A DNA stretch of 64,000 nucleotides. Source: an uncultured Bacteriovoracaceae bacterium. Its GTDB lineage: Bacteria > Bdellovibrionota > Bacteriovoracia > Bacteriovoracales > Bacteriovoracaceae. Below, in pieces: positions 1-64,000 of this stretch; position 1 is the stretch's first letter; every line of letters starts with the position of its first letter. The stretch is taken from contig CAXGUD010000005.1 of NCBI GenBank assembly GCA_964012805.1, positions 1-64,000 on the forward strand, given 5' to 3'. Both the position numbers and the translations under genes were made by a program. Below the pieces are notes generated by a model, which worked only from the letters and a program-made list of their open reading frames with translations, was not told where the DNA came from and searched no databases.

Positions 1-3000
1 TTCCTCTTTTAATGAACAAGAAAAAGTCAATTTCTGAAGATCTATATCTTCATCTCCTCCCTTAGTGGGATTATTGGGCCTTATTTTTTTTAAATCCGCT
101 GTTAAAGTAGAGTTATCATTGCTATTGATATCAATAATTGCCTCATTTTCATTAATAGTTTGATCATCAATATCAGCAAGTATTGGTGCCCTATTTGAAT
201 TCTTCACAATAACAGAGAATGTTTCTGAATCTTTAGAATCAACCATCGTCCCATTATTATTTATTTTTCCTCCATCATCAGCTGTAATGGTGAATTCATA
301 ATCTCCCGCTTGGAAAAAATCTGGTTTCCAGTTCATTTTTCCATTACTATTATTAAAAGAAAGACCTCTTAAAGAAGAACATTCTTTATTACCATCTAAT
401 TTTTTGTTAATAGTTTCATCATAAAAACATTTATAGGTTAATACTTCCAAATCGATATCTTTATCCCCATTACTTGTTTTATCATTAGCATCCACTTCTT
501 TTATACTTTGATTTTCTTTAGTTTCTTGATTATCTATAGATATTAAATCAGGGGCCCTATTTATGTTTTCTACTTCAATTGTAAAGACTTTGCTTGACTT
601 TAGAGGAATAGGATCATCATCGACGGCAACAATTTTAAGTTCATATAAACCTGATTGAGTATAATCAGGAACCCATTTTATTTTTCCCGTTTTAACTTCA
701 AAGTTAAGACCTTTTATTTTGGAACAATCTTCTCCTTTATTAGTTTTATCAACAATACCATCGGACTTTTTATCATAAAGGCAACTATAAGTAATATTTT
801 GAAGATCTATATCTTCGTCTATTTTCTTAGGTCCAGTTTTACCTGGTGTTTTAATTCTGGCTTGTTCTATGGGAACAATAAGTTTGGAAATATCATTAGG
901 GTCAATAAGACCTAATTCTTCCATTTCCTTAATTTTTTGATTTTCAATTTTGGATAGATTCGGAGGTCTATTGACATTTTTGACAACAACGTTAAATTCT
1001 TGAGAGCTGGATTTAGGATCTTCAGCATCGTTATCATTTGCCGTGATTTTAAAGACATATTTCCCAGAATGAAAAAAGTCCGTATTCCATTTTAAAACAC
1101 CTTTCTTTTGATCAAAAATCATCCCCCTAATTTTTGTATCACAAGGGATAAATGCTGATTCTTTTTCCTCTTTTAATGAACAAGAAAAAGTCAATTTCTG
1201 AAGATCTATATCTTCATCTTCTCCCTTAGTGGGATTATTAGGCCTCACTTTTTTTATATCCACTGAAAGACTTGATTCATCATTTCCATCAGCATCTATA
1301 ATCATTTCATTTTCATATATGATTTGATCATTAATCTTTGCAAGTTTTGGAGATCTATTAATATTTTTGACCTTTATAGAAAATATTTCAGAGTCTTTCG
1401 AATCAATAACAGCACCATTAACATTTATTTTTCCTCCATCTGATGCAATAAGAGTAAATTCATAGTTTCCTGATTGAAAATAATCTGGTTTCCAATCCAT
1501 TTGTCCATTTTTAGAGTTAAATGATATTCCTCTTAAAGCGGAACACTCTTTATCACCGTCTAATTTTTCATTGATTGAAGTATCATAAAAGCAACTGTAA
1601 ATTAGAGGTTCTTGATCTATATCGATGTCACTTCTACTATTTTCATCATTAGCATCTACCAATTTAATTTTCTGATTTTCATTGATATCTTGATTGGCAA
1701 TATTTATTAATTTTGGAGCTCGATTAACATTTTCAACTTCTATGTTAAAAATCTTTTCATCCTTCATTTGGACAGGATCATTGTCTAATCCAATTATTTT
1801 AAATTCATAAATACCAGACTGAGTATAGTTAGGTTTCCATTTCATTTGTCCAAGAGATGAGTCAAATAGTAATCCTTTAATTTGTGAACAAGGGTTGTCT
1901 AGCACTTTATTATCAATAATTTTATCAAAAAAGCATTCATAGTTAAGAGGCTGAAGGTCGACATCTTCATCTTCACCCTTAGCTCGACTGACATCTTCTT
2001 TCTTTTCTTTCCTTGCGACTTTAATATCCGTTAATAATACTGAAATATCAGAAGCATTAATCAAGCTAATGTCGCTATTTTCTTTAATTTTTTGATTCGA
2101 TATTTCTCTTAGTTTAGGAGGTCTATTTACATTATTAACAGTAATACTAAAACTAGAAGAATTAGAGAGAGGGTTCTCTTCATCATTATCAGTGGCTGTT
2201 ACATTAAAACTATAAAGTCCTGACGTAAAAAAGTCTGTTTTCCAATTAATAACTCCTGTATTTTTATTAAATAAAAGGCCCCTCCCCCCTGACTGACAAT
2301 CGGTATACTTTTCGACGCTTCCTTCTTTTTTAAAAGAACAAGAATACACTATTTTTTGAAGATCTATATCTTCATCTTCGTCTTTTTTGGGGTTAGTTGG
2401 TCTTACTTGGTTAATATCAACAAGAAGATTTGATTTATCCGAAAGGTTTATTTCCTTAATATTGTCATTTTCATTAATTACCTGGTTGCTTACTTCTTTA
2501 ATCGAAGGTGCCCTATTTTTATTTTTTACATTAATACTGAATTCAACAGAGTCAATTGAAACCTTCTCTATTCCATTTACATCTTTTATATTTCCGCCAT
2601 CGGCGCCTGTTATTTTGAAAAAATATTTACCAGACTGAAAGAAGTCAGGTTTCCACTTTAATTTCCCAGTAACATCTGAGAATTCAAGGCCCCTAATATT
2701 TATACAACTTGTTTTTTTGGAACTATTCTTATTTTTATTGAAAAAACAAGAATAGTTTATTTTTTCTAAATCAATGTCTACATCACTTCCAGTTTCTTTA
2801 TCATTTATATCTACAAGTTTTATATCACTGTTTTCTTCAACCTCTTGATCATCGACATCCTGTAGTTCAGGACTTCTATTTACATTGACAACCTCAACTT
2901 TAAAAATTTTACTGTCAGTTAATGCCATAGGATCATTATCAGTTCCAATAACTTTAAACTCGTAGATGCCAGATTGTGTAAAATTTGGCTTCCAACTCAT

Positions 3001-6000
3001 TATTCCTTTAGTGACATCGAAAACAAGTCCCTCCAATTCCAAACATGATTGAGTACCAACTTTTTTATCAACTAATCTATCAAAGAAGCATGCGTATCTT
3101 ATTTTCTGTAAATCGATATCCTCATCATTTAACTTAGGCCCTGAACTGCCAGGTATAGTTTTTCTGGCAGCATCTAAATTTATCGATAATACGGCCACAT
3201 CATTTAGATCAACAGTACCTAGTTCAGTATTTTCATCTATTTTTTTATCTTCTATATCCTTAAGTTTTGGAGGTCTATTCACGTTATTGACAAAGACTTT
3301 AAAGGTAGTTTCGTCAGAAAGAGGATCTAACAAATCATTATCCGTGCCTATAATTTTAAATTCATAGGTACCAGAGTGAAAATAATCAGTACGCCATGAC
3401 ATTTCACCATTTTTACTATTAAATTTTAAACCTCTTAATTTTTCTGTACATTCATCAAATTTATTATTTAATTTTATCTTTAAATTTTTGAATAAACATT
3501 GATAGGTTATTTTTTGAAGGTCCATATCCTCATCTTCATCTTTTGAAGGGGCAATGGGCCTTATTTCTTTTAGATCTAGTGAGATATTCGATTCATCTTT
3601 GATATTTACTAATTTAATCGATTCATTTTCATTTATGTTCTGGTCGTTTATAATTATAAGTTTAGGTGGTCTGTTCACGTTTTTAACTTCTATTTTAAAG
3701 AAGGAAGATGATTGAGAATCAATTAATATTCCATCTTGGTTTTTAAATTTCCCCCCATCACTTGCCGTAATTTTGAATTCATAAATACCTTTTTGAAAAT
3801 AATCCGTTTTCCATACCAAACGTCCATTAGCAGTATCAAATTTGGCTCCTCTTAAATTCGAACACGATTTTCCTTTTTCAATTTTATTGTTCACATTTTC
3901 ATCAAACGAACATCTATAAATTAAGGCCTCTTGATCAATATCTTTATCATTTCCTGTATTTTTATCATTAGCATCAACAATCTCTATATTAGTATTTTCA
4001 TCAACGGTTTGATCTTTTATTTTGGTTATTTCAGGAGGCCTATTAACATTGTTTACAGTTAGCTCAAATATTTTGGAGTCACTTAGAGGTTCATTTTTAT
4101 CATTATCAGATGCAAAAATCTTAATTTCATATTTCCCTGATTGAGTAAAATCGGGTTTCCAATCAATATCAGCATTAGTACGATCAAATTTAAAGTTTCT
4201 AATTTTTTCACATTTCTCTTTTTTTACACTTCCATCTCCTTTTAAATCAAAAAAGCAGTCGTAAGTTAGTTTTTGTAAATCTACATCTTCATTTCTTTTC
4301 TTTGGACCACTCGTATTAGGAACAGTAACTCTAGCAAAGTTAATTTGTGTTGATAAAGAACTATAATCACCGATATCGGTAATCTTTATCCTTTTATTCT
4401 CATCTATGTTCTTATTTTCTATTTCTTTTATTATTGGAGGACGATTCACGTTAATAACGTTTACAAAAAAGTCCTTACTATCTGATAGTGGGTTTAGGTC
4501 ATCATTATCTGTAACTATAATTTTAAAATTGTAATTATTGGCCTGAAAATGATCTGTACTCCAATTTATTTCACCTGTATTAGCATTAAACTTAAAATTC
4601 CTTAAATTATCGGAACATTTTTTATAACCTACAAAAGAACCAAATTTAACGGTGCAAAAATAAGTCAATTTTTGTAAATCTATATCCTCATCATTTTCTT
4701 TAATGGGATTTTCTGGTCTGGCCAATTTTAAATCAAGAATTAAGTTGGAATTATCATCCAAATCAATTAGCTTAATTGACTCTGATTCCTTGATCGTTTG
4801 ATTTTCTATATCCGCCAAGGAAGGAGGTCTATTTACATTTTTTACTTCTACACTAAAAATATCATAAGAAATAGAAGGAGTTAATTCTCCATTTTTATTT
4901 TTAAATTCCCCCCCATCAGAACCAATAACCTTAAACTCATAAATCCCTGAAAGAAAGTAATCTGTTTTCCAATTGATCTGTCCTTTTTGTTCATCGAACT
5001 TTAGACCCCTTAAGCTCGAACAACTTCCACCTTCATCCTTTTCCTGTACATTTCCGTCAACCAACTTATCGTAAAAACATTTATAGCTTAATTTTTCTTT
5101 ATCTATATCAGTGTCATCACCCGTATTTTGATCATAAAAGTCTATCGAAGGCATCGAATCGTTTTCGTTTACTAACTTATTTTTTATATCAACAAGCTTA
5201 GGCCTTCTATTTACGTTTTTGACTTTAACTTTAAATATTTTATTCATTGATAAAGGTTTTGGATCATCGTCTATCGCAGTGATCTTAAACTCATAGGTTC
5301 CAGACTGATCATAATCAGGCGTCCAGTTAATTTGTCCTTTATCTGAATTAAAAGTCAAACCACTAATTCTTAAACAATCTACTCCGTTTTCCACCTTTTC
5401 ATCTGCCTTTAAATCATAAAGGCAGGTATAAGTTATCTTCTGTAAATCAATATCTTCATCCTCTCCCTTTGGACCATCCTTTAGCGCGACTGTTTTACGA
5501 GCTTCTTTTATATCTATTTTCAAAATTGAATTATCAGAAACGTCGACTGTATTAATTGCAATATTTTCATCGACCTCTTGATTTGGAATATCACTCAAGC
5601 TAGGAGGTCTGTTTACATTTTTAACGTTTATGCTAAAAACCTTTTCATCTAAGGATTCTATTAATTTATTTTCAATTTTATCAAATATTTTTCCACCATC
5701 AGATGCCTTTAATTTGAATTCGTAAGTACCAGAATGGAAATAATCCGTTTTCCACTCTAAGATCCCCTTTGTCTGATCAAACTTTAGTCCTCTAATTTCC
5801 TTACAATCTAAATTTTCAGCTACGTTATTGTCTTTTTTGTTATCGTAAAAACATGAATATGTGATTTTATCCAAATCTACATCTTCATCATCACTCTTAA
5901 CTGGATTTAAAGGTCTTATTAACGAAAGAGGTGATTTAATAACAGATGAATCATTAGCATCCACTTTCAACAAAGGGTCACTTTCTTTAATAACAAGGTC

Positions 6001-7720
6001 TTCTATTTCTGCTAAACTTGGTGGTCTATTTACATTATCTACTTTAATTTTTAATATCTTTTTATCCTCAAGGCTTTTTCCTGGCGCACCATCACTCGCA
6101 ACAATCATAAATTCATAAGTTCCAGATTGAAAAAAATCAGGAGTCCAATTAATTAGACCTTTATCACTATCAAAACTAAAACCTCTTAAATTCTTATCAT
6201 CGCATTTTTTGAAAGCATTTACTTTACCATCTATAATTTGATCAAAAAAACAGCTGTAGGTTATCTTTTGTAAGTCAATATCAAAATCCTTATTCTTACC
6301 AATTGGATAAGAGGAACCATCATTGAAGTCTATTTCTTTGATAGTGGTTCCTTCATCTACTTTTAAAATTTCTTCAAAATTAATTTTTTCACCCGAAGAA
6401 AAAGCAACAAGAAGTGGTGGCCTATTAAAATCCTTTACTTTTACTTTAAATGTCCTCTTATTTAACCCTAACTCCTTTGATTCATTTTTTCCGTCATCAG
6501 CTGTTATCGTAAAAACATAATCTCCAGACTGTCTATTATCAGGAACCCAATCCATTTCACCGGTATTTTCGTTAAATTTAAAATTATTCTCTTTACCGTT
6601 TAGCCCCGAACAATCTGTCTTTTTTGACAAGTTACCATTTGCTGAATTTTGATATTGGCAATTAAACGTCAAAACTTCTAAATCCCTATCAGAGTCAGGG
6701 TTTTTAAAAAGCTCTCCATTTTTACTTTTTAACAAAAGCGACTTATCGATTCTATCTTGATTGACTTTGACAAGACTTATATCATCGACATTAATAGGCT
6801 CCATCGTCTCTAGTTCATAAATAGTTTGATCTTTAATCTCACTTAGAAGAGGTTTGTGATTTTTATTACTTATTTTTACAATAAATTTAATTTCGTCTTT
6901 TAATGACCCATTTAATAAATCTCCATCATCCCCAATTATTTTAAATTCGTATGTTCCTTCCTGGAAATGGTCGGGTTCCCATTCAAACTGTCCGTTTAAA
7001 TTATTAAAGTCTAATTTCCCAATCCCAACATTATCAAATTCTTTTTTCCCTTCGACTTTTTTATTCGTTTCTCCGGTTTCACAAGAATAAAAACTATTTT
7101 CTTTTGATTTACTTTTTTTTCTATACCAACAAGAATAAATTATTCTATCAAAATCTTGGTCTTCATCATCTCCCTTTATTGAACGGCCAAAACCTAAATC
7201 TTTCAAATCTTCTTTAGGTACGCTCTTTCCTTCGAAATAATGTGGAATAGATATGTCATTAATGTCAATTGATATTTTTTTCTCTTCTTTTAAATTAAAT
7301 ATTATAGGCCCAGTTGATGTTTTTTTTACTTCCTTACCGCTAGAAAAGATAGCCAAGTTTGGTTTGTGATTATTCTTTTTTATTTCAATATATGAATAAA
7401 TTGACTTAGTTGATATTTTTTTGCCTTTGCTTTTATAACCCTCCCTAGGTCCATCTCTTGCCTCAATAACGACTTTATATTTTCCATACTGGTAAAAGTC
7501 AGGCTTCCAATTAAAAATTCCTGTATGAATATTAAACTCGAAATTTCTTAAAGCACCACATCTTTTTTCCTTTTTAACCTCATCATCCTTCCAAGAATTT
7601 TTTCCGATTACTTTATTCTCAATTGCATTTTCCATTTCAACTGGCAATTTCTCATAAAAGCATTCATAAAAGACTTTGTCTCCATCTTCATCGTATTGGT
7701 AATTTTTTTTATCTTCTTCT
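1..7720 (-). repeat. Coding tandem repeat array of ~120-140 aa domains within the giant ORF
   Basis: 19 N(R/H)xP linker motifs near 190, 555, 965, 1352, 1720, 2122, 2512, 2875, 3275, 3672, 4040, 4442, 4828, 5207, 5610, 6027, 6422, 6858, 7367. Confidence 0.9.
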
Positions 7721-9033
7721 GGTAGGTCCAAGAAAGAATTTTCTTCATTTTTCTCTTTTTCTTCTATTTCTAACTGCCTTTTATCTTCAAGGATCTTTAT
7801 ATCTTTTTTGGATTTTTTAGAAACCTCTAACTTTTTCGCTTCATAGTTATTGGTCCGGATATTTAAATTATCAATTCTCTCTTTTAAGTCTAATAAGTAA
7901 TAATTAAAAATATATATTTCATTTTGAATAATGATTTTTGTTCTTCTTATTTCTACAAGGCTTCTTTTTAAATCTGATAATGTATTCCCTTCTTTATCTT
8001 TCTCCTTTTCTATATCTAAACTCCAATTTATTTCTCCATCGCTATTAAGAAACTTATCAACCAAATTATTTCTTTTTTCCTCTCCTTTTCTTCTATAAAC
8101 TGACTTCAAGTTATCTATTTTCTTTCTAATTTCCAATTCTTTAGAGCTATTTAAAATTAACTTATCATTAAGATCTTTAATACGATCTTTGTATTTTTTT
8201 AATAAGGATTCTTCTTTATTTTTTTTGTATAGGTTAAATTCATTTTTCGTTTTAACACTTTTACTGTTTATTTTTTTATTTAGGATAGAAAAATATGTTG
8301 TTCTTTTAGATTCAATTTCAAGCCTCATTTCCTTTTTTGATTTAACGTATTCATTTCTTTCTTCTCTTTTTTGTCTTAATTTTTTAATTTCTGACTTTAA
8401 ATCTTTTGTTAAATCACTAAACTTTAATTTTTCACTCCTATAATTTATTAATTCCTCATTAAACTTCTCTTTTAAAATCAAATAAAGAGTTTTCAGTTTT
8501 TTTAGTTCCTCCTCCTTTATTTCTATTTCAGATTCTAAATCTTTTGTTTTTTCCTTATCATTGTCATCTTCAATTAAGCTAAACTCTTTTTTTAACCTAT
8601 CTAATATTTTATTTTTCTCATTTATTTTTTTGTACTCATTAATTCGCTGTTTATTTAAAACGAGGTACTTTTTTCTAGATTCAGTCAACCTAGAAGAATA
8701 TTTACTTTTTATATTTTTTATTTTCTCTTTTGATTTTTTGATTTGAAGATCCAACGATAATATTTTATCGCTTATTTCTTTTCTTTTAATTTCCACTCCA
8801 TCTAGTTCATTTTTAGCTTTAATCTCCTCTTTTGATATTATTAAACTACCTTCCAATTCCTTTTCTATTTTTTCTTTTTCTCTTTGATCTTCTCTGTTTT
8901 TTTGTTGGTAGGTTTTTAAATTTGGTTTAGCTTCTTTTGGTAACGCCATTAAAAAAATGAAAAAGGTGACAATCACTATTTTACTAAATGAGTCCACCTT
9001 TAAAAGAAAGTTTATTTTTCCTAGATTATTCAT
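1..9033 (-). CDS. Giant (>3011 aa, 3' end outside window) exported/membrane-anchored protein with coiled coil and about 20 tandem cadherin/Ig-like repeats; putative adhesin or surface fibre
   Basis: Not in ORF track, consistent with no in-frame stop in the window. Manual translation from ATG at 9033 gives MNNLGKINFLLKVDSFSKIVIVTFFIFLMALPKEAKP. The same frame reads GGDEDIDLQKLTFSCSLKEE at positions 60..1. Repeated motif NRPP...DxDIDxQKxTYxC...C...W(K/T)(P/T)DYFQSGxYEFKIxAxD about every 390 nt. Confidence 0.92.
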   Translation of the reverse strand, partial: MNNLGKINFLLKVDSFSKIVIVTFFIFLMALPKEAKPNLKTYQQKNREDQREKEKIEKELEGSLIISKEEIKAKNELDGVEIKRKEISDKILSLDLQIKKSKEKIKNIKSKYSSRLTESRKKYLVLNKQRINEYKKINEKNKILDRLKKEFSLIEDDNDKEKTKDLESEIEIKEEELKKLKTLYLILKEKFNEELINYRSEKLKFSDLTKDLKSEIKKLRQKREERNEYVKSKKEMRLEIESKRTTYFSILNKKINSKSVKTKNEFNLYKKNKEESLLKKYKDRIKDLNDKLILNSSKELEIRKKIDNLKSVYRRKGEEKRNNLVDKFLNSDGEINWSLDIEKEKDKEGNTLSDLKRSLVEIRRTKIIIQNEIYIFNYYLLDLKERIDNLNIRTNNYEAKKLEVSKKSKKDIKILEDKRQLEIEEKEKNEENSFLDLPEEDKKNYQYDEDGDKVFYECFYEKLPVEMENAIENKVIGKNSWKDDEVKKEKRCGALRNFEFNIHTGIFNWKPDFYQYGKYKVVIEARDGPREGYKSKGKKISTKSIYSYIEIKKNNHKPNLAIFSSGKEVKKTSTGPIIFNLKEEKKISIDINDISIPHYFEGKSVPKEDLKDLGFGRSIKGDDEDQDFDRIIYSCWYRKKSKSKENSFYSCETGETNKKVEGKKEFDNVGIGKLDFNNLNGQFEWEPDHFQEGTYEFKIIGDDGDLLNGSLKDEIKFIVKISNKNHKPLLSEIKDQTIYELETMEPINVDDISLVKVNQDRIDKSLLLKSKNGELFKNPDSDRDLEVLTFNCQYQNSANGNLSKKTDCSGLNGKENNFKFNENTGEMDWVPDNRQSGDYVFTITADDGKNESKELGLNKRTFKVKVKDFNRPPLLVAFSSGEKINFEEILKVDEGTTIKEIDFNDGSSYPIGKNKDFDIDLQKITYSCFFDQIIDGKVNAFKKCDDKNLRGFSFDSDKGLINWTPDFFQSGTYEFMIVASDGAPGKSLEDKKILKIKVDNVNRPPSLAEIEDLVIKESDPLLKVDANDSSVIKSPLSLIRPLNPVKSDDEDVDLDKITYSCFYDNKKDNNVAENLDCKEIRGLKFDQTKGILEWKTDYFHSGTYEFKLKASDGGKIFDKIENKLIESLDEKVFSINVKNVNRPPSLSDIPNQEVDENIAINTVDVSDNSILKIDIKEARKTVALKDGPKGEDEDIDLQKITYTCLYDLKADEKVENGVDCLRISGLTFNSDKGQINWTPDYDQSGTYEFKITAIDDDPKPLSMNKIFKVKVKNVNRRPKLVDIKNKLVNENDSMPSIDFYDQNTGDDTDIDKEKLSYKCFYDKLVDGNVQEKDEGGSCSSLRGLKFDEQKGQINWKTDYFLSGIYEFKVIGSDGGEFKNKNGELTPSISYDIFSVEVKNVNRPPSLADIENQTIKESESIKLIDLDDNSNLILDLKLARPENPIKENDEDIDLQKLTYFCTVKFGSFVGYKKCSDNLRNFKFNANTGEINWSTDHFQANNYNFKIIVTDNDDLNPLSDSKDFFVNVINVNRPPIIKEIENKNIDENKRIKITDIGDYSSLSTQINFARVTVPNTSGPKKRNEDVDLQKLTYDCFFDLKGDGSVKKEKCEKIRNFKFDRTNADIDWKPDFTQSGKYEIKIFASDNDKNEPLSDSKIFELTVNNVNRPPEITKIKDQTVDENTNIEIVDANDKNTGNDKDIDQEALIYRCSFDENVNNKIEKGKSCSNLRGAKFDTANGRLVWKTDYFQKGIYEFKITASDGGKFKNQDGILIDSQSSSFFKIEVKNVNRPPKLIIINDQNINENESIKLVNIKDESNISLDLKEIRPIAPSKDEDEDMDLQKITYQCLFKNLKIKLNNKFDECTEKLRGLKFNSKNGEMSWRTDYFHSGTYEFKIIGTDNDLLDPLSDETTFKVFVNNVNRPPKLKDIEDKKIDENTELGTVDLNDVAVLSINLDAARKTIPGSSGPKLNDEDIDLQKIRYACFFDRLVDKKVGTQSCLELEGLVFDVTKGIMSWKPNFTQSGIYEFKVIGTDNDPMALTDSKIFKVEVVNVNRSPELQDVDDQEVEENSDIKLVDINDKETGSDVDIDLEKINYSCFFNKNKNSSKKTSCINIRGLEFSDVTGKLKWKPDFFQSGKYFFKITGADGGNIKDVNGIEKVSIDSVEFSINVKNKNRAPSIKEVSNQVINENDNIKEINLSDKSNLLVDINQVRPTNPKKDEDEDIDLQKIVYSCSFKKEGSVEKYTDCQSGGRGLLFNKNTGVINWKTDFFTSGLYSFNVTATDNDEENPLSNSSSFSITVNNVNRPPKLREISNQKIKENSDISLINASDISVLLTDIKVARKEKKEDVSRAKGEDEDVDLQPLNYECFFDKIIDNKVLDNPCSQIKGLLFDSSLGQMKWKPNYTQSGIYEFKIIGLDNDPVQMKDEKIFNIEVENVNRAPKLINIANQDINENQKIKLVDANDENSRSDIDIDQEPLIYSCFYDTSINEKLDGDKECSALRGISFNSKNGQMDWKPDYFQSGNYEFTLIASDGGKINVNGAVIDSKDSEIFSIKVKNINRSPKLAKINDQIIYENEMIIDADGNDESSLSVDIKKVRPNNPTKGEDEDIDLQKLTFSCSLKEEKESAFIPCDTKIRGMIFDQKKGVLKWNTDFFHSGKYVFKITANDNDAEDPKSSSQEFNVVVKNVNRPPNLSKIENQKIKEMEELGLIDPNDISKLIVPIEQARIKTPGKTGPKKIDEDIDLQNITYSCLYDKKSDGIVDKTNKGEDCSKIKGLNFEVKTGKIKWVPDYTQSGLYELKIVAVDDDPIPLKSSKVFTIEVENINRAPDLISIDNQETKENQSIKEVDANDKTSNGDKDIDLEVLTYKCFYDETINKKLDGNKECSSLRGLSFNNSNGKMNWKPDFFQAGDYEFTITADDGGKINNNGTMVDSKDSETFSVIVKNSNRAPILADIDDQTINENEAIIDINSNDNSTLTADLKKIRPNNPTKGGDEDIDLQKLTFSCSLKEE

Positions 9034-9074
9034 AAATAATTATTTTTATTATTTATTGTTTTCTATTCTTTATA

Positions 9075-10112
9075 TTAATTATTTCCTTTTTTATTATTAA
9101 GAAGATTCCCTCCTGCCAAAGCAGAGTCCTTAACACTGTTAGTATTATTTTCAGGTTCACTTGAATTTCCATCTTCAATAGTTATTTTAAAACTTACAAC
9201 ATCTTTGTTTTTTCCGTCAGTCCCCTCGATAGAAAAATTATACACACCTGATATCATTGACCCTGGTTCATTAAGAATCCAAGTTAATTTTCCATTATCA
9301 TTATCAAAATAAAAATTCACATCACCTATGTCCTCACAACCTCCGCTTTCTAGCATTCCTGGTTCCCTGTTTTCACTTGTAAACTTGCATGAATAAATTA
9401 TTTTGTCTCCATTTCTATCTAAATCCTTCTGAGTTTTTTCATCATTAATATCTATTTCAATATCTTCTAAATCAATTTCAGATACACTTAAATCACTGAC
9501 CTTCGTTAAAGAAGGTTCTAAGTCTTGGTATTTTATTTTTTTTCTCTTTAAATTATTAGTGCTGGATTTCTCTAATTTTTCCTGATTTGATGAGGAATTT
9601 TCTTCTTTATTTGTTTTCTTATTTAATGTGGTTACATTAATTTTTTCCTTTTTTGTTTTTTTACTTCCCACCTCTTTTAATATTTCTTCTTTTACTTTTC
9701 TTCTTTTTTCTTTTTCAATTTCATTATCTGATTCAATTCCTTTTTTTCTATTTCTTAATAATTTTCCTTTTTTAAATCCAGGCACAGATGTTATTTTTCT
9801 AGAAGATTTATTTTCTGTAATTTTATTATTATTTTTTTTAGTTACTTTTTTGAAAAAACTCTTAACTGTTTTTGATATTCTTTTTTTTGTGACCTCTGGA
9901 TCATCAAGATCATTTTTATTTTGATTTATAGATTCATCACTAATTTCTTTTTGTTTTTTTAGTTTTGATAATTCTTCTTTGGACTTTTCTTTTGTTTTAA
10001 AATATTTAAGTATATCTACATCTGTATTTTTTACGACAACATAACCAGCCACTATCGTTAAAGAAGAAATAACTAGAGATAAGACAAGTTCTTTCATGAC
10101 TATATCAACCAA
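9075..10112 (-). CDS. N-terminally anchored Lys-rich protein with one C-terminal cadherin/Ig-like domain of the same type as the giant neighbour (start may be ATG 10097)
   Basis: TM segment LVLSLVISSLTIVAGYVVV, K/E-rich linker, then DLDRNGDKIIYSC...C...FDNDNGKLTW...SGVYNFSIEGTDG. Confidence 0.85.
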   Translation of the reverse strand: MVDIVMKELVLSLVISSLTIVAGYVVVKNTDVDILKYFKTKEKSKEELSKLKKQKEISDESINQNKNDLDDPEVTKKRISKTVKSFFKKVTKKNNNKITENKSSRKITSVPGFKKGKLLRNRKKGIESDNEIEKEKRRKVKEEILKEVGSKKTKKEKINVTTLNKKTNKEENSSSNQEKLEKSSTNNLKRKKIKYQDLEPSLTKVSDLSVSEIDLEDIEIDINDEKTQKDLDRNGDKIIYSCKFTSENREPGMLESGGCEDIGDVNFYFDNDNGKLTWILNEPGSMISGVYNFSIEGTDGKNKDVVSFKITIEDGNSSEPENNTNSVKDSALAGGNLLNNKKGNN

Positions 10113-10428
10113 TTAAGAGTAACAAAAAAGGTTCAGGAACCAGGTTATGTCACTGTTATCTTTCGGTTCACACTACGTCATTTATTATACCTTTTTCGTC
10201 AACCATAACGAAATTTTTTTAAATTTTAATGATTTAGATACTCTAAGATGCACTAATAAATTGGCTTTTTAGAGTCGCCCAACCATTTCTATAACTAAAC
10301 TTTATTTGTTTAAATAAATTTTGTTTTAAAGAAATTGCGCCTCTCAAAGTTACATTTAAAATTAAAGAGGCTTTATCTTGAAAAAATAAGTTTTATTTAT
10401 TTCTGACGTGGTAAAAAGTCTAAAGCTT

Positions 10429-10788
10429 TTATTCTAGATTTACTTTTTGGTAATTACTTTTAATTCTTAAAACCTTTAACTCATCACTCATCAGCTCCTC
10501 TCTTGCTAGAGATAGTTGTTTAGAAATAAAATCATTATTCTTTTTAGTTCTTCCAGCCTTGCTAACTTCAGAATGCTCTAAAGCGGTGAAAAGATAATCT
10601 GTTGCTCTTAAAAGTTTTGAAAGCCTTGCTTCTTGAAAAGAACTTTGCCTATCAATTAGTGCCCATTTAACAAGAAAAAAGTTTGCTATTATTGTTATGA
10701 AAATTACTAAAAGGCCCATGCCCATGCTTTCATTGTATTTTCTTTTGATTAACTCCACCATTTCAGACTCCTCCCTAAGCCGAGACAA
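10429..10788 (-). CDS. Hypothetical single-TM protein
   Basis: 119 aa ORF directly downstream of the M23 gene, one hydrophobic helix. Confidence 0.6.
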   Translation of the reverse strand: MSRLREESEMVELIKRKYNESMGMGLLVIFITIIANFFLVKWALIDRQSSFQEARLSKLLRATDYLFTALEHSEVSKAGRTKKNNDFISKQLSLAREELMSDELKVLRIKSNYQKVNLE

Positions 10789-10821
10789 TATTAAGCTTTA
10801 ACGGTCTAGCTTTCCTATGTT

Positions 10822-12162
10822 TTAAAGATCCTCTTTTTTCTTTTTCTCATTAGTTTTTTTTGCCAAAAGAACTGCTTCCTGCCTTTCGGGAAGGAATTTC
10901 CATACCTCTTTTGCGAAACTTTTGTAGGAAATTAGGTTTTCTTTTTTTATTTTTTTTAATTGAGGAAACTTTTTACCAAGAGGATCTACATAACGACCTC
11001 CCTGATAAAACTCAAAATGAAGATGAGGCCCTGTTGAAAGCCCTGTGCTTCCCACATAACCAATAACCTGCCCTTGTTTTACCTTGCGACCTCTTCTTAC
11101 GCTTGGATGGAATTTCGATAAATGCTTGTAAGCTGTCTGGTAAACAGAATTGTGTCTGATCTTGATCGTTTTACCACCCCATTTTGAATAATGCTTCCTG
11201 GTTACTCTGCCATCTCCAACAGCAAAGATCGGGGTTCCTTTTGGAGCAGCGTAGTCAACACCGTAGTGCGGCCTTCTAATTTTTAAAATTGGATGAAACC
11301 TTCTTCTTGTAAACCTTGAAGTTATCCGGCCAAAGCGAAGAGGACTTTTTAAAAATTTCTTTTTTAAGCTTTTTCCCTCAAGGTCATAATACTCGCCACC
11401 TTTCCCCTTCGGAAACCTCACTGCTTTATGATAAGTGTTCCCATTTTTATACTCAGCGGCTAAAATATGGCCCCACGAAACTCTTTTACCTCCTGCCCAT
11501 TTTTCCTCTACAATGATTCTCCATGAATCTACTGGCAGTACTTCCCTATTGAAATCAATTTCCCACGCAAAGATTTGGCTTAATTTTTCAATCACCGCTG
11601 GATCTAAGCCAGCTTTAACTGCCGAGTTCCAAAGACTTGCCTCCACAACACCATTAAACTTAGTTACCTTTGTTGTAATAGGTAAGTTCTTTTTTCTTGC
11701 CTTCCATTCTCCTTTTTCACCTTTTTCTACGACGACGCGCTCCATCCAAGATAAAAAAATCTCAAGAGATAAAAACTCTTTTAAAGGATAGGACCTCTCT
11801 TTTTTTTGAAGGACCGTATTTATTTGTAATTTTGAAAAGTTTATAAATGGTTTTACGGCTTTAATAATTTGTAAAATATCTTGATAAGAGAAATTCATTT
11901 CCTCCAAAGTTTCTGCAAAATTTGAATTTTTCCGGATTTTCTTTTCTACGAAAAACTCACCGAGTCCGAGGCGGCTGTCTATACTTCTTTTAAGCCTCTT
12001 ACCTTTCAATTTGCTTTGACTAGTTGCCTGATCCCCCTGATTGACTCCTTTGAATCCTTTCTCTTTTTGACACGAAACAAAAATAAAACAAAAAAACAGA
12101 CTTAGAATAAGAGGAGTTTCTTTCAAAAACAGGGGCGCAAAATTTGATCTTTTAGTAATCAT
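10822..12162 (-). CDS. M23 family peptidoglycan DD-endopeptidase (MepM/Csd3-like), probable lipoprotein
   Basis: HYGVDY (HxxxD) and GPHLHFE (HxH) motifs, AWEIDF central domain, lipobox-like FVSC. Confidence 0.92.
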   Translation of the reverse strand: MITKRSNFAPLFLKETPLILSLFFCFIFVSCQKEKGFKGVNQGDQATSQSKLKGKRLKRSIDSRLGLGEFFVEKKIRKNSNFAETLEEMNFSYQDILQIIKAVKPFINFSKLQINTVLQKKERSYPLKEFLSLEIFLSWMERVVVEKGEKGEWKARKKNLPITTKVTKFNGVVEASLWNSAVKAGLDPAVIEKLSQIFAWEIDFNREVLPVDSWRIIVEEKWAGGKRVSWGHILAAEYKNGNTYHKAVRFPKGKGGEYYDLEGKSLKKKFLKSPLRFGRITSRFTRRRFHPILKIRRPHYGVDYAAPKGTPIFAVGDGRVTRKHYSKWGGKTIKIRHNSVYQTAYKHLSKFHPSVRRGRKVKQGQVIGYVGSTGLSTGPHLHFEFYQGGRYVDPLGKKFPQLKKIKKENLISYKSFAKEVWKFLPERQEAVLLAKKTNEKKKKEDL

Positions 12163-12337
12163 AAAGCCTCACAAAATTGAAACTTTCGCTACCCAGTTTT
12201 GCTTCCCTCTTTAGCCAAGCTCAAAGAGTAATAGCTCAACCTAACTACTTTCCATAAAACTTTCTTCAAGTAATAAGGTGAAAACAGACTAAAAAGTTCC
12301 TCTAAAAAATGGCTTCAAATAATACCAGTATTATGCC

Positions 12338-13417
12338 ATGACCTCCAGGTTTTTAGCTATAAAAATTGAGTATTTACTTGATTGGACTCCGCGCACTTGC
12401 TATCTTGACGCTATTGCAACCAACCTTTTTTTTCTTTACCATGAAGCTAAGCGCACAATAAATTATTCTCTCAAAATGGATCAATTAATGCATAGAATTG
12501 GAGAACTTCAAGATCATGAAGCGGTAGCTGAACTTGGAGAGGGCCTTACAAAAAAAGGCATTCGCTATTATATCTCCCAAGCAATGGATGAAAATCATAA
12601 TAAAGTTTATACCGTTATCATTGAAAACCCGGAAGATGTTGAAGAAGCTACTTCAGTTTTCAATACTCTCACCGGAATTCCACCCTCTTTCGAGATTCCA
12701 CCAGAGTACGAAAAGATAAGGTCTATTAAAACTCCTCCAATAACCAAAAACTTTATTATAGCATGCATATTACTCTACATTTTTTCTCTTTTTCCCCTTG
12801 GAAAAGAGCTTGTTGAGCTTCTCTCTCTTTCTTCAAAACCAAAACAATTTCTTTCTGAAATACAAGATGGTCAAATATGGAGGCTCTTTACTCCAATGCT
12901 TCTTCATTTCTCCATCCCCCATATCCTTTTTAACATGATAATGTTTAAGGAATTTGGAAAAGTTATCGAGTTTTCTAAAGGTCCATCATTTTTTATATAC
13001 TTCATCGTTACAACAGGCACTCTCTCTAACATTGCCCAATATATGATTACTGGGCCTTTTTTTGGAGGTATGTCTGGAGTCATCTATGCATTTTTTGGCT
13101 TTTTATGGATGCAAAAAGTACTAAACCCAGACAGTGAATTTTCATTACCAATGGGCGACCTTATTCTTATTATAGGATGGTTTTTTCTATGTTTATTTGG
13201 AGTTATAGGAAGGATTGCCAATACAGCACATGCCGTTGGACTTGTTTCAGGAATGCTAACTGGTATTTTTTGGGGTCTAAAAGACTCATCAGAGAGAAAT
13301 AAGAGTTATAAAAACGCTGTTTTGTATGCAACTCTATCTTTTTTCCTTTTAGGACTCACACTATTTGTTGAGTTTCATAGATTCAAAAGAAGTTTTTATT
13401 TTTTTAACTTTTTTTAG
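12338..13417 (+). CDS. glpG: Rhomboid intramembrane serine protease with N-terminal soluble domain (true start probably near 12476-12488)
   Basis: WRLFTPMLLH, HILFN, GGMSG catalytic Ser and AHAVG catalytic His. Confidence 0.9.
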   Translation: MTSRFLAIKIEYLLDWTPRTCYLDAIATNLFFLYHEAKRTINYSLKMDQLMHRIGELQDHEAVAELGEGLTKKGIRYYISQAMDENHNKVYTVIIENPEDVEEATSVFNTLTGIPPSFEIPPEYEKIRSIKTPPITKNFIIACILLYIFSLFPLGKELVELLSLSSKPKQFLSEIQDGQIWRLFTPMLLHFSIPHILFNMIMFKEFGKVIEFSKGPSFFIYFIVTTGTLSNIAQYMITGPFFGGMSGVIYAFFGFLWMQKVLNPDSEFSLPMGDLILIIGWFFLCLFGVIGRIANTAHAVGLVSGMLTGIFWGLKDSSERNKSYKNAVLYATLSFFLLGLTLFVEFHRFKRSFYFFNFF

Positions 13418-13546
13418 TTAGCAAATAAAAATTATTTCGGCCTCTAAAATTTAAAAAACCACTGAATAAGCAATGAAAATTTCCTAAAAAGGTTGAGACT
13501 TCAAGTATAATAACCTTAAATCCTCAACCTTTTCAGGGAGGCCCTT

Positions 13547-13945
13547 ATTAGAATCAAAGGAAATATTTTTAGCAAAGTACTACTCGTCGCCGAAGACCAA
13601 ACACTCTTTAAGAATGTAACTGAGAAATTAGGTAAAAAAGGTATCTCAGTAGTAACAGCAGAATCAATGAGCGAGGCACTCTTTATTTTGAAAAGGGAGA
13701 GAGGGTTCGATGCTCTGATTGCCGATGCCGATGGTAAAAACTCAGAAGGTGTCAACCTATCAATGAAATGCTATGGGCAATATCCAATTCTGCTATTAGG
13801 TGAAGATGACTACAACTCTTTGCCAAATAGAGTCCTTAATCATTCTGATTCTTATATTGAAAAGAAACATATTGGAAAACAGATAATCAATGGAATGCTG
13901 TTAGCGATAGATAATCACCGAGACAAAGGAAAAATGGCAGCTTAA
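13547..13945 (+). CDS. Single-domain response regulator-like (REC) protein; start probably the non-ATG codon ATT 13547 (ORF track starts at 13667)
   Basis: In-frame upstream sequence encodes KVLLVAED (REC beta1), then FDALIAD, PILLLG, YIEK; GGAGG at 13537-13541. Confidence 0.7.
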   Translation: MRIKGNIFSKVLLVAEDQTLFKNVTEKLGKKGISVVTAESMSEALFILKRERGFDALIADADGKNSEGVNLSMKCYGQYPILLLGEDDYNSLPNRVLNHSDSYIEKKHIGKQIINGMLLAIDNHRDKGKMAA

Positions 13946-13981
13946 ACGATATTTTAACAAGTAATCTTCATTAAAGTCCTC

Positions 13982-15031
13982 TTGACAACTTTACTTCAGG
14001 AGGACTTTAATTACTTGATGAAGTTTAACAAGAAAATCTTACTGTACTTTTGCTTCCTCTCTTGTACCTCAGCTTATAAGGGCCCCAAATCAGATCATTT
14101 CGATGGCGAAACATTCTATAATAAATATAACCATGAAACAAAAGGATTATTTACCTTCTTAAAATGGAGGTTTACATCTAAAAAAGCGCCCTGGCCTAAA
14201 TGGGTTGAGAATAAACTTTCGTCAAAACCAAAAGAAAGGGGTGATCAGGGCGCACTAACAGCTACATTTATAAACCATGCAACGGTGCTTATCCAAATGG
14301 GCAAGGTTAATATAATAACAGACCCAATTTTTTCTAATAGAACAAGTCCAGTTTCTTGGGCAGGTCCAGAAAGGGTAAGGAATCCAGGTGTCTCTTTTAA
14401 AAACCTTCCTCCTATAGACATAATTCTTATTAGCCATAATCACTACGACCACCTTGACTTACCAACCCTTAGAAGGCTTGTACAAAGGGATAACCCTATT
14501 ATCTTATCTGGCTTGGGTAATGGCCTTCTTTTTAAGAAAGAAGGTTTTACAAATTTCAAAGATATGGACTGGGATGATAAAATTACCGTAAAAGATACAA
14601 ACATTACTTTTCTTACGGCACAACATTGGTCAGCAAGAGGACTCACAGACAGGCTTAAAACACTTTGGGGTAGTTTTTTAATTGAGAAAGACAATAAAAA
14701 AATCTACTTTGCGGGGGACACTGGATATGGGCCACACTTTCAGGATATTGGAAGGCAATACGGTCCTATTGAACTATCTCTTCTTCCTATAGGTGCTTAT
14801 AAACCAAGATGGTTTATGAAATATAATCATATGGATCCAGAGGATGCGATTCAAGCCCATAAAGATTTGCAGTCAAAGCAAAGTATGGCTATTCATTTTG
14901 GTACCTTTTCTCTAGGTGATGATGGGTTTGAAGAGCCAGTCAATGAGCTTAGTTTGGCCTTAAAAGCAAATAACATTTCACCTTCAACTTTTTATGCTCC
15001 AGATTTTGGCGAGACTATAGAAATTTATTAA
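13982..15031 (+). CDS. MBL-fold metallo-hydrolase, NAPE-PLD/RomA-like
   Basis: SHNHYDHLD (HxHxDH), QHWSAR, FAGDTGY, PIGAY, IHFGTF. Confidence 0.92.
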   Translation: MTTLLQEDFNYLMKFNKKILLYFCFLSCTSAYKGPKSDHFDGETFYNKYNHETKGLFTFLKWRFTSKKAPWPKWVENKLSSKPKERGDQGALTATFINHATVLIQMGKVNIITDPIFSNRTSPVSWAGPERVRNPGVSFKNLPPIDIILISHNHYDHLDLPTLRRLVQRDNPIILSGLGNGLLFKKEGFTNFKDMDWDDKITVKDTNITFLTAQHWSARGLTDRLKTLWGSFLIEKDNKKIYFAGDTGYGPHFQDIGRQYGPIELSLLPIGAYKPRWFMKYNHMDPEDAIQAHKDLQSKQSMAIHFGTFSLGDDGFEEPVNELSLALKANNISPSTFYAPDFGETIEIY

Positions 15032-15122
15032 TCACAAAAGTTAGTTAAATATATAATTTTTAATTTATCTTTAAAGACACTTTTGGAATTGCGTTATTTT
15101 CTCTTTCATTTATAATCCATCT

Positions 15123-16148
15123 ATGAATTTTAAATTGATTAAACCTATGGTATTTATAGTCTTTTGGCTCATAGTAAGGACTCCTCTTGCACAATCAAAA
15201 TCATTGTTTAATTACAAAAGCCCCTTAAACATAGAGTTAGAATTAAATTTAGCCAAATTACTGCTAAAAGAAAAAAGTTATTATTGGCAAGAAGGTGAAA
15301 AGAATTTTCTTAAAGCAAACATTTTATTTTCCGGCCTTGGTAAAAAGCAAAAGAAACCTATACTAATTCAAAATGGAGGAGGATTAAATTTTTATGATTC
15401 TCTTCCCCCCCTAATCCTTAAATTTAATAAACTTAATTTTAAAGGAACTATTTTTGAAAGATTTAAAAAGCTGACTTTGATTACACACGGAGATATTAAT
15501 TCAGGTAGTATTCCCAAAGTAATAAATCATTATCTTGCCTACAAACAATTTAGCCTATTATCCTCTTTTAGCTATAGAGTAAGACTGGTTAAAATAGTAT
15601 ACAAAGACACATCCAAAAAGCTTAAACGCTTTGTTGGATGGGGTTTTTTCTTAGAACCCAAAAATGATATTCTGAGAAGATTTCCATTTAAGAGAGTTCC
15701 CTCTACAAAGGATTACTTAGCCGGAAAACTTGATAAAAAGCAAACGGCCCTTCTTCACGCTTTCAATTTTTTTATTCAAGATAGAGAGAGGTTTAAAATC
15801 ATTAATGGTTCTTATAAAACGAACAGAACAGACTTTTTTACTTTCAATTTTTACTCAGTTTTGCCTATCCCATTTGATTTTAGTAGATCTGTTATGTATT
15901 GGATTGGTAGCAGGCCGACTCAAGAACTTAATTATATAATGGAGACTGCTTTTGCAAAAAGCAATTGGTTAAAATATCCAGGTTTAAGATATGCTGAATT
16001 AAAAAAAGCTTTTTATTTAATTAAAGGAAAAAGGCAAGAGTTCAAAAGGCTCTATATGGACCCTCACCTTCCACTGGAAAAAAAGCATCGAGATGCTTAT
16101 ATACGATACATGAACTTCTTTTTTACTTTCCTTCAAAATCGAATTTAG
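15123..16148 (+). CDS. Secreted hypothetical protein with distant CotH-kinase-like features
   Basis: Signal-peptide-like N-terminus; LTLITH, YLAYK, SYRVRL, GFFLE, PIPFDF motifs. Confidence 0.5.
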   Translation: MNFKLIKPMVFIVFWLIVRTPLAQSKSLFNYKSPLNIELELNLAKLLLKEKSYYWQEGEKNFLKANILFSGLGKKQKKPILIQNGGGLNFYDSLPPLILKFNKLNFKGTIFERFKKLTLITHGDINSGSIPKVINHYLAYKQFSLLSSFSYRVRLVKIVYKDTSKKLKRFVGWGFFLEPKNDILRRFPFKRVPSTKDYLAGKLDKKQTALLHAFNFFIQDRERFKIINGSYKTNRTDFFTFNFYSVLPIPFDFSRSVMYWIGSRPTQELNYIMETAFAKSNWLKYPGLRYAELKKAFYLIKGKRQEFKRLYMDPHLPLEKKHRDAYIRYMNFFFTFLQNRI

Positions 16149-16153
16149 CTTTT

Positions 16154-16597
16154 TTATGGTGATAGATGGTGGTGGCCTTTTTTACAGCCTAAACACTCTA
16201 CCCAGGCTTCACTTTCATCTTCATAAAACTCCTTTTTCCACAAAGGCACTCTATTTTTGACTTCATCAATTATATACTGACAAGCTTTAAAAGCTTCTTT
16301 ACGATGCTTTGAAGTGACCAATATCCACACTGCCCGTTCTCCAATTTTTAGTTGGCCATAACGGTGGACACATACAGCGTCCTTGATAGGAAAAAGCTTG
16401 AAAGCTTCTTCTACAACTTTTTTTCCCTCCAAAACTGCCATTTCTTCATACACCTGGTACTCTAGAAGGGTTACTTTTTTACCTTTATTAATATTTCTTA
16501 CTCTTCCTTCAAATGAGACTGCTCCTCCGGCCTCCGGGTTCTCTAATGTCGTTTTATTTATTATATCTTCTAAAGAGTCCTCTTGTAATAAAAACAT
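16154..16597 (-). CDS. moaE: Molybdopterin synthase catalytic subunit
   Basis: GGAVSFEGRVRN, HRYG, HRKEAF, PLWKKE. Confidence 0.95.
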   Translation of the reverse strand: MFLLQEDSLEDIINKTTLENPEAGGAVSFEGRVRNINKGKKVTLLEYQVYEEMAVLEGKKVVEEAFKLFPIKDAVCVHRYGQLKIGERAVWILVTSKHRKEAFKACQYIIDEVKNRVPLWKKEFYEDESEAWVECLGCKKGHHHLSP

Positions 16598-16599
16598 AA

Positions 16600-16845
16600 C
16601 TAACCCCCTGCCACTGGCGGTATAAAAACAAGGGTCTCACCACCATCAAGAAGAGTATCCCAATCTCTATAAGTTTCATTAATTGCGACTTTCACATAAG
16701 TTTTATCAAGATGAAAGTGATAACGCTCATTCAACTCATCAAAAATTTGCGAGGCTTTTTTTGGTGAATCTATAGATAGAATTTCTTGATCCTTTTTAGC
16801 TGCATCCCTTAGAGAAGAAAAATATTTTATCTTTATAGACTTCAT
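16600..16845 (-). CDS. moaD: Molybdopterin synthase sulfur carrier
   Basis: 81 aa ubiquitin-like protein ending PPVAGG. Confidence 0.95.
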   Translation of the reverse strand: MKSIKIKYFSSLRDAAKKDQEILSIDSPKKASQIFDELNERYHFHLDKTYVKVAINETYRDWDTLLDGGETLVFIPPVAGG

Positions 16846-17903
16846 TGATAATTCCCTTCGTTTTCAAAAACGTTAGTCTGAGTTTTAGACTTTGCTTCTT
16901 TATAACCTTCAGGTGTATTAATGTTTTGAAGGACCAATTTAGAGTTAACTTCAAGCACTTCATGGGGCACATTCATTAAAGCTTTTCTAGGACAAACAAT
17001 ACCCAAGGAAAGATACTGATGAAATGCTCTAACTGCACCAGGTTCATAAATTGTACATAGAGGCTCGGACCATCCCTTTTCAGGATTTTTAAAACAGGTT
17101 GCTTTTTTAAAATGGTTACGACCTTTTATAAGCTGGTCTAAGTTTTCTTTAGATATGTAAGGAAGATCGCATGCAAGTACTAACCATGAAGCTTCAGGAT
17201 GTTTGTGAAAAGCGGTTAAGAGTCCTCCTAGAGGACCCATATTTAAAAATTTATCAGGGAGACAATGATCTTTCATTCCGTTAAGATAGGCTAAATTTGA
17301 TTGTTCTTCTCTTATACTCATATAGGTTTTTTCACAAACATCATCTAATAAATCATAGACGTGCTGTCCTTGGGCCTTTCCAAAATAATCCAATGATCCT
17401 TTATCTTTTTTCATTCTTTGGCTTTTCCCACCAACAAGGGCCAGGCCATAAAGAGGCCTAGAGGTCACGGATTTATTAATGTAATCAAAAAGAAAGTCAC
17501 TTATTTTATCTATATCTGAATTTTGAAAGACCGGTTTATTTGATATAAATTGGTCTTTATTCGAATAGCTCAAAAAGCCGATAACATCGTCCCAATAAGG
17601 TGACTTTTTGGCTGCATCAAGACAGGCTTCTGATTCCAAAAAAACAATTTTTGGAATACCTACAAGATAATTATTTTGAAAGATAAACCCATCTGGTTCA
17701 AGATGAAAAAGGGCACTAAGATAATCCTTGTAAGTACTCTCTTTTGTTGAAGACAGGTTTTGACCATCACAAAACTCTATATCCAACCCAAACTTATCTC
17801 TAATAGAACGTTTTAAAGCACTGGGAAGACCACTATTTAACCAAGCTCCTTTTCTGCATAATGAAACTTGTGGGACTTGATTATTTACAGGTTTATTTTT
17901 CAT
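16842..17903 (-). CDS. mobA: Molybdenum cofactor guanylyltransferase with N-terminal extension
   Basis: LVGGKSQRMKKDK, GPLGG, LACDLP, EPLC, NINTP. Confidence 0.85.
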   Translation of the reverse strand: MKNKPVNNQVPQVSLCRKGAWLNSGLPSALKRSIRDKFGLDIEFCDGQNLSSTKESTYKDYLSALFHLEPDGFIFQNNYLVGIPKIVFLESEACLDAAKKSPYWDDVIGFLSYSNKDQFISNKPVFQNSDIDKISDFLFDYINKSVTSRPLYGLALVGGKSQRMKKDKGSLDYFGKAQGQHVYDLLDDVCEKTYMSIREEQSNLAYLNGMKDHCLPDKFLNMGPLGGLLTAFHKHPEASWLVLACDLPYISKENLDQLIKGRNHFKKATCFKNPEKGWSEPLCTIYEPGAVRAFHQYLSLGIVCPRKALMNVPHEVLEVNSKLVLQNINTPEGYKEAKSKTQTNVFENEGNYQ

Positions 17904-18388
17904 ATATTTCCTTCTTTGACAGTTCGTTTTCCACCAGACTTTTCAATAAGCCTGGCCTCTTTTATAACCATGTTATGAGTTATGGCCTTACACATATCAT
18001 AAATAGTGAGTGCCGCTACGGTTACTCCAGTTAACGCTTCCATTTCAACACCCGTCTTCCCTGATATTTTTACACAGCAACGAATCGATATAAGTTGAAG
18101 CTCTTCTATGATTTTAATCTCAAAGTCACATGCTTCAATTATCAGCGGGTGGCAAAAAGGAATAATATCGCTTGTTTTTTTAACGGCCATAGTTCCTGCA
18201 GTTATAGCTGTGTGAAAAACAGGTCCTTTTTTCGTTTTAATATCTCCATTAGAAAGCTGCTCAAAAATGAGTGGGTCACACTTAATTTCACAACTAGCTG
18301 TGGCCAACCTGTGAGTGACACCTTTCTCCGAAACGTCTACCATTTTGGGATTATTTTTTTCATCAATATGATTAAGTTTGTGTGTCAT
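17900..18388 (-). CDS. moaC: Cyclic pyranopterin monophosphate synthase
   Basis: MVDVSEK, IPFCHP, TGVEMEALT, YDMCKA, KSGG. Confidence 0.96.
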   Translation of the reverse strand: MTHKLNHIDEKNNPKMVDVSEKGVTHRLATASCEIKCDPLIFEQLSNGDIKTKKGPVFHTAITAGTMAVKKTSDIIPFCHPLIIEACDFEIKIIEELQLISIRCCVKISGKTGVEMEALTGVTVAALTIYDMCKAITHNMVIKEARLIEKSGGKRTVKEGNI

Positions 18389-18396
18389 CTTTATTC

Positions 18397-19368
18397 CTAT
18401 CCGCCTATCTGGTGCATTGCTTGACCCACAGTATCGATACGGTCAAAAGGTTTTAGCTTTATAGTTTGCTTTAACGTTTTTAAAAAATCTTCAGCTTTTA
18501 ACCCCCGTAAACTCACTCCTTGATCAATAAATAGACAAGGTCTTAAGGCTCCATCTGCTCCAAGCCTTAAACGAGAACAATGACCGCAAAAAGGGCGGGA
18601 TTCAGAAGCAATGAAACCTATCTCTCCACCCTTGGACAGGAAAAAGTTAAAAGATGTAGAGTCTTTGGGCATTTTCTTATCTTTAAGTTGGTTTTTTAAT
18701 TTAAGCCTTTCAATAATTTCACCAGCACTAACAAAATGTTTTTCAAAATAATGATTTGCAACTCCAATTCTCATTAATTCCAAAAAGCGGACTTCAATCC
18801 CAGTTTTTTGTGCAAACTCAACAAACTTATCCAACTCCTCTTCATTGTCATTAATTCCCTTAAGAAGAACTGCATTAACCTTGACTTTAAAACCCATCGA
18901 GTGGGCCTTCACTATCGAGTGATAAACACGAGCAAAGGTATCTGTCTGAGTTATTTTTTCAAAATTTTCTTTATTCAAACTATCAAGGCTAATATTTAAA
19001 TACTTAAGAGAAGTACCTTTTAAAAACTCTAGCTCTCTTTCTAAATGAATCCCATTTGTTGTTAAGCCAAACTTAGAAAGAGGAAGTTTATCAAGCCCAT
19101 TAACAATTTTTCTAAAGTCCGGTCTTAAAAGAGGTTCGCCTCCAGTTAATCGGATTTCATCAATGCCATAAACCACGAGTTTAGAAGATATTTCACAAAG
19201 TTCCTCTCCCGAAACCCAACTCTTCTTGGCCATAAACTCTTTTTCATCAGGCATGCAATAAAGGCAATTCATATTACAAGCATCGAGGAGAGAGATTCTT
19301 AACTTATGAATCAAGCGGTTGTGTGAGTCGACAAGTTTAAAATTAGAATATGGAAAAGGTAGCCCCAT
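18397..19368 (-). CDS. moaA: GTP 3',8-cyclase (radical SAM)
   Basis: CNMNCLYC, LTGGEP, C-terminal CxxC-RLR...PC cluster, terminal IGG. Confidence 0.96.
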   Translation of the reverse strand: MGLPFPYSNFKLVDSHNRLIHKLRISLLDACNMNCLYCMPDEKEFMAKKSWVSGEELCEISSKLVVYGIDEIRLTGGEPLLRPDFRKIVNGLDKLPLSKFGLTTNGIHLERELEFLKGTSLKYLNISLDSLNKENFEKITQTDTFARVYHSIVKAHSMGFKVKVNAVLLKGINDNEEELDKFVEFAQKTGIEVRFLELMRIGVANHYFEKHFVSAGEIIERLKLKNQLKDKKMPKDSTSFNFFLSKGGEIGFIASESRPFCGHCSRLRLGADGALRPCLFIDQGVSLRGLKAEDFLKTLKQTIKLKPFDRIDTVGQAMHQIGG

Positions 19369-20610
19369 TTAATCCCCGCCTTTTGCCCAACTGTAAAACA
19401 CGAAAGCTTCTCCACTAAAAAACTTTGCTCTTTCCCTAGGAAGCTCAATAAATCCGTCGCTTTTCGTTAGAGAAAAGTAATCACCAGAGCCATTTGTTTT
19501 TTGAGGAACTGCCGTTAGTTTTCCACTAAGCGGAGACCTTTCAATTGAAACAGGCAAATAAAAAGTTAGATTTTTAGAAAAACTAAAGTCTTCTTTTAGA
19601 ACAACCTTGTTCTCGGAGTCTTTAGTCCAAGAGTTTTCTATCAATGGACCTACATAACGCCTCAAGCAGATGATACAAGAAACAGGGTTTCCCGGAAGCC
19701 CGAAAACAAGAGTCCCCTTAGCAGATTTTCCAAACCACATTGGTTTTCCAGGCCTTTGCTTTATTTTATGAAATATCTTTTGAACTCCCAGGTCGTTTAG
19801 AATAGAGGGGACGTAATCATATTTTCCCTTCGATACGCCACCTGTTATAACTACCAGATCATAACTCTCCAAAGCCTCCTTAAATTTCTCAAAAAGAGTC
19901 TGTGGGTCATCTTTTAAATGGAAAATATCTACTTCCGTATGGCCTCGAAGCTCTAACTCAGCTTTTAAGGCATGGGTGTTCGACATCCTTATTTGATGCT
20001 CAAGAGGCTTATCTTTTACAGGTACAAGTTCATCACCAGTACTAATTAAAACTATTCTGGGCTTTTTTTGTATTAAAACATTCGCATACCCTTCAGAAGC
20101 CAATACACCTAAAACAGGTGAAGTAATGAGTGCTCCTTTTGATAGAAGAAGCTCTCCCTTCTTATAATCACTTCCCAATTTATGAATATTTTGCCCTTTT
20201 GAAAAAGAGTGTTCATCCTTAAGAATCACTTCTCTACCTTTTGAAGAAGGACTTCCACTATCCATAAAATGACAATGCTCATAAGGAATTACAGTATCAC
20301 ACCCAATAGGCAAAGGGGCTCCAGTCATGACTTCAAAACATTTATCTGAATCAGACAAAGTAAGGGCCCTAGAGCCGGCAGCTTGGATCCCCTCTGTAAT
20401 AAGTGGTTTTTTATCTTTTAAAGAGAGCCATGAGGAAGAGTTCAATGAAATTCCATCCATTGCCACTCGATTAAAAGGAGGTTGAGGCCTTTCTGCAAAG
20501 ATATCTTCAGCTAACACCTGACCGGCTGAATCTCCTAAAGAGACTCTCATTACATTTATTTGAAGTTTTTCTTTCGCTAAAAAACCTTGAGCTTCCTCTA
20601 CAGAAATCAT
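19369..20610 (-). CDS. moeA: Molybdopterin molybdotransferase
   Basis: PPFNRVAMDG, MTGAPLP, STGDEL, TGGVS, RPGKP, LPGNP. Confidence 0.96.
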   Translation of the reverse strand: MISVEEAQGFLAKEKLQINVMRVSLGDSAGQVLAEDIFAERPQPPFNRVAMDGISLNSSSWLSLKDKKPLITEGIQAAGSRALTLSDSDKCFEVMTGAPLPIGCDTVIPYEHCHFMDSGSPSSKGREVILKDEHSFSKGQNIHKLGSDYKKGELLLSKGALITSPVLGVLASEGYANVLIQKKPRIVLISTGDELVPVKDKPLEHQIRMSNTHALKAELELRGHTEVDIFHLKDDPQTLFEKFKEALESYDLVVITGGVSKGKYDYVPSILNDLGVQKIFHKIKQRPGKPMWFGKSAKGTLVFGLPGNPVSCIICLRRYVGPLIENSWTKDSENKVVLKEDFSFSKNLTFYLPVSIERSPLSGKLTAVPQKTNGSGDYFSLTKSDGFIELPRERAKFFSGEAFVFYSWAKGGD

Positions 20611-20876
20611 CTAATACCCCTTCTCCGTCTTCTCTCCCCGCAAAGCTTGATTAACTATTGGAGGTAACCAATATACTTTGAAAAAAGCCCAAAGTCCCTT
20701 GAAATTTTAATTTTGTGACAAGTCATTCTTTAGTAGCTGCTATAAAATTTTAGGCAAAGGCTTTGTTAAAAATTGCGCTTGTAATCGTAAAAAACTAAAA
20801 TAGAGTGAGGTGCTTTTATTTCTCTTTCGGAGGTTAAAAACGCCACAATGGGAAAATTATTGTAAGGAGAATCCAC

Positions 20877-21239
20877 TTGAAGATCTTTCATATTATAGGA
20901 AAAGATGATTGGTACCCCATTAAAAAAGAGAAAAAGGATTATACCCCCTCAAGTCTAAAAAGTGAGGGGTTTATTCACTGCTGTAAACTTGATCAAATTC
21001 TCTTGGTTCTCAATACATTTTTTAAAAATAAGGACCATCAAATCATACTTGTCATTAATCAAAACAAAGTAAAATCCAAAGTTGTTCATGAAACCCCATA
21101 CGAGACTCCTCAATCTAAATTTCACTTTCCCCATATTTATGGACCTCTTAACCTCGATGCCATTGAAGATGAAATTGAAGTCCATCCAAAAGAGGACGGA
21201 CTTTTTACACTTCCAAAAGATCTTTTTAATGACCTATGA
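20877..21239 (+). CDS. DUF952 family protein
   Basis: IFHI, EGFIHC, FPHIYGPL. Confidence 0.88.
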   Translation: MKIFHIIGKDDWYPIKKEKKDYTPSSLKSEGFIHCCKLDQILLVLNTFFKNKDHQIILVINQNKVKSKVVHETPYETPQSKFHFPHIYGPLNLDAIEDEIEVHPKEDGLFTLPKDLFNDL

Positions 21240-21282
21240 AGGATCAAAAGCTTAAAAAAGATTCCTTTGGCCTATCCAATTT

Positions 21283-22062
21283 TTACTTTAAAAATTCATA
21301 GACCTCCTTCCAAAAAACATGACTACTCACCAAGTCATTGTGACCCCTGCCCTCTATTTTTTTAAATAAGGTGCTTTTTGGAAAATAAGTTGCAGCTTCT
21401 TTTCCGAAGCGAAAAGGAATAACGCGGTCTTTATCTCCATGAATAATAAGAACCTGCGAATTAACCTTTTTTGCCCAAACCTTAAGGGGGAACTTGTTAG
21501 TCATAAGCCAGCGAACAGGAAGTATTGGATAATGATGTTGACCCACGTCACTCAAAGTGGTGAAAGGACTTTGAAGAATCAGGCCTTTTATTGGTTTTTT
21601 ACTAGCAATATAAGTGCTTACAGCAGTTCCCAAACTTTCTCCAAAAAGATAAACAGAGTTGTCCATTCCTTTGCTTTCCAAAGATAAAAAAAGATTGTCG
21701 GCTCCTTGAAGAATTTCTTTTTCACCCAAGTCCCCAACTAATCCACCATAGCCAGGGTATTCAGCTAAAATAATATTAAAATGTTGATCCTTTAAACGGT
21801 CTAAAACAAAATAACGATCACAGGCATTCCCAGCATTTCCATGAAAGTGAACAAGAGTTCCCTTGGCCTCTGGTACCTTTCTTAAATAGTAATATGCGTT
21901 ATTTTTTTTATCTTCAATTAGCTCTCCTCCCATTTGAAAAACCCGTGGACAATATTTTAAGGACCTTTGGTCCGGGTAAAAAACCATGCTGTTCTCAAAA
22001 GAAAAAACCAATAGGCAAAAAAAAGCGTAGGGAATTAAAGCAATAGTGATTATTTTATTCAT
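21283..22062 (-). CDS. Alpha/beta hydrolase (ABHD13/17-like)
   Basis: FHGNAG, EYPGYG, GESLG, HGDKD, GHND. Confidence 0.9.
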   Translation of the reverse strand: MNKIITIALIPYAFFCLLVFSFENSMVFYPDQRSLKYCPRVFQMGGELIEDKKNNAYYYLRKVPEAKGTLVHFHGNAGNACDRYFVLDRLKDQHFNIILAEYPGYGGLVGDLGEKEILQGADNLFLSLESKGMDNSVYLFGESLGTAVSTYIASKKPIKGLILQSPFTTLSDVGQHHYPILPVRWLMTNKFPLKVWAKKVNSQVLIIHGDKDRVIPFRFGKEAATYFPKSTLFKKIEGRGHNDLVSSHVFWKEVYEFLK

Positions 22063-22131
22063 GAGTCTATTGTAGCTTGCTTCTTTTCAAAGAATAAAGA
22101 CTTTGCTAGTTTCCCCAACACTGTTTTAAAA

Positions 22132-22803
22132 ATGATTAATTATTGGAGGTTTACTGTGTCTATATCTAGAATGATTAGTGTTATCGCTGCTCTGTGTTTT
22201 GTTAGCTCGTCCTGGGCTTCTTCCTTTAAAGGGTGGAAACAGATAAAGGAAGATAAAGGCATTACTGTCTTTACTCAAAAAATGGAAGGATCTCCCGTCT
22301 TTTCTTTTGGCGGAAAAGTTATCCTAAAAACAAGTGTAGAGAAAGTATTCAACGTTCTAATGGATAAAAGATATAGAAAAGAATGGGTGGATAGACTTAA
22401 AGTTTCTAAAGTTTTAAGCGAGAAAACACCTTATGATTATATCCTCTATCAAGAATTCGGTCTTCCCTGGCCTGTGAGTAATAGAGATTTTGTCTACCAT
22501 GGTAAAGCTTATAAAGATCAACTGGGAAGAGTTCACCTAGAAATGACCTCTGTTCCAAGTACAAATTCTCCAAAATCAAAAGGCGTAAGGGCACATCTAC
22601 ACAAAAGCTTTTACATTCTTACCGACTTAGGTAATGGGAAAACACAGGTAGAAGTTGGGATTAACTCCGACCCAAAAGGTCTTATTCCTGGTTGGTTAGC
22701 AAATCTTATCCAAAGAAGCTGGCCACTTAAAACGCTTAAAGGAATTAAAGCTCAGGTTGAAAAAAATCACTCTGCTTCAATGCCTCTTCCACCTGTACTT
22801 TAG
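22132..22803 (+). CDS. Secreted START-domain lipid-binding protein
   Basis: Signal peptide, W..IKEDKGITV, PWPVSNRDFV, DPKGLIPGW. Confidence 0.88.
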   Translation: MINYWRFTVSISRMISVIAALCFVSSSWASSFKGWKQIKEDKGITVFTQKMEGSPVFSFGGKVILKTSVEKVFNVLMDKRYRKEWVDRLKVSKVLSEKTPYDYILYQEFGLPWPVSNRDFVYHGKAYKDQLGRVHLEMTSVPSTNSPKSKGVRAHLHKSFYILTDLGNGKTQVEVGINSDPKGLIPGWLANLIQRSWPLKTLKGIKAQVEKNHSASMPLPPVL

Positions 22804-22824
22804 TCCTTTCTATTTTTATTCAAA

Positions 22825-22858
22825 AAACCACTTTAAAGCCCTACCTTTAAAGTGGTTT
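22825..22858 (+). terminator. Perfect 14-bp hairpin, probable intrinsic terminator
   Basis: AAACCACTTTAAAG-ccctac-CTTTAAAGTGGTTT about 20 nt after the START gene stop. Confidence 0.7.
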
Positions 22859-22985
22859 ACTCTAATTGAAAACCTTTCCATAAATAAAAAAACTTAAAAA
22901 CTCAATTATGATTTTGATAGACTTAGAAGTGAGTCCTGAAGTTCAAATTGCTTAAATTTTTCGCTCATTTTGGAAAGGTTTTCAA

Positions 22986-24527
22986 ATGAAACAAGCATGT
23001 AAAAAAATCTTAATCCTAGATAAAGACGTCGAACTTATGGAAAGTTTTAAAGGACTCTTCTATGGGGACCATATTTTTGATTTTAGGAAATCCGCTAAAA
23101 ATTTAAAGGCCGATTCATCAAACCTTGGAGATGACCTAAAAGATCTTGATATTTTTACGGTGACAGACTCGAGCAAGGGAATTCTTCTTTTTGAGGAGGC
23201 TTTAAAAAAGGATGATCCCTTTGGAGTTGTTATTTTAGACCTCAATATGAACTACAACAAAAAAGAAAATGACTTTGCTTCTAAAATAAGGTTTCTAGAT
23301 CCACGAGTAGAAATTATCCTCATGACTGGGTTAGATTACACGCTAGAACAGTTGGAAAGTATTGTCGGCAAAGGCTTTAGCTTTGTTAAAAAGCCTTTTA
23401 CTTCCAGTGAAATACTTCAAACGGTAAATAAGAGCCTATTCGAGTATAATAAGACCATCTATATAGAAAGCCTTATCCTTCCAAGCTTTCATGGAGTTTT
23501 AGACGAAGGTCAGAAAGAGCAAATTTTTGAAGATATTTCAAAATATATGCAACAAGAATTAGATGTGGAATCCTTTTTAGTTTTAAAAGGGGGGCTTGAA
23601 AGAAGAGACAAAGTGAAGGCACATAACTGGAACTTCACTGCTAGAGAAACTGAAGACTTAGTCGAGTTCGCAGAAAAACTAGAGTTCGATTTTTTTGTAC
23701 TCCGTGATAAGAATATAAGTATTTGGAAGAAAGCCGGCTTTACTTTCATAAACCTCTATAAAAAATTAACGATAAAAAACTCAAAAGATTCACTGATTAT
23801 GGCCTCTTTCCTTGAGAAGCTAAATCACATCTCTAAAATGGAAAAAATTAAAGTTGATGCTCTCGCAAAAACAAAAGTTAAACGGCTTGCGGATTTCCTC
23901 AATTCATTTTTACTAAAATATAGAAATATCCAAAATGGTATTCAGTCAAGCTTAGAAGTTATTCTCGAAGAAAACCCGAAACAGCCCTGGCTGAGTGATA
24001 TGAATGAACTCATCGTTAAATCGCTTACTGAGTTACGTGGAACCTTAGAAGACTCTGAAATGTTGTTTAGAGAAATTGTTTTAAGAACAAGTTCCTTTAG
24101 CCTTAATGAACTTTTTTCTGTTATAAAAGGCGAGCTTGAAGCTGCTTGTAAAGAAAAAAAAATATCTATAAAAATTGAAATTGATCCAAATGATAGCTCG
24201 TTTGGGGATGTAAGTCTTATTAAAAAGTGCCTTCATCACCTTGTTAAAAATTCAATGAAAGCAATCTCTAAGAACTCAGGAGATAAAGAAGGTATCATAA
24301 TTCTTAGAGGCTCCAAAGGAGGAAAACAAATTGAGGTCCTTGATAATGGCCCAGGTTTTCCCAACAAATTTTTAGACCAAGTAACTCTCTTTGGAAAAAA
24401 GCAAAATGAAAGTTTTGAATTTGGACTTGGGGTTCCCTTCGTAACAGAGGTTGTCGAAGCTCATGGAGGGAAGGTTTTATTTTCAGAAGCAGAGTCGTGG
24501 ACAGTTGTATCTATAAGCCTGCCTTAA
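22986..24527 (+). CDS. REC-HATPase hybrid sensor-kinase-like protein (H-box His not evident)
   Basis: REC motifs VILDLNM, ILMTG, KPF; N-box LVKNSMKAI, DNGPGF, GLGV, HGG. Confidence 0.8.
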   Translation: MKQACKKILILDKDVELMESFKGLFYGDHIFDFRKSAKNLKADSSNLGDDLKDLDIFTVTDSSKGILLFEEALKKDDPFGVVILDLNMNYNKKENDFASKIRFLDPRVEIILMTGLDYTLEQLESIVGKGFSFVKKPFTSSEILQTVNKSLFEYNKTIYIESLILPSFHGVLDEGQKEQIFEDISKYMQQELDVESFLVLKGGLERRDKVKAHNWNFTARETEDLVEFAEKLEFDFFVLRDKNISIWKKAGFTFINLYKKLTIKNSKDSLIMASFLEKLNHISKMEKIKVDALAKTKVKRLADFLNSFLLKYRNIQNGIQSSLEVILEENPKQPWLSDMNELIVKSLTELRGTLEDSEMLFREIVLRTSSFSLNELFSVIKGELEAACKEKKISIKIEIDPNDSSFGDVSLIKKCLHHLVKNSMKAISKNSGDKEGIIILRGSKGGKQIEVLDNGPGFPNKFLDQVTLFGKKQNESFEFGLGVPFVTEVVEAHGGKVLFSEAESWTVVSISLP

Positions 24528-25381
24528 TGCGTAGAAACCCAATTAACTAAAGCATCACAAACTTGCTGCCTATCCATTTCCTTTTCATTAAATGTTTCAT
24601 GATATAGACCTTCAAATAAGTGAATGGATTTCTTTTGGCTTGAAATTTTATCATAAACTTCAGTTGAACCGTCTGGAGAAACAAGTTGATCTCCTGTTCC
24701 ATGAAAAATATAAAAGGGAAGCTCAATTTTTGAAGCCTCTTCTAAAATTTTATCACCCATTTCAAAAAGAGACTTGCCCATCTGAAATGAAATCTTACCA
24801 TGCGTTAAACGATCCTCCTTATACCTCTCCACAACATAGGGGTCCTGACTCAAGTTATTTAAATCCAGGCCTGTTTCTAAAATTGCTTTAGGAAAAAAAG
24901 AAGCCAACCTCATACCAATAAATTTTTTAACATGCTTGATGGGATCCATAACAGGTTTAATTCCAGGAGATGAAATAATCACAGCATCAATCTTTTCTTG
25001 CGCCTCATTATCAAGACAGTAATCAAGAGCTATAAGTCCTCCCATTGAGTGTCCAAAAAGATACCTTTTTATCCCCGGAAATTGTTTATGAGTAATATCA
25101 ATTAATACGTCTAAGTCTTCAGAATAGTCATTAAAATCATCTGCATGGCCCCTAATACCTGGCGATTGCCCATGACCCCTTGCATCTAACGCAAAGAAAG
25201 CCGTGTGCTCATTATGAAGCGCCTTTATAAGATTACCGTAGCGCCCCCCATGCTCACCAATCCCATGTTGAATAATAAAAAGGCGCTGAACCTCCTTTTC
25301 AGGAAGCCATCTTCTGAAAAAAATATCTATTCCATCAACTTCTGAGGTGAAAAAGTCATAAGAATGTGTCAATTTTTTCAC
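24524..25381 (-). CDS. Lysophospholipase / monoacylglycerol lipase
   Basis: HGIGEHGGRY, DARGHG, GHSMGG, HGTGD, YHE. Confidence 0.92.
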   Translation of the reverse strand: MKKLTHSYDFFTSEVDGIDIFFRRWLPEKEVQRLFIIQHGIGEHGGRYGNLIKALHNEHTAFFALDARGHGQSPGIRGHADDFNDYSEDLDVLIDITHKQFPGIKRYLFGHSMGGLIALDYCLDNEAQEKIDAVIISSPGIKPVMDPIKHVKKFIGMRLASFFPKAILETGLDLNNLSQDPYVVERYKEDRLTHGKISFQMGKSLFEMGDKILEEASKIELPFYIFHGTGDQLVSPDGSTEVYDKISSQKKSIHLFEGLYHETFNEKEMDRQQVCDALVNWVSTH

Positions 25382-25385
25382 TAAA

Positions 25386-26993
25386 TTACCTCTTCTTTTT
25401 AGATATCATCAGTTTCATGATATCTCTACTTTTCAAATAACCAAGAACAGAAATCGATGTCAAGACTCCGGCCATGAGAGCTCCGCCGATTCCGCAAGTC
25501 ACGACATCTTGACCAGTTAAAAATAAGTTTTTTACTGGTCCCCTTGTAGAAATATCACTCTCAAAACGAGTAAATGTATGATCAAGTCCATATAGCTCAC
25601 CTTTTTGGTAATTAGAGAAATGCTTCGTCGAAAGAGGAGTTGATAATTCAAAAAAGCTTACCTTCCCCTTCAAATTCGGAAATTTTTTAAAAAGAACTTT
25701 AAGTAGTCTCTCTGAAACATCTTCCTTTAAAGAATTATAATCTTCGCCCCTTTTATTCCAATCGGTATCCTCCCATTTAGAAAACCAATCATAATGACTC
25801 AAAGTGATTATTTCTATAGTAGACTTACCCGGATATCTTTTTTCCCAGGAAGGATCCTTGGCCGATGGAAAAGAAATATAAACTAAAGGAAAATCACCCA
25901 CAGGTTTTTCTAAAAATGCGTCAATATTTTTATCATGAAACTCACTTTTATAGATCCATTGATTGGTCGTAGGTAAACCTAATTCTTCCTTGTTACCTTG
26001 AAGACCTATATAAAGACAGTAATGACCCATGGAAGACTTTAGCCCTGGTAGTTGAGAATTTAAGCTATCTTTTTTTACGTATTGAGGTGGTAAAAGATGA
26101 TTGAAAGTATTTTTTAGGCCTGTATTACTAATAACTCTGTGAGCAAATATCTTATGTCCATTTTCAAGAAGAACTCCCTTAACACAATCTTTTTCTACCA
26201 AAATTTCCTTAACACCAGCGTTCGTAACGACCTCTCCTCCATTTTTTTCTATAACACTCACAATTGTTTCAGCTATTTTTGATCCACCACCAATAGGATA
26301 ATTTCCTCCATCAAAGTAATGATTTGAAATCATTGCATGAATAGAAAAAGGGGACCTTCCTGGTGGAAGACCATAATCTCCCCATTGACCGGTAAGAACA
26401 CCAATTAATTTTTCATTATTGGTCAATTCATTAAGAACTTCTTTAGTCGTCTTTTTTGCATATTTTAAAAATGTTCTCCCCATAAATGGAGACAATAAAA
26501 GTCTTAACCAACTAGGGAAAGCTTTTTTCATAAAGAAGCTTCTTGAGGAAGAGTTAACTTTCTTTACTAGATTAATATATTCAGTAATGGCCCTTTCTTC
26601 TTCGGGAAAATATTCAACCATTTTCGATTTAAAGTTTGAGAGCCCTTCAACAAAAGAAAATTCTTCCTCACCTATAATAATATTGTCGTAAACTGGATCC
26701 ATCTTTTTCCAATCTAATTGACCATCTGTAATTTCATCAAATATGAGTCTTAAAGTTGATATCGGATCGTGAACTTTACCTATATAATGAAGCCCCACAT
26801 CCCACTCAAAACCACCTCTAGAGTAAACGTGAGTAAAACCACCTGCAGTATAATGCCTCTCTAAAACTAAAACTTTTTGTCCCTTCTTCGATAAAAAAGA
26901 AGCTGTAGTAAGCCCACCCAAGCCGGAGCCAATTATAATCGAATCATAAAAATCACTTAAATTGCTTTTTTTAAACCTTGTTCCAATGATCAC
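25386..26993 (-). CDS. Phytoene desaturase / all-trans-retinol 13,14-reductase-like FAD oxidoreductase
   Basis: GSGLGG, ERHYTAGGFTH, WDVGLHY, SFPSAKDP, STPLS, LTGQD. Confidence 0.9.
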   Translation of the reverse strand: MIIGTRFKKSNLSDFYDSIIIGSGLGGLTTASFLSKKGQKVLVLERHYTAGGFTHVYSRGGFEWDVGLHYIGKVHDPISTLRLIFDEITDGQLDWKKMDPVYDNIIIGEEEFSFVEGLSNFKSKMVEYFPEEERAITEYINLVKKVNSSSRSFFMKKAFPSWLRLLLSPFMGRTFLKYAKKTTKEVLNELTNNEKLIGVLTGQWGDYGLPPGRSPFSIHAMISNHYFDGGNYPIGGGSKIAETIVSVIEKNGGEVVTNAGVKEILVEKDCVKGVLLENGHKIFAHRVISNTGLKNTFNHLLPPQYVKKDSLNSQLPGLKSSMGHYCLYIGLQGNKEELGLPTTNQWIYKSEFHDKNIDAFLEKPVGDFPLVYISFPSAKDPSWEKRYPGKSTIEIITLSHYDWFSKWEDTDWNKRGEDYNSLKEDVSERLLKVLFKKFPNLKGKVSFFELSTPLSTKHFSNYQKGELYGLDHTFTRFESDISTRGPVKNLFLTGQDVVTCGIGGALMAGVLTSISVLGYLKSRDIMKLMISKKKR

Positions 26994-27036
26994 TTTTTAA
27001 CCTTTTTTTAAATTACAAAATAATTTTGGATAAAAC

Positions 27037-27585
27037 TTAATTTTGAGAATAAATAAAAAAGATCAAAAAGGAAAAGGAAGTTAAGAGAGTAAATGACAAA
27101 CCAAATAGAATTACTTTTCTTGTTATAAAAATAGCGTTGGAAAAATGTCTGATATTGAGCTCTATTTCTTTTCTTTCATTAATTTTTAGTTGTTTAATTT
27201 GATAATCAATTATTTTGGTAGTTGGCAAAGAGCTTATTTTTCTATTCAAGTCATCTTTTCCATTAAGTGATGATTCAATTTTTCTAAAGGTACTCCTCAA
27301 TGAGGCGATCATTTTATCTTTTCCATGACTCTGATTATTTACTTTTAATTTATCTAGACTTAAGAATATTTGGTTTAAACTTTCTTGGGACAATTTTTTA
27401 GATTTTATATCTATGGAATGAATATACTCCAGATTTATATAAGACTTAGCTTGAATGTAAAGAAAACTACTCAACTTTTTTAGAGATAAGAAAGATCCCA
27501 GTCCGGTTAAAATGAAAAAAGAGATTGGAATTATATAGGCAAGTATAAGTTCTCTCTTACCCAATTCATTTAGTCTAAAGCTCAT
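27037..27585 (-). CDS. Two-TM protein with extracytoplasmic helical domain
   Basis: Hydrophobic helices at both termini flanking a ~110 aa amphipathic region. Confidence 0.6.
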   Translation of the reverse strand: MSFRLNELGKRELILAYIIPISFFILTGLGSFLSLKKLSSFLYIQAKSYINLEYIHSIDIKSKKLSQESLNQIFLSLDKLKVNNQSHGKDKMIASLRSTFRKIESSLNGKDDLNRKISSLPTTKIIDYQIKQLKINERKEIELNIRHFSNAIFITRKVILFGLSFTLLTSFSFLIFFIYSQN

Positions 27586-27740
27586 TCAACCCTATCGAAT
27601 ATTTAAATTTTTTCTTTAAAGGTAGAGTATTTCACTTTTTAATTGATATCGGATTTTTATATACAAACAATGTAATAGGCACAATTCTAATTTTTTGATA
27701 AACTAGCCTGGCAGATTTAGTAATTCTTAGAGGAAAATTA

Positions 27741-28115
27741 ATGGTTAAAATACTGATAATTGAGGACGAGGAACTTGTCGCAGAAATTATCAAAGATTTC
27801 ATTAAAGGTGAAATAGAAGTCACCTTTGATAATGCCAAGACTGCAGAGGAAGGGCTAGATCTAACTAAAAAAAACCAATATAATTTGATTATTGCGGACT
27901 ATATTCTACCTAAAATGAACGGTGCTGACTTTGCAAAAATGGTTAGAGAAGAAGGCATTGCTGAAAATACACCGATTGTTTTTGTAACCGGAAGCTTAGA
28001 AAGCTGTAAAGGTTCTGTTCCAAGCTTAAATAATGTGAGTTTTATAGAGAAACCATGGAAGGTGAGAGATCTGATTCATGAAGTTTGCAGTAAAGTAGAT
28101 AGAGGAATAAAGTAA
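27741..28115 (+). CDS. Single-domain response regulator (CheY-like)
   Basis: ILIIEDE, IIADYILPKMNG, VTG, EKP. Confidence 0.92.
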   Translation: MVKILIIEDEELVAEIIKDFIKGEIEVTFDNAKTAEEGLDLTKKNQYNLIIADYILPKMNGADFAKMVREEGIAENTPIVFVTGSLESCKGSVPSLNNVSFIEKPWKVRDLIHEVCSKVDRGIK

Positions 28116-28152
28116 ACTTTTAATTTTAATAAAGGGACTTAAGGAAAAAAAG

Positions 28153-28530
28153 ATGAGCAAAAAAAAGGTAATGCTAGTTCTAGATGACGAAACAGGTATC
28201 CTTGGAATTTTCGAAGAGCTCATGGGTGCAGAGTTCGAAATTCATTGCTGTAAAAGCGTATCAGAAGCAAAAAATATTCTTAAAGAGCATAAGCCTGACA
28301 TTATGTTCCTAGATTATCTTGTAAATGGAGAGGTTGGTGTCAGCCTCATCGATGAGGTTCAAAAAGAACACCTCGAAACAAATTGGGCCATTATGACATC
28401 TTATCGAAGGATGATTACTGAGAATGACCTCAGAAAAATGGACAACTGCCCTATTATAGAAAAACCTTTTAAATTAGAACTCCTTAAAAAGACTCTCTCA
28501 GCTATTCTTGAAAATAATAAAAAAAGTTAA
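28153..28530 (+). CDS. Single-domain response regulator
   Basis: LVLDDE, MFLDY, MTS, EKPF. Confidence 0.9.
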   Translation: MSKKKVMLVLDDETGILGIFEELMGAEFEIHCCKSVSEAKNILKEHKPDIMFLDYLVNGEVGVSLIDEVQKEHLETNWAIMTSYRRMITENDLRKMDNCPIIEKPFKLELLKKTLSAILENNKKS

Positions 28531-28688
28531 GGGCCAGTTACAGCGCCTTTCTTGACAATTCCCTTCAGGTTTTACTTTTTTCACATTCCGTCCTTTTTTC
28601 TTTGGCTTATTTTTCTTAAAATAAGATGGGGACATTTATTTTTTTATTCAATGGTTAAAAGACCATCAAAACCAAAAGGGGTAAGTTC

Positions 28689-29510
28689 ATGGATCGGACT
28701 TTCAAAACTTCAAACCGTATTTTCATCATTTTGCTTTTATCATTATCAATTGGAAATACACAGGCTCAAGACGACAATCAAACAAAACCAGGTTTTCTCA
28801 TGGGTGCTATAGGTGATTCAATAACAAGTGGAGTAAATGCCAATGGTGTTGGAATTCACAAGCACTTTAGTTGGTCGACCGGAAAAGGTACTTCAACAAG
28901 AAGTTTTCAAAGTCACTACAAAAAAATTGAATTAATGAAGAAAACGGAAGTGAAAGCTTATAATATGGCAAAAGGAGGTGCCCGATCAAAAGACCTCCCG
29001 AAACAAGCAATCAAATTGGCAAAAAAGAAAGTTGATTACGCAACTATCTTAATTGGTGCGAATAATTTATGTGATTGGAAAACCTCAAATCAGCAGCAAC
29101 TAGATCAGTTTGAAAAAGATGTAAGAACCTCTATCAATACGTTGTTAGAATCAAATCGTAACATTAAGATTTTTCTTGCTCCTGTTCCTGATATGTATAA
29201 CCTTTGGTGGATCAATAGAAATAATAATAAATGTACTAAGATGTGGGATACTTTCAATATCTGTTCATCAATTCTTTCTAGCTCATTAACCGATGAACAA
29301 AGAGAAGAATTCAAACAAAGATGGGAAGATTTAAATAGAACACTTGAAAGAATTTCTTATGATTATATGAAAAATATAAAGTTTGATTTGGGAATATCTT
29401 ATACAAGATTTCAGCGTAAGCATATTTCAACTGTTGATTGTTTCCATCCTTCCCTAGAAGGCCAGGAGCTTATTTCTAAAAAAGCCTGGGACAACGGATG
29501 GTTCAATTAA
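28689..29510 (+). CDS. Secreted SGNH/GDSL hydrolase
   Basis: GDSIT, GAN, DCFHP. Confidence 0.9.
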   Translation: MDRTFKTSNRIFIILLLSLSIGNTQAQDDNQTKPGFLMGAIGDSITSGVNANGVGIHKHFSWSTGKGTSTRSFQSHYKKIELMKKTEVKAYNMAKGGARSKDLPKQAIKLAKKKVDYATILIGANNLCDWKTSNQQQLDQFEKDVRTSINTLLESNRNIKIFLAPVPDMYNLWWINRNNNKCTKMWDTFNICSSILSSSLTDEQREEFKQRWEDLNRTLERISYDYMKNIKFDLGISYTRFQRKHISTVDCFHPSLEGQELISKKAWDNGWFN

Positions 29511-29542
29511 TACTAAAAGGTATTTAAATTAACTAGGATGGG

Positions 29543-30529
29543 GTGGTAAGATTGAAGGAAGTTTTCAAAGAAGAATTAGAGATTCCTATTCAAAAACTTC
29601 CCTTACTACCCGTTATTAGTATTGACGAAGAAGCAACACTCAAAGAAGTTTATCTTCTCATGCAGAAAAATAAAATAGGATGTCTTGTAGTTACAAAATT
29701 CGACGTCCTCGTTGGAATCATTACTGAGAGGGATTTTTTATTTCACATTTTGGGCAAAATAGACTCTTTTGACGATTTAAAAGTAAAGGAAATCATGACA
29801 AAAAGGCCCATCGCTCTAAAAAAAGATGCGAAACTTCATTCCCTCATGGAACTTTTTAATATTCATGATTTTAGGCATATTCCAGTTATTGATGAGGACG
29901 GGTGCCCTATTCATGTTATTTCAATTAGAGATTTAATCAAATTAATCGCCGATTTTTTTCCTGATGAAATCAAGAAAAAAGGGGTTTTAAAAAAGTGGAA
30001 CCGATTTCACACTGACCTACAATCTGAAAGTTTTTCGCTGAACAGATCTGATTCTTCAGGAATCAAAGGAGAATTATTTTTTCAGCCTATCGGAAAAGCT
30101 ATTTCAAGTCACCCACTCATTATAGATGAATCTATTACCATAAATGAAGTTCTACATGAAATGCAGACAAATAAAAAGTCTGTCGCCATTGTGACAGAGT
30201 ATGAAACAAAAATTAAAGGTATTATAACCGAAAGAGATTTTCTTACTAAAGTTCTTGGGAAAATTGATTTAAATTCACAGAATTCTTCACCTAAAGTTGT
30301 AAATTTTATGACGAAAAACCCTGAGTGCCTCTTATCTAGGCATATTCTGAGCTATGCGATAAATAATATGCTCGAGGGAGGCTATCGAAATGTTGTCGTA
30401 GTTAATGAAGATAGGCAACCTGAGTCTGTTCTATCAATGCTGGATATCTTTAAATATGTAGCGGACCACATGACTCTTGAGCATCATGAAGAAGATATTG
30501 TTCGAGTAAGAGAAAAAAAAGAGAGCTAA
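29543..30529 (+). CDS. Stand-alone four-CBS-domain protein (two Bateman modules)
   Basis: Duplicated GIITERDFL; FRHIPV and YRNVVV. Confidence 0.9.
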   Translation: MVRLKEVFKEELEIPIQKLPLLPVISIDEEATLKEVYLLMQKNKIGCLVVTKFDVLVGIITERDFLFHILGKIDSFDDLKVKEIMTKRPIALKKDAKLHSLMELFNIHDFRHIPVIDEDGCPIHVISIRDLIKLIADFFPDEIKKKGVLKKWNRFHTDLQSESFSLNRSDSSGIKGELFFQPIGKAISSHPLIIDESITINEVLHEMQTNKKSVAIVTEYETKIKGIITERDFLTKVLGKIDLNSQNSSPKVVNFMTKNPECLLSRHILSYAINNMLEGGYRNVVVVNEDRQPESVLSMLDIFKYVADHMTLEHHEEDIVRVREKKES

Positions 30530-30533
30530 TCAC

Positions 30534-30974
30534 TCACCGAGGCAACTCTGAAGGTGTTACAAACTGAGCATTTCTTGTATTTGAAATCGAAATCGTAAAA
30601 CCAGCGATAACATCAAGAAGAGACATTAAGGTTAAAAGTAAAAAAGTGAAGTTTCCACCTGAGGGAACCAATAAGAACTGCGTAAAAAAAGCTATAAAAA
30701 CGAGAGTTGAAAGAGAATGGTCGATGACTGTATGAAGAGAGTTGCGAGTTGACCTCAAAATTTCAAAATAAAGCATAATCATACCTAGAATCAAAAGAAT
30801 ATGCTCAACATAGAATGAAATCACATTTCCTGAAGCTAAATCCAAATCAAAAACGACAAACTTTAATGTCGATGAGTCACTATCCCAGGACTGTCCCAGC
30901 ATTAAAATAAAATTGTAGAGGAGGAGAAGGTATAAAAAAGAAGGGATGGACTTTATCATTTTCATATGTACCAT
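30534..30974 (-). CDS. Small four-TM membrane protein
   Basis: Hydrophobic profile; DHSLS and DVIAGF motifs. Confidence 0.7.
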   Translation of the reverse strand: MVHMKMIKSIPSFLYLLLLYNFILMLGQSWDSDSSTLKFVVFDLDLASGNVISFYVEHILLILGMIMLYFEILRSTRNSLHTVIDHSLSTLVFIAFFTQFLLVPSGGNFTFLLLTLMSLLDVIAGFTISISNTRNAQFVTPSELPR

Positions 30975-31024
30975 TATGAAGGAAGAATAAATTTGATAAA
31001 AGACGAAAAACTTTCCTCAATGCT

Positions 31025-32188
31025 CTACTCTCCTACCTCCAATATATTGTCCAAAGCATTCCTAAGAGTCTCATCTTTTTTCGCAAAGCAAAACCTCACA
31101 TACTTCTGCCCCTCTTCAGGGCATCGGCTGTAAAAAGCCGAGGGTGGAATAGCCGCAACTTTTTTGGACTCCATCAACTCAAAGCAATATTCTATATCTG
31201 TTTTATTTTTCTCAGGGGGAATTTCACAAAGGATAAAAAAAGTTCCTTCCGGCAAAAAAGGCTTCAATTCAGATTTTTTTAACCCTTCATAAAGAATAGA
31301 CCTCTTTTTTTCATAATTTTCTCTTAAAGACCCAAGGTAGCTATCTATACTATCAATTGCTCTTGAAAGCCCTATCTGGAGAGGATGAGCTGCCCCAAAT
31401 GTATTGAACTGATGTACCATTCTTATGGCCTTGGTCAATTTTTCTGAAGCTAAACACCATCCTATTTTCCAACCTGTAAAACTAAATGTTTTCCCTGCAG
31501 AAGAAATCATTATTGTCCTTTCTCTCATTCCAGGTAAAGAGGAAATTGGAATATGATTATGATGGTCAAAAGTCAAAAACTCATAGACTTCATCAGATAT
31601 GGCAAAGACATCATGCCTAACAATTATCTTAGACAAAACCAAAAGCTCTTCCTTTGAAAAAACCTTTCCAGTGGGATTATGAGGTGAATTTAGAACCATC
31701 AATTTCGTTTTTACGGAAAAGGCTTCTTCAATCTCCTCAACGGGCAAACGAAAATGAGGACCTTTAAGCGTTACAAACTTTGCCTTTGCTCCAACCATTT
31801 GAATAGCGGCCAGGTAAGAATCATAATAAGGCTCAAAAAGAATGACCTCATCACCCGGATTTAAAAGGGCCAAAAAACTACAGAAGAGACCTTCCGTTGC
31901 ACCATTCATAACAGTTATTTCTTTATCGACATTATAATCGAGGTTATAAAGTTTTTTATACATTGTGCCTAAAGAAGACCGCAGTGGCATTGCTCCAGAA
32001 GAAGGAGCATATTGATTATATGGACCATTCATTGCTTCAGTTACATATTCCTTAATAAAGGAAGGACCATCAAAGTCAGGGAAACCTTGGCTTAAATTGA
32101 TTGCTCCCAATTGGTTTGCTTTCAAGGTCATTTCTGAAAATATACTTTCTTTAAGAAGATCAACATTACTTGATACTTTCTTCATCAT
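31025..32188 (-). CDS. Class I/II PLP aminotransferase (YbdL/kynurenine aminotransferase-like)
   Basis: NLSQGFPD, NSPHNPTG, DEVY, SAGKTFSFTGWKIG, RFCFAK. Confidence 0.93.
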   Translation of the reverse strand: MMKKVSSNVDLLKESIFSEMTLKANQLGAINLSQGFPDFDGPSFIKEYVTEAMNGPYNQYAPSSGAMPLRSSLGTMYKKLYNLDYNVDKEITVMNGATEGLFCSFLALLNPGDEVILFEPYYDSYLAAIQMVGAKAKFVTLKGPHFRLPVEEIEEAFSVKTKLMVLNSPHNPTGKVFSKEELLVLSKIIVRHDVFAISDEVYEFLTFDHHNHIPISSLPGMRERTIMISSAGKTFSFTGWKIGWCLASEKLTKAIRMVHQFNTFGAAHPLQIGLSRAIDSIDSYLGSLRENYEKKRSILYEGLKKSELKPFLPEGTFFILCEIPPEKNKTDIEYCFELMESKKVAAIPPSAFYSRCPEEGQKYVRFCFAKKDETLRNALDNILEVGE

Positions 32189-32358
32189 AAAACCTTTGGT
32201 TAAAAGAGATTAATTTTTATATCATAAAGAACAAGTTTCGTAAGACTTCAAATAAAGAAGTTCTCTTTTAAAGGACTTAAAAAAGATAGCTATTTACCTA
32301 TTGTTGCACTAAAAATAATTTAATTAAAAGACTCCTCTGTAAAAGGACTTATCCAAGA

Positions 32359-34533
32359 ATGAAAAAGCTCATTTTGACAGAAAAACCAAGCGTCGCAAGA
32401 GATTTTGCTAGAAGTCTAAGCATTCCAATCAATAGGAACATTAAAGGTCATTTTGAAGGTCCTAACTATATCATAACCTGGGCCTTAGGCCATCTCTTTT
32501 CTCCCTTTAAGCCTGAGGAATACGACCCAACACTAAAAAAATGGTCCATAGACAACCTTCCCATTTTACCTGAACCTTTTCAATATTCACCCATTGCAAA
32601 AACGAAAGATCAACTTAAAACTATTTTCAAAATTCTAAAAAGAAGTGACTTAGAAGAAATTATCATTGCCACTGATGCCGGAAGGGAGGGAGAGCTTATT
32701 GCAAGAATTATTCTTGAAAACGCTCCTATCCAAAACAAGAACAACCTATCTTTTAGCCGTTTTTGGTCAAGTCAAGCCTTGTCTGATGATGTCATTCAAA
32801 AAGGGCTTCAAGAAAGAAAAAGTTTAAAAAGCTTTGACAGGCTTTACCATGCAGGAAAAGCTAGGCAAATTGCTGATTGGCTTGTGGGAATGAACTTAAG
32901 CCGTGCCGCTACTTTAAAGTGGGGGGACCTGTTTTCAATTGGTAGAGTCCAAACAGCAGTTCTTTGGCTCCTAGTCAAAAGAAACCAAGAAAGAAAAAAC
33001 TTTAAAGAGGAGAAGTACTGGAAAATTCAAGGCCACTTTGAAGCTGAAAATATTTCTTTTACAGCTTATTGGTTCAACCCTACAGTCAAAGATATTTTAA
33101 AAAGACAGCATATTCTAAAAGAGACTGAGCTTAAAGCCATTTTAAAGGATTTAAAAAAACATAAAGAAGGAAAAGAGATAGCGGTAATCAAAACTGATAA
33201 AGAAACTGAAAAACGAGAACCTCCTCCACCTCTATATTCATTAACGGACCTTCAACAAAAAGCAAATAGAGTTTATGGTTTTACGGCGAAGCAAACCTTA
33301 TCTCTGGCCCAAGAGCTCTACGAAAAAGATAAATGCCTATCTTACCCCAGGACCGATTCACAAGTTTTAGGTGAAAAAAACTTTCCCTTAGTAAAGAACC
33401 TCCTTAACAATTTAAAAAACTCATACTCCGCCTACTTTGATAAACAGGATGCTTCTAAAATTTCTCTTAAAAATAAAAGAGTCTTTAATGATTCTTTACT
33501 AACAGACCACCATGCTCTCATCCCCCTAAAAGTTTTCAGAGGTCCCTCGCAGTCTGATAAAGGAAAAATTTACGATCTTGTTTTGAGAAGGTTTATCATG
33601 AGTTTTTCAATGGATTTTCTTTTCAAAGAAAAAAGAGTGGAATTAACTTTTGGTAACCACCCATTCATGACACAAGGTAAGTCTATAAAAGAAATTGGAT
33701 GGAAATTATTAGATGGTGGAGAGAGAGAAAAGTGGCTCCCTCCTATTAAAGAAAAAGATAATGTAGATTATAAAAAATGCGACCCTCAAGAGAAAAAAAC
33801 CCTCCCTCCACCAGAATATAACGAAGCTTCACTTTTAAGAGACATGGTAAACCCAGCAAGACTTGTCAATGAAAGAGATCACAAAAATATATTCCGAGGA
33901 CAAGTAGGACTTGGAACTCAATCCACGAGGGCCCAAATGATTGAAACCCTCCTCGGAAGGAGCTATATAAGAAGAGAAGGAAAGACTTTGAAGGCATTAG
34001 AAAAAGGTGTCTTTTTAATTCAGGGACTTCAAGAGATGTCCGTCTCCTCAATTCTAACATCACCATCTGAAACTGCGCGATGGGAAATTCTTCTGGAAAA
34101 AATGGCAAAAGGAGATGAAGACTCAAGCAAACTCATGAATCTAGTACAAGATTTCACAGAAAGGGCCATCAAAGAATTCAAGTCATCTATGAAGCAAAAA
34201 ACTTCTCCAAATAGACAATGGACCTCAACACAATTTAAAAAAAATGGATCAAAGAAATTTAATAAGACAATTTTGGGAAAATGTCCTCTTTGCAAAAGTA
34301 AGATTGTTGAATACCCCAAATCCTTTAGTTGCGAGCAGTGGAGTAAAGGATGCCCCGCAGTTATTTGGAAGGAAATCGCAGGCTTGACCTTAAACAGAAG
34401 TCATGTGAAAGTTCTTTTAACAAATGGAAAAACTGAACGCCTCAAGGGCTTTAAATCTAAAAAAGGTAAACCTTTTGAAGCTTCTCTCATTTTTTCAAAA
34501 GAAGGAAAAGTTCAATTTTCATTTGAATCATAG
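32359..34533 (+). CDS. topB: DNA topoisomerase III (type IA)
   Basis: EKPSVA, ATDAGREGE, GRVQT, SYPRTD, DHHA, C-terminal CPLC zinc ribbon and GFKSKKGKPF. Confidence 0.93.
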   Translation: MKKLILTEKPSVARDFARSLSIPINRNIKGHFEGPNYIITWALGHLFSPFKPEEYDPTLKKWSIDNLPILPEPFQYSPIAKTKDQLKTIFKILKRSDLEEIIIATDAGREGELIARIILENAPIQNKNNLSFSRFWSSQALSDDVIQKGLQERKSLKSFDRLYHAGKARQIADWLVGMNLSRAATLKWGDLFSIGRVQTAVLWLLVKRNQERKNFKEEKYWKIQGHFEAENISFTAYWFNPTVKDILKRQHILKETELKAILKDLKKHKEGKEIAVIKTDKETEKREPPPPLYSLTDLQQKANRVYGFTAKQTLSLAQELYEKDKCLSYPRTDSQVLGEKNFPLVKNLLNNLKNSYSAYFDKQDASKISLKNKRVFNDSLLTDHHALIPLKVFRGPSQSDKGKIYDLVLRRFIMSFSMDFLFKEKRVELTFGNHPFMTQGKSIKEIGWKLLDGGEREKWLPPIKEKDNVDYKKCDPQEKKTLPPPEYNEASLLRDMVNPARLVNERDHKNIFRGQVGLGTQSTRAQMIETLLGRSYIRREGKTLKALEKGVFLIQGLQEMSVSSILTSPSETARWEILLEKMAKGDEDSSKLMNLVQDFTERAIKEFKSSMKQKTSPNRQWTSTQFKKNGSKKFNKTILGKCPLCKSKIVEYPKSFSCEQWSKGCPAVIWKEIAGLTLNRSHVKVLLTNGKTERLKGFKSKKGKPFEASLIFSKEGKVQFSFES

Positions 34534-34552
34534 GCGGAAATAAGAGGCATTT

Positions 34553-35203
34553 ATGGGTAAAGTTTTCAAAATTTACTTTAGTCATTGGACAATATGGGTC
34601 TATATTTTTTTATCCTTAAAGCTCACCATCCTTTTGTGCCTTACAAAATCTATCTCCACCTTGGGAGCGTTCTTTATTACAGTAATTCTTCTCGCCCCCT
34701 TCACAGAATGGATTCTGCACAAATATATTCTCCATGGAAACTTCGATCCTAATAATGAGGTCGTTGCAGATTATATGGAAAGGCTTCATGTGGGTCATCA
34801 CCGTGAACCACAGAAAGTTGAATATTACTTTGCTCCCCTTTCTGCTGGGCTAACTCTTCCAGTTAGTTTTTTCTTCATCATATTAATTCTAACTCAAAAC
34901 TTAAGTTGGGCCACTTCCTTTTCATTATCTATAACGATATACTTTCTTTTCTATGAGTGGATTCATTTGGCCCATCACATTGATGAATATAAGCCAAAAA
35001 CCCAGTGGGGTAAAAGATTGAAGAAGGCCCATAAATGGCATCATTTCAAAAATGAAAACTTCTGGTGGGGCATCACTTCCACTCTTGGAGATGTTATCCT
35101 CCAAACATTTCCAAAACCTCAAGAGGTTTCTAAAAGCAAAACAGTCCTTGACCTAGAAAAAAGATTTGAAAAAGAAACACCAATAGCTTTAAAGGATTAT
35201 TAA
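34553..35203 (+). CDS. Fatty acid hydroxylase / sterol desaturase family protein
   Basis: His boxes HKYILH, HVGHH, HLAHH, HKWHH. Confidence 0.9.
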   Translation: MGKVFKIYFSHWTIWVYIFLSLKLTILLCLTKSISTLGAFFITVILLAPFTEWILHKYILHGNFDPNNEVVADYMERLHVGHHREPQKVEYYFAPLSAGLTLPVSFFFIILILTQNLSWATSFSLSITIYFLFYEWIHLAHHIDEYKPKTQWGKRLKKAHKWHHFKNENFWWGITSTLGDVILQTFPKPQEVSKSKTVLDLEKRFEKETPIALKDY

Positions 35204-35205
35204 AA

Positions 35206-35976
35206 ATGAAAACACTTTTCTTAGTGATCCCACTTCTTTATATATTTATTTCAAAAGCATTTTCCTACGAATCATTTTGTATTTCTCATAGAGGAAACGG
35301 TGGTGGTCATCTAGAAAACTCTCTCTCCGCCCTAAAATCGGCCATAGACTTGGGCTCCCATGGAGTAGAGTTTGATATAGTTCATACAATTGACCGCGAG
35401 CCCATCCTTATGCATGATTCGACATTGTGGAGAACCGCTAGAAGTAAAAAAGGAAAGAAATGTCCGCGACAAACTAAAGTTAAAAATATTTTCCTCAAAA
35501 AAATAAAAAGTAATTGTAAACTCAAAAATGGAGACGAAGTTCCCCATTTAGAAGACGCTCTCATCAAATTTTCAAACGAGCCAAAGTTTTTCTTAATTGA
35601 ATTAAAAGACTTCCCAAGCACTAAAACAATACGGCTCCTCAAAGAATATTTTAATTCACACCCCCATTTTTTAAGAGTTATTTCTTTTAAAAAAAGCATC
35701 CAAAATTACTTTTCTGTTTTAAAAAAACAAGACCCCTTTTGGGCAGAAGTTAAATTTCTAAAACTCTCTATATCCAAAGCATCTTCGGATGAAGTCGATG
35801 GCCTTAATATAAGGTTTCCAAGGATTGGGTTAAATAAATGGGTGCAAAAAAATAAAAATAAGGAATTAGGAGTCTGGAATGTTTTTTCAGCTAAACAAAT
35901 ACAACGTGCCCATCAGCTTAAAATCAAGTTTATCACAACAGACGACCCTCTTCTTTGCCTAGAAACACTGCCCTAG
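35206..35976 (+). CDS. Glycerophosphodiester phosphodiesterase
   Basis: SHRG, ENS, EFD, MHD, IELK, TTDDP. Confidence 0.9.
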   Translation: MKTLFLVIPLLYIFISKAFSYESFCISHRGNGGGHLENSLSALKSAIDLGSHGVEFDIVHTIDREPILMHDSTLWRTARSKKGKKCPRQTKVKNIFLKKIKSNCKLKNGDEVPHLEDALIKFSNEPKFFLIELKDFPSTKTIRLLKEYFNSHPHFLRVISFKKSIQNYFSVLKKQDPFWAEVKFLKLSISKASSDEVDGLNIRFPRIGLNKWVQKNKNKELGVWNVFSAKQIQRAHQLKIKFITTDDPLLCLETLP

Positions 35977-36099
35977 GTTTTCCTAAAAAAATAGACTTTC
36001 CTTGGTTAAAAGCTTAAAATTTTTGCTTAATTTTTAAGTTTTATCAAACACTTAATTAGAATCTAATAAACCTCTTGAATAGGTACAAAGGAGTAAGAC

Positions 36100-36597
36100 A
36101 TGGCAAAAATTTCACTTAAAGGAACTGATGTCACGACGAGCGGAGATATTCCACAAAAGGGACAAAAAGCCCCTAACTTCAAACTCGTTGCAACCGATCT
36201 TCAAGAAGTAAATTTAGAGAATTATACTGGAAAGAAAAAAGTATTGAATATATTCCCAAGCGTTGACACACCCACATGCGCACAATCCGTTAGATCCTTT
36301 ACAGAGAAAGCGGCGGCTCATGAAAATACAATTATTCTTCATATTTCTGCAGACCTTCCCTTTGCAGGAAAAAGGTTTTGTGCCAGTGAGGGAATTGAAA
36401 ATGCCCACACTCTTTCAACTTTTAGGGGAAACTTCTCAAAAGATTATGGGTTAGAAATTATGGATGGGAAACTTGCAGGACTTTGTTCTCGAGTTGTTAT
36501 TGTCCTGGACGAAGATAATACCGTCATTTACTCTGAGCAAGTTCCCGCTATTGAAAATGAGCCAGATTACGAGACAGCGCTTAAGGCCCTTTCTTAA
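36100..36597 (+). CDS. tpx: Thiol peroxidase
   Basis: FPSVDTPTC, SADLPFA, RFC, EPDY. Confidence 0.96.
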   Translation: MAKISLKGTDVTTSGDIPQKGQKAPNFKLVATDLQEVNLENYTGKKKVLNIFPSVDTPTCAQSVRSFTEKAAAHENTIILHISADLPFAGKRFCASEGIENAHTLSTFRGNFSKDYGLEIMDGKLAGLCSRVVIVLDEDNTVIYSEQVPAIENEPDYETALKALS

Positions 36598-36625
36598 CTG
36601 AATACGACCTTATACCCAATATCAA

Positions 36626-36665
36626 AATAAAAAGGCCTCTAAATTAGTTCTGGGGCTTTTTTATT
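36626..36665. terminator. Probable bidirectional intrinsic terminator between tpx and the CDF gene
   Basis: AATAAAAAGGCCTC...GGGGCTTTTTTATT inverted repeat between convergent stops. Confidence 0.65.
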
Positions 36666-36676
36666 AATTTTATTCA

Positions 36677-37585
36677 TCAAGAGTGATCATTAATGAGTTT
36701 TTTGCTATCTTTGATTCCAAACTCTGGTTGAAGTGTTGTATGTGAGATACCAAACTTTAGCTTAAGCATTTCTCTAATCGAATTCAGTAAACTATCAATT
36801 TCACTTAGTTTTAGATTCTCTTTTATATCTATGTGGGCTTCCATATACACTTCTTTATCATTGAGTTCCCAAATATGAACATGGTGAATATTTTGAACGT
36901 TTTTAAATTTTTGTATTTCAATTTGAATTTTATCAATATCAATATCTACTGGTGAGAATTGCATTAAAACTCTAATTGTCTTCAAAAGTAATCGAATGCC
37001 TGTGTACATTAAATACAAGCCAATTAAAATCGTAAGAAGTGGATCAAGCCAATATATTTTAAAATAGTACATGGCCAATCCACCTACAAAGATAGAGAAG
37101 GAACTCAACATATCAGTGAAAAGGTGTAAATAAGCAGACTTCATGTTCATGTTATCTTTTGAGTCTTCTTTAAGAAGGAGAACACTCAACCCATTGAAAA
37201 AAACACTCAACAAAGATAAGCCTATAACCCAGCCAGGTTTAATTACTTCAAGATTCATAAATCTAATTACGGACTCTTTGATCAAAAAAATTGAAATAAA
37301 AATAAGGGTTGCAGTATTAATAAAGGCAGCAAGGATTTCAGCGCGCTTAAAGCCGAACGTTTTAGTTTTGGAAAATTTCTTTTTTGAAATTTCATTTCCG
37401 ATATAAGAAATAAAAAGGGCCATTACATCGCTAAAATTATGAAGAGCATCGGATAGAAGAGACAATGAACCTGAAACAATTCCACCATAAATTTGCCCAG
37501 CTGTTATTCCGATATTAAGAATAATGGAAAAAACCAACCTTTTCCCTTTCAAGTCAGGATGATTATGATTATCATGATGACCCAT
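36677..37585 (-). CDS. Cation diffusion facilitator (CzcD/ZitB-like)
   Basis: His-rich N-terminus, SDALHNFSD, HLFTD, HHVHIW, HTTLQPE. Confidence 0.93.
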   Translation of the reverse strand: MGHHDNHNHPDLKGKRLVFSIILNIGITAGQIYGGIVSGSLSLLSDALHNFSDVMALFISYIGNEISKKKFSKTKTFGFKRAEILAAFINTATLIFISIFLIKESVIRFMNLEVIKPGWVIGLSLLSVFFNGLSVLLLKEDSKDNMNMKSAYLHLFTDMLSSFSIFVGGLAMYYFKIYWLDPLLTILIGLYLMYTGIRLLLKTIRVLMQFSPVDIDIDKIQIEIQKFKNVQNIHHVHIWELNDKEVYMEAHIDIKENLKLSEIDSLLNSIREMLKLKFGISHTTLQPEFGIKDSKKLINDHS

Positions 37586-37680
37586 AGATTAATCTTCTCC
37601 ATTTGAGTGAACATTTAACTTATACTAAATTGACCTTTCATATTTGAATAGGCTTCACTTAAACAATCATATAAAAATTA

Positions 37681-38151
37681 TTACTGTTTCAAAAGGCCAT
37701 TTATAACATCGGAGTATTCTTTACTTACTGGTATAATTGAAAGACGGTTTCCTTTTTTCAAAAGTTGAAAATCATGAAGTTCTTTAACGGATTTTAATAA
37801 ATCTAAAGAAATGAGTTTTTTAAATTTTCTAACAAAAACAATTTCAACCATAAACCATCTAGGGTTTTCTTTGGTAGACTTAGGGTCATAGTAGGGGGAC
37901 TTTTTATCCCATGAGGTAGGATCGGGGCATTTTGCACGAGTCACTTTGGCCAAACCTGCTATACCTGGGACTTTACAACTCGAATGATAAATAAAGACAA
38001 AATCACCCTTCTTCACATCATCTCGCAAAAAATTACGGGCCTGAAAATTTCTCACACCATCCCAAACATCTTTGCCTTGCCTCGATTCTCTAAGATCGTC
38101 TATCGAGTAGGCTGATGGTTCGGTCTTAAAAAGCCAATAATTCGAGGCCAT
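37681..38151 (-). CDS. EVE domain protein
   Basis: YWLFKTEP, WDGVRNFQARN, YHSSC, YYDPKS, RLSI. Confidence 0.94.
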   Translation of the reverse strand: MASNYWLFKTEPSAYSIDDLRESRQGKDVWDGVRNFQARNFLRDDVKKGDFVFIYHSSCKVPGIAGLAKVTRAKCPDPTSWDKKSPYYDPKSTKENPRWFMVEIVFVRKFKKLISLDLLKSVKELHDFQLLKKGNRLSIIPVSKEYSDVINGLLKQ

Positions 38152-38169
38152 AACTTATCGCTTATTAGG

Positions 38170-38964
38170 TTATTTATAGAAGCCAAAAGCACCATACCCT
38201 ACTACTTGGTTCTTGTCTCCAGCTGTATCTCCAGAATTTCTTAAATCAAGAGTTTTTGCTGTAAGTTCAGAACGCTTTGCAAAATCTAAAAGCCCTCTTA
38301 AAGAATAGTAACCACATGCAAAATCGGGGTGTAACTTTTCATGACTGAACTCTTCTATAATTTCACTTGTTTTTTTATCAACTCTACAAGCAATTTCGTA
38401 AGAATGAAAATGACTTAAATCACTGCTGACGATTGGATAAACGTTAGGCTTAGAAATAAAATCATCAAACAATGAAGAAACAAAACCAAAATCAATATTC
38501 CCTACAACAAGTGGAATAATTTTTACTTTAGGCCCAAAAACCTGCCATATGAAAGGAAGCTGGACTTCAAGTCCATGCTCCATATCAAAAGCTTGATCTA
38601 GGATTTGAATTTCTTTATAAGTCTTAAGAAAATATTTCCTTAAAGAATCATCTATTTTAAGAGGACCAAAAGGAGTTAAAAACCCATCGCCGGAATGAAT
38701 TGCAATTCCCTTCACATGGTACCTATGAGCTGGGCTTAGAACAATAACAGTTTCTATCCGATTTTTCAGATCAAGAAGAGCTTTATAAGCCGTTCCTGCA
38801 ATTGGCCCAGAATATATATAACCAGCATGTGGGGCCACAATAATTTGAGGTGGAACCTCAAGAGGTCCTTCTGCTTTTAAGAAATTAAATATTTGAACCT
38901 CAAGCTCTTTTGGGTTTTCTGAATAAAATAGGCCCGCTACATCAGTTTTTTTAAAAGCCCCCAA
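38170..38964 (-). CDS. amrB: AmmeMemoRadiSam system protein B (MEMO1 family)
   Basis: AGLFY, PHAGYIYSG, EHGLEVQLPF, SSDLSH, CG, NSGD, VVGY; GAGGAG SD before TTG. Confidence 0.93.
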   Translation of the reverse strand: MGAFKKTDVAGLFYSENPKELEVQIFNFLKAEGPLEVPPQIIVAPHAGYIYSGPIAGTAYKALLDLKNRIETVIVLSPAHRYHVKGIAIHSGDGFLTPFGPLKIDDSLRKYFLKTYKEIQILDQAFDMEHGLEVQLPFIWQVFGPKVKIIPLVVGNIDFGFVSSLFDDFISKPNVYPIVSSDLSHFHSYEIACRVDKKTSEIIEEFSHEKLHPDFACGYYSLRGLLDFAKRSELTAKTLDLRNSGDTAGDKNQVVGYGAFGFYK

Positions 38965-39091
38965 TTTAACTCCTCAAAAATAAATAAATTTAAACTCTTT
39001 CCATTATATCAAAAAAATATTAAGTGGGCCCAAAGGGATTAATTACTTAGGGTGGTTTGAACAAAAAAAGGGCCCTAACTTATTGTAATTC

Positions 39092-40261
39092 ATGACAAAA
39101 AACACAACCAAATCAAAACAAGTTAAAATTAATTTTAGATGTAGTGCTACAATGAAATACAAACATATAGAAATACAGGATCTAAATTTGAGTGTTGTTT
39201 CCACAAAGTACTGGCATAAATTACCAACAGGTAAAATCCAATGTGATCTATGTCCGAGAAACTGCAAGCTTGGAGAAGGACAAAAAGGCTTATGCTACGT
39301 AAGAGAAAGGTCTAATGATGAAGTTGTTTTGACGACTTATGGCCGTTCAAGTGGTTTTTGTATAGACCCCATTGAAAAAAAACCACTCAACCACTTTCTG
39401 CCTGGCACAGCAATCTTAAGCTTCGGAACCGCTGGCTGTAACCTTGCTTGTAAATTTTGCCAAAATTGGGATATTTCAAAATCAAGAGAGATGGACACAC
39501 TTTCAAGTGAAGCCTCCCCAGAAGATATAGCTTCAACCGCCAGTAAACTAGGCGCAAAAAGTATCGCATTCACATACAACGACCCTGTTATTTTTTTAGA
39601 GTATGCAAAGGACTGCGCAATAGCAGCAAAAGAAAAAAACTTAAAGAGTGTTGCAGTAACTGCTGGCTACATAAACCCTAAAGCAAGGGAAGATTTTTTC
39701 TCTTTTATAGATGCTGCAAATGTAGATCTAAAAGCATTCACCCAAAGTTTTTACAAAAAAATATGTGGTGGTGATCTATCCCCAATTTTAGAAACTTTAA
39801 TATACCTAAAAAAAGAAACTAATGTCTGGTTTGAAATAACAACATTATTAATTCCAGGGGAAAACGACTCAGAAAAAGAAATAGAGGAAGAAACACAATG
39901 GATTATTGATAACTTAGGCCCTAATGTACCTATCCACTTTACTTCTTTCCACCCAGATTACAAAATGAGGGACAAGAAAAACACAAGTCTTCAAGCATTA
40001 AAAAATGCCAGAAAAATAGCGAAAAAAAATGGCATAAATCATGTATATACTGGAAATATTCACGATGAAGAGGGTTCCAGTACTTATTGCCCTAATTGCA
40101 AAAACAAAGTCATTGGAAGAGATTGGTTTAAATTAAGTAATTGGGAATTAAAAGTGTCAGGAAATTGCAAATATTGTGAAACAAAAATTGAAGGCTTATT
40201 CGAAGATAGGCCGGGGGAATGGGGACCAAAAAGGCTTCCTGTTTATGATATTAAATCCTAA
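39092..40261 (+). CDS. amrS: AmmeMemoRadiSam radical SAM enzyme (start probably ATG 39152)
   Basis: CDLCPRNC, DPIEKKPLNHF, GCNLACKFCQNW, FTYNDP, TYCPNC. Confidence 0.93.
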   Translation: MTKNTTKSKQVKINFRCSATMKYKHIEIQDLNLSVVSTKYWHKLPTGKIQCDLCPRNCKLGEGQKGLCYVRERSNDEVVLTTYGRSSGFCIDPIEKKPLNHFLPGTAILSFGTAGCNLACKFCQNWDISKSREMDTLSSEASPEDIASTASKLGAKSIAFTYNDPVIFLEYAKDCAIAAKEKNLKSVAVTAGYINPKAREDFFSFIDAANVDLKAFTQSFYKKICGGDLSPILETLIYLKKETNVWFEITTLLIPGENDSEKEIEEETQWIIDNLGPNVPIHFTSFHPDYKMRDKKNTSLQALKNARKIAKKNGINHVYTGNIHDEEGSSTYCPNCKNKVIGRDWFKLSNWELKVSGNCKYCETKIEGLFEDRPGEWGPKRLPVYDIKS

Positions 40262-40357
40262 ATAATAATTATTTCAAACTTCTAATTTTCCCTTTTATAT
40301 CTAAATCAATTATATTTGTTCATCTTTATCGAATAACAAAAATTAAAAACAAATTAA

Positions 40358-40386
40358 TTAACCAAAACCTTTGAAAAAGCCGATAA
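40358..40386 (+). promoter_or_regulatory. Candidate sigma-28 (FliA) promoter upstream of the hybrid kinase
   Basis: Perfect -10 GCCGATAA at 40379-40386; imperfect TAAC -35 16 nt upstream. Confidence 0.4.
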
Positions 40387-40435
40387 ATGTTAGTGTTTTT
40401 AAATATATTTTGATGCTAAATGTAGCAGGTATTCT

Positions 40436-43345
40436 TTGTATAAAATAATTTTGAAAAATAAATCTTTTTTTGATTCTTTTAATGATTTTGAAAAAATCGT
40501 TAATAAAAATGATCAAATAGATTATCATTTTTTTGAACCATCAATTGATCAACTCATCAACCTCGAATTAGAAAATGAGTTATTCACTCCTGAATTCAGT
40601 CCTCAACGTGTTCAGATATTTTTATTTTTCGATTTAGATTTTCCTATACATAAATGGAAAGAAAAAATTATAAACTTAAAAGAAAAAATTAGAAGAATAA
40701 ATGTCTGTTTTCTTTCAAAAGGAGACGATGAAAAGGAGTGGATGATCCAAAAAGAACCATTTTGTGATCTTTATATCCATAAAAATCTAAGCCATAATGA
40801 AATATCTTTTAAAATAAATGAATTCCTCAATACAGAAAAAGAAGAAAAGTTAAGATCAACCCTAAGCTATTTAGGAAAGGCTCATATAACTTTTAATAAA
40901 GAAGGAAAGATTTTAGATTACTCTCAACAATTCATACTAGATTTCTTTGATATAAACCCAAGGGGTAAAATGATCCAAGACCTACTTGGATATACAAAAG
41001 AGGCTAAAACCGTTTTTAATAATTGGCTAAAGTTTGTATGGAACAAAAAGATTCCGTATGATGATGCATTAGATTTAATCCCCAAATTTTATTATGGAAA
41101 GAAAAATCAAAAAATAAAACTAAATTTCGTTCCTATATATGATAAAGTTCATGAGATAGAAGCAGTCATGTGTATTGCAAGTGATGCTACAAAAGAAAAG
41201 AATTTGGAAATGATTGCATCAAAAGGCCAAGAATTCTCTAATATGACAGTAGAAATCTTTAATCGGCCTTCAGAGTTTATAGAATTAATTCAAGACTGCA
41301 GGCATAATTTTGATCTCAAAAGAAATTATGGTCATGTTGATATGCATTTTTTTTATGAAATCATAAAAAAAATAAGAAAAAAATTCGATGATTTCCAATG
41401 CCCTTCTTTAGCAATACCATTAGAAAAATTAGAGTATGCTTGTGAGTTTTACAAAGACGAAATTTTTGAATATGAAGAAATTCCTTTTGATTTAAAAAAA
41501 GAGATTGAGAATAGTGAAGTTTCACTTAATGATTTTTTAAAAAATTATGAAATCATAGAAAATCAGTTAAAAACGATGAATACGTTAGAAAAAAATAGTA
41601 TCGAATTAAGAGAACTTAATGAAAAATTAAAATCGTATTCAAAAGATCTTGAAAAGGAAGTCAATCAAAAAACAAAAGATTTAAGACATGCTCTTAATGA
41701 AATTTCAAAAAGGGTTAAAGATAAAGAGAAGCAAGTTCAGATACAGCAAGAATTTATGGCAGGTTTGGGACATGAATTTAGAACGCCAATGAATGCCATC
41801 ATTGGTTTTTTAAACTTAATAAAAGAAACGTTAAAAGAAAAAGAGGTTTCCATAGACAATGAAATCTTCAGTTTCTTTGACTCTATTGAAAAAGCCTCAA
41901 ATGGATTACTTAATCTAGTAAATAACATAATGGAATATTCTCAAGTCGATGGAGGAAAATTAAAATTAGAGTATAAAATTTTCAAAATAAATAATTTGAT
42001 GGAAGAGATAAAAGATTTTTTTACATATGAAATAAAAAGAAAGGGTTTAATTTTAATTTTAAAATTACCAAAAAATTTAAATAAATATTGTCTTTTTGAT
42101 AAAGAAAGACTCAGACAAATTTTAATAAATTTAGTTGGAAACGCTATTAAATTTACCAAAAAAGGTGAAATAGAAATTGAACTCCAGGAAAAGTTAAAAT
42201 CGAACAAAAAAAAGGGTTTATCAAATATAGTTTACCAAGACAAAGATTTTGGTTTCAGCTGTGAAAAAGAAATTAAAATTTCAATAAAAGATACTGGGAT
42301 AGGAATACCAAAAAATCAAATCGGTAGAATATTTTTACCCTTTGAACAAGTTGAAGGCCAGTCATTTGAAACATATGGTGGAACTGGACTAGGCTTATCA
42401 ATTACAAAAGGACTCGTAGAAGCCTTAAATGGTAAAATATCGGTGAAAAGAAATTTATCAAAAGGAAGTACATTTGAAATAGTTTTTAATAAAGTCGAAG
42501 AGTATGAACCAACTAACCAAGAAGATTTTACAGATGCATCAAGTAAAGACATTACAACAAGTGATATATTTATAAAAAGATCTAATATTGGTTTTTTAAT
42601 CGATTCCGAATGGGACCGAACGCTTTTAAAGAAGTACTTACAGGAATTTAATTTAAATTTAATTTTCTTTAATAATGAAAAAAATATAATTAAAAATATT
42701 AAAAAAAATAATATTAATCTACTTATCGCAGATTTTATATGTGGAGATAAAACCGCAGTTGATTTATCAAAGGAAATTTCCAGAGACACAATGACAAAAG
42801 AAGTGCCTTTTATTTGCCTATCAACAGGTGAAATGTTTTTAAAAGAAAAGATTAAAAAAAGCAATTATAAAAGAGGTAAGGATCAATTGAAAAGCTTTAG
42901 CTCCATTATCATAAAGCCCTTTTTAAAAAAGGAGCTCATTTATGAAATAATCAAATATATACCTTTTGAAATAAAGGATAACTTACACGAAAAGGATTAT
43001 GATATCTTCAACATAGGGGCCAGCCAGGAATCTAAAAAAATATTATTTAAAAAAAGTTTAAGAGAAGTTAATAACTTAAATGGATTAATAATTGATATTA
43101 AAAAAGAGGTTAACAAAGATTTGAGTAAAATGATGGAGGGTCTATCAACGGTACAGGAAATCGACGATTTCTGCGAGAGAATAAAAAAAATAGCAGACGT
43201 ATATAACTACTTAATTCTAGAAAAATGGGCTAGTGAATTGAAAATTTTAAACAATCAATTTGATATCCATGGGGTTTTAGAAAGAGTTCCTGAAATCAAC
43301 TTAATAGTTTCTATCCTAGAAGATGAAGAGAAAAAAGCTTCATAG
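40436..43345 (+). CDS. Cytoplasmic multi-domain hybrid histidine kinase (PAS-like, HisKA, HATPase, REC)
   Basis: GHEFRTPMNAIIG, NLVGNAIKFT, DTGIG, GGTGLGL, REC LLIAD...KPF. Confidence 0.9.
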   Translation: MYKIILKNKSFFDSFNDFEKIVNKNDQIDYHFFEPSIDQLINLELENELFTPEFSPQRVQIFLFFDLDFPIHKWKEKIINLKEKIRRINVCFLSKGDDEKEWMIQKEPFCDLYIHKNLSHNEISFKINEFLNTEKEEKLRSTLSYLGKAHITFNKEGKILDYSQQFILDFFDINPRGKMIQDLLGYTKEAKTVFNNWLKFVWNKKIPYDDALDLIPKFYYGKKNQKIKLNFVPIYDKVHEIEAVMCIASDATKEKNLEMIASKGQEFSNMTVEIFNRPSEFIELIQDCRHNFDLKRNYGHVDMHFFYEIIKKIRKKFDDFQCPSLAIPLEKLEYACEFYKDEIFEYEEIPFDLKKEIENSEVSLNDFLKNYEIIENQLKTMNTLEKNSIELRELNEKLKSYSKDLEKEVNQKTKDLRHALNEISKRVKDKEKQVQIQQEFMAGLGHEFRTPMNAIIGFLNLIKETLKEKEVSIDNEIFSFFDSIEKASNGLLNLVNNIMEYSQVDGGKLKLEYKIFKINNLMEEIKDFFTYEIKRKGLILILKLPKNLNKYCLFDKERLRQILINLVGNAIKFTKKGEIEIELQEKLKSNKKKGLSNIVYQDKDFGFSCEKEIKISIKDTGIGIPKNQIGRIFLPFEQVEGQSFETYGGTGLGLSITKGLVEALNGKISVKRNLSKGSTFEIVFNKVEEYEPTNQEDFTDASSKDITTSDIFIKRSNIGFLIDSEWDRTLLKKYLQEFNLNLIFFNNEKNIIKNIKKNNINLLIADFICGDKTAVDLSKEISRDTMTKEVPFICLSTGEMFLKEKIKKSNYKRGKDQLKSFSSIIIKPFLKKELIYEIIKYIPFEIKDNLHEKDYDIFNIGASQESKKILFKKSLREVNNLNGLIIDIKKEVNKDLSKMMEGLSTVQEIDDFCERIKKIADVYNYLILEKWASELKILNNQFDIHGVLERVPEINLIVSILEDEEKKAS

Positions 43346-43391
43346 GTTTTATTATATATGACCTTTTAATTAATTTTTATAAAGGCTTAGT

Positions 43392-44195
43392 ATGTACGAT
43401 TCAAAACCATTATCAAACAATCGTGTTTTTATATATCACCTGTTGAAAAGAATGCTAAGATTTAATTGCCCCATGTCTGGTACTTTTCATTTCGATGTAA
43501 CAGATCTATACAATAAAATCAATGATCTTAAAAAAGAAGGATATTCAATTGGTTTAGTATCCTGCTTAGTTAAAGCAACAAGCTTATCTATAGAAAAATT
43601 TCCACGCATGAACAATAGGATATTCCATACATTGCTAGGAAAAAAAGAAGTTAGTTATGACTCCATAAATTGCGGTTTAGCCGCGACTAGAATTGACCCT
43701 CTAGGAGAGGAAGTAATTATTCCTATAATACTAAGAGGATCTAACAAATTATCGATTCAAGAAATTCACAATCAAATTAAAGAAAACAAAACATTACCTG
43801 TCGAAAAGCTTGAATCATATGAGTGGCTTCAAAAATCGAGAAGGCTACCTCGTTTTTTGATTCCGTTTGTCCATTATCTTTTTAGATCGAACCCCAAATT
43901 TTCTGCTAAAAACTCAAGTACTTATGCAATCTCATCAATTATGGAAAAAGACTCATCTCTAGTGAGCTCTCATTCGCCTGCAAATCAAACGACCTTTTTC
44001 CCTATAAGTTTAAAGGATCAGGCAATGGTACACAATGGTGAAGTGAAACCTAGAAAAGTTTTGGCAGTAACATTTTGCGTAGATCACTTTTTAGTTGATG
44101 GAATGGATGTTCAAAGATGCGGTAATTATTTAAAAAACTTTTTGGAAAACCCAAAAAATCTACTCAAAGAGTTTAATTTAGAAAAAACAAGTTAA
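43392..44195 (+). CDS. Stand-alone 2-oxoacid dehydrogenase E2-type acyltransferase catalytic domain
   Basis: FPRMN, C-terminal DHFLVDG (HxxxDG); no lipoyl or E3-binding domain. Confidence 0.82.
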   Translation: MYDSKPLSNNRVFIYHLLKRMLRFNCPMSGTFHFDVTDLYNKINDLKKEGYSIGLVSCLVKATSLSIEKFPRMNNRIFHTLLGKKEVSYDSINCGLAATRIDPLGEEVIIPIILRGSNKLSIQEIHNQIKENKTLPVEKLESYEWLQKSRRLPRFLIPFVHYLFRSNPKFSAKNSSTYAISSIMEKDSSLVSSHSPANQTTFFPISLKDQAMVHNGEVKPRKVLAVTFCVDHFLVDGMDVQRCGNYLKNFLENPKNLLKEFNLEKTS

Positions 44196-44202
44196 GGTAT
44201 CT

Positions 44203-45558
44203 ATGAAAAATAATCATTACCCACCTGGGCCTAAGGGTCAATTTTTACTAGGATCAATAAAGGATTATAAAAAAGATGTTTTAAGTTTTTTTTTAAAAAT
44301 TACAGAAAAGTATGGCGACCTAGTTTCTTTTAATCTAGGTCCAAGAAAAGCTTTTTTAACCAAAGACCCTTATCTGGCAGAGCATATTTTAAAAACAAAA
44401 AGTAAAATTTATTCGAAAGATACCCCTGGTGTACAAAGGGTTAAAGAAGTTCTTCCTACGGGACTTCTGACTACATGGGATGAGGAATGGAGACGGCAAA
44501 GAAGAATTTCACAGCAAGCGTTCAGAAAAAACAAGATTGAATTTTTTGTAAGTCACTTTTTAAAATCAGCTGAATCAACAAAGTCTATTTTTGAAAATAA
44601 TTTGAAAAATAAAAATGAAATAAATATCACTTTTTCAATGATGAGGAATACTCTTCAATCAGCATTATCAACAATGTTTACAGATGGTGCGCAAGAGAAT
44701 TCAGAGGAAATCATTCGTGATTTTGGTATTTTAAATGAATTAACAAATTTAAAGATACCGCGTGCTTTTAATTTTCCTTTATGGTTTCCAACACCTGAAA
44801 ACATAAAATTAAACAAGGCGAACAAAAACCTTCATTTTATTCTAAATCAATTAATAAAAAAAAGACGAAACACAGAAAAAAATTACCCTGACCTCCTCAA
44901 CTTTTTAATGAATGCAATTGATGAAGATAGCGGAAAAGGATTTACCGACGAAGAATTAAGATATCAACTTTTAACAATTCTTATTGGTGGGGTAGATACC
45001 AGTGCAAATACACTTTCTTTTGCTTGGTTTCTAGCTGCATCTAATAGAGATATTCAAGAAAAGCTAAAGATTGAAGCACAAAAAGCTTTTAAAAAAGGTT
45101 TAAAAGATATCGAAATATTATCTCACTTGCCATATACCTCTATGTTCATCAATGAAGTTGTTAGACTCTACCCACCTGTTCCTATATTTGGGAGAACAGC
45201 ACTCAAAGAAGACTCCTGGGGTAAATATAAAATACCAAAAGGGATGCTAGTTATTACCAGTCCCTATGTTATTCATAGAAACCCAACATATTGGAACGAG
45301 CCAAATAAGTTTGATCCTGAAAGACACACAAAAGAAAAAATGAGGCAAATGCCTCCATTTTGCTTTTTCCCTTATGGTGGTGGTCCAAGAATTTGTATTG
45401 GTATGGGATACGCTAAGATACAGCTTCCTTTGACGATAGCAAGCTTAGTAAAGGACTTTGAATTTATAATAAATGATGGTGAGAAACTAGAATTAAAACC
45501 GTCAATTACGCTTAGTACAAAGAAACCAATCCTACTAAAAATAAGAAAAAGAAAATAA
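44203..45558 (+). CDS. Cytochrome P450
   Basis: PPGP, GGVDTS I-helix, EVVR, FDPER, PYGGGPRICIG heme motif. Confidence 0.96.
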   Translation: MKNNHYPPGPKGQFLLGSIKDYKKDVLSFFLKITEKYGDLVSFNLGPRKAFLTKDPYLAEHILKTKSKIYSKDTPGVQRVKEVLPTGLLTTWDEEWRRQRRISQQAFRKNKIEFFVSHFLKSAESTKSIFENNLKNKNEINITFSMMRNTLQSALSTMFTDGAQENSEEIIRDFGILNELTNLKIPRAFNFPLWFPTPENIKLNKANKNLHFILNQLIKKRRNTEKNYPDLLNFLMNAIDEDSGKGFTDEELRYQLLTILIGGVDTSANTLSFAWFLAASNRDIQEKLKIEAQKAFKKGLKDIEILSHLPYTSMFINEVVRLYPPVPIFGRTALKEDSWGKYKIPKGMLVITSPYVIHRNPTYWNEPNKFDPERHTKEKMRQMPPFCFFPYGGGPRICIGMGYAKIQLPLTIASLVKDFEFIINDGEKLELKPSITLSTKKPILLKIRKRK

Positions 45559-45567
45559 ATTCCTTTC

Positions 45568-46737
45568 CTAAATAGTCTTATGAAACACTTTATTTCCGTA
45601 TTTTTTTAGAAAATTGGATCTTAAAGTTAATCCAAAGTTTTTATGGCCTTCAAAAGTTTCGGCCTTACCTCCTCGCCTAAACCGAATTTTTTCCTTAGAA
45701 ATATCCTTTTTTAGAAGAAGTGTTCCTGCTGACCCTTCTAATGCTATGGGGTTTATACAGTAACCTAAAAATCGTCCTACCATTGATAAGATAGCTGTTT
45801 CTCCTACCTGGGCACCTAACTGGTATCCTATATTGTTTTTTTTTGCTAAATCCGCGATTTGCAAAGAATTATAAATACCTCCGTTTTTTGAAATCCTTAT
45901 ATTAAAAAGGTCGAAATATTTATTTTCGATAATTAAATTTGCGTCTTTTAAATTACATAATGATTCATCAGCCATTAAGGGAATTTCCCTTTGCTTGAAA
46001 TCAGAAACAATTTCATTATGTTTTTCTTTTTGAAAAGGCTGTTCTATCCATTTAACTTTATATTTTTTAAAAAAAGGAAGGTTATACTTAAATGATTTGT
46101 AATCATAAATACTATTACCATCAATTCTAATTTCAATATCGTTACCTAATATATTTCGTATCATATTTAATCTTTCATCATCATCCTTCCCATTGGTTTT
46201 TACTTTTACTTGGTTAAAGTTCGAAAATTTAACTAACAATAAGACTATTTTAAGATATTTAAGTGGAATAAAAGGTAGTATGCAACTATAACTAATCGAT
46301 TTATTAAATGGTAATATGTCTGACAAACATTTTTCTTTCTCTTGTAAAAAAAGGTCCAGAAGAGATAATTCAGAAGCGCATCTTATACTATGAAAAGTTT
46401 GTTTTTGATTTGGACTAAAATCAATGTTATTTAAATAAGCCTCATTAATTTGATTGAGAAAGCGTTCCTCTGATATAGATTCGACCTCATTTAAAATATC
46501 TTTTCTCTGAGTAATATGAGGAAAAACATTGTCTTTAAAAAAGTCTGTGGAAGACTCTAAAGTTTCGCCTGTTACATATACTCTGGGTAGACCTTCACCG
46601 ACACCAATTTTTCCATCATCAGTTTTCAATACCAGAAGAAAGGAGTCAGATGTTTTTCTTTTAGCTGCGCCATGACCAAAACTGAAATTGAAAGGAATTT
46701 CCATTTGATAAAGAGATATTTCATTTATTATAGACAT
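45568..46737 (-). CDS. Enolase superfamily enzyme (muconate-lactonizing / dipeptide epimerase subgroup)
   Basis: GEGLPRVYVTGET, KVK, RIDGN, EQP, ADES, NIRISKNGG. Confidence 0.9.
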   Translation of the reverse strand: MSIINEISLYQMEIPFNFSFGHGAAKRKTSDSFLLVLKTDDGKIGVGEGLPRVYVTGETLESSTDFFKDNVFPHITQRKDILNEVESISEERFLNQINEAYLNNIDFSPNQKQTFHSIRCASELSLLDLFLQEKEKCLSDILPFNKSISYSCILPFIPLKYLKIVLLLVKFSNFNQVKVKTNGKDDDERLNMIRNILGNDIEIRIDGNSIYDYKSFKYNLPFFKKYKVKWIEQPFQKEKHNEIVSDFKQREIPLMADESLCNLKDANLIIENKYFDLFNIRISKNGGIYNSLQIADLAKKNNIGYQLGAQVGETAILSMVGRFLGYCINPIALEGSAGTLLLKKDISKEKIRFRRGGKAETFEGHKNFGLTLRSNFLKKYGNKVFHKTI

Positions 46738-46772
46738 ATAATTATTATCGTAGAGTTAGATTAAAAAGAAAA

Positions 46773-47654
46773 ATGAAAAGGAGTGGAACTTTGAAAAGTT
46801 CAGACCTTATCCAAATTTTTTTACCATTTTCAGTATGCCTTATAATGTTTGGAATTGGGCTTTCTCTTGATTTTTCTAATTTTAAGAAGGTATTTGAAAG
46901 ACCAAAAGCATTTCTTATTGGACTAATACTACAAAATTTATTTCTCCCAATTTTAGCAACAACGATAGCTTTATCAGGTCTACCGGACTCAAATACTCTG
47001 GCTTTAGGACTTCTTGTTTTAGGATTATGTCCAGGAGGATCAACATCTAATATCTTCACGTACGTATTTAAGGGAGATGTTGCTCTTTCAATATCTCTTA
47101 CTTGTGCTTCAAGTATTTTGTCTCCAATCACTATTCCTTTCTTTTTTAATTTTTTATCAAAAAACTTTTTCAGCAGTGGACAAGATTATGCTTTGGATAT
47201 TACAAGAACATCTTTAATTTTAATCGGATTTACAATTATTCCAGTAATAATAGGTATTTTTGTTAAAAAAGGATTTCGAGATTTTTCAGAAAAGTTAGAA
47301 AAGGCGATGAGTAAAATATCTATTATTTTCCTATCAATTATAATCTTAGGAATTTTCAAACAGAATAGTGATAATATACTTGGATTTATAAAAGCATCAG
47401 GTCCTTCGATATTGACCTTAAACTTTTCGGCAATATTTATAAGTTATCTCATTTCAAAATCCATGAAGATGAAAAATGATAAAATCTTAACAATTGGTCT
47501 AGAGGTGGGAATTCAAAACGGTGCTTTAGCATTATTCATTACAAATAGCCTTTTACAAAGCTGGGAAATGAGCATTGTGCCGGGTTCATATGGTATACTG
47601 ATGTACTTATCAGGTACTGCTTACGGCTTATTTATAAGAAGAAGAGAAAAGTAA
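46773..47654 (+). CDS. Bile acid:sodium symporter (BASS/SBF) family transporter (start probably TTG 46791)
   Basis: MFGIGLSL, CPGGSTSN, GDVALS, EVGIQN. Confidence 0.92.
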   Translation: MKRSGTLKSSDLIQIFLPFSVCLIMFGIGLSLDFSNFKKVFERPKAFLIGLILQNLFLPILATTIALSGLPDSNTLALGLLVLGLCPGGSTSNIFTYVFKGDVALSISLTCASSILSPITIPFFFNFLSKNFFSSGQDYALDITRTSLILIGFTIIPVIIGIFVKKGFRDFSEKLEKAMSKISIIFLSIIILGIFKQNSDNILGFIKASGPSILTLNFSAIFISYLISKSMKMKNDKILTIGLEVGIQNGALALFITNSLLQSWEMSIVPGSYGILMYLSGTAYGLFIRRREK

Positions 47655-47655
47655 T

Positions 47656-48774
47656 ATGGAAACAATATATAAAAAAGTAATTATTATAGGTGCCGGTCCA
47701 GCTGGATTGGCAACAAGTAAAGTATTAAATGATTATAAAATTGATCATTTAATTCTGGAAAAAGGTGAGGAAATTGCAACTAGCTGGAGGATATTTTATG
47801 ATAGCCTCACTTTGCATACAGGTAAGCACCTTTCACACTTAACTGGAATGAAATTTAAAAAGGAAGTAGATCTCTTTCCACCTAAAAATCAATTTATTGA
47901 CTATATGGAGGATTATAAAAATCATTTTAAGCTTCCTATACAGACATCATCCGAGGTCAAAAAAATTAAAAGAATTGAAGAAGATAACAAATGGAGGCTA
48001 ATTTTAGATAGTAAAATATTTGAATGTGACTGTTTAGTTTTAGGAGTAGGTCTTGCGAGTTTCCCTTTTATTCCTATCATTAAAGGACTAGAAGAATTTA
48101 AAGGTGAAGTAATTCACAGTATAAAATATAAAAATCCTCATTTGTATAAAAATAAAAATGTTTTAATAGTTGGAGCTGGAAATTCAGCCGCTGAAATTTC
48201 ATATGAGCTTTCAGAAGAAGGTATCGATACTACCATATATATTAAAAATGGCGCCAACATAGCTCCCTTATCGGTTCTTGGCCTTCCAATACAATATATA
48301 GGTTATATTATGTCGATTTTTCCAAAAAAATTTCAACTAGCCCTAATCAAAGCAGGAAACTTTTTTATTGACTTTTTAAGTGGTGGTCCTTTTATACCAA
48401 GACCTAGCTATAGTCCTTTGGATCGACCTCCAATTATAGGGAAAAAGTTTTTAAAATCTCTAAAAAAGGGCTCTATTAAATACCAAAGAAAAATAAATGC
48501 CTATAAAGAAAATGGCGTTATACTAGAAAATCAAAAATTTAAAAAAATAGATACAATAATACTCGCCACTGGTTTTAAAGTTAATTTTGATATTTTTGAA
48601 GTAAAAATAGAGACCGATGAGAAAGGTTTTGCTAAAAGGAAGGACAGAGTTGAAGATTTTATTTTTTCTAATCTATTCTATGTAGGTCAAAATTATGACT
48701 CAACTGGAGGACTTGTTAATATTAGAAAAGACTCCCAAATAATTGGTGAAAAAATTAAAAATTTCTTTAAATAA
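47656..48774 (+). CDS. Class B flavin-containing monooxygenase (FMO/YUCCA-like)
   Basis: GAGPAG, YDSLTLH, FKGEVIHSIKYK fingerprint, GAGNSA, ATGF. Confidence 0.92.
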   Translation: METIYKKVIIIGAGPAGLATSKVLNDYKIDHLILEKGEEIATSWRIFYDSLTLHTGKHLSHLTGMKFKKEVDLFPPKNQFIDYMEDYKNHFKLPIQTSSEVKKIKRIEEDNKWRLILDSKIFECDCLVLGVGLASFPFIPIIKGLEEFKGEVIHSIKYKNPHLYKNKNVLIVGAGNSAAEISYELSEEGIDTTIYIKNGANIAPLSVLGLPIQYIGYIMSIFPKKFQLALIKAGNFFIDFLSGGPFIPRPSYSPLDRPPIIGKKFLKSLKKGSIKYQRKINAYKENGVILENQKFKKIDTIILATGFKVNFDIFEVKIETDEKGFAKRKDRVEDFIFSNLFYVGQNYDSTGGLVNIRKDSQIIGEKIKNFFK

Positions 48775-48778
48775 GCAT

Positions 48779-51454
48779 TTATGCCTTTTTCTTTTCACCT
48801 ACTTCGTCCAAGCTCTCGGAGTAGTCATTGATTTGAAACTCTAAATCATTTTTATACTGAAGAAGATTTGGTTTAAATTGAGCCTCTCTTTGTTTTTTAA
48901 CTTCAATGTAAAAATTTTTCATTTCTTCATAAGTATTCTTCTTTAAAAGAAACACTTGGGTTGGTTTTAATCTTCCACTTTTCCTTTTAGCATCATATTC
49001 AACATTTATATTAGATAAATGTTCATCTAAATTTTCAGAAAAAACTTTTAAATGTCTTCTGAATTCTTCTCTCGAATTGCTAGAAGGCTCAATGAATAGT
49101 TCATAATTTGAATCCTTTTCATTAGCTATCATTAAGAAAAACTTAGAATTTAATTTCATTTCACTCTCAGTAGCAGACATGGCATCGATTAGTTGTCCCT
49201 CATAGATTTTTTCTCCAGTTATATTAGTCACTCCTCTTCCCTTTTGGATAAATTTAATTCTTGGTGTTTTATTTTTGAATCCTTCAACTCTTATAACATC
49301 ATTCATGAAGTATCGATAAAGACCATATCCAGTTGTTACAAAAATATAATATTCTTTTCTATCTTTAAGTTCATCTATAAGAAGAAAGTTTCTATCACCA
49401 TTATCATATAAATCTCTTTCAATAAATTCGTAAAAGTTATCTAAAATCGTTGGAATACCTGTGGTTTTCGATGAAGTTAAAGGGATTGTCCCTCTGAATT
49501 CACTTGATAAATAACCTGCATCTCTAATTAACATTTTTTCAGGGAACTGACCTTTTAAATGACCTAAAGCGGTTCCGCAGCTTCCTCCTGTCCAAGTAGC
49601 AAGTATCTGTAGATTAGGAAAGATGTGAAGCAGTTTAATCCCTCCATTTTCTTTAAAAATTTTATCTAATCTCTCCGCTTTAACCGGATTGTAGGAATAA
49701 AGAGGTTGTAAAGCTTTTTTTACATCATCTTCAAGGTCGTCATCCCTAAAAAACGTTCCTTCCTTCAAATCAATAAAATATTCATTCCAATACTCATTTA
49801 CTAGATCCAAAATTCTGATAAAAGTTGATGGGTTAGCTGAACCTAAAAAAGTTATATCGTCATGACAAAGTATAAGTCTTATAATGGTTTGATACTTCAG
49901 CAAATTGTTCTCAATATATGCTACCTCTCCAGGAATAACATACTTTTTCTTTGCTATTTTAGGAGCATGATCTTTGACAAACCCTGATGCTGAACCATAA
50001 GGTATATTGGACTTTCTATGCCCTTCAATACTGGCCCCCATTATGGCCATTATTTTGCCACTTATAACCTCATCTCTTTCCATAATTTGAGAATAAGCTT
50101 GAATTAACTGACTTCTTTTAAACGATTCAATAGTTCTTTTTAGAACTGGTATAAATTTTGGAGAACCAGTACTTCCACTTGTTACAGCATATATGATAGG
50201 AGCCTCGGCGTTTATATGGGGCTCTCCTGTCTCATCCTGTTTATCAATAAATGGTCTTAATGATTCATAATCTTGAGGTGGAACATTATTTCTAAAATCT
50301 TCAATTGATTTAATTTTATTAAAATTATGCTCTCGCCCGAAAAAAGTTTCCTTTTGAAATTCAAGAATGCTTAAAAGAACTTTTTCCTGGTTTTCTCTTG
50401 GGTTATGGCAAGCATTAACAAGCTTCCTATAATGGTATGAGCCCACGATTAAAACTTTACTCTTCATAGCGAAGTTTATAATCTTATGTCCAATATTTTC
50501 TAATATTTCATACGATGTTGGGACTGGAACCTCTTTCAAATCTATTTTAGAAATAAAAGGCGCCTTTAATTGAGTTAAATATTCTTTGGGAAAGTTACGA
50601 TTCCTAAGACCGATTTCCCCTACAGATCGATTTTTAGGTAAAAACCATGTTCCAAAAATTACATCCCAAATAATCAGGTTATTTCCGTAATTACCATTAG
50701 ATTCTCTTGGAATCTCTGAGTGATGCCATCTATGAAGCTCAGAGCTGCTAATAATATAATTAAGAATACCAAACTTAACATTTATGTTTGAATGCTGAAA
50801 AAAACCATTAATACCATAAAAGACCAAATAAGTTGTTAATACAGCTTCATTCATACCAATTAGTAGGAAAATAAGCGTATCAGGTATAAATTGAATAATC
50901 TTTTCTAATGGGTGAAATCTTCCTGAATTAAACCAATAAAGTACTTCCGAACTATGATGAACAGAATGCAACTTCCATAAAAATCTTTTTGTATGCGCCA
51001 TTCTGTGAACCCAATAACGAAAAAACTCATTGCACACCATCATTAAAATAACTTGGAACCATATCGGGGAATGGTGTGGCCAAAAACGTGTAAAAGACTC
51101 CCACCTATACTCAGTAACGATAGACGTTACCAACGTATAAAATAAAGGAACAAATAGAAACTCTAAGATCCTAGGTAAAATAAGTTGAGTTACACCCATA
51201 TGTAAAAAGTCTGTCTTCACATCATTTTTTATATTTTGCCATTCTTTTCTATAAGGATAAGCAAATTCAAAAAAGGTAATGACAAGGGAGGCAAACATAA
51301 GTGAGCACATTGCCGATATGTATGAGTGAACTTGATTTTCTATCAAGAAATTAAAAAATAAAAAACCTGATAAGAGTGTTCCTGGGTAAATTAAATAAGG
51401 AAAAATAGAATGAAATAAGCTTAAAGAATAATTAGCCGAAGGACTAGACTTCAT
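48779..51454 (-). CDS. Fusion of sterol desaturase/fatty acid hydroxylase (N-term) and GH3 acyl-acid amido synthetase (C-term)
   Basis: HRMAH, HSVHHS, FQHSN, HRWHH, WDVIFGT; then TSGSTGSPKFIP, YLSSE, GLYRYFMND. Confidence 0.9.
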   Translation of the reverse strand: MKSSPSANYSLSLFHSIFPYLIYPGTLLSGFLFFNFLIENQVHSYISAMCSLMFASLVITFFEFAYPYRKEWQNIKNDVKTDFLHMGVTQLILPRILEFLFVPLFYTLVTSIVTEYRWESFTRFWPHHSPIWFQVILMMVCNEFFRYWVHRMAHTKRFLWKLHSVHHSSEVLYWFNSGRFHPLEKIIQFIPDTLIFLLIGMNEAVLTTYLVFYGINGFFQHSNINVKFGILNYIISSSELHRWHHSEIPRESNGNYGNNLIIWDVIFGTWFLPKNRSVGEIGLRNRNFPKEYLTQLKAPFISKIDLKEVPVPTSYEILENIGHKIINFAMKSKVLIVGSYHYRKLVNACHNPRENQEKVLLSILEFQKETFFGREHNFNKIKSIEDFRNNVPPQDYESLRPFIDKQDETGEPHINAEAPIIYAVTSGSTGSPKFIPVLKRTIESFKRSQLIQAYSQIMERDEVISGKIMAIMGASIEGHRKSNIPYGSASGFVKDHAPKIAKKKYVIPGEVAYIENNLLKYQTIIRLILCHDDITFLGSANPSTFIRILDLVNEYWNEYFIDLKEGTFFRDDDLEDDVKKALQPLYSYNPVKAERLDKIFKENGGIKLLHIFPNLQILATWTGGSCGTALGHLKGQFPEKMLIRDAGYLSSEFRGTIPLTSSKTTGIPTILDNFYEFIERDLYDNGDRNFLLIDELKDRKEYYIFVTTGYGLYRYFMNDVIRVEGFKNKTPRIKFIQKGRGVTNITGEKIYEGQLIDAMSATESEMKLNSKFFLMIANEKDSNYELFIEPSSNSREEFRRHLKVFSENLDEHLSNINVEYDAKRKSGRLKPTQVFLLKKNTYEEMKNFYIEVKKQREAQFKPNLLQYKNDLEFQINDYSESLDEVGEKKKA

Positions 51455-51699
51455 TTTTCCTACCCTAAATAAATATAATTTAAATAAGAACCTCTTAACC
51501 AGTCTAAGATTAACATAGGTGAGTTATTGGATTAGTAATTATTTATTCCTGTCTGTAAAATATTTTACTTTAAATAATTTAGGCTAAAAATTTGGTTCTT
51601 TTCAAAGTTTAATACTTTTTGAATATGCATTTACAGTATAAAAACTACAAAGATTAATTAATCTTAATAAAATAAGACCATTAATCCGAAAGGAATCTC

Positions 51700-52143
51700 A
51701 TGATAAACATAATTTACTATATACTTCTCTGGTTTATTACAATCGTTTTTTTAGGCAGAGTCTTAGCGCAAGTTTTTGTAGGCATATACTCACCTCCTTA
51801 TCTACCCAAGATGGAGATGTGGTATTCGGGTCTGATGCCTTATCCAATTCTTTTAACCTATCAAATTTTTATTTATACTTGTATGATTATTTTTAATTTT
51901 TGTTTATATATGGGTAGAGGTCCCTTATTTTTAATTTTGAATGGAAAAACATCAATCTATTATATATATTTTGGTTCGGTATATTTCACTCTAATGATTA
52001 TTCGCTTTATAATACATAAAATAAAAGAACCTGAGATAACTTGGCCAAGGGGTAGTATTCCCATTTTTTTCCACTTTTTTTTAGCAGTCTACATTATTCT
52101 TTTAGGCAGTTATTCTTATTTTAAAGTCATAATAATCTCTTGA
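51700..52143 (+). CDS. Small four-TM membrane protein
   Basis: Hydrophobic ORF with GRVLAQ, WYSGLMPYP, IPIFFH. Confidence 0.75.
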   Translation: MINIIYYILLWFITIVFLGRVLAQVFVGIYSPPYLPKMEMWYSGLMPYPILLTYQIFIYTCMIIFNFCLYMGRGPLFLILNGKTSIYYIYFGSVYFTLMIIRFIIHKIKEPEITWPRGSIPIFFHFFLAVYIILLGSYSYFKVIIIS

Positions 52144-52176
52144 TATGAAATTCCTTTTGGATCAAAATAAGATGTC

Positions 52177-55100
52177 ATGAAAGAGATTATAAAATTCTTT
52201 GTTGTTCGAAGAACATTTAGTCATCTTCTTACATTTTTTGTTATCTCTTTAGGTTTATATTGCCTATTTAAAATAAATAAAGATTCTCAGCCAGAAGTCG
52301 ATTTCCAAAGAGTCATGATTGTCACTTATTATCCTGGCGTATCAGCGGAAGACGTCGAGTTAAAAATAACCAATAAAATAGAAGATAAGATCAATTTAAT
52401 TTCAAATATTAAAAAAAGTTTTTCTATTTCTCAAGAAGGTATTTCCAGGGTTGTAATTTACATCGATGAAAATGCAATTGATAAAGACAAAGTAAAAGAC
52501 GAAATAAGAAGAAATGTTGACCAGATTTCAGACTTTCCCATGGACCTTCAAAATAAACCCAAAATATCAGAACTTAATGCATCTATGTTCCCGATTATTG
52601 AAGTGGGTATAACAAGTAATTTAGACTATAAAAAACTTCGTCAAATATCTAAAATTTTCAAAAATAAATTAAAAACCATAGATGGCATTTCTAGAATAGA
52701 AAGTTTTGGCCTTTATTCTCCTCAAGTTAAAATTGAGGTCTCTCTTTCAAAGCTCATTGAGAATGATATTTCTATTCTTCAAATTCATGAAGCATTAAAT
52801 AAAAGAAACCGAAGAACAACAGTAGGAAAAATTACTCAGTTATCTAAAGAAAAAAATATCGTTCCTTTTGCAGAATTCAAAAACTTAAAGGATGTAAAAA
52901 ATGTGATTATAAGATCTAACTTCGAAGGAAAGAGAATAAGGATACAGGACTTGGCCATTGTCAACGAAGGTTTTCAAACGCCTCATATTTACACAAATAT
53001 AAATGGACAAGAAGCCATTTCTCTTATTATATATAAAAACCAAGTTGCTGATGTAGTTAAAACAGTTGATAAAATCAACAAAATTATTAAAGAACAAAAA
53101 GAAATCTATAAAGATGAAGTAAAGTTTATTTTAAATAATGATAATTCTAGGGTTGTGAGGGATAAATTTCAAATCGTTGCCAATAACGGAATACTAGGTC
53201 TTATTTTTGTTAATTTACTTCTCTCCGTCTTTTTATACTATAGAACTGCATTTTGGGTAGCACTCGGTATTCCTTTTTCACTTCTAGGTTCAATTATTTA
53301 TTTACAGTCAATTAATATGGCACTCGATACGGTATCTTTAACTGCAATGATAATTGTTGTTGGAATTATTGTTGATGACGCTATTATAGTTGCTGAAAAT
53401 ATCTACCGTCATTTTTCTGAATTAAAAAAGACTCCTGTGGAAGCAGCCGTTGATGGCACTGCTGAAGTTTTCAAGCCAGTTCTCACAACAATCTTAACAA
53501 CCTTTCTTGCCTTTGCACCCATGTTTTTTATGACTGGTCTTATGGGGAAATTTATCGCTGTTATTCCACTTATTATAAGTGCAGCTCTCTTTATATCATT
53601 TTTTGAATGTGCTTTTATTCTTCCTTCTCATTTAGTTCCCGGACTTCACAAATTAAAAAGTAAAGAAGAGGGAGAATGGTTTGAAGTATGGATAAAAAGA
53701 CCATTCATATACTTAACTAAGACCTTTTTAAAGCTGCGGTATCCTTTTGTATTATTATTTTTTATTTTGTTATTAGGCACTTTATATTATGCAAAAAACC
53801 ATATGCAATTTATCTTATTCCCTGAATCTGTTTCTGAGAGAATTATTATTACAGCAGAGCTTAAAAAGGGAATTACTCTGCGAGAAAATAAAAAACAAAC
53901 AGCTCAAATTGAAAATATTCTATTAAATTCAAAAAAGAGTGAAGTTCTTTCTTTTTCAACAAGAATAGGAATGTGGGCAGATGAAATCAAAACAAGAATG
54001 AGAGACAATTGGTCTGTCATCTATATTGATCTTACGCCTTACGGAAAAAGAAAAAGAGTAGCAAGAGAAATAGTAGAAGAATTAAGAACTAAAATAAAAA
54101 ATGTTAAAAACTTTAAATCAATTAATTTTAATATTGTTTCTGGAGGACCACCTGTCGGGAGACCTATTGATATTCAAATTATTGGTGCAGATGATAAACT
54201 AAGAAACAAGCTGGCTAAATCAGTAGAAAAGAAGCTAAAAAGAATTAAAGGTGTAAAAGATATAGAAAATGATCAAAGGCCTGGAAAAGAGGAAATTCAA
54301 CTTCTCTTTAATTATGAAAAACTATCCCAACTAGGTCTTAATCTTCCAACAGTTGTAAAATCGCTACGAATGTCATTTGATGGTGTAAAAGCAACATCTG
54401 TTAGAAGAGGAGATGAGGATATTGAATATGTCGTAATACTTAGTAAGAAAGATCGTATGCTTGAAGAAAATATTAGTAAAGTTCAGATCCCTAATGTAAA
54501 TGGACGGCTTATTTCTTTAGGTAAAGCGACCTATTTTAAAAATCAAGTTGGAAAAGGGTTTATAAAACACCATAATGGCGAAAGAAGTATCACTGTTACT
54601 GCTGATCTGGATCAAAGTATAACTGATCCTGTTAAAGTAACTCAGGAAATTATCTCCTCGTATAATCTAGATAAAGATTACCCTGGAACCAGTTTTATAA
54701 TTGGCGGTGAAGCCGAAGAAACTAAAAAATCTATAAGGAGCCTTTTCAGTACATTTATTTTTGCGGGCGTTGGAATCTACTTTCTATTGGTATTACTTTT
54801 TAATTCATACTTTCAACCAATATATGTCATGCTTGCTATTCCCTTTGGAGTTGTCGGAGTTATTATTTCATTTGCCATTCATCAAGAATCACTTAGTTTC
54901 ATGGCCATGCTTGGTGCTATTGGATTAGCAGGTGTTGTCGTTAATGATTCTCTAGTCTTAGTAAACCACTTAAATGAAACAATAAAGAAAGCAACTAATC
55001 CTGAGGAAAAAGATACTCTCATGGTTGAAGCGATTTCACATCGTTTACGGCCAATTCTAATAACAACTCTAACAACAGTAGCTGGTCTTCTTCCATTGGC

Positions 55101-55263
55101 CTATGGAATTGGTGGATCAGATCCCTTTATGATGCCAATGGCCCTTAGCTTGGGTTATGGACTTATTGTTGCAACTCCACTCACCATTTTTCTAGTACCA
55201 TGCTTTTATAATATCGGCGAAGATCTAAAAAATTTTCTTTTTAAATTTAAGAGTAAAAATTGA
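52177..55263 (+). CDS. RND efflux permease (AcrB/AcrD/AcrF family)
   Basis: YPGVSAEDVE, GIIVDDAIIVAENI, GVVVNDSLV, RLRPILITTLTT. Confidence 0.95.
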   Translation: MKEIIKFFVVRRTFSHLLTFFVISLGLYCLFKINKDSQPEVDFQRVMIVTYYPGVSAEDVELKITNKIEDKINLISNIKKSFSISQEGISRVVIYIDENAIDKDKVKDEIRRNVDQISDFPMDLQNKPKISELNASMFPIIEVGITSNLDYKKLRQISKIFKNKLKTIDGISRIESFGLYSPQVKIEVSLSKLIENDISILQIHEALNKRNRRTTVGKITQLSKEKNIVPFAEFKNLKDVKNVIIRSNFEGKRIRIQDLAIVNEGFQTPHIYTNINGQEAISLIIYKNQVADVVKTVDKINKIIKEQKEIYKDEVKFILNNDNSRVVRDKFQIVANNGILGLIFVNLLLSVFLYYRTAFWVALGIPFSLLGSIIYLQSINMALDTVSLTAMIIVVGIIVDDAIIVAENIYRHFSELKKTPVEAAVDGTAEVFKPVLTTILTTFLAFAPMFFMTGLMGKFIAVIPLIISAALFISFFECAFILPSHLVPGLHKLKSKEEGEWFEVWIKRPFIYLTKTFLKLRYPFVLLFFILLLGTLYYAKNHMQFILFPESVSERIIITAELKKGITLRENKKQTAQIENILLNSKKSEVLSFSTRIGMWADEIKTRMRDNWSVIYIDLTPYGKRKRVAREIVEELRTKIKNVKNFKSINFNIVSGGPPVGRPIDIQIIGADDKLRNKLAKSVEKKLKRIKGVKDIENDQRPGKEEIQLLFNYEKLSQLGLNLPTVVKSLRMSFDGVKATSVRRGDEDIEYVVILSKKDRMLEENISKVQIPNVNGRLISLGKATYFKNQVGKGFIKHHNGERSITVTADLDQSITDPVKVTQEIISSYNLDKDYPGTSFIIGGEAEETKKSIRSLFSTFIFAGVGIYFLLVLLFNSYFQPIYVMLAIPFGVVGVIISFAIHQESLSFMAMLGAIGLAGVVVNDSLVLVNHLNETIKKATNPEEKDTLMVEAISHRLRPILITTLTTVAGLLPLAYGIGGSDPFMMPMALSLGYGLIVATPLTIFLVPCFYNIGEDLKNFLFKFKSKN

Positions 55264-57213
55264 ACCTTTCCCGAACTCAGAATTAACACTAATTTCAGCT
55301 TCATTTTCCTCGACCATCTTTTTTACATTATATAAGCCTATTCCATATCCTTCTGGACTTTCTCCGCTTTCGCTAACACGTCCTTTTTTCTCAAAAATAA
55401 CATTTAACTTTTCATCTTTAATACCTATTCCATTATCTTCTATATCAATTAAAATATAATCCTTATCCTGAGAGGACCTTATTTTAATTATAGGTGGAAC
55501 ATCTGTTTTTGAATACTTCAGTGAATTACTGATAATATTTGCAAATATTTGAATTGTTGAAATTTGATTACAAATAAAATCCTCGACCATTAAATCTAAC
55601 TCAATCTTGGCATTTTTTTGTTGAATTTTTATCTCAAGTTGATCAAGTGCCAAATTTAAAATTTTTAAAATTTTATACTTTTTTAAATCCACCTTATCGA
55701 CAGTAAAATTTATAAGAATATTGTTAATAATTGATATAGATTTCTCTAATGAATTTTTTATCTTACTTATAATCTCTTTTGTCTTAGAAAAATTCTCAGT
55801 ATACATATGTTCGTAAAGCTCTATATGAGTTATCGCGACACCTATGGGATTTGCCAAATCATGAGCTACAGCAAAGTCATATTCTTTTAAACGCTCATTT
55901 TTTTCTGCCAATTCTTTAGTTCTTTCCCTTACTTGTTCTTCCAATTTAGTTGCGAAACTTGTCATAACTCTTCTTGCCTCAATTTCCCTTTCAAGGGCCT
56001 CCTCTTGAAGTCTTTTAAATTTGTCTCCTAAGGCAAAAGCAAGAAAAACAGTTTGAAATAAATTGCCTATTTGAAATCCATGGCTAACGATCCAAAAAGG
56101 GGGTATTAGACCTACAAGACTTAACGATTGCACTAATCCCCCTAAGGAAAAACCACTGAAGGCCAACAAATAAAATCTCGCTGGTCTATATCCTTGATTT
56201 AATCTGACTATTCCTGCCAGAATAATAAAACAAAATACAAAAATCACAAAAGAAATAAAAGGAAAGTAAAGTAATCTATAATTACCAAAAAAAGACAATA
56301 GAATAAAAATTAATGAAATATAAATATTAATTTGAAGAATATTATAAATGCGTCTATTTTCTCTCCTATTAATTAGGAGAAATTTTTTTAAAAACAAATG
56401 AATAAATAAAGCTATTAAACCTCCCCTGAGCAAAAATCCTTCATTTTGTAACCAAAACGAATTGGGATAGAGGATTTGAAAAGCTATTCCATTGGCAGAA
56501 GCGGTGGTCCAAAGAATAGCTGTTATAGTTAGAGAGTAATAAAGATAACTAGAGTCTCTCATAAAAAAATAAGTTATTAGGTTATAAAAAATCATGATTA
56601 AAATAGCGCCATAAAAAAGAGCGTAACCCGTCATTACGTCTTTCTCTTCTAACAAAAAATTTCTTAGTGTAAGTATTTCAAAAGGAAGAGATAAATCATC
56701 TTTACTTTTAATTTTTATATAATAAGTTGATTTTTCTTTAGGACTAATATTAAAGGCAAAACCTCTATAATCTACATCTCTTGTTTTAAAAGGTCTCCTG
56801 TCACCGGTTTTAAATACCTTAAAATTTCCATTATCTATCGAGAAAAAATCAAAATAATCGTGCCAAACGATTTCATTTTTTAAAATCCAATTTTTCTCTT
56901 TTGTTTTATTTGTGATTATTATTTTGACCCAAATTGAAGAAGCTGTTACGCCAAATGAAAGCACCTCTCTATTTGAACGCTTAAATAATTTATTATATTC
57001 CGGCTTTTTAATATCTTCATAAGTTAGATTATTTGTTTCATCCTCATAAAATAAGAGCGAAGTACCTAAACTAATCTTATCCTTAATTGAATTTAAAATA
57101 ACTTCATCACTAGAGTAAACTTTCGTGACCATTAATAAATAAATAGTTAAAATTATAGAAATTACTCTAAAATAAAAGGCTACCATAGTGGTATACTTTT
57201 CGGATACGATCAA
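55225..57213 (-). CDS. 7TM-DISM sensor histidine kinase (7TMR-DISMED2 + 7TM + HisKA + HATPase)
   Basis: Extracellular beta domain (TGDRRPF..R), seven TM ending LAFALGD, AHDLANP, NSLKYS, DNGIG, GYGIGL. Confidence 0.92.
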   Translation of the reverse strand: MIVSEKYTTMVAFYFRVISIILTIYLLMVTKVYSSDEVILNSIKDKISLGTSLLFYEDETNNLTYEDIKKPEYNKLFKRSNREVLSFGVTASSIWVKIIITNKTKEKNWILKNEIVWHDYFDFFSIDNGNFKVFKTGDRRPFKTRDVDYRGFAFNISPKEKSTYYIKIKSKDDLSLPFEILTLRNFLLEEKDVMTGYALFYGAILIMIFYNLITYFFMRDSSYLYYSLTITAILWTTASANGIAFQILYPNSFWLQNEGFLLRGGLIALFIHLFLKKFLLINRRENRRIYNILQINIYISLIFILLSFFGNYRLLYFPFISFVIFVFCFIILAGIVRLNQGYRPARFYLLAFSGFSLGGLVQSLSLVGLIPPFWIVSHGFQIGNLFQTVFLAFALGDKFKRLQEEALEREIEARRVMTSFATKLEEQVRERTKELAEKNERLKEYDFAVAHDLANPIGVAITHIELYEHMYTENFSKTKEIISKIKNSLEKSISIINNILINFTVDKVDLKKYKILKILNLALDQLEIKIQQKNAKIELDLMVEDFICNQISTIQIFANIISNSLKYSKTDVPPIIKIRSSQDKDYILIDIEDNGIGIKDEKLNVIFEKKGRVSESGESPEGYGIGLYNVKKMVEENEAEISVNSEFGKGSIFTLKFKKKIF

Positions 57214-57265
57214 CTAAACCCTTAGCTAATCCCTCTTTACAATTTGTTTTTTAAAAAAAATTTGT

Positions 57266-58579
57266 TTAAGAAGGTTTTTTTTCTGATTCAAGAACGGATT
57301 GAAGGTGAGTTGAGAAAGTTCTTTGTGGAATTCCTTCAGTATGACCTCTGTAGCCCTCACCATCTTTTATAACTTCCAATAAAGTTTTTGGAGTCTCAAA
57401 TAGATCTGGAGAAGCAATAACATCCTTACTAAGTATTAAAAGATCGGCCCTTTTCCCTTTTTCAATAGTTCCCGTATCTGTTTGACCAATTTCTTTTGCA
57501 CCGAGACCAGTCATTCCATACCAGGAGGTAAGAATAGGCAATTCTTCCTTGCAAAGCGACTCAATTTCTTTGAAATTTCTCCCATGCATTTCTGGCATAA
57601 TGGCATCTGTTCCCGCCAAAATTTTTAAGCCTGCTTTGTGGGCCACTTGGACAGCATTTTTATGATGTTTAAAAACTTCGGCTGCTTTTTCTTTTACAAA
57701 GGGGTCCAGATCTGGAATTTCTTGAAGGTGTTGGATTACCCATGAAGTTGGAGTAACTGTACAGCCTTTACTTGCAGCAAGATTGGCCATTTCCTCATCC
57801 ATGTATGATATATGCTGAATGTCTTTTACACCATGCTTAATTGCCATTTGAATTCCTGATCGAGAATGGGCATGGGCCGCAACAGTTAAACCCCTAGAAT
57901 GGGCTTCGTCACAAATCGATTCAATTTCCTCACTTGTAAACTCTCTATGCTCTAATTTATCAGACGGGGATGCAACGCCTGGGCTTGTACAAATTTTTAT
58001 TAAGTCAGCTCCACAGGCCACAATTTCCCTTACTTTTTTGCGACACTCCCACGGCCCATCAATAACGCTACCAGGCCTCCCTGGAGCCTCTCTAAAAAGA
58101 TTAGATAACTCTGCATGACACCTATCTGGTCCTCTAAAATCAGCATGGCCACCAGTCGTTGAAAGCATAGCAATAGCTATTTTTAACCTAGGGCCTATCA
58201 TCATATTGTCATTTATCATTCTTTTAATAAAGTCAGTGGCCCCACCAATATCACGGGCAGTCGTCACACCACCATTAACTAAAGTTGTGTAAAGAATTTT
58301 TTCTACATAAAGAAGTCCAGATTGAGAATTCATTAGATCAATATCTTGCTTTCCAATTCCTGAGATTGTTATGTGAGCATGACAATCAACTAAACCTGGA
58401 GTTACATAATTATCTGAACAGTCAATGAAAGCAAAATCCCTATATCCCCTTTCTTTTTGATGAGGGAGAACATCCTTTATCATCCCTCCTTCAACTAAAA
58501 CATCTACATTTTGGTGGATTGAGGAGTTTAATGCAGATTTTCCATCATATAATTTCTTAATATTGCTCAAAATATACAA
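57266..58579 (-). CDS. Metal-dependent amidohydrolase (Xaa-Pro dipeptidase-like subgroup)
   Basis: PGLVDCHAH, GVTTARD, TGGHAD, IKI, AHAH, GTDA, GKRADL. Confidence 0.92.
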   Translation of the reverse strand: MYILSNIKKLYDGKSALNSSIHQNVDVLVEGGMIKDVLPHQKERGYRDFAFIDCSDNYVTPGLVDCHAHITISGIGKQDIDLMNSQSGLLYVEKILYTTLVNGGVTTARDIGGATDFIKRMINDNMMIGPRLKIAIAMLSTTGGHADFRGPDRCHAELSNLFREAPGRPGSVIDGPWECRKKVREIVACGADLIKICTSPGVASPSDKLEHREFTSEEIESICDEAHSRGLTVAAHAHSRSGIQMAIKHGVKDIQHISYMDEEMANLAASKGCTVTPTSWVIQHLQEIPDLDPFVKEKAAEVFKHHKNAVQVAHKAGLKILAGTDAIMPEMHGRNFKEIESLCKEELPILTSWYGMTGLGAKEIGQTDTGTIEKGKRADLLILSKDVIASPDLFETPKTLLEVIKDGEGYRGHTEGIPQRTFSTHLQSVLESEKKPS

Positions 58580-58726
58580 ACGATAATCCTTAGTTTATTC
58601 TCTAAATTAAAAATAACCAATCTAAACAAAAAATAAATAAAAGGGAAGATTCTTTGCAGTACTCTTTCCCTTAAAAAAAGACTCTATCCATCTCACTGTC
58701 GGATTCTTTTAAAAGGAAGTTTAATT

Positions 58727-59713
58727 ATGGATAAATTTCAAGCTTTTAGATGCTTTAAAGAAGACAAAAAAATCTATGGGAAACTAACCGAAATAACTCT
58801 CGAAGATTTGGATAAAGGCGATCTTATCGTTGAAGCCAAATACTCGAGTGTCAATTTTAAAGATGCGTTAGGGGCAACTGGAAAAGGACATATTTTTAAA
58901 AAATGGCCTATTAATGGGGGCATCGACGTTTCTGGGATAGTCCTTGAATCAAAATCTCCCTCATTTAAAAAAGGTGATTTAGTTCTTGTAACAGGTTGTG
59001 GCCTGGGTGAAGCCCATGATGGAGGCTATTCAAAGTTTGTCCGAATTTCCTCTGAATGGGCGATACCAATCCCAAAAAACCTCTCGTTAGAGGAGTCCAT
59101 GATCTTTGGTACTGCTGGATTTACAGCAGGTATTTGCCTCCACAGGATGGAAGTTAATGATCAAACACCAGAGAAGGGGCCGATTGCAGTGACAGGCGCA
59201 AGTGGAGGCGTTGGTAGTTTTGGAGTTATGATGATGGCCAAAAAAGGATATGAAGTGGTTGCTATTTCTGGAAAAGAATCATCCCATGACTACCTAAAAC
59301 AGCTTGGAGCTTCTAAAGTTGTCTCACTCGAAAAGTTAGAATTAGGATCAAGACCTTTAGAAAAAGGAAAGTTTGGTGGGGCCATAGACAATCTTGGCGG
59401 AGAAGCATTGGCAAAATTGCTGGCCCATATTAGCCCATGGGGGAATGTAGCAAGTGTTGGATTAGCCGCCCACCATGGACTTCAATCAACTGTTATGCCC
59501 TTCATACTAAGAGGAGTCAGTATGCTGGGAATCAGCTCAGCAAATTGCCCCATGGATCTAAGAAAAAAGATTTGGGATAGAATAGCTTCAGAATTAAAAC
59601 CAGAAACAATATCTAATATGGTTCATAAAAAAATTAAGCTAGAGGATCTTCCAACAGCATTTGAAGATATTCTTAACCGTAAAGTTCAAGGTAGAATCAT
59701 TGTAGAAATCTGA
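58727..59713 (+). CDS. yhdH: YhdH/AcuI family (acryloyl-CoA reductase-like) oxidoreductase
   Basis: YSSVNFKD, GTAGFTA, VTGASGGVG, PFILRGV. Confidence 0.9.
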   Translation: MDKFQAFRCFKEDKKIYGKLTEITLEDLDKGDLIVEAKYSSVNFKDALGATGKGHIFKKWPINGGIDVSGIVLESKSPSFKKGDLVLVTGCGLGEAHDGGYSKFVRISSEWAIPIPKNLSLEESMIFGTAGFTAGICLHRMEVNDQTPEKGPIAVTGASGGVGSFGVMMMAKKGYEVVAISGKESSHDYLKQLGASKVVSLEKLELGSRPLEKGKFGGAIDNLGGEALAKLLAHISPWGNVASVGLAAHHGLQSTVMPFILRGVSMLGISSANCPMDLRKKIWDRIASELKPETISNMVHKKIKLEDLPTAFEDILNRKVQGRIIVEI

Positions 59714-60538
59714 TTAGCCCTTTCTAAGAAGCACAAGGTTTTTCTTCTTTCTTAAAATATTGAATAAAGGGGTTTTAAAAACCTGGTGCCTGAATCCATC
59801 CATAAAACCTAAACTATCTTTAATTTTCAACCTGGGCTCGTATTTACAAAACTCTTCCGGAGAAGATGCCCCCCATGTAAAGTTGACATCAAATTGCTCC
59901 ATAACCGGCATCATCCACTCTTTTTTTATTAAAAAAGGAGACATAAAATCCAAAATAAGAGAGTAATGTGAAAAATATTTATTTAAAATTGAAAAAAACT
60001 TTTTAATCTTTTCCTCATCGAGATACATTGTTAATCCTTCAATAATGATAATAGGATCATTGACTCCTTTAAAATTTAATGGCCAAGACTCATCTAGAAT
60101 ATCAAAGGCGGTCATCTTATTTTCTAAACTCTCCTCAAAAAAAAGCTTCCTCACTTCAATGACTTGGGGAAGATCACAATCAAACCATTTTTGAAATTGA
60201 AATTTTTCCCTCATTCTTTCAAAGCGCGTGTCAAGACCACAGGCCAGGTTAATAACTGTAGAACCCTCTTCTCTTTCCAGAATCTCTTTTTTTAGTAAGT
60301 AATCAATCCCCTTCGTCCGCAAGATAATTCCTTTTTTTAAAAGAAAAAAAAGATGTGTTTTTTTTATAGGGTCATTTATCAATCTATAAATAGTTTCAAT
60401 ATATGAGTCAGAATAGGAAAGACTGGGGTCAATTGATGCTTCGAATTTTGCTTTTAAAGTTAAAAGAAGAGTTTTTGGAACCTTCTCCAAATGAGTCACA
60501 TCAACTTTATTTTTATTCTCCGATTTTAACGGTGCCAT
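59714..60538 (-). CDS. Class I SAM-dependent methyltransferase (leucine carboxyl methyltransferase / YktD-like)
   Basis: TLLLTL, NLACGLDTR, DLPQVI, EGLTMYL. Confidence 0.88.
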   Translation of the reverse strand: MAPLKSENKNKVDVTHLEKVPKTLLLTLKAKFEASIDPSLSYSDSYIETIYRLINDPIKKTHLFFLLKKGIILRTKGIDYLLKKEILEREEGSTVINLACGLDTRFERMREKFQFQKWFDCDLPQVIEVRKLFFEESLENKMTAFDILDESWPLNFKGVNDPIIIIEGLTMYLDEEKIKKFFSILNKYFSHYSLILDFMSPFLIKKEWMMPVMEQFDVNFTWGASSPEEFCKYEPRLKIKDSLGFMDGFRHQVFKTPLFNILRKKKNLVLLRKG

Positions 60539-60581
60539 TACCTCTTAATCGGAGAATGCAAAATAAAGTTTATAAACAGAT

Positions 60582-61502
60582 TTAATTTTTAGAAGAACAC
60601 TTACTCCAAGAAATATTTTTGTCTTTGTCATTATCAATGATTTGACTAATATGCTTAGCAGTGATGTCCGAACGATCTAACCTTTTCTCATTAGGGTTTG
60701 AATCATACTTTTCTGGAACCGGGTCATCATCAACAATAACATTATGATCAGCTGGCTCCATAATAGGCTTATTCAAAGTGACGTGAGTCAAAGTAGGAAG
60801 ATCCATCCTTTTAAATATTTCATCTACAGTCTTTTGGATAAGTGACTCGTCAGTTACTCCATTTAATGTCTTATAGCGAGGTCCTTTTCTTAAGTTTCCT
60901 CTTTTTTTAGGCTCTAAAATTTGATCAACTAAACCTAATTCTTTGACTTCCTCTGCGCTCATGAAAACGTCTCTTGAAGAACGAAGAAGGCTTTTCCAAA
61001 AATCGAGTGGCATTCTTGTATTTTTCGATAAAATTTTAGCAAAAGTATTAGATATCCAATCCAGCTCAGTAGATTCCATTTTTATATCTGTTGTAGATCC
61101 CGATATCTCTTCTGTTTTAGCAGCATGACACATAAATCTTGTATGGGGTAAACACTGCCTGATATCACCTGCACTAAAAATAATAAAGCCTGCGCTCATT
61201 ATAGGACCGGAAGCAATAATTTTGATTTGACAGGTTGAAGACTCCAAACGGTCTATAATTTTTAGCGCAGAGTAAACACAACCTCCAAAAGTGGAAAGGT
61301 GGACTTCAATAGGCTTTCTTGAAAACTCATCTTCCATTCTATCCAAAACTCTACTGAACATTTCGGCACTCTCTGGGCTTATCTCACCTATTTGAGAATC
61401 CGCAGAAAGGCAGTTAACAGGCGTTCCCAGATAAACGCGCCTTTGTTTAAGGTCGTAGCCAAATACGACAAGTTCATCGACAGGAGTTTTTTTGATCGGC
61501 AT
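60582..61502 (-). CDS. ClpP-family protease with C-terminal extension (ORF track start 61580; likely start ATG 61502)
   Basis: STFGG, MSAG (Ser), FMCH (His), RDVFMSAEE..LGLVD (Asp); GGAGG SD before ATG 61502. Confidence 0.85.
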   Translation of the reverse strand: MPIKKTPVDELVVFGYDLKQRRVYLGTPVNCLSADSQIGEISPESAEMFSRVLDRMEDEFSRKPIEVHLSTFGGCVYSALKIIDRLESSTCQIKIIASGPIMSAGFIIFSAGDIRQCLPHTRFMCHAAKTEEISGSTTDIKMESTELDWISNTFAKILSKNTRMPLDFWKSLLRSSRDVFMSAEEVKELGLVDQILEPKKRGNLRKGPRYKTLNGVTDESLIQKTVDEIFKRMDLPTLTHVTLNKPIMEPADHNVIVDDDPVPEKYDSNPNEKRLDRSDITAKHISQIIDNDKDKNISWSKCSSKN

Positions 61503-61750
61503 TTTTTCCTCCTTTATTTTGACTGTTAGAAGTGCAAATGGACCACAAGACCCCCTGTTTATAGGCCTGCTGAAGGCCAAAAGGAATGACCTTTAGCATT
61601 ACAAAATTCAAATTTGACATATTTTTGGAGACTTAGATTTTGGCCAATTTTTGAAAAAACGTTGTCTAAACGGAACAACACAACAAGTCATTTAGACCCA
61701 CCTTCCCATTCCATAATTTCTTAAGATGGAAAGACAGGTCCAAAATTGGC

Positions 61751-63637
61751 CTAGTAAATGGCAATATCTTTTTTAATAGGAACTAATGAAGTTCCGGAGA
61801 TTTTTAGGTTCATCATGGTCGCAGGACTTTTTGCAGAATCACCCTTCACGTCTTTTGTTAAGAACAGAATTGTTTTAAAGGTAAACCGGTTTTTAATTAA
61901 CCCCTCTCCAAATTTAGCAAAGGATTTAACAAAGGACTTATAATCTAGCTTATTTTTATGCTGATACATTTCTCTTAATCCATTATAGGCTTTTTCCATG
62001 GCCTGTTTCGTTTGAGTTGTCTTCTTTTTTTGACAAGTCAATCTTCTATTCATGCATACATCTAGGTATTTCCAATCTCCATCAAAAAACTGCTTAGCAT
62101 CGGTCATCCCTAAATTAACAAACTGATTCTTAGATAATTTTTGCGCCATATTCATCAAGTGATCTGTAGCAAGGTTTGATATTCTTAAATCCAACTCAAT
62201 TTGAATAGTCCCTAACTTAATTTTATCGGGAATATTTATTTTAAGTTGGTTCTGAAAACCAATTTTTCTCTCTAGATACTTAAGTTCTTTTTTCAGCTTT
62301 TTTCCATCAACCTTGTTTCTGATATAAACGTATTTGTAACTTCCAGAATATCTCCTCATCACAGGATCATTTGAATTAGGGTCTATTGGAGCGACTTTTT
62401 GATAATTGCCGCTAAACATTCTTGTTCTTTGAGCATTTTTACTAAGCCATCCACCTGTTTCATACTCTTTATTATAAACTCCAAGCAATGTTGTTCCTAT
62501 AGTGTCTTCATCGAGGTGTTTACTATTTGAAACAGAAAAACTCTGACCTTTGCTGTAATTGGAACTAATTAAAAAAGGAATGCTTACGCCAACCGATTTA
62601 GATCTTGTTTTAGTTTTCGTTTTTGTTTCATCAATTTGCCGAATTCCAAAAGATTTAGCATTACCTAGAGCTGCAGCAACATTAGCAGGGACCAGGTTTC
62701 CCGCTAAAAATTCCTTATAAATACTTAATGCATCTAGATCGACCGTGATGCCTTCCCAAGGCTTCATTCCCTTTGCAGGAAAAAACTTAACTTTCGCCTT
62801 CTTTTTCGCATCTAAATCAAAATGATAGGTCCAACTTTTGGCCTTATCAACCATCTTAGAATAAGCAGCTCCTGCGACCATAACAGAGGCATTAACATTC
62901 CAACCCTTTCCCTTGGCCCTCTCCATCGTAACTTCTACATCATAGGGTGCTTTTGATTTATCTAATTTTTTTACACCAATATTAAAAGTACTCGACCCCA
63001 TAAGAGTTGCCCCAACTGCTGCTGGGCCAAATCCAGCTCCTGCAGCAAAAGCAATATCCTTAGTGGAAGTCCAGCTTAAAAAATCTTCTTCATGCCATTT
63101 ACTTAAATCTTGTTTACTTCTTGGTATTTTTGGCTTTGGAAGGTTTTTAGCATTTCTAAAGTCCTTAATCCAACGGCTGGCAACAATATTCCTCCCATAT
63201 GTTCCCGTAAGAGTTAAAGTCGCAGCCGGAAGTAACATACCACTTCCAAAAATGGCACTCGTTAACCCACCTCCTATATTCCAGTTTTTATGCTGGATTA
63301 CTCTATAGCCTGCTCTATTATTTTTTAACCTCATAACTCCATCAGCGTCCCTAACCATATTTTCTGGCTTCAAGGCTTCTGGTTTTGGGTCAACAGCAAT
63401 AATCCTTTTAAAAATATTGAGTGAGCCAGTCACGTTGGGCCATACACCAAAGCCGTGCGTCCCCATCATACTGTCAGTCTTTTCCAAAGGAAAAGGAAAA
63501 TTGTGAGTTAAGGACCCATCTGGCTGAATAACAATTTGAGCTGGAAGCCAGAAATCAGCACTAAAAGATTTAACTGAAAGTAAAAGAAAACTCGTTAGAG
63601 CTACAATGAACTTCTTTAGAAAAGGTTTCTTCGTCAT
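61751..63637 (-). CDS. Large secreted hypothetical protein
   Basis: Signal peptide ending SFSA, beta-strand-rich central part, helical C-terminus. Confidence 0.8.
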   Translation of the reverse strand: MTKKPFLKKFIVALTSFLLLSVKSFSADFWLPAQIVIQPDGSLTHNFPFPLEKTDSMMGTHGFGVWPNVTGSLNIFKRIIAVDPKPEALKPENMVRDADGVMRLKNNRAGYRVIQHKNWNIGGGLTSAIFGSGMLLPAATLTLTGTYGRNIVASRWIKDFRNAKNLPKPKIPRSKQDLSKWHEEDFLSWTSTKDIAFAAGAGFGPAAVGATLMGSSTFNIGVKKLDKSKAPYDVEVTMERAKGKGWNVNASVMVAGAAYSKMVDKAKSWTYHFDLDAKKKAKVKFFPAKGMKPWEGITVDLDALSIYKEFLAGNLVPANVAAALGNAKSFGIRQIDETKTKTKTRSKSVGVSIPFLISSNYSKGQSFSVSNSKHLDEDTIGTTLLGVYNKEYETGGWLSKNAQRTRMFSGNYQKVAPIDPNSNDPVMRRYSGSYKYVYIRNKVDGKKLKKELKYLERKIGFQNQLKINIPDKIKLGTIQIELDLRISNLATDHLMNMAQKLSKNQFVNLGMTDAKQFFDGDWKYLDVCMNRRLTCQKKKTTQTKQAMEKAYNGLREMYQHKNKLDYKSFVKSFAKFGEGLIKNRFTFKTILFLTKDVKGDSAKSPATMMNLKISGTSLVPIKKDIAIY

Positions 63638-64000
63638 TTTTCAACACCTCAGAAATATGGCAAAAAGTATATAAATTGAATTCCTAGGATCTTGGTCGGT
63701 TTTTTCTTAAAAAAAATTAAATAATAAAACAAAGTATTCATTTTTTTTATTTGATTAGTGAAAAAAAAATTTAAGGATAAAAAAAACATATAAATTTTGT
63801 CTAAATTCTTTTTAAAAAAAATATATTGAGTTTTATCTCTTTAAATGAAAAAATTATCATCTTAAAAAACCTAATTAACTAAACAGTTAGTTAAATAAAA
63901 ATTTAAACGTCATTTGACAATGCGCTACTAAGGCTTATTGATATGTATTTAACAGTTTTAATTTTCTTAATAATTCACTGGTATCTATCTCTTTTTTGCC

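Follow-up and report, generated by a model that had tools for sequence, protein, structure and literature searches.

To our knowledge, little is known about the means by which marine Bdellovibrio-like bacteria get to particles or prey and stay on them, most of the adhesins described so far being from Bdellovibrio bacteriovorus. Giant Ig-like adhesins stiffened by Ca2+ already form a well-known class. RTX giant adhesins (SiiE, LapA, MpAFP/MpIBP) combine a long Ca2+-stiffened Ig-like extender with a distal ligand-binding region, and the expansion of their repeats is described as breaking assemblies (PMC5380327; PMC6272769). In Staphylococcus aureus SraP, a Gram-positive serine-rich glycoprotein, each of two CDHL modules (PDB 4M00/4M03) is described as binding a single Ca2+ ion, so that a stiffened stem projects the lectin located on the N-terminal side (PMC4047093). 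Among marine Gram-negative bacteria, Saccharophagus degradans CabC and CabD and Pseudoalteromonas BapP are reported to carry tandem cadherin-like/Big_9 repeats with DxD motifs, BapP having a Sec signal and a Ca2+-dependent biofilm function (PMC12153261). Within Bdellovibrionota, the MAT fibres of Bdellovibrio are described as surface fibres with a variable distal part (PMC10769870). Finally, the giant proteins of Omnitrophota, from putative predators, are presented as having ORFs broken by assembly, LamG-type modules, many transmembrane helices, SecA-like domains and lengths of 30,000+ aa (bioRxiv 2023.11.21.568195; PMC10066038).

Here we describe a gene at the start of a 64,000-nucleotide stretch of DNA (the window) whose giant product, probably sequenced in two halves, would share the layout of the RTX adhesins. 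It is nevertheless unlike them, as it contains no GGxGxD repeats in either sequenced half and has an N-terminal hydrophobic signal. SraP is its best structural match, yet the giant has 35 or more modules with a Cys pair in each, 14–18% identity to SraP and its head at the C-terminus. It resembles CabC/CabD and BapP in its tandem DxD-bearing repeats and differs from them, judging by their descriptions, in its Cys pairs and in a head with multiple LamG, IPT and ricin modules; it is also five times the length of BapP. While MAT fibres are trimeric and beta-prism, phage-fibre-like, the giant appears to be a tandem beta-sandwich chain, going by one modelled repeat pair, which is monomeric, and the S74 chaperone domain found in one MAT subgroup has no Pfam match at E 0.01 in either half. 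As with the Omnitrophota giants, assembly breaks the ORF and LamG-type modules occur, but there is only one hydrophobic segment and no SecA Pfam match. The NxxP, DxD, WxP and F-strand Asp pattern is the same as in He_PIG/putative Ig proteins (PF05345; Big_9 PF17963, Cadherin_4 PF17803), although in ordinary He_PIG members the Cys pair is missing and fewer residues separate the C-strand from the E-strand. By the features tested, the sequence places the giant as a He_PIG/bacterial cadherin-like repeat protein and not as a classical cadherin, RTX adhesin, MAT fibre or Omnitrophota-type protein. It would work in the manner of SraP, BapP or the RTX extenders, as a giant adhesin whose general type is familiar and whose module is cysteine-looped.

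The open frame and its probable continuation

On the minus strand, the frame starting at ATG 9033 runs to position 1 through 3,011 codons with zero stops and is open at its 3′ end. An earlier sequence-only reading of the window had noted this frame as missed by the ORF list, and the whole of 1..9033 is indeed stop-free, an event expected by chance at about 1e-129 for the given base composition; the five alternative frames over the same positions hold 111–540 stops each. Position 1 of the window is the first base of contig C5 in a 4.47-Mb genome of 130 contigs. Thus, the gene is truncated by the assembly, and a list of stop-terminated ORFs omits it because the frame runs off the contig. A frameshift or in-frame stop was also looked for in four independent public runs, where the 34 variants listed inside the ORF (19 synonymous, 15 not), with 21 further variants outside the listing, include neither a stop nor an indel. 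Where a run covering the locus has a legible label, it is a marine or seawater metagenome, and no RNA run is listed. The size above 3,000 aa was correctly anticipated, yet the protein does not end near that length, the whole being estimated at ~7,800–8,200 aa.

A basic and hydrophobic segment at the N-terminus (8935..9033, minus strand) may act as a Sec signal peptide or as a signal anchor. The hydrophobic part, which had been predicted, spans residues 13–31 (best 19-residue Kyte-Doolittle mean 2.05) and is the only such segment of the giant; no lipobox Cys follows it, the first Cys being residue 458. This N-terminal segment recurs in P0162 and in L062. It is followed by a Cys-free, K/E-rich region of ~365 aa (aa 36–400; 7834..8928, minus strand) belonging to no Pfam family, for which P0162 is the only homologue found. 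With 21% K, 15% E, 2 Pro and 5 Gly over residues 36–440, and a hydrophobic periodicity peak of 3.6, this region is probably helical and coiled-coil-like. The character assigned to it by the earlier reading probably stands, while its end had to be corrected to near aa 400.

The C-terminal tip had to be sought beyond contig C5. The only other contig of the genome carrying the domain is C55, where a minus-strand frame (22938->9325), open at its 5′ end at the contig end, encodes 4,538 aa: one partial and ten complete tandem domains, followed by head modules that include three more Cys-pair domains. We consider this frame to be the probable C-terminal half of the giant, an assignment that is well supported, though not closed. 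The ends of C5 and C55 show no direct overlap. However, window 334->265 reappears, with one difference, as the first 70 bases of C55, and window 729->265 is matched, again with one difference, by a 9,420-nt contig of run X7; past window 265 the alignment of this contig to the window is that of a paralogue, with offsets as expected for C55. A joint of the same type is also listed for X1 and X2. The segment at 265..804 (minus strand) appears as a collapsed, near-identical repeat with more than one copy in the gene, a copy of it directly preceding the C55 sequence. Contig depth at window 280–804 exceeds that of the neighbours (36 vs 13–15 in X1, 14.8 vs 4–6 in X5, ~11 vs 6–7 in X2); being contig depths and not copy numbers, these values hint only weakly at two or three copies. 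The whole gene is not covered by any single contig, and the length of the gap was set by the repeat register and the contig depths. Total length would be 7,438 aa with no hidden triplet of domains, 7,826 aa with one and 8,214 aa with two, giving 35 (one triplet) or 38 (two) Cys-pair domains in the whole giant.

It is quite improbable, in our judgement, that C55 holds a separate paralogous gene and the window protein ends otherwise, or that bases 1–264 are an allelic branch, in which case the protein would be 7,438 aa with no gap. Such a view can draw on the lack of a single contig joining window position 1 to C55, and on the G002 orthologue of the C55 half, which has another upstream part, so that genes of this kind do shuffle. 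Yet C5 and C55 alone carry the domain, their ends are open with matching orientation and repeat register, neither a second N-terminus nor a second C-terminus was found in a genome rated 100% complete, and both the bridging X7 contig and the raised depths in X1, X2 and X5 speak for one gene. As for the flanks, a gene from the C5 side adjoins the thioredoxin gene of the C55 side in 2 of 8 relatives' loci, both from one genus and in a different order; the other six loci show no link between the two flanks.

The cysteine-pair domain, its fold and calcium

Profile search delimits 20 domains in the window protein, matching the earlier estimate of about 20. These are a diverged first domain (aa ~401–554; 7372..7833, minus strand), 18 full domains of 121–170 aa (196..7371, minus strand) and the first half of a twentieth (1..195, minus strand), which is cut by the contig end and whose bases 1–45 are identical to 1165–1209. 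All 39 Cys of the window protein fall within domains, with exactly two in each of the 19 complete ones. The repeat signature was first described as acidic DxDID and AxD(G/D) motifs, an NRxP linker and two Cys. Counted over the 18 full domains of regular type, the NxxP linker and the DxDxD loop occur in 18/18, the F-strand xxD in 17/18 and two Cys in 18/18. When both halves are taken together, 31 regular complete domains show the DxDxD loop in 30, the F-strand xxD in 28 and an A′-strand Glu in 26, NxxP being present in 31/31 by construction of the domain split. The DRE motif of classical cadherins is absent from all 31, and the linker is typically xNVNRxP (mostly NVNRxP).

In the HMM searches, He_PIG (PF05345) scored far above its gathering cut-off of 24, with 269.6 bits for the window half and 178.9 bits for aa 1–1400 of C55. 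Cadherin (PF00028) reached a summed 56.9 bits against a cut-off of 28.8, with no single stretch above the cut-off, and Big_9 was matched in the window half more weakly than He_PIG; the tandem-95 repeat protein model NF012211 remained under its curated cut-off of 90 (48.2 and 22.9 bits). The resemblance to cadherin and He_PIG domains proposed from the motifs thus holds for He_PIG and for a beta-sandwich fold, but the motif set is the bacterial cadherin-like one and not the classical one, as DRE is missing and the linker reads NxNRxP. From aa ~1002 the full domains follow a three-domain (A-B-C) period of ~388 aa, the three types differing at two insertion sites. Domains three apart share an identity of 0.49 and domains six apart 0.47, whereas other lags give 0.35–0.36, which argues that the stalk grew by triplet duplication; the typing rests on this lagged identity, the repeat tree being well supported in just 3 of 26 branches.

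AlphaFold2, run on one domain pair with 78 aligned sequences, returned two all-beta sandwiches in tandem (pLDDT 96, pTM 0.82), so that the fold expected of the repeats was recovered. Foldseek ranked SraP CDHL first (E 1.6e-10), ahead of cadherin-23, protocadherin-15 and CELSR1, and a VIA wide search gave SraP a Z of 11.2 (rmsd 4.7, 178 aligned) and cadherin-23 a Z of 10.8. Dscam, titin and other Ig folds were tied with the cadherins (VIA Z 10–11); since they score within one Z unit, the structural comparison gives no preference to cadherins. By sequence, no solved structure was closer than E 0.0017, and the ESM Atlas neighbours of the repeats were all He_PIG/Big_9 clusters, at 0.95. In classical cadherins the DRE motif and a DxNDNxP linker bind three Ca2+ per junction. 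The repeats of the giant seem to keep part of this junction ligand set and to have lost the remainder, so fewer than three Ca2+ per junction are likely; one or two may be bound, considering the partial motif set and the single ion held by each SraP module.

The two Cys of a domain lie 7–19 residues apart, and in the model the first falls on core strand three. They alone are invariant across an alignment of 70 diverse domains, an invariance that is partly circular because the set was picked by a profile built from Cys-pair domains. Among the best 150 profile matches from 1.84 billion proteins, one pattern found a Cys-pair domain in 31, and a second pattern in 30 of the 100 that were scorable. 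Ten Cys-pair proteins looked up by name and taxon had neither on record. The span from the DxD loop to the WxP strand has a median of 38 residues in two-Cys domains (n=112) and 24 in those without Cys (n=380), only 6 domains having a single Cys. The pair therefore arrives together with an insertion of ~14 residues. Most simply, the two Cys, which probably form a disulfide, would staple this inserted loop. A role as mechanical clamp is less likely than one in protease resistance, folding stability or loop display, because the pair does not join the load-bearing terminal strands. In a literature search that covered mainly papers outside subscription, we found no paper describing a Cys-pair He_PIG variant in Bdellovibrionota or the giant itself, and the main text of PMC12724312 mentions neither cadherin nor Ig-like domains.

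Head modules and the upstream gene

In the C55 half, the tandem domains are followed by an Ig-like module, four IPT/TIG modules alternating with LamG-fold domains and further Ig-like modules, then by the three additional Cys-pair domains, a weakly matched chitobiase-C-terminal-like module, a classical LamG and, closing the C-terminus, one last LamG. There are six LamG modules in this half, and a ricin-type trefoil is inserted in the third of them (Pfam ricin-B E 1e-7, over cut-off). The adhesin-like architecture suspected from the window gains from these lectin-fold modules; LamG and ricin matches are evidence of fold, not of sugar binding. Within the trefoil, C-x2-Y repeats with an eight-residue period outward and a seven-residue period back surround a WW-bearing turn, which suggests a disulfide-laddered hairpin. 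Among three congeners, conservation is lowest in this ladder, at 36% per 100 residues vs 57–94% elsewhere (from aa 401 on, G001). It is longer in G002, where it is accompanied by a crystallin-like module; in the genome described here (G000) and in G001 that module sits in the next LamG instead. The crystallin-like insert matches Pfam Crystall_3 at E 0.002, below cut-off, and no solved structure matched it. No homologues of the ladder were found at E 0.001 among 963 candidates, its ESM Atlas matches, all under 0.9, serve as leads only, and a search of 150 family genomes found it convincingly only in the genus. In G002 the stalk beside the head is replaced by other modules. Across both halves the giant contains 129 Cys.

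Directly upstream, 41 bases before the ATG of the giant, ends a gene of 340 aa (9075..10097, minus strand) with an N-terminal transmembrane segment, a basic low-complexity linker, a Cys-pair domain (9168–9524) and a conserved tail. In a search that took in proteins of 185–590 aa only, five further full-length homologues of 333–341 aa were retrieved, with 41–75% alignment identity and nearly the same end point, their domain and tail being far better kept than the linker. In L062, a 75%-identical relative, the small gene is again followed by the N-terminus of the giant, and this shared order shows that the split is not an assembly error. In addition, the layout of the 340-aa protein is that of the first ~320 residues of two fused giants in G003. 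We hypothesize that the small protein tethers the giant. The idea that the small protein completes the first domain by donor-strand complementation was dropped, the profile covering aa 401–554 as a whole domain. With the queries used, neither the upstream gene nor the N-terminal half of the giant was found in G001 and G002, both of which are ~70% complete.

Distribution and proposed function

A single-domain profile matched 39 of 401 genomes of the phylum at E 1e-12, in 11 families, and all 31 full-length domains checked at 18 loci from 17 matching or related genomes have at least two Cys. Matches were confined to 9/61 relatives and 12/100 family genomes, a patchy distribution which argues that the giant is not a core predation factor. 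G003, a family member, encodes two complete giants in tandem, one of 9,650 aa with 50 domains and one of 7,032 aa with 27, every domain carrying two Cys but the distal modules being different. The nearest named record, L042, has 75% identity and is labelled Halobacteriovoraceae, a predatory family, which puts the lineage in Bdellovibrionota. No match was found in the phage collection. The host genome encodes flagellins, DsbB, a type IV pilus secretin and a type II secretion cluster, with GspD, E, F and G over their cut-offs.

We favour as probable that the giant, at ~7,800–8,200 aa, serves a flagellated marine Bacteriovoracaceae/Halobacteriovoraceae bacterium as a calcium-stiffened non-fimbrial adhesin. 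The computed layout comprises the hydrophobic segment, the helical region, a stalk of ~32–35 beta-sandwich domains and a head of IPT, LamG, ricin-type, crystallin-like and Ig-like modules. The chain would cross the inner membrane by Sec, the Cys pair of each domain would be oxidised in the periplasm, pinning its ~14-residue loop onto the sandwich, and the folded chain would exit through the type II secretion system, although secretion of a ~870-kDa chain by this route is an assumption. In the giant we recognised none of the known classes of export or retention signal; the absence of GGxGxD, the N-terminal hydrophobic signal and the 129 Cys favour Sec and periplasmic folding over type I secretion. 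Once outside, Ca2+ from seawater would bind the junction acidics (DxDxD loop, F-strand Asp) and the linker Asn and make the stalk a stiff rod some 150 nm long, at 4.5 nm per domain. The lectin-fold head may then bind glycans on particles, biofilms or prey cells, while the helical N-terminal region, perhaps with the small membrane-anchored protein, would hold the rod on the cell. The stalk itself would lengthen by duplication of three-domain blocks.

Other roles can be envisaged for such a protein. It might be a dedicated prey-recognition fibre whose head, and especially the ladder, selects prey beside the MAT trimers, which we regard as possible if somewhat unlikely. The label of its nearest named relative and the low conservation of the ladder would agree with this role, as would the MAT logic of a conserved base with a variable tip, so far as it is described (PMC10769870). 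Variable tips are, however, equally expected from evasion of phages or grazers, and neither the patchy distribution nor the fact that, among 150 family genomes, the ladder was convincing in one genus only suits a dedicated prey fibre. Doubtful in our opinion is a matrix or coat protein that is released after signal cleavage and self-associates through its cadherin-like domains into a Ca2+-dependent mesh serving aggregation, biofilm formation or shielding from phages and grazers. No C-terminal anchor, beta-barrel or lipobox was found in the giant, homophilic Ca2+-dependent binding of Saccharophagus CabD/CabC is cited in PMC12153261, and dimerisation of SraP CDHL1-2 is described in PMC4047093. 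Yet relatives do possess explicit tethers, lipobox-like N-termini occurring in 18 of 25 Met-starting Cys-pair proteins vs 6 of 61 without the pair, and signal-anchor-like N-termini in the G003 giants. Moreover, the order of stalk then lectin fits projection from a fixed base. The same N-terminal segment could be an uncleaved anchor and the helical region could span the periplasm, a compartment that also suits disulfides, making the giant an inner-membrane-anchored periplasmic or envelope-spanning scaffold instead of an external adhesin. This we hold to be very improbable, as LamG/ricin/IPT heads are typical of extracellular proteins and the periplasm is far narrower than the length of a rod of 30+ domains.

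Returning to the adhesin reading, a bolder extension of it, which we rate as unlikely, would be that Bdellovibrionota have a second, so far undescribed class of recognition fibres built on a disulfide-looped module typical of the phylum, an ancestral one-piece design of membrane anchor, linker and repeats, like that of the 7,000–9,650-aa relatives, having been split in this genus into an anchored socket and a docked 8,000-aa rod, with target choice by a nested hypervariable tip and movable crystallin-like modules. In such a socket arrangement the rod would dock via its helical N-terminus, and the tip would be the disulfide ladder inside the ricin-type trefoil inside a LamG. The locus supplies separable modules for further work, namely the Cys-looped domain, the candidate two-gene tether and the hypervariable tip. 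Moreover, the assembly breaks inside the gene in all three genomes of the genus, and proteins like this giant are therefore under-counted.

The surroundings of the giant gene

A thioredoxin/DsbA-like gene with a CPHC motif (contig C55 of the Bacteriovoracaceae genome G000, 8164-9270, plus strand; 5165-6274 in the excised locus L001) is located directly past the 3′ end of the giant adhesin-like gene and is convergent with it, in G000 as well as in its congeners G001 and G002. The tie between this gene and the Cys-rich giant may be due to chance, since the neighbours of the thioredoxin/DsbA-like gene differ in other genera.

At the other end, the 340-aa gene with an N-terminal transmembrane segment (9075..10097, minus strand) is preceded on the same strand by an M23/Csd3 peptidase gene and a gene for a 119-aa membrane protein without a Pfam family (10429-12162, minus strand), from which it is separated by about 330 AT-rich bases. 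Within the K/E-rich, probably helical region of the giant (aa 36-400), two haplotypes with 1 and 6 differences were observed at window positions 7888-8043 in the public sequencing runs X1 and X7.

Giants and Cys-pair proteins of relatives

In the G002 orthologue (C110:26050 downward, L015), other modules take the position of the stalk of Cys-pair domains: a motif at the contig end, where the frame starts, that resembles a serralysin/RTX C-terminal domain, and after it IPT, LamG and an insert of lectin-like type. The family member G003 carries two complete giant genes in tandem (C8:878891-929207), which encode proteins of 9,650 and 7,032 aa. Their internal repeats are almost identical, their heads belong to other types, and the pair adjoins HTH regulators and an ssb gene. 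On the same contig (445796-449322, L024), a Cys-pair domain protein ending in RCC1-like repeats is apparently split by a frameshift into frames of 218 and 950 aa.

Other features of the window and genome

A molybdenum cofactor biosynthesis cluster (MoeA, MoaA, MoaC, MobA-like and MoaE) occupies window positions 16154-20610 on the minus strand. The stretch at 40436-44195, which contains a 969-aa frame, has a GC content of 0.27-0.29 versus 0.33-0.36 and is possibly an acquired island. Elsewhere in G000, further very long frames (2,931, 2,924, 2,586 and 2,379 aa) and Cys-rich frames of 1,100-1,800 aa (Cys 3-6%) were found on contigs C2, C4, C7, C23, C47 and C60. The flagellin N-terminal domain gave nine matches in the whole G000 genome.
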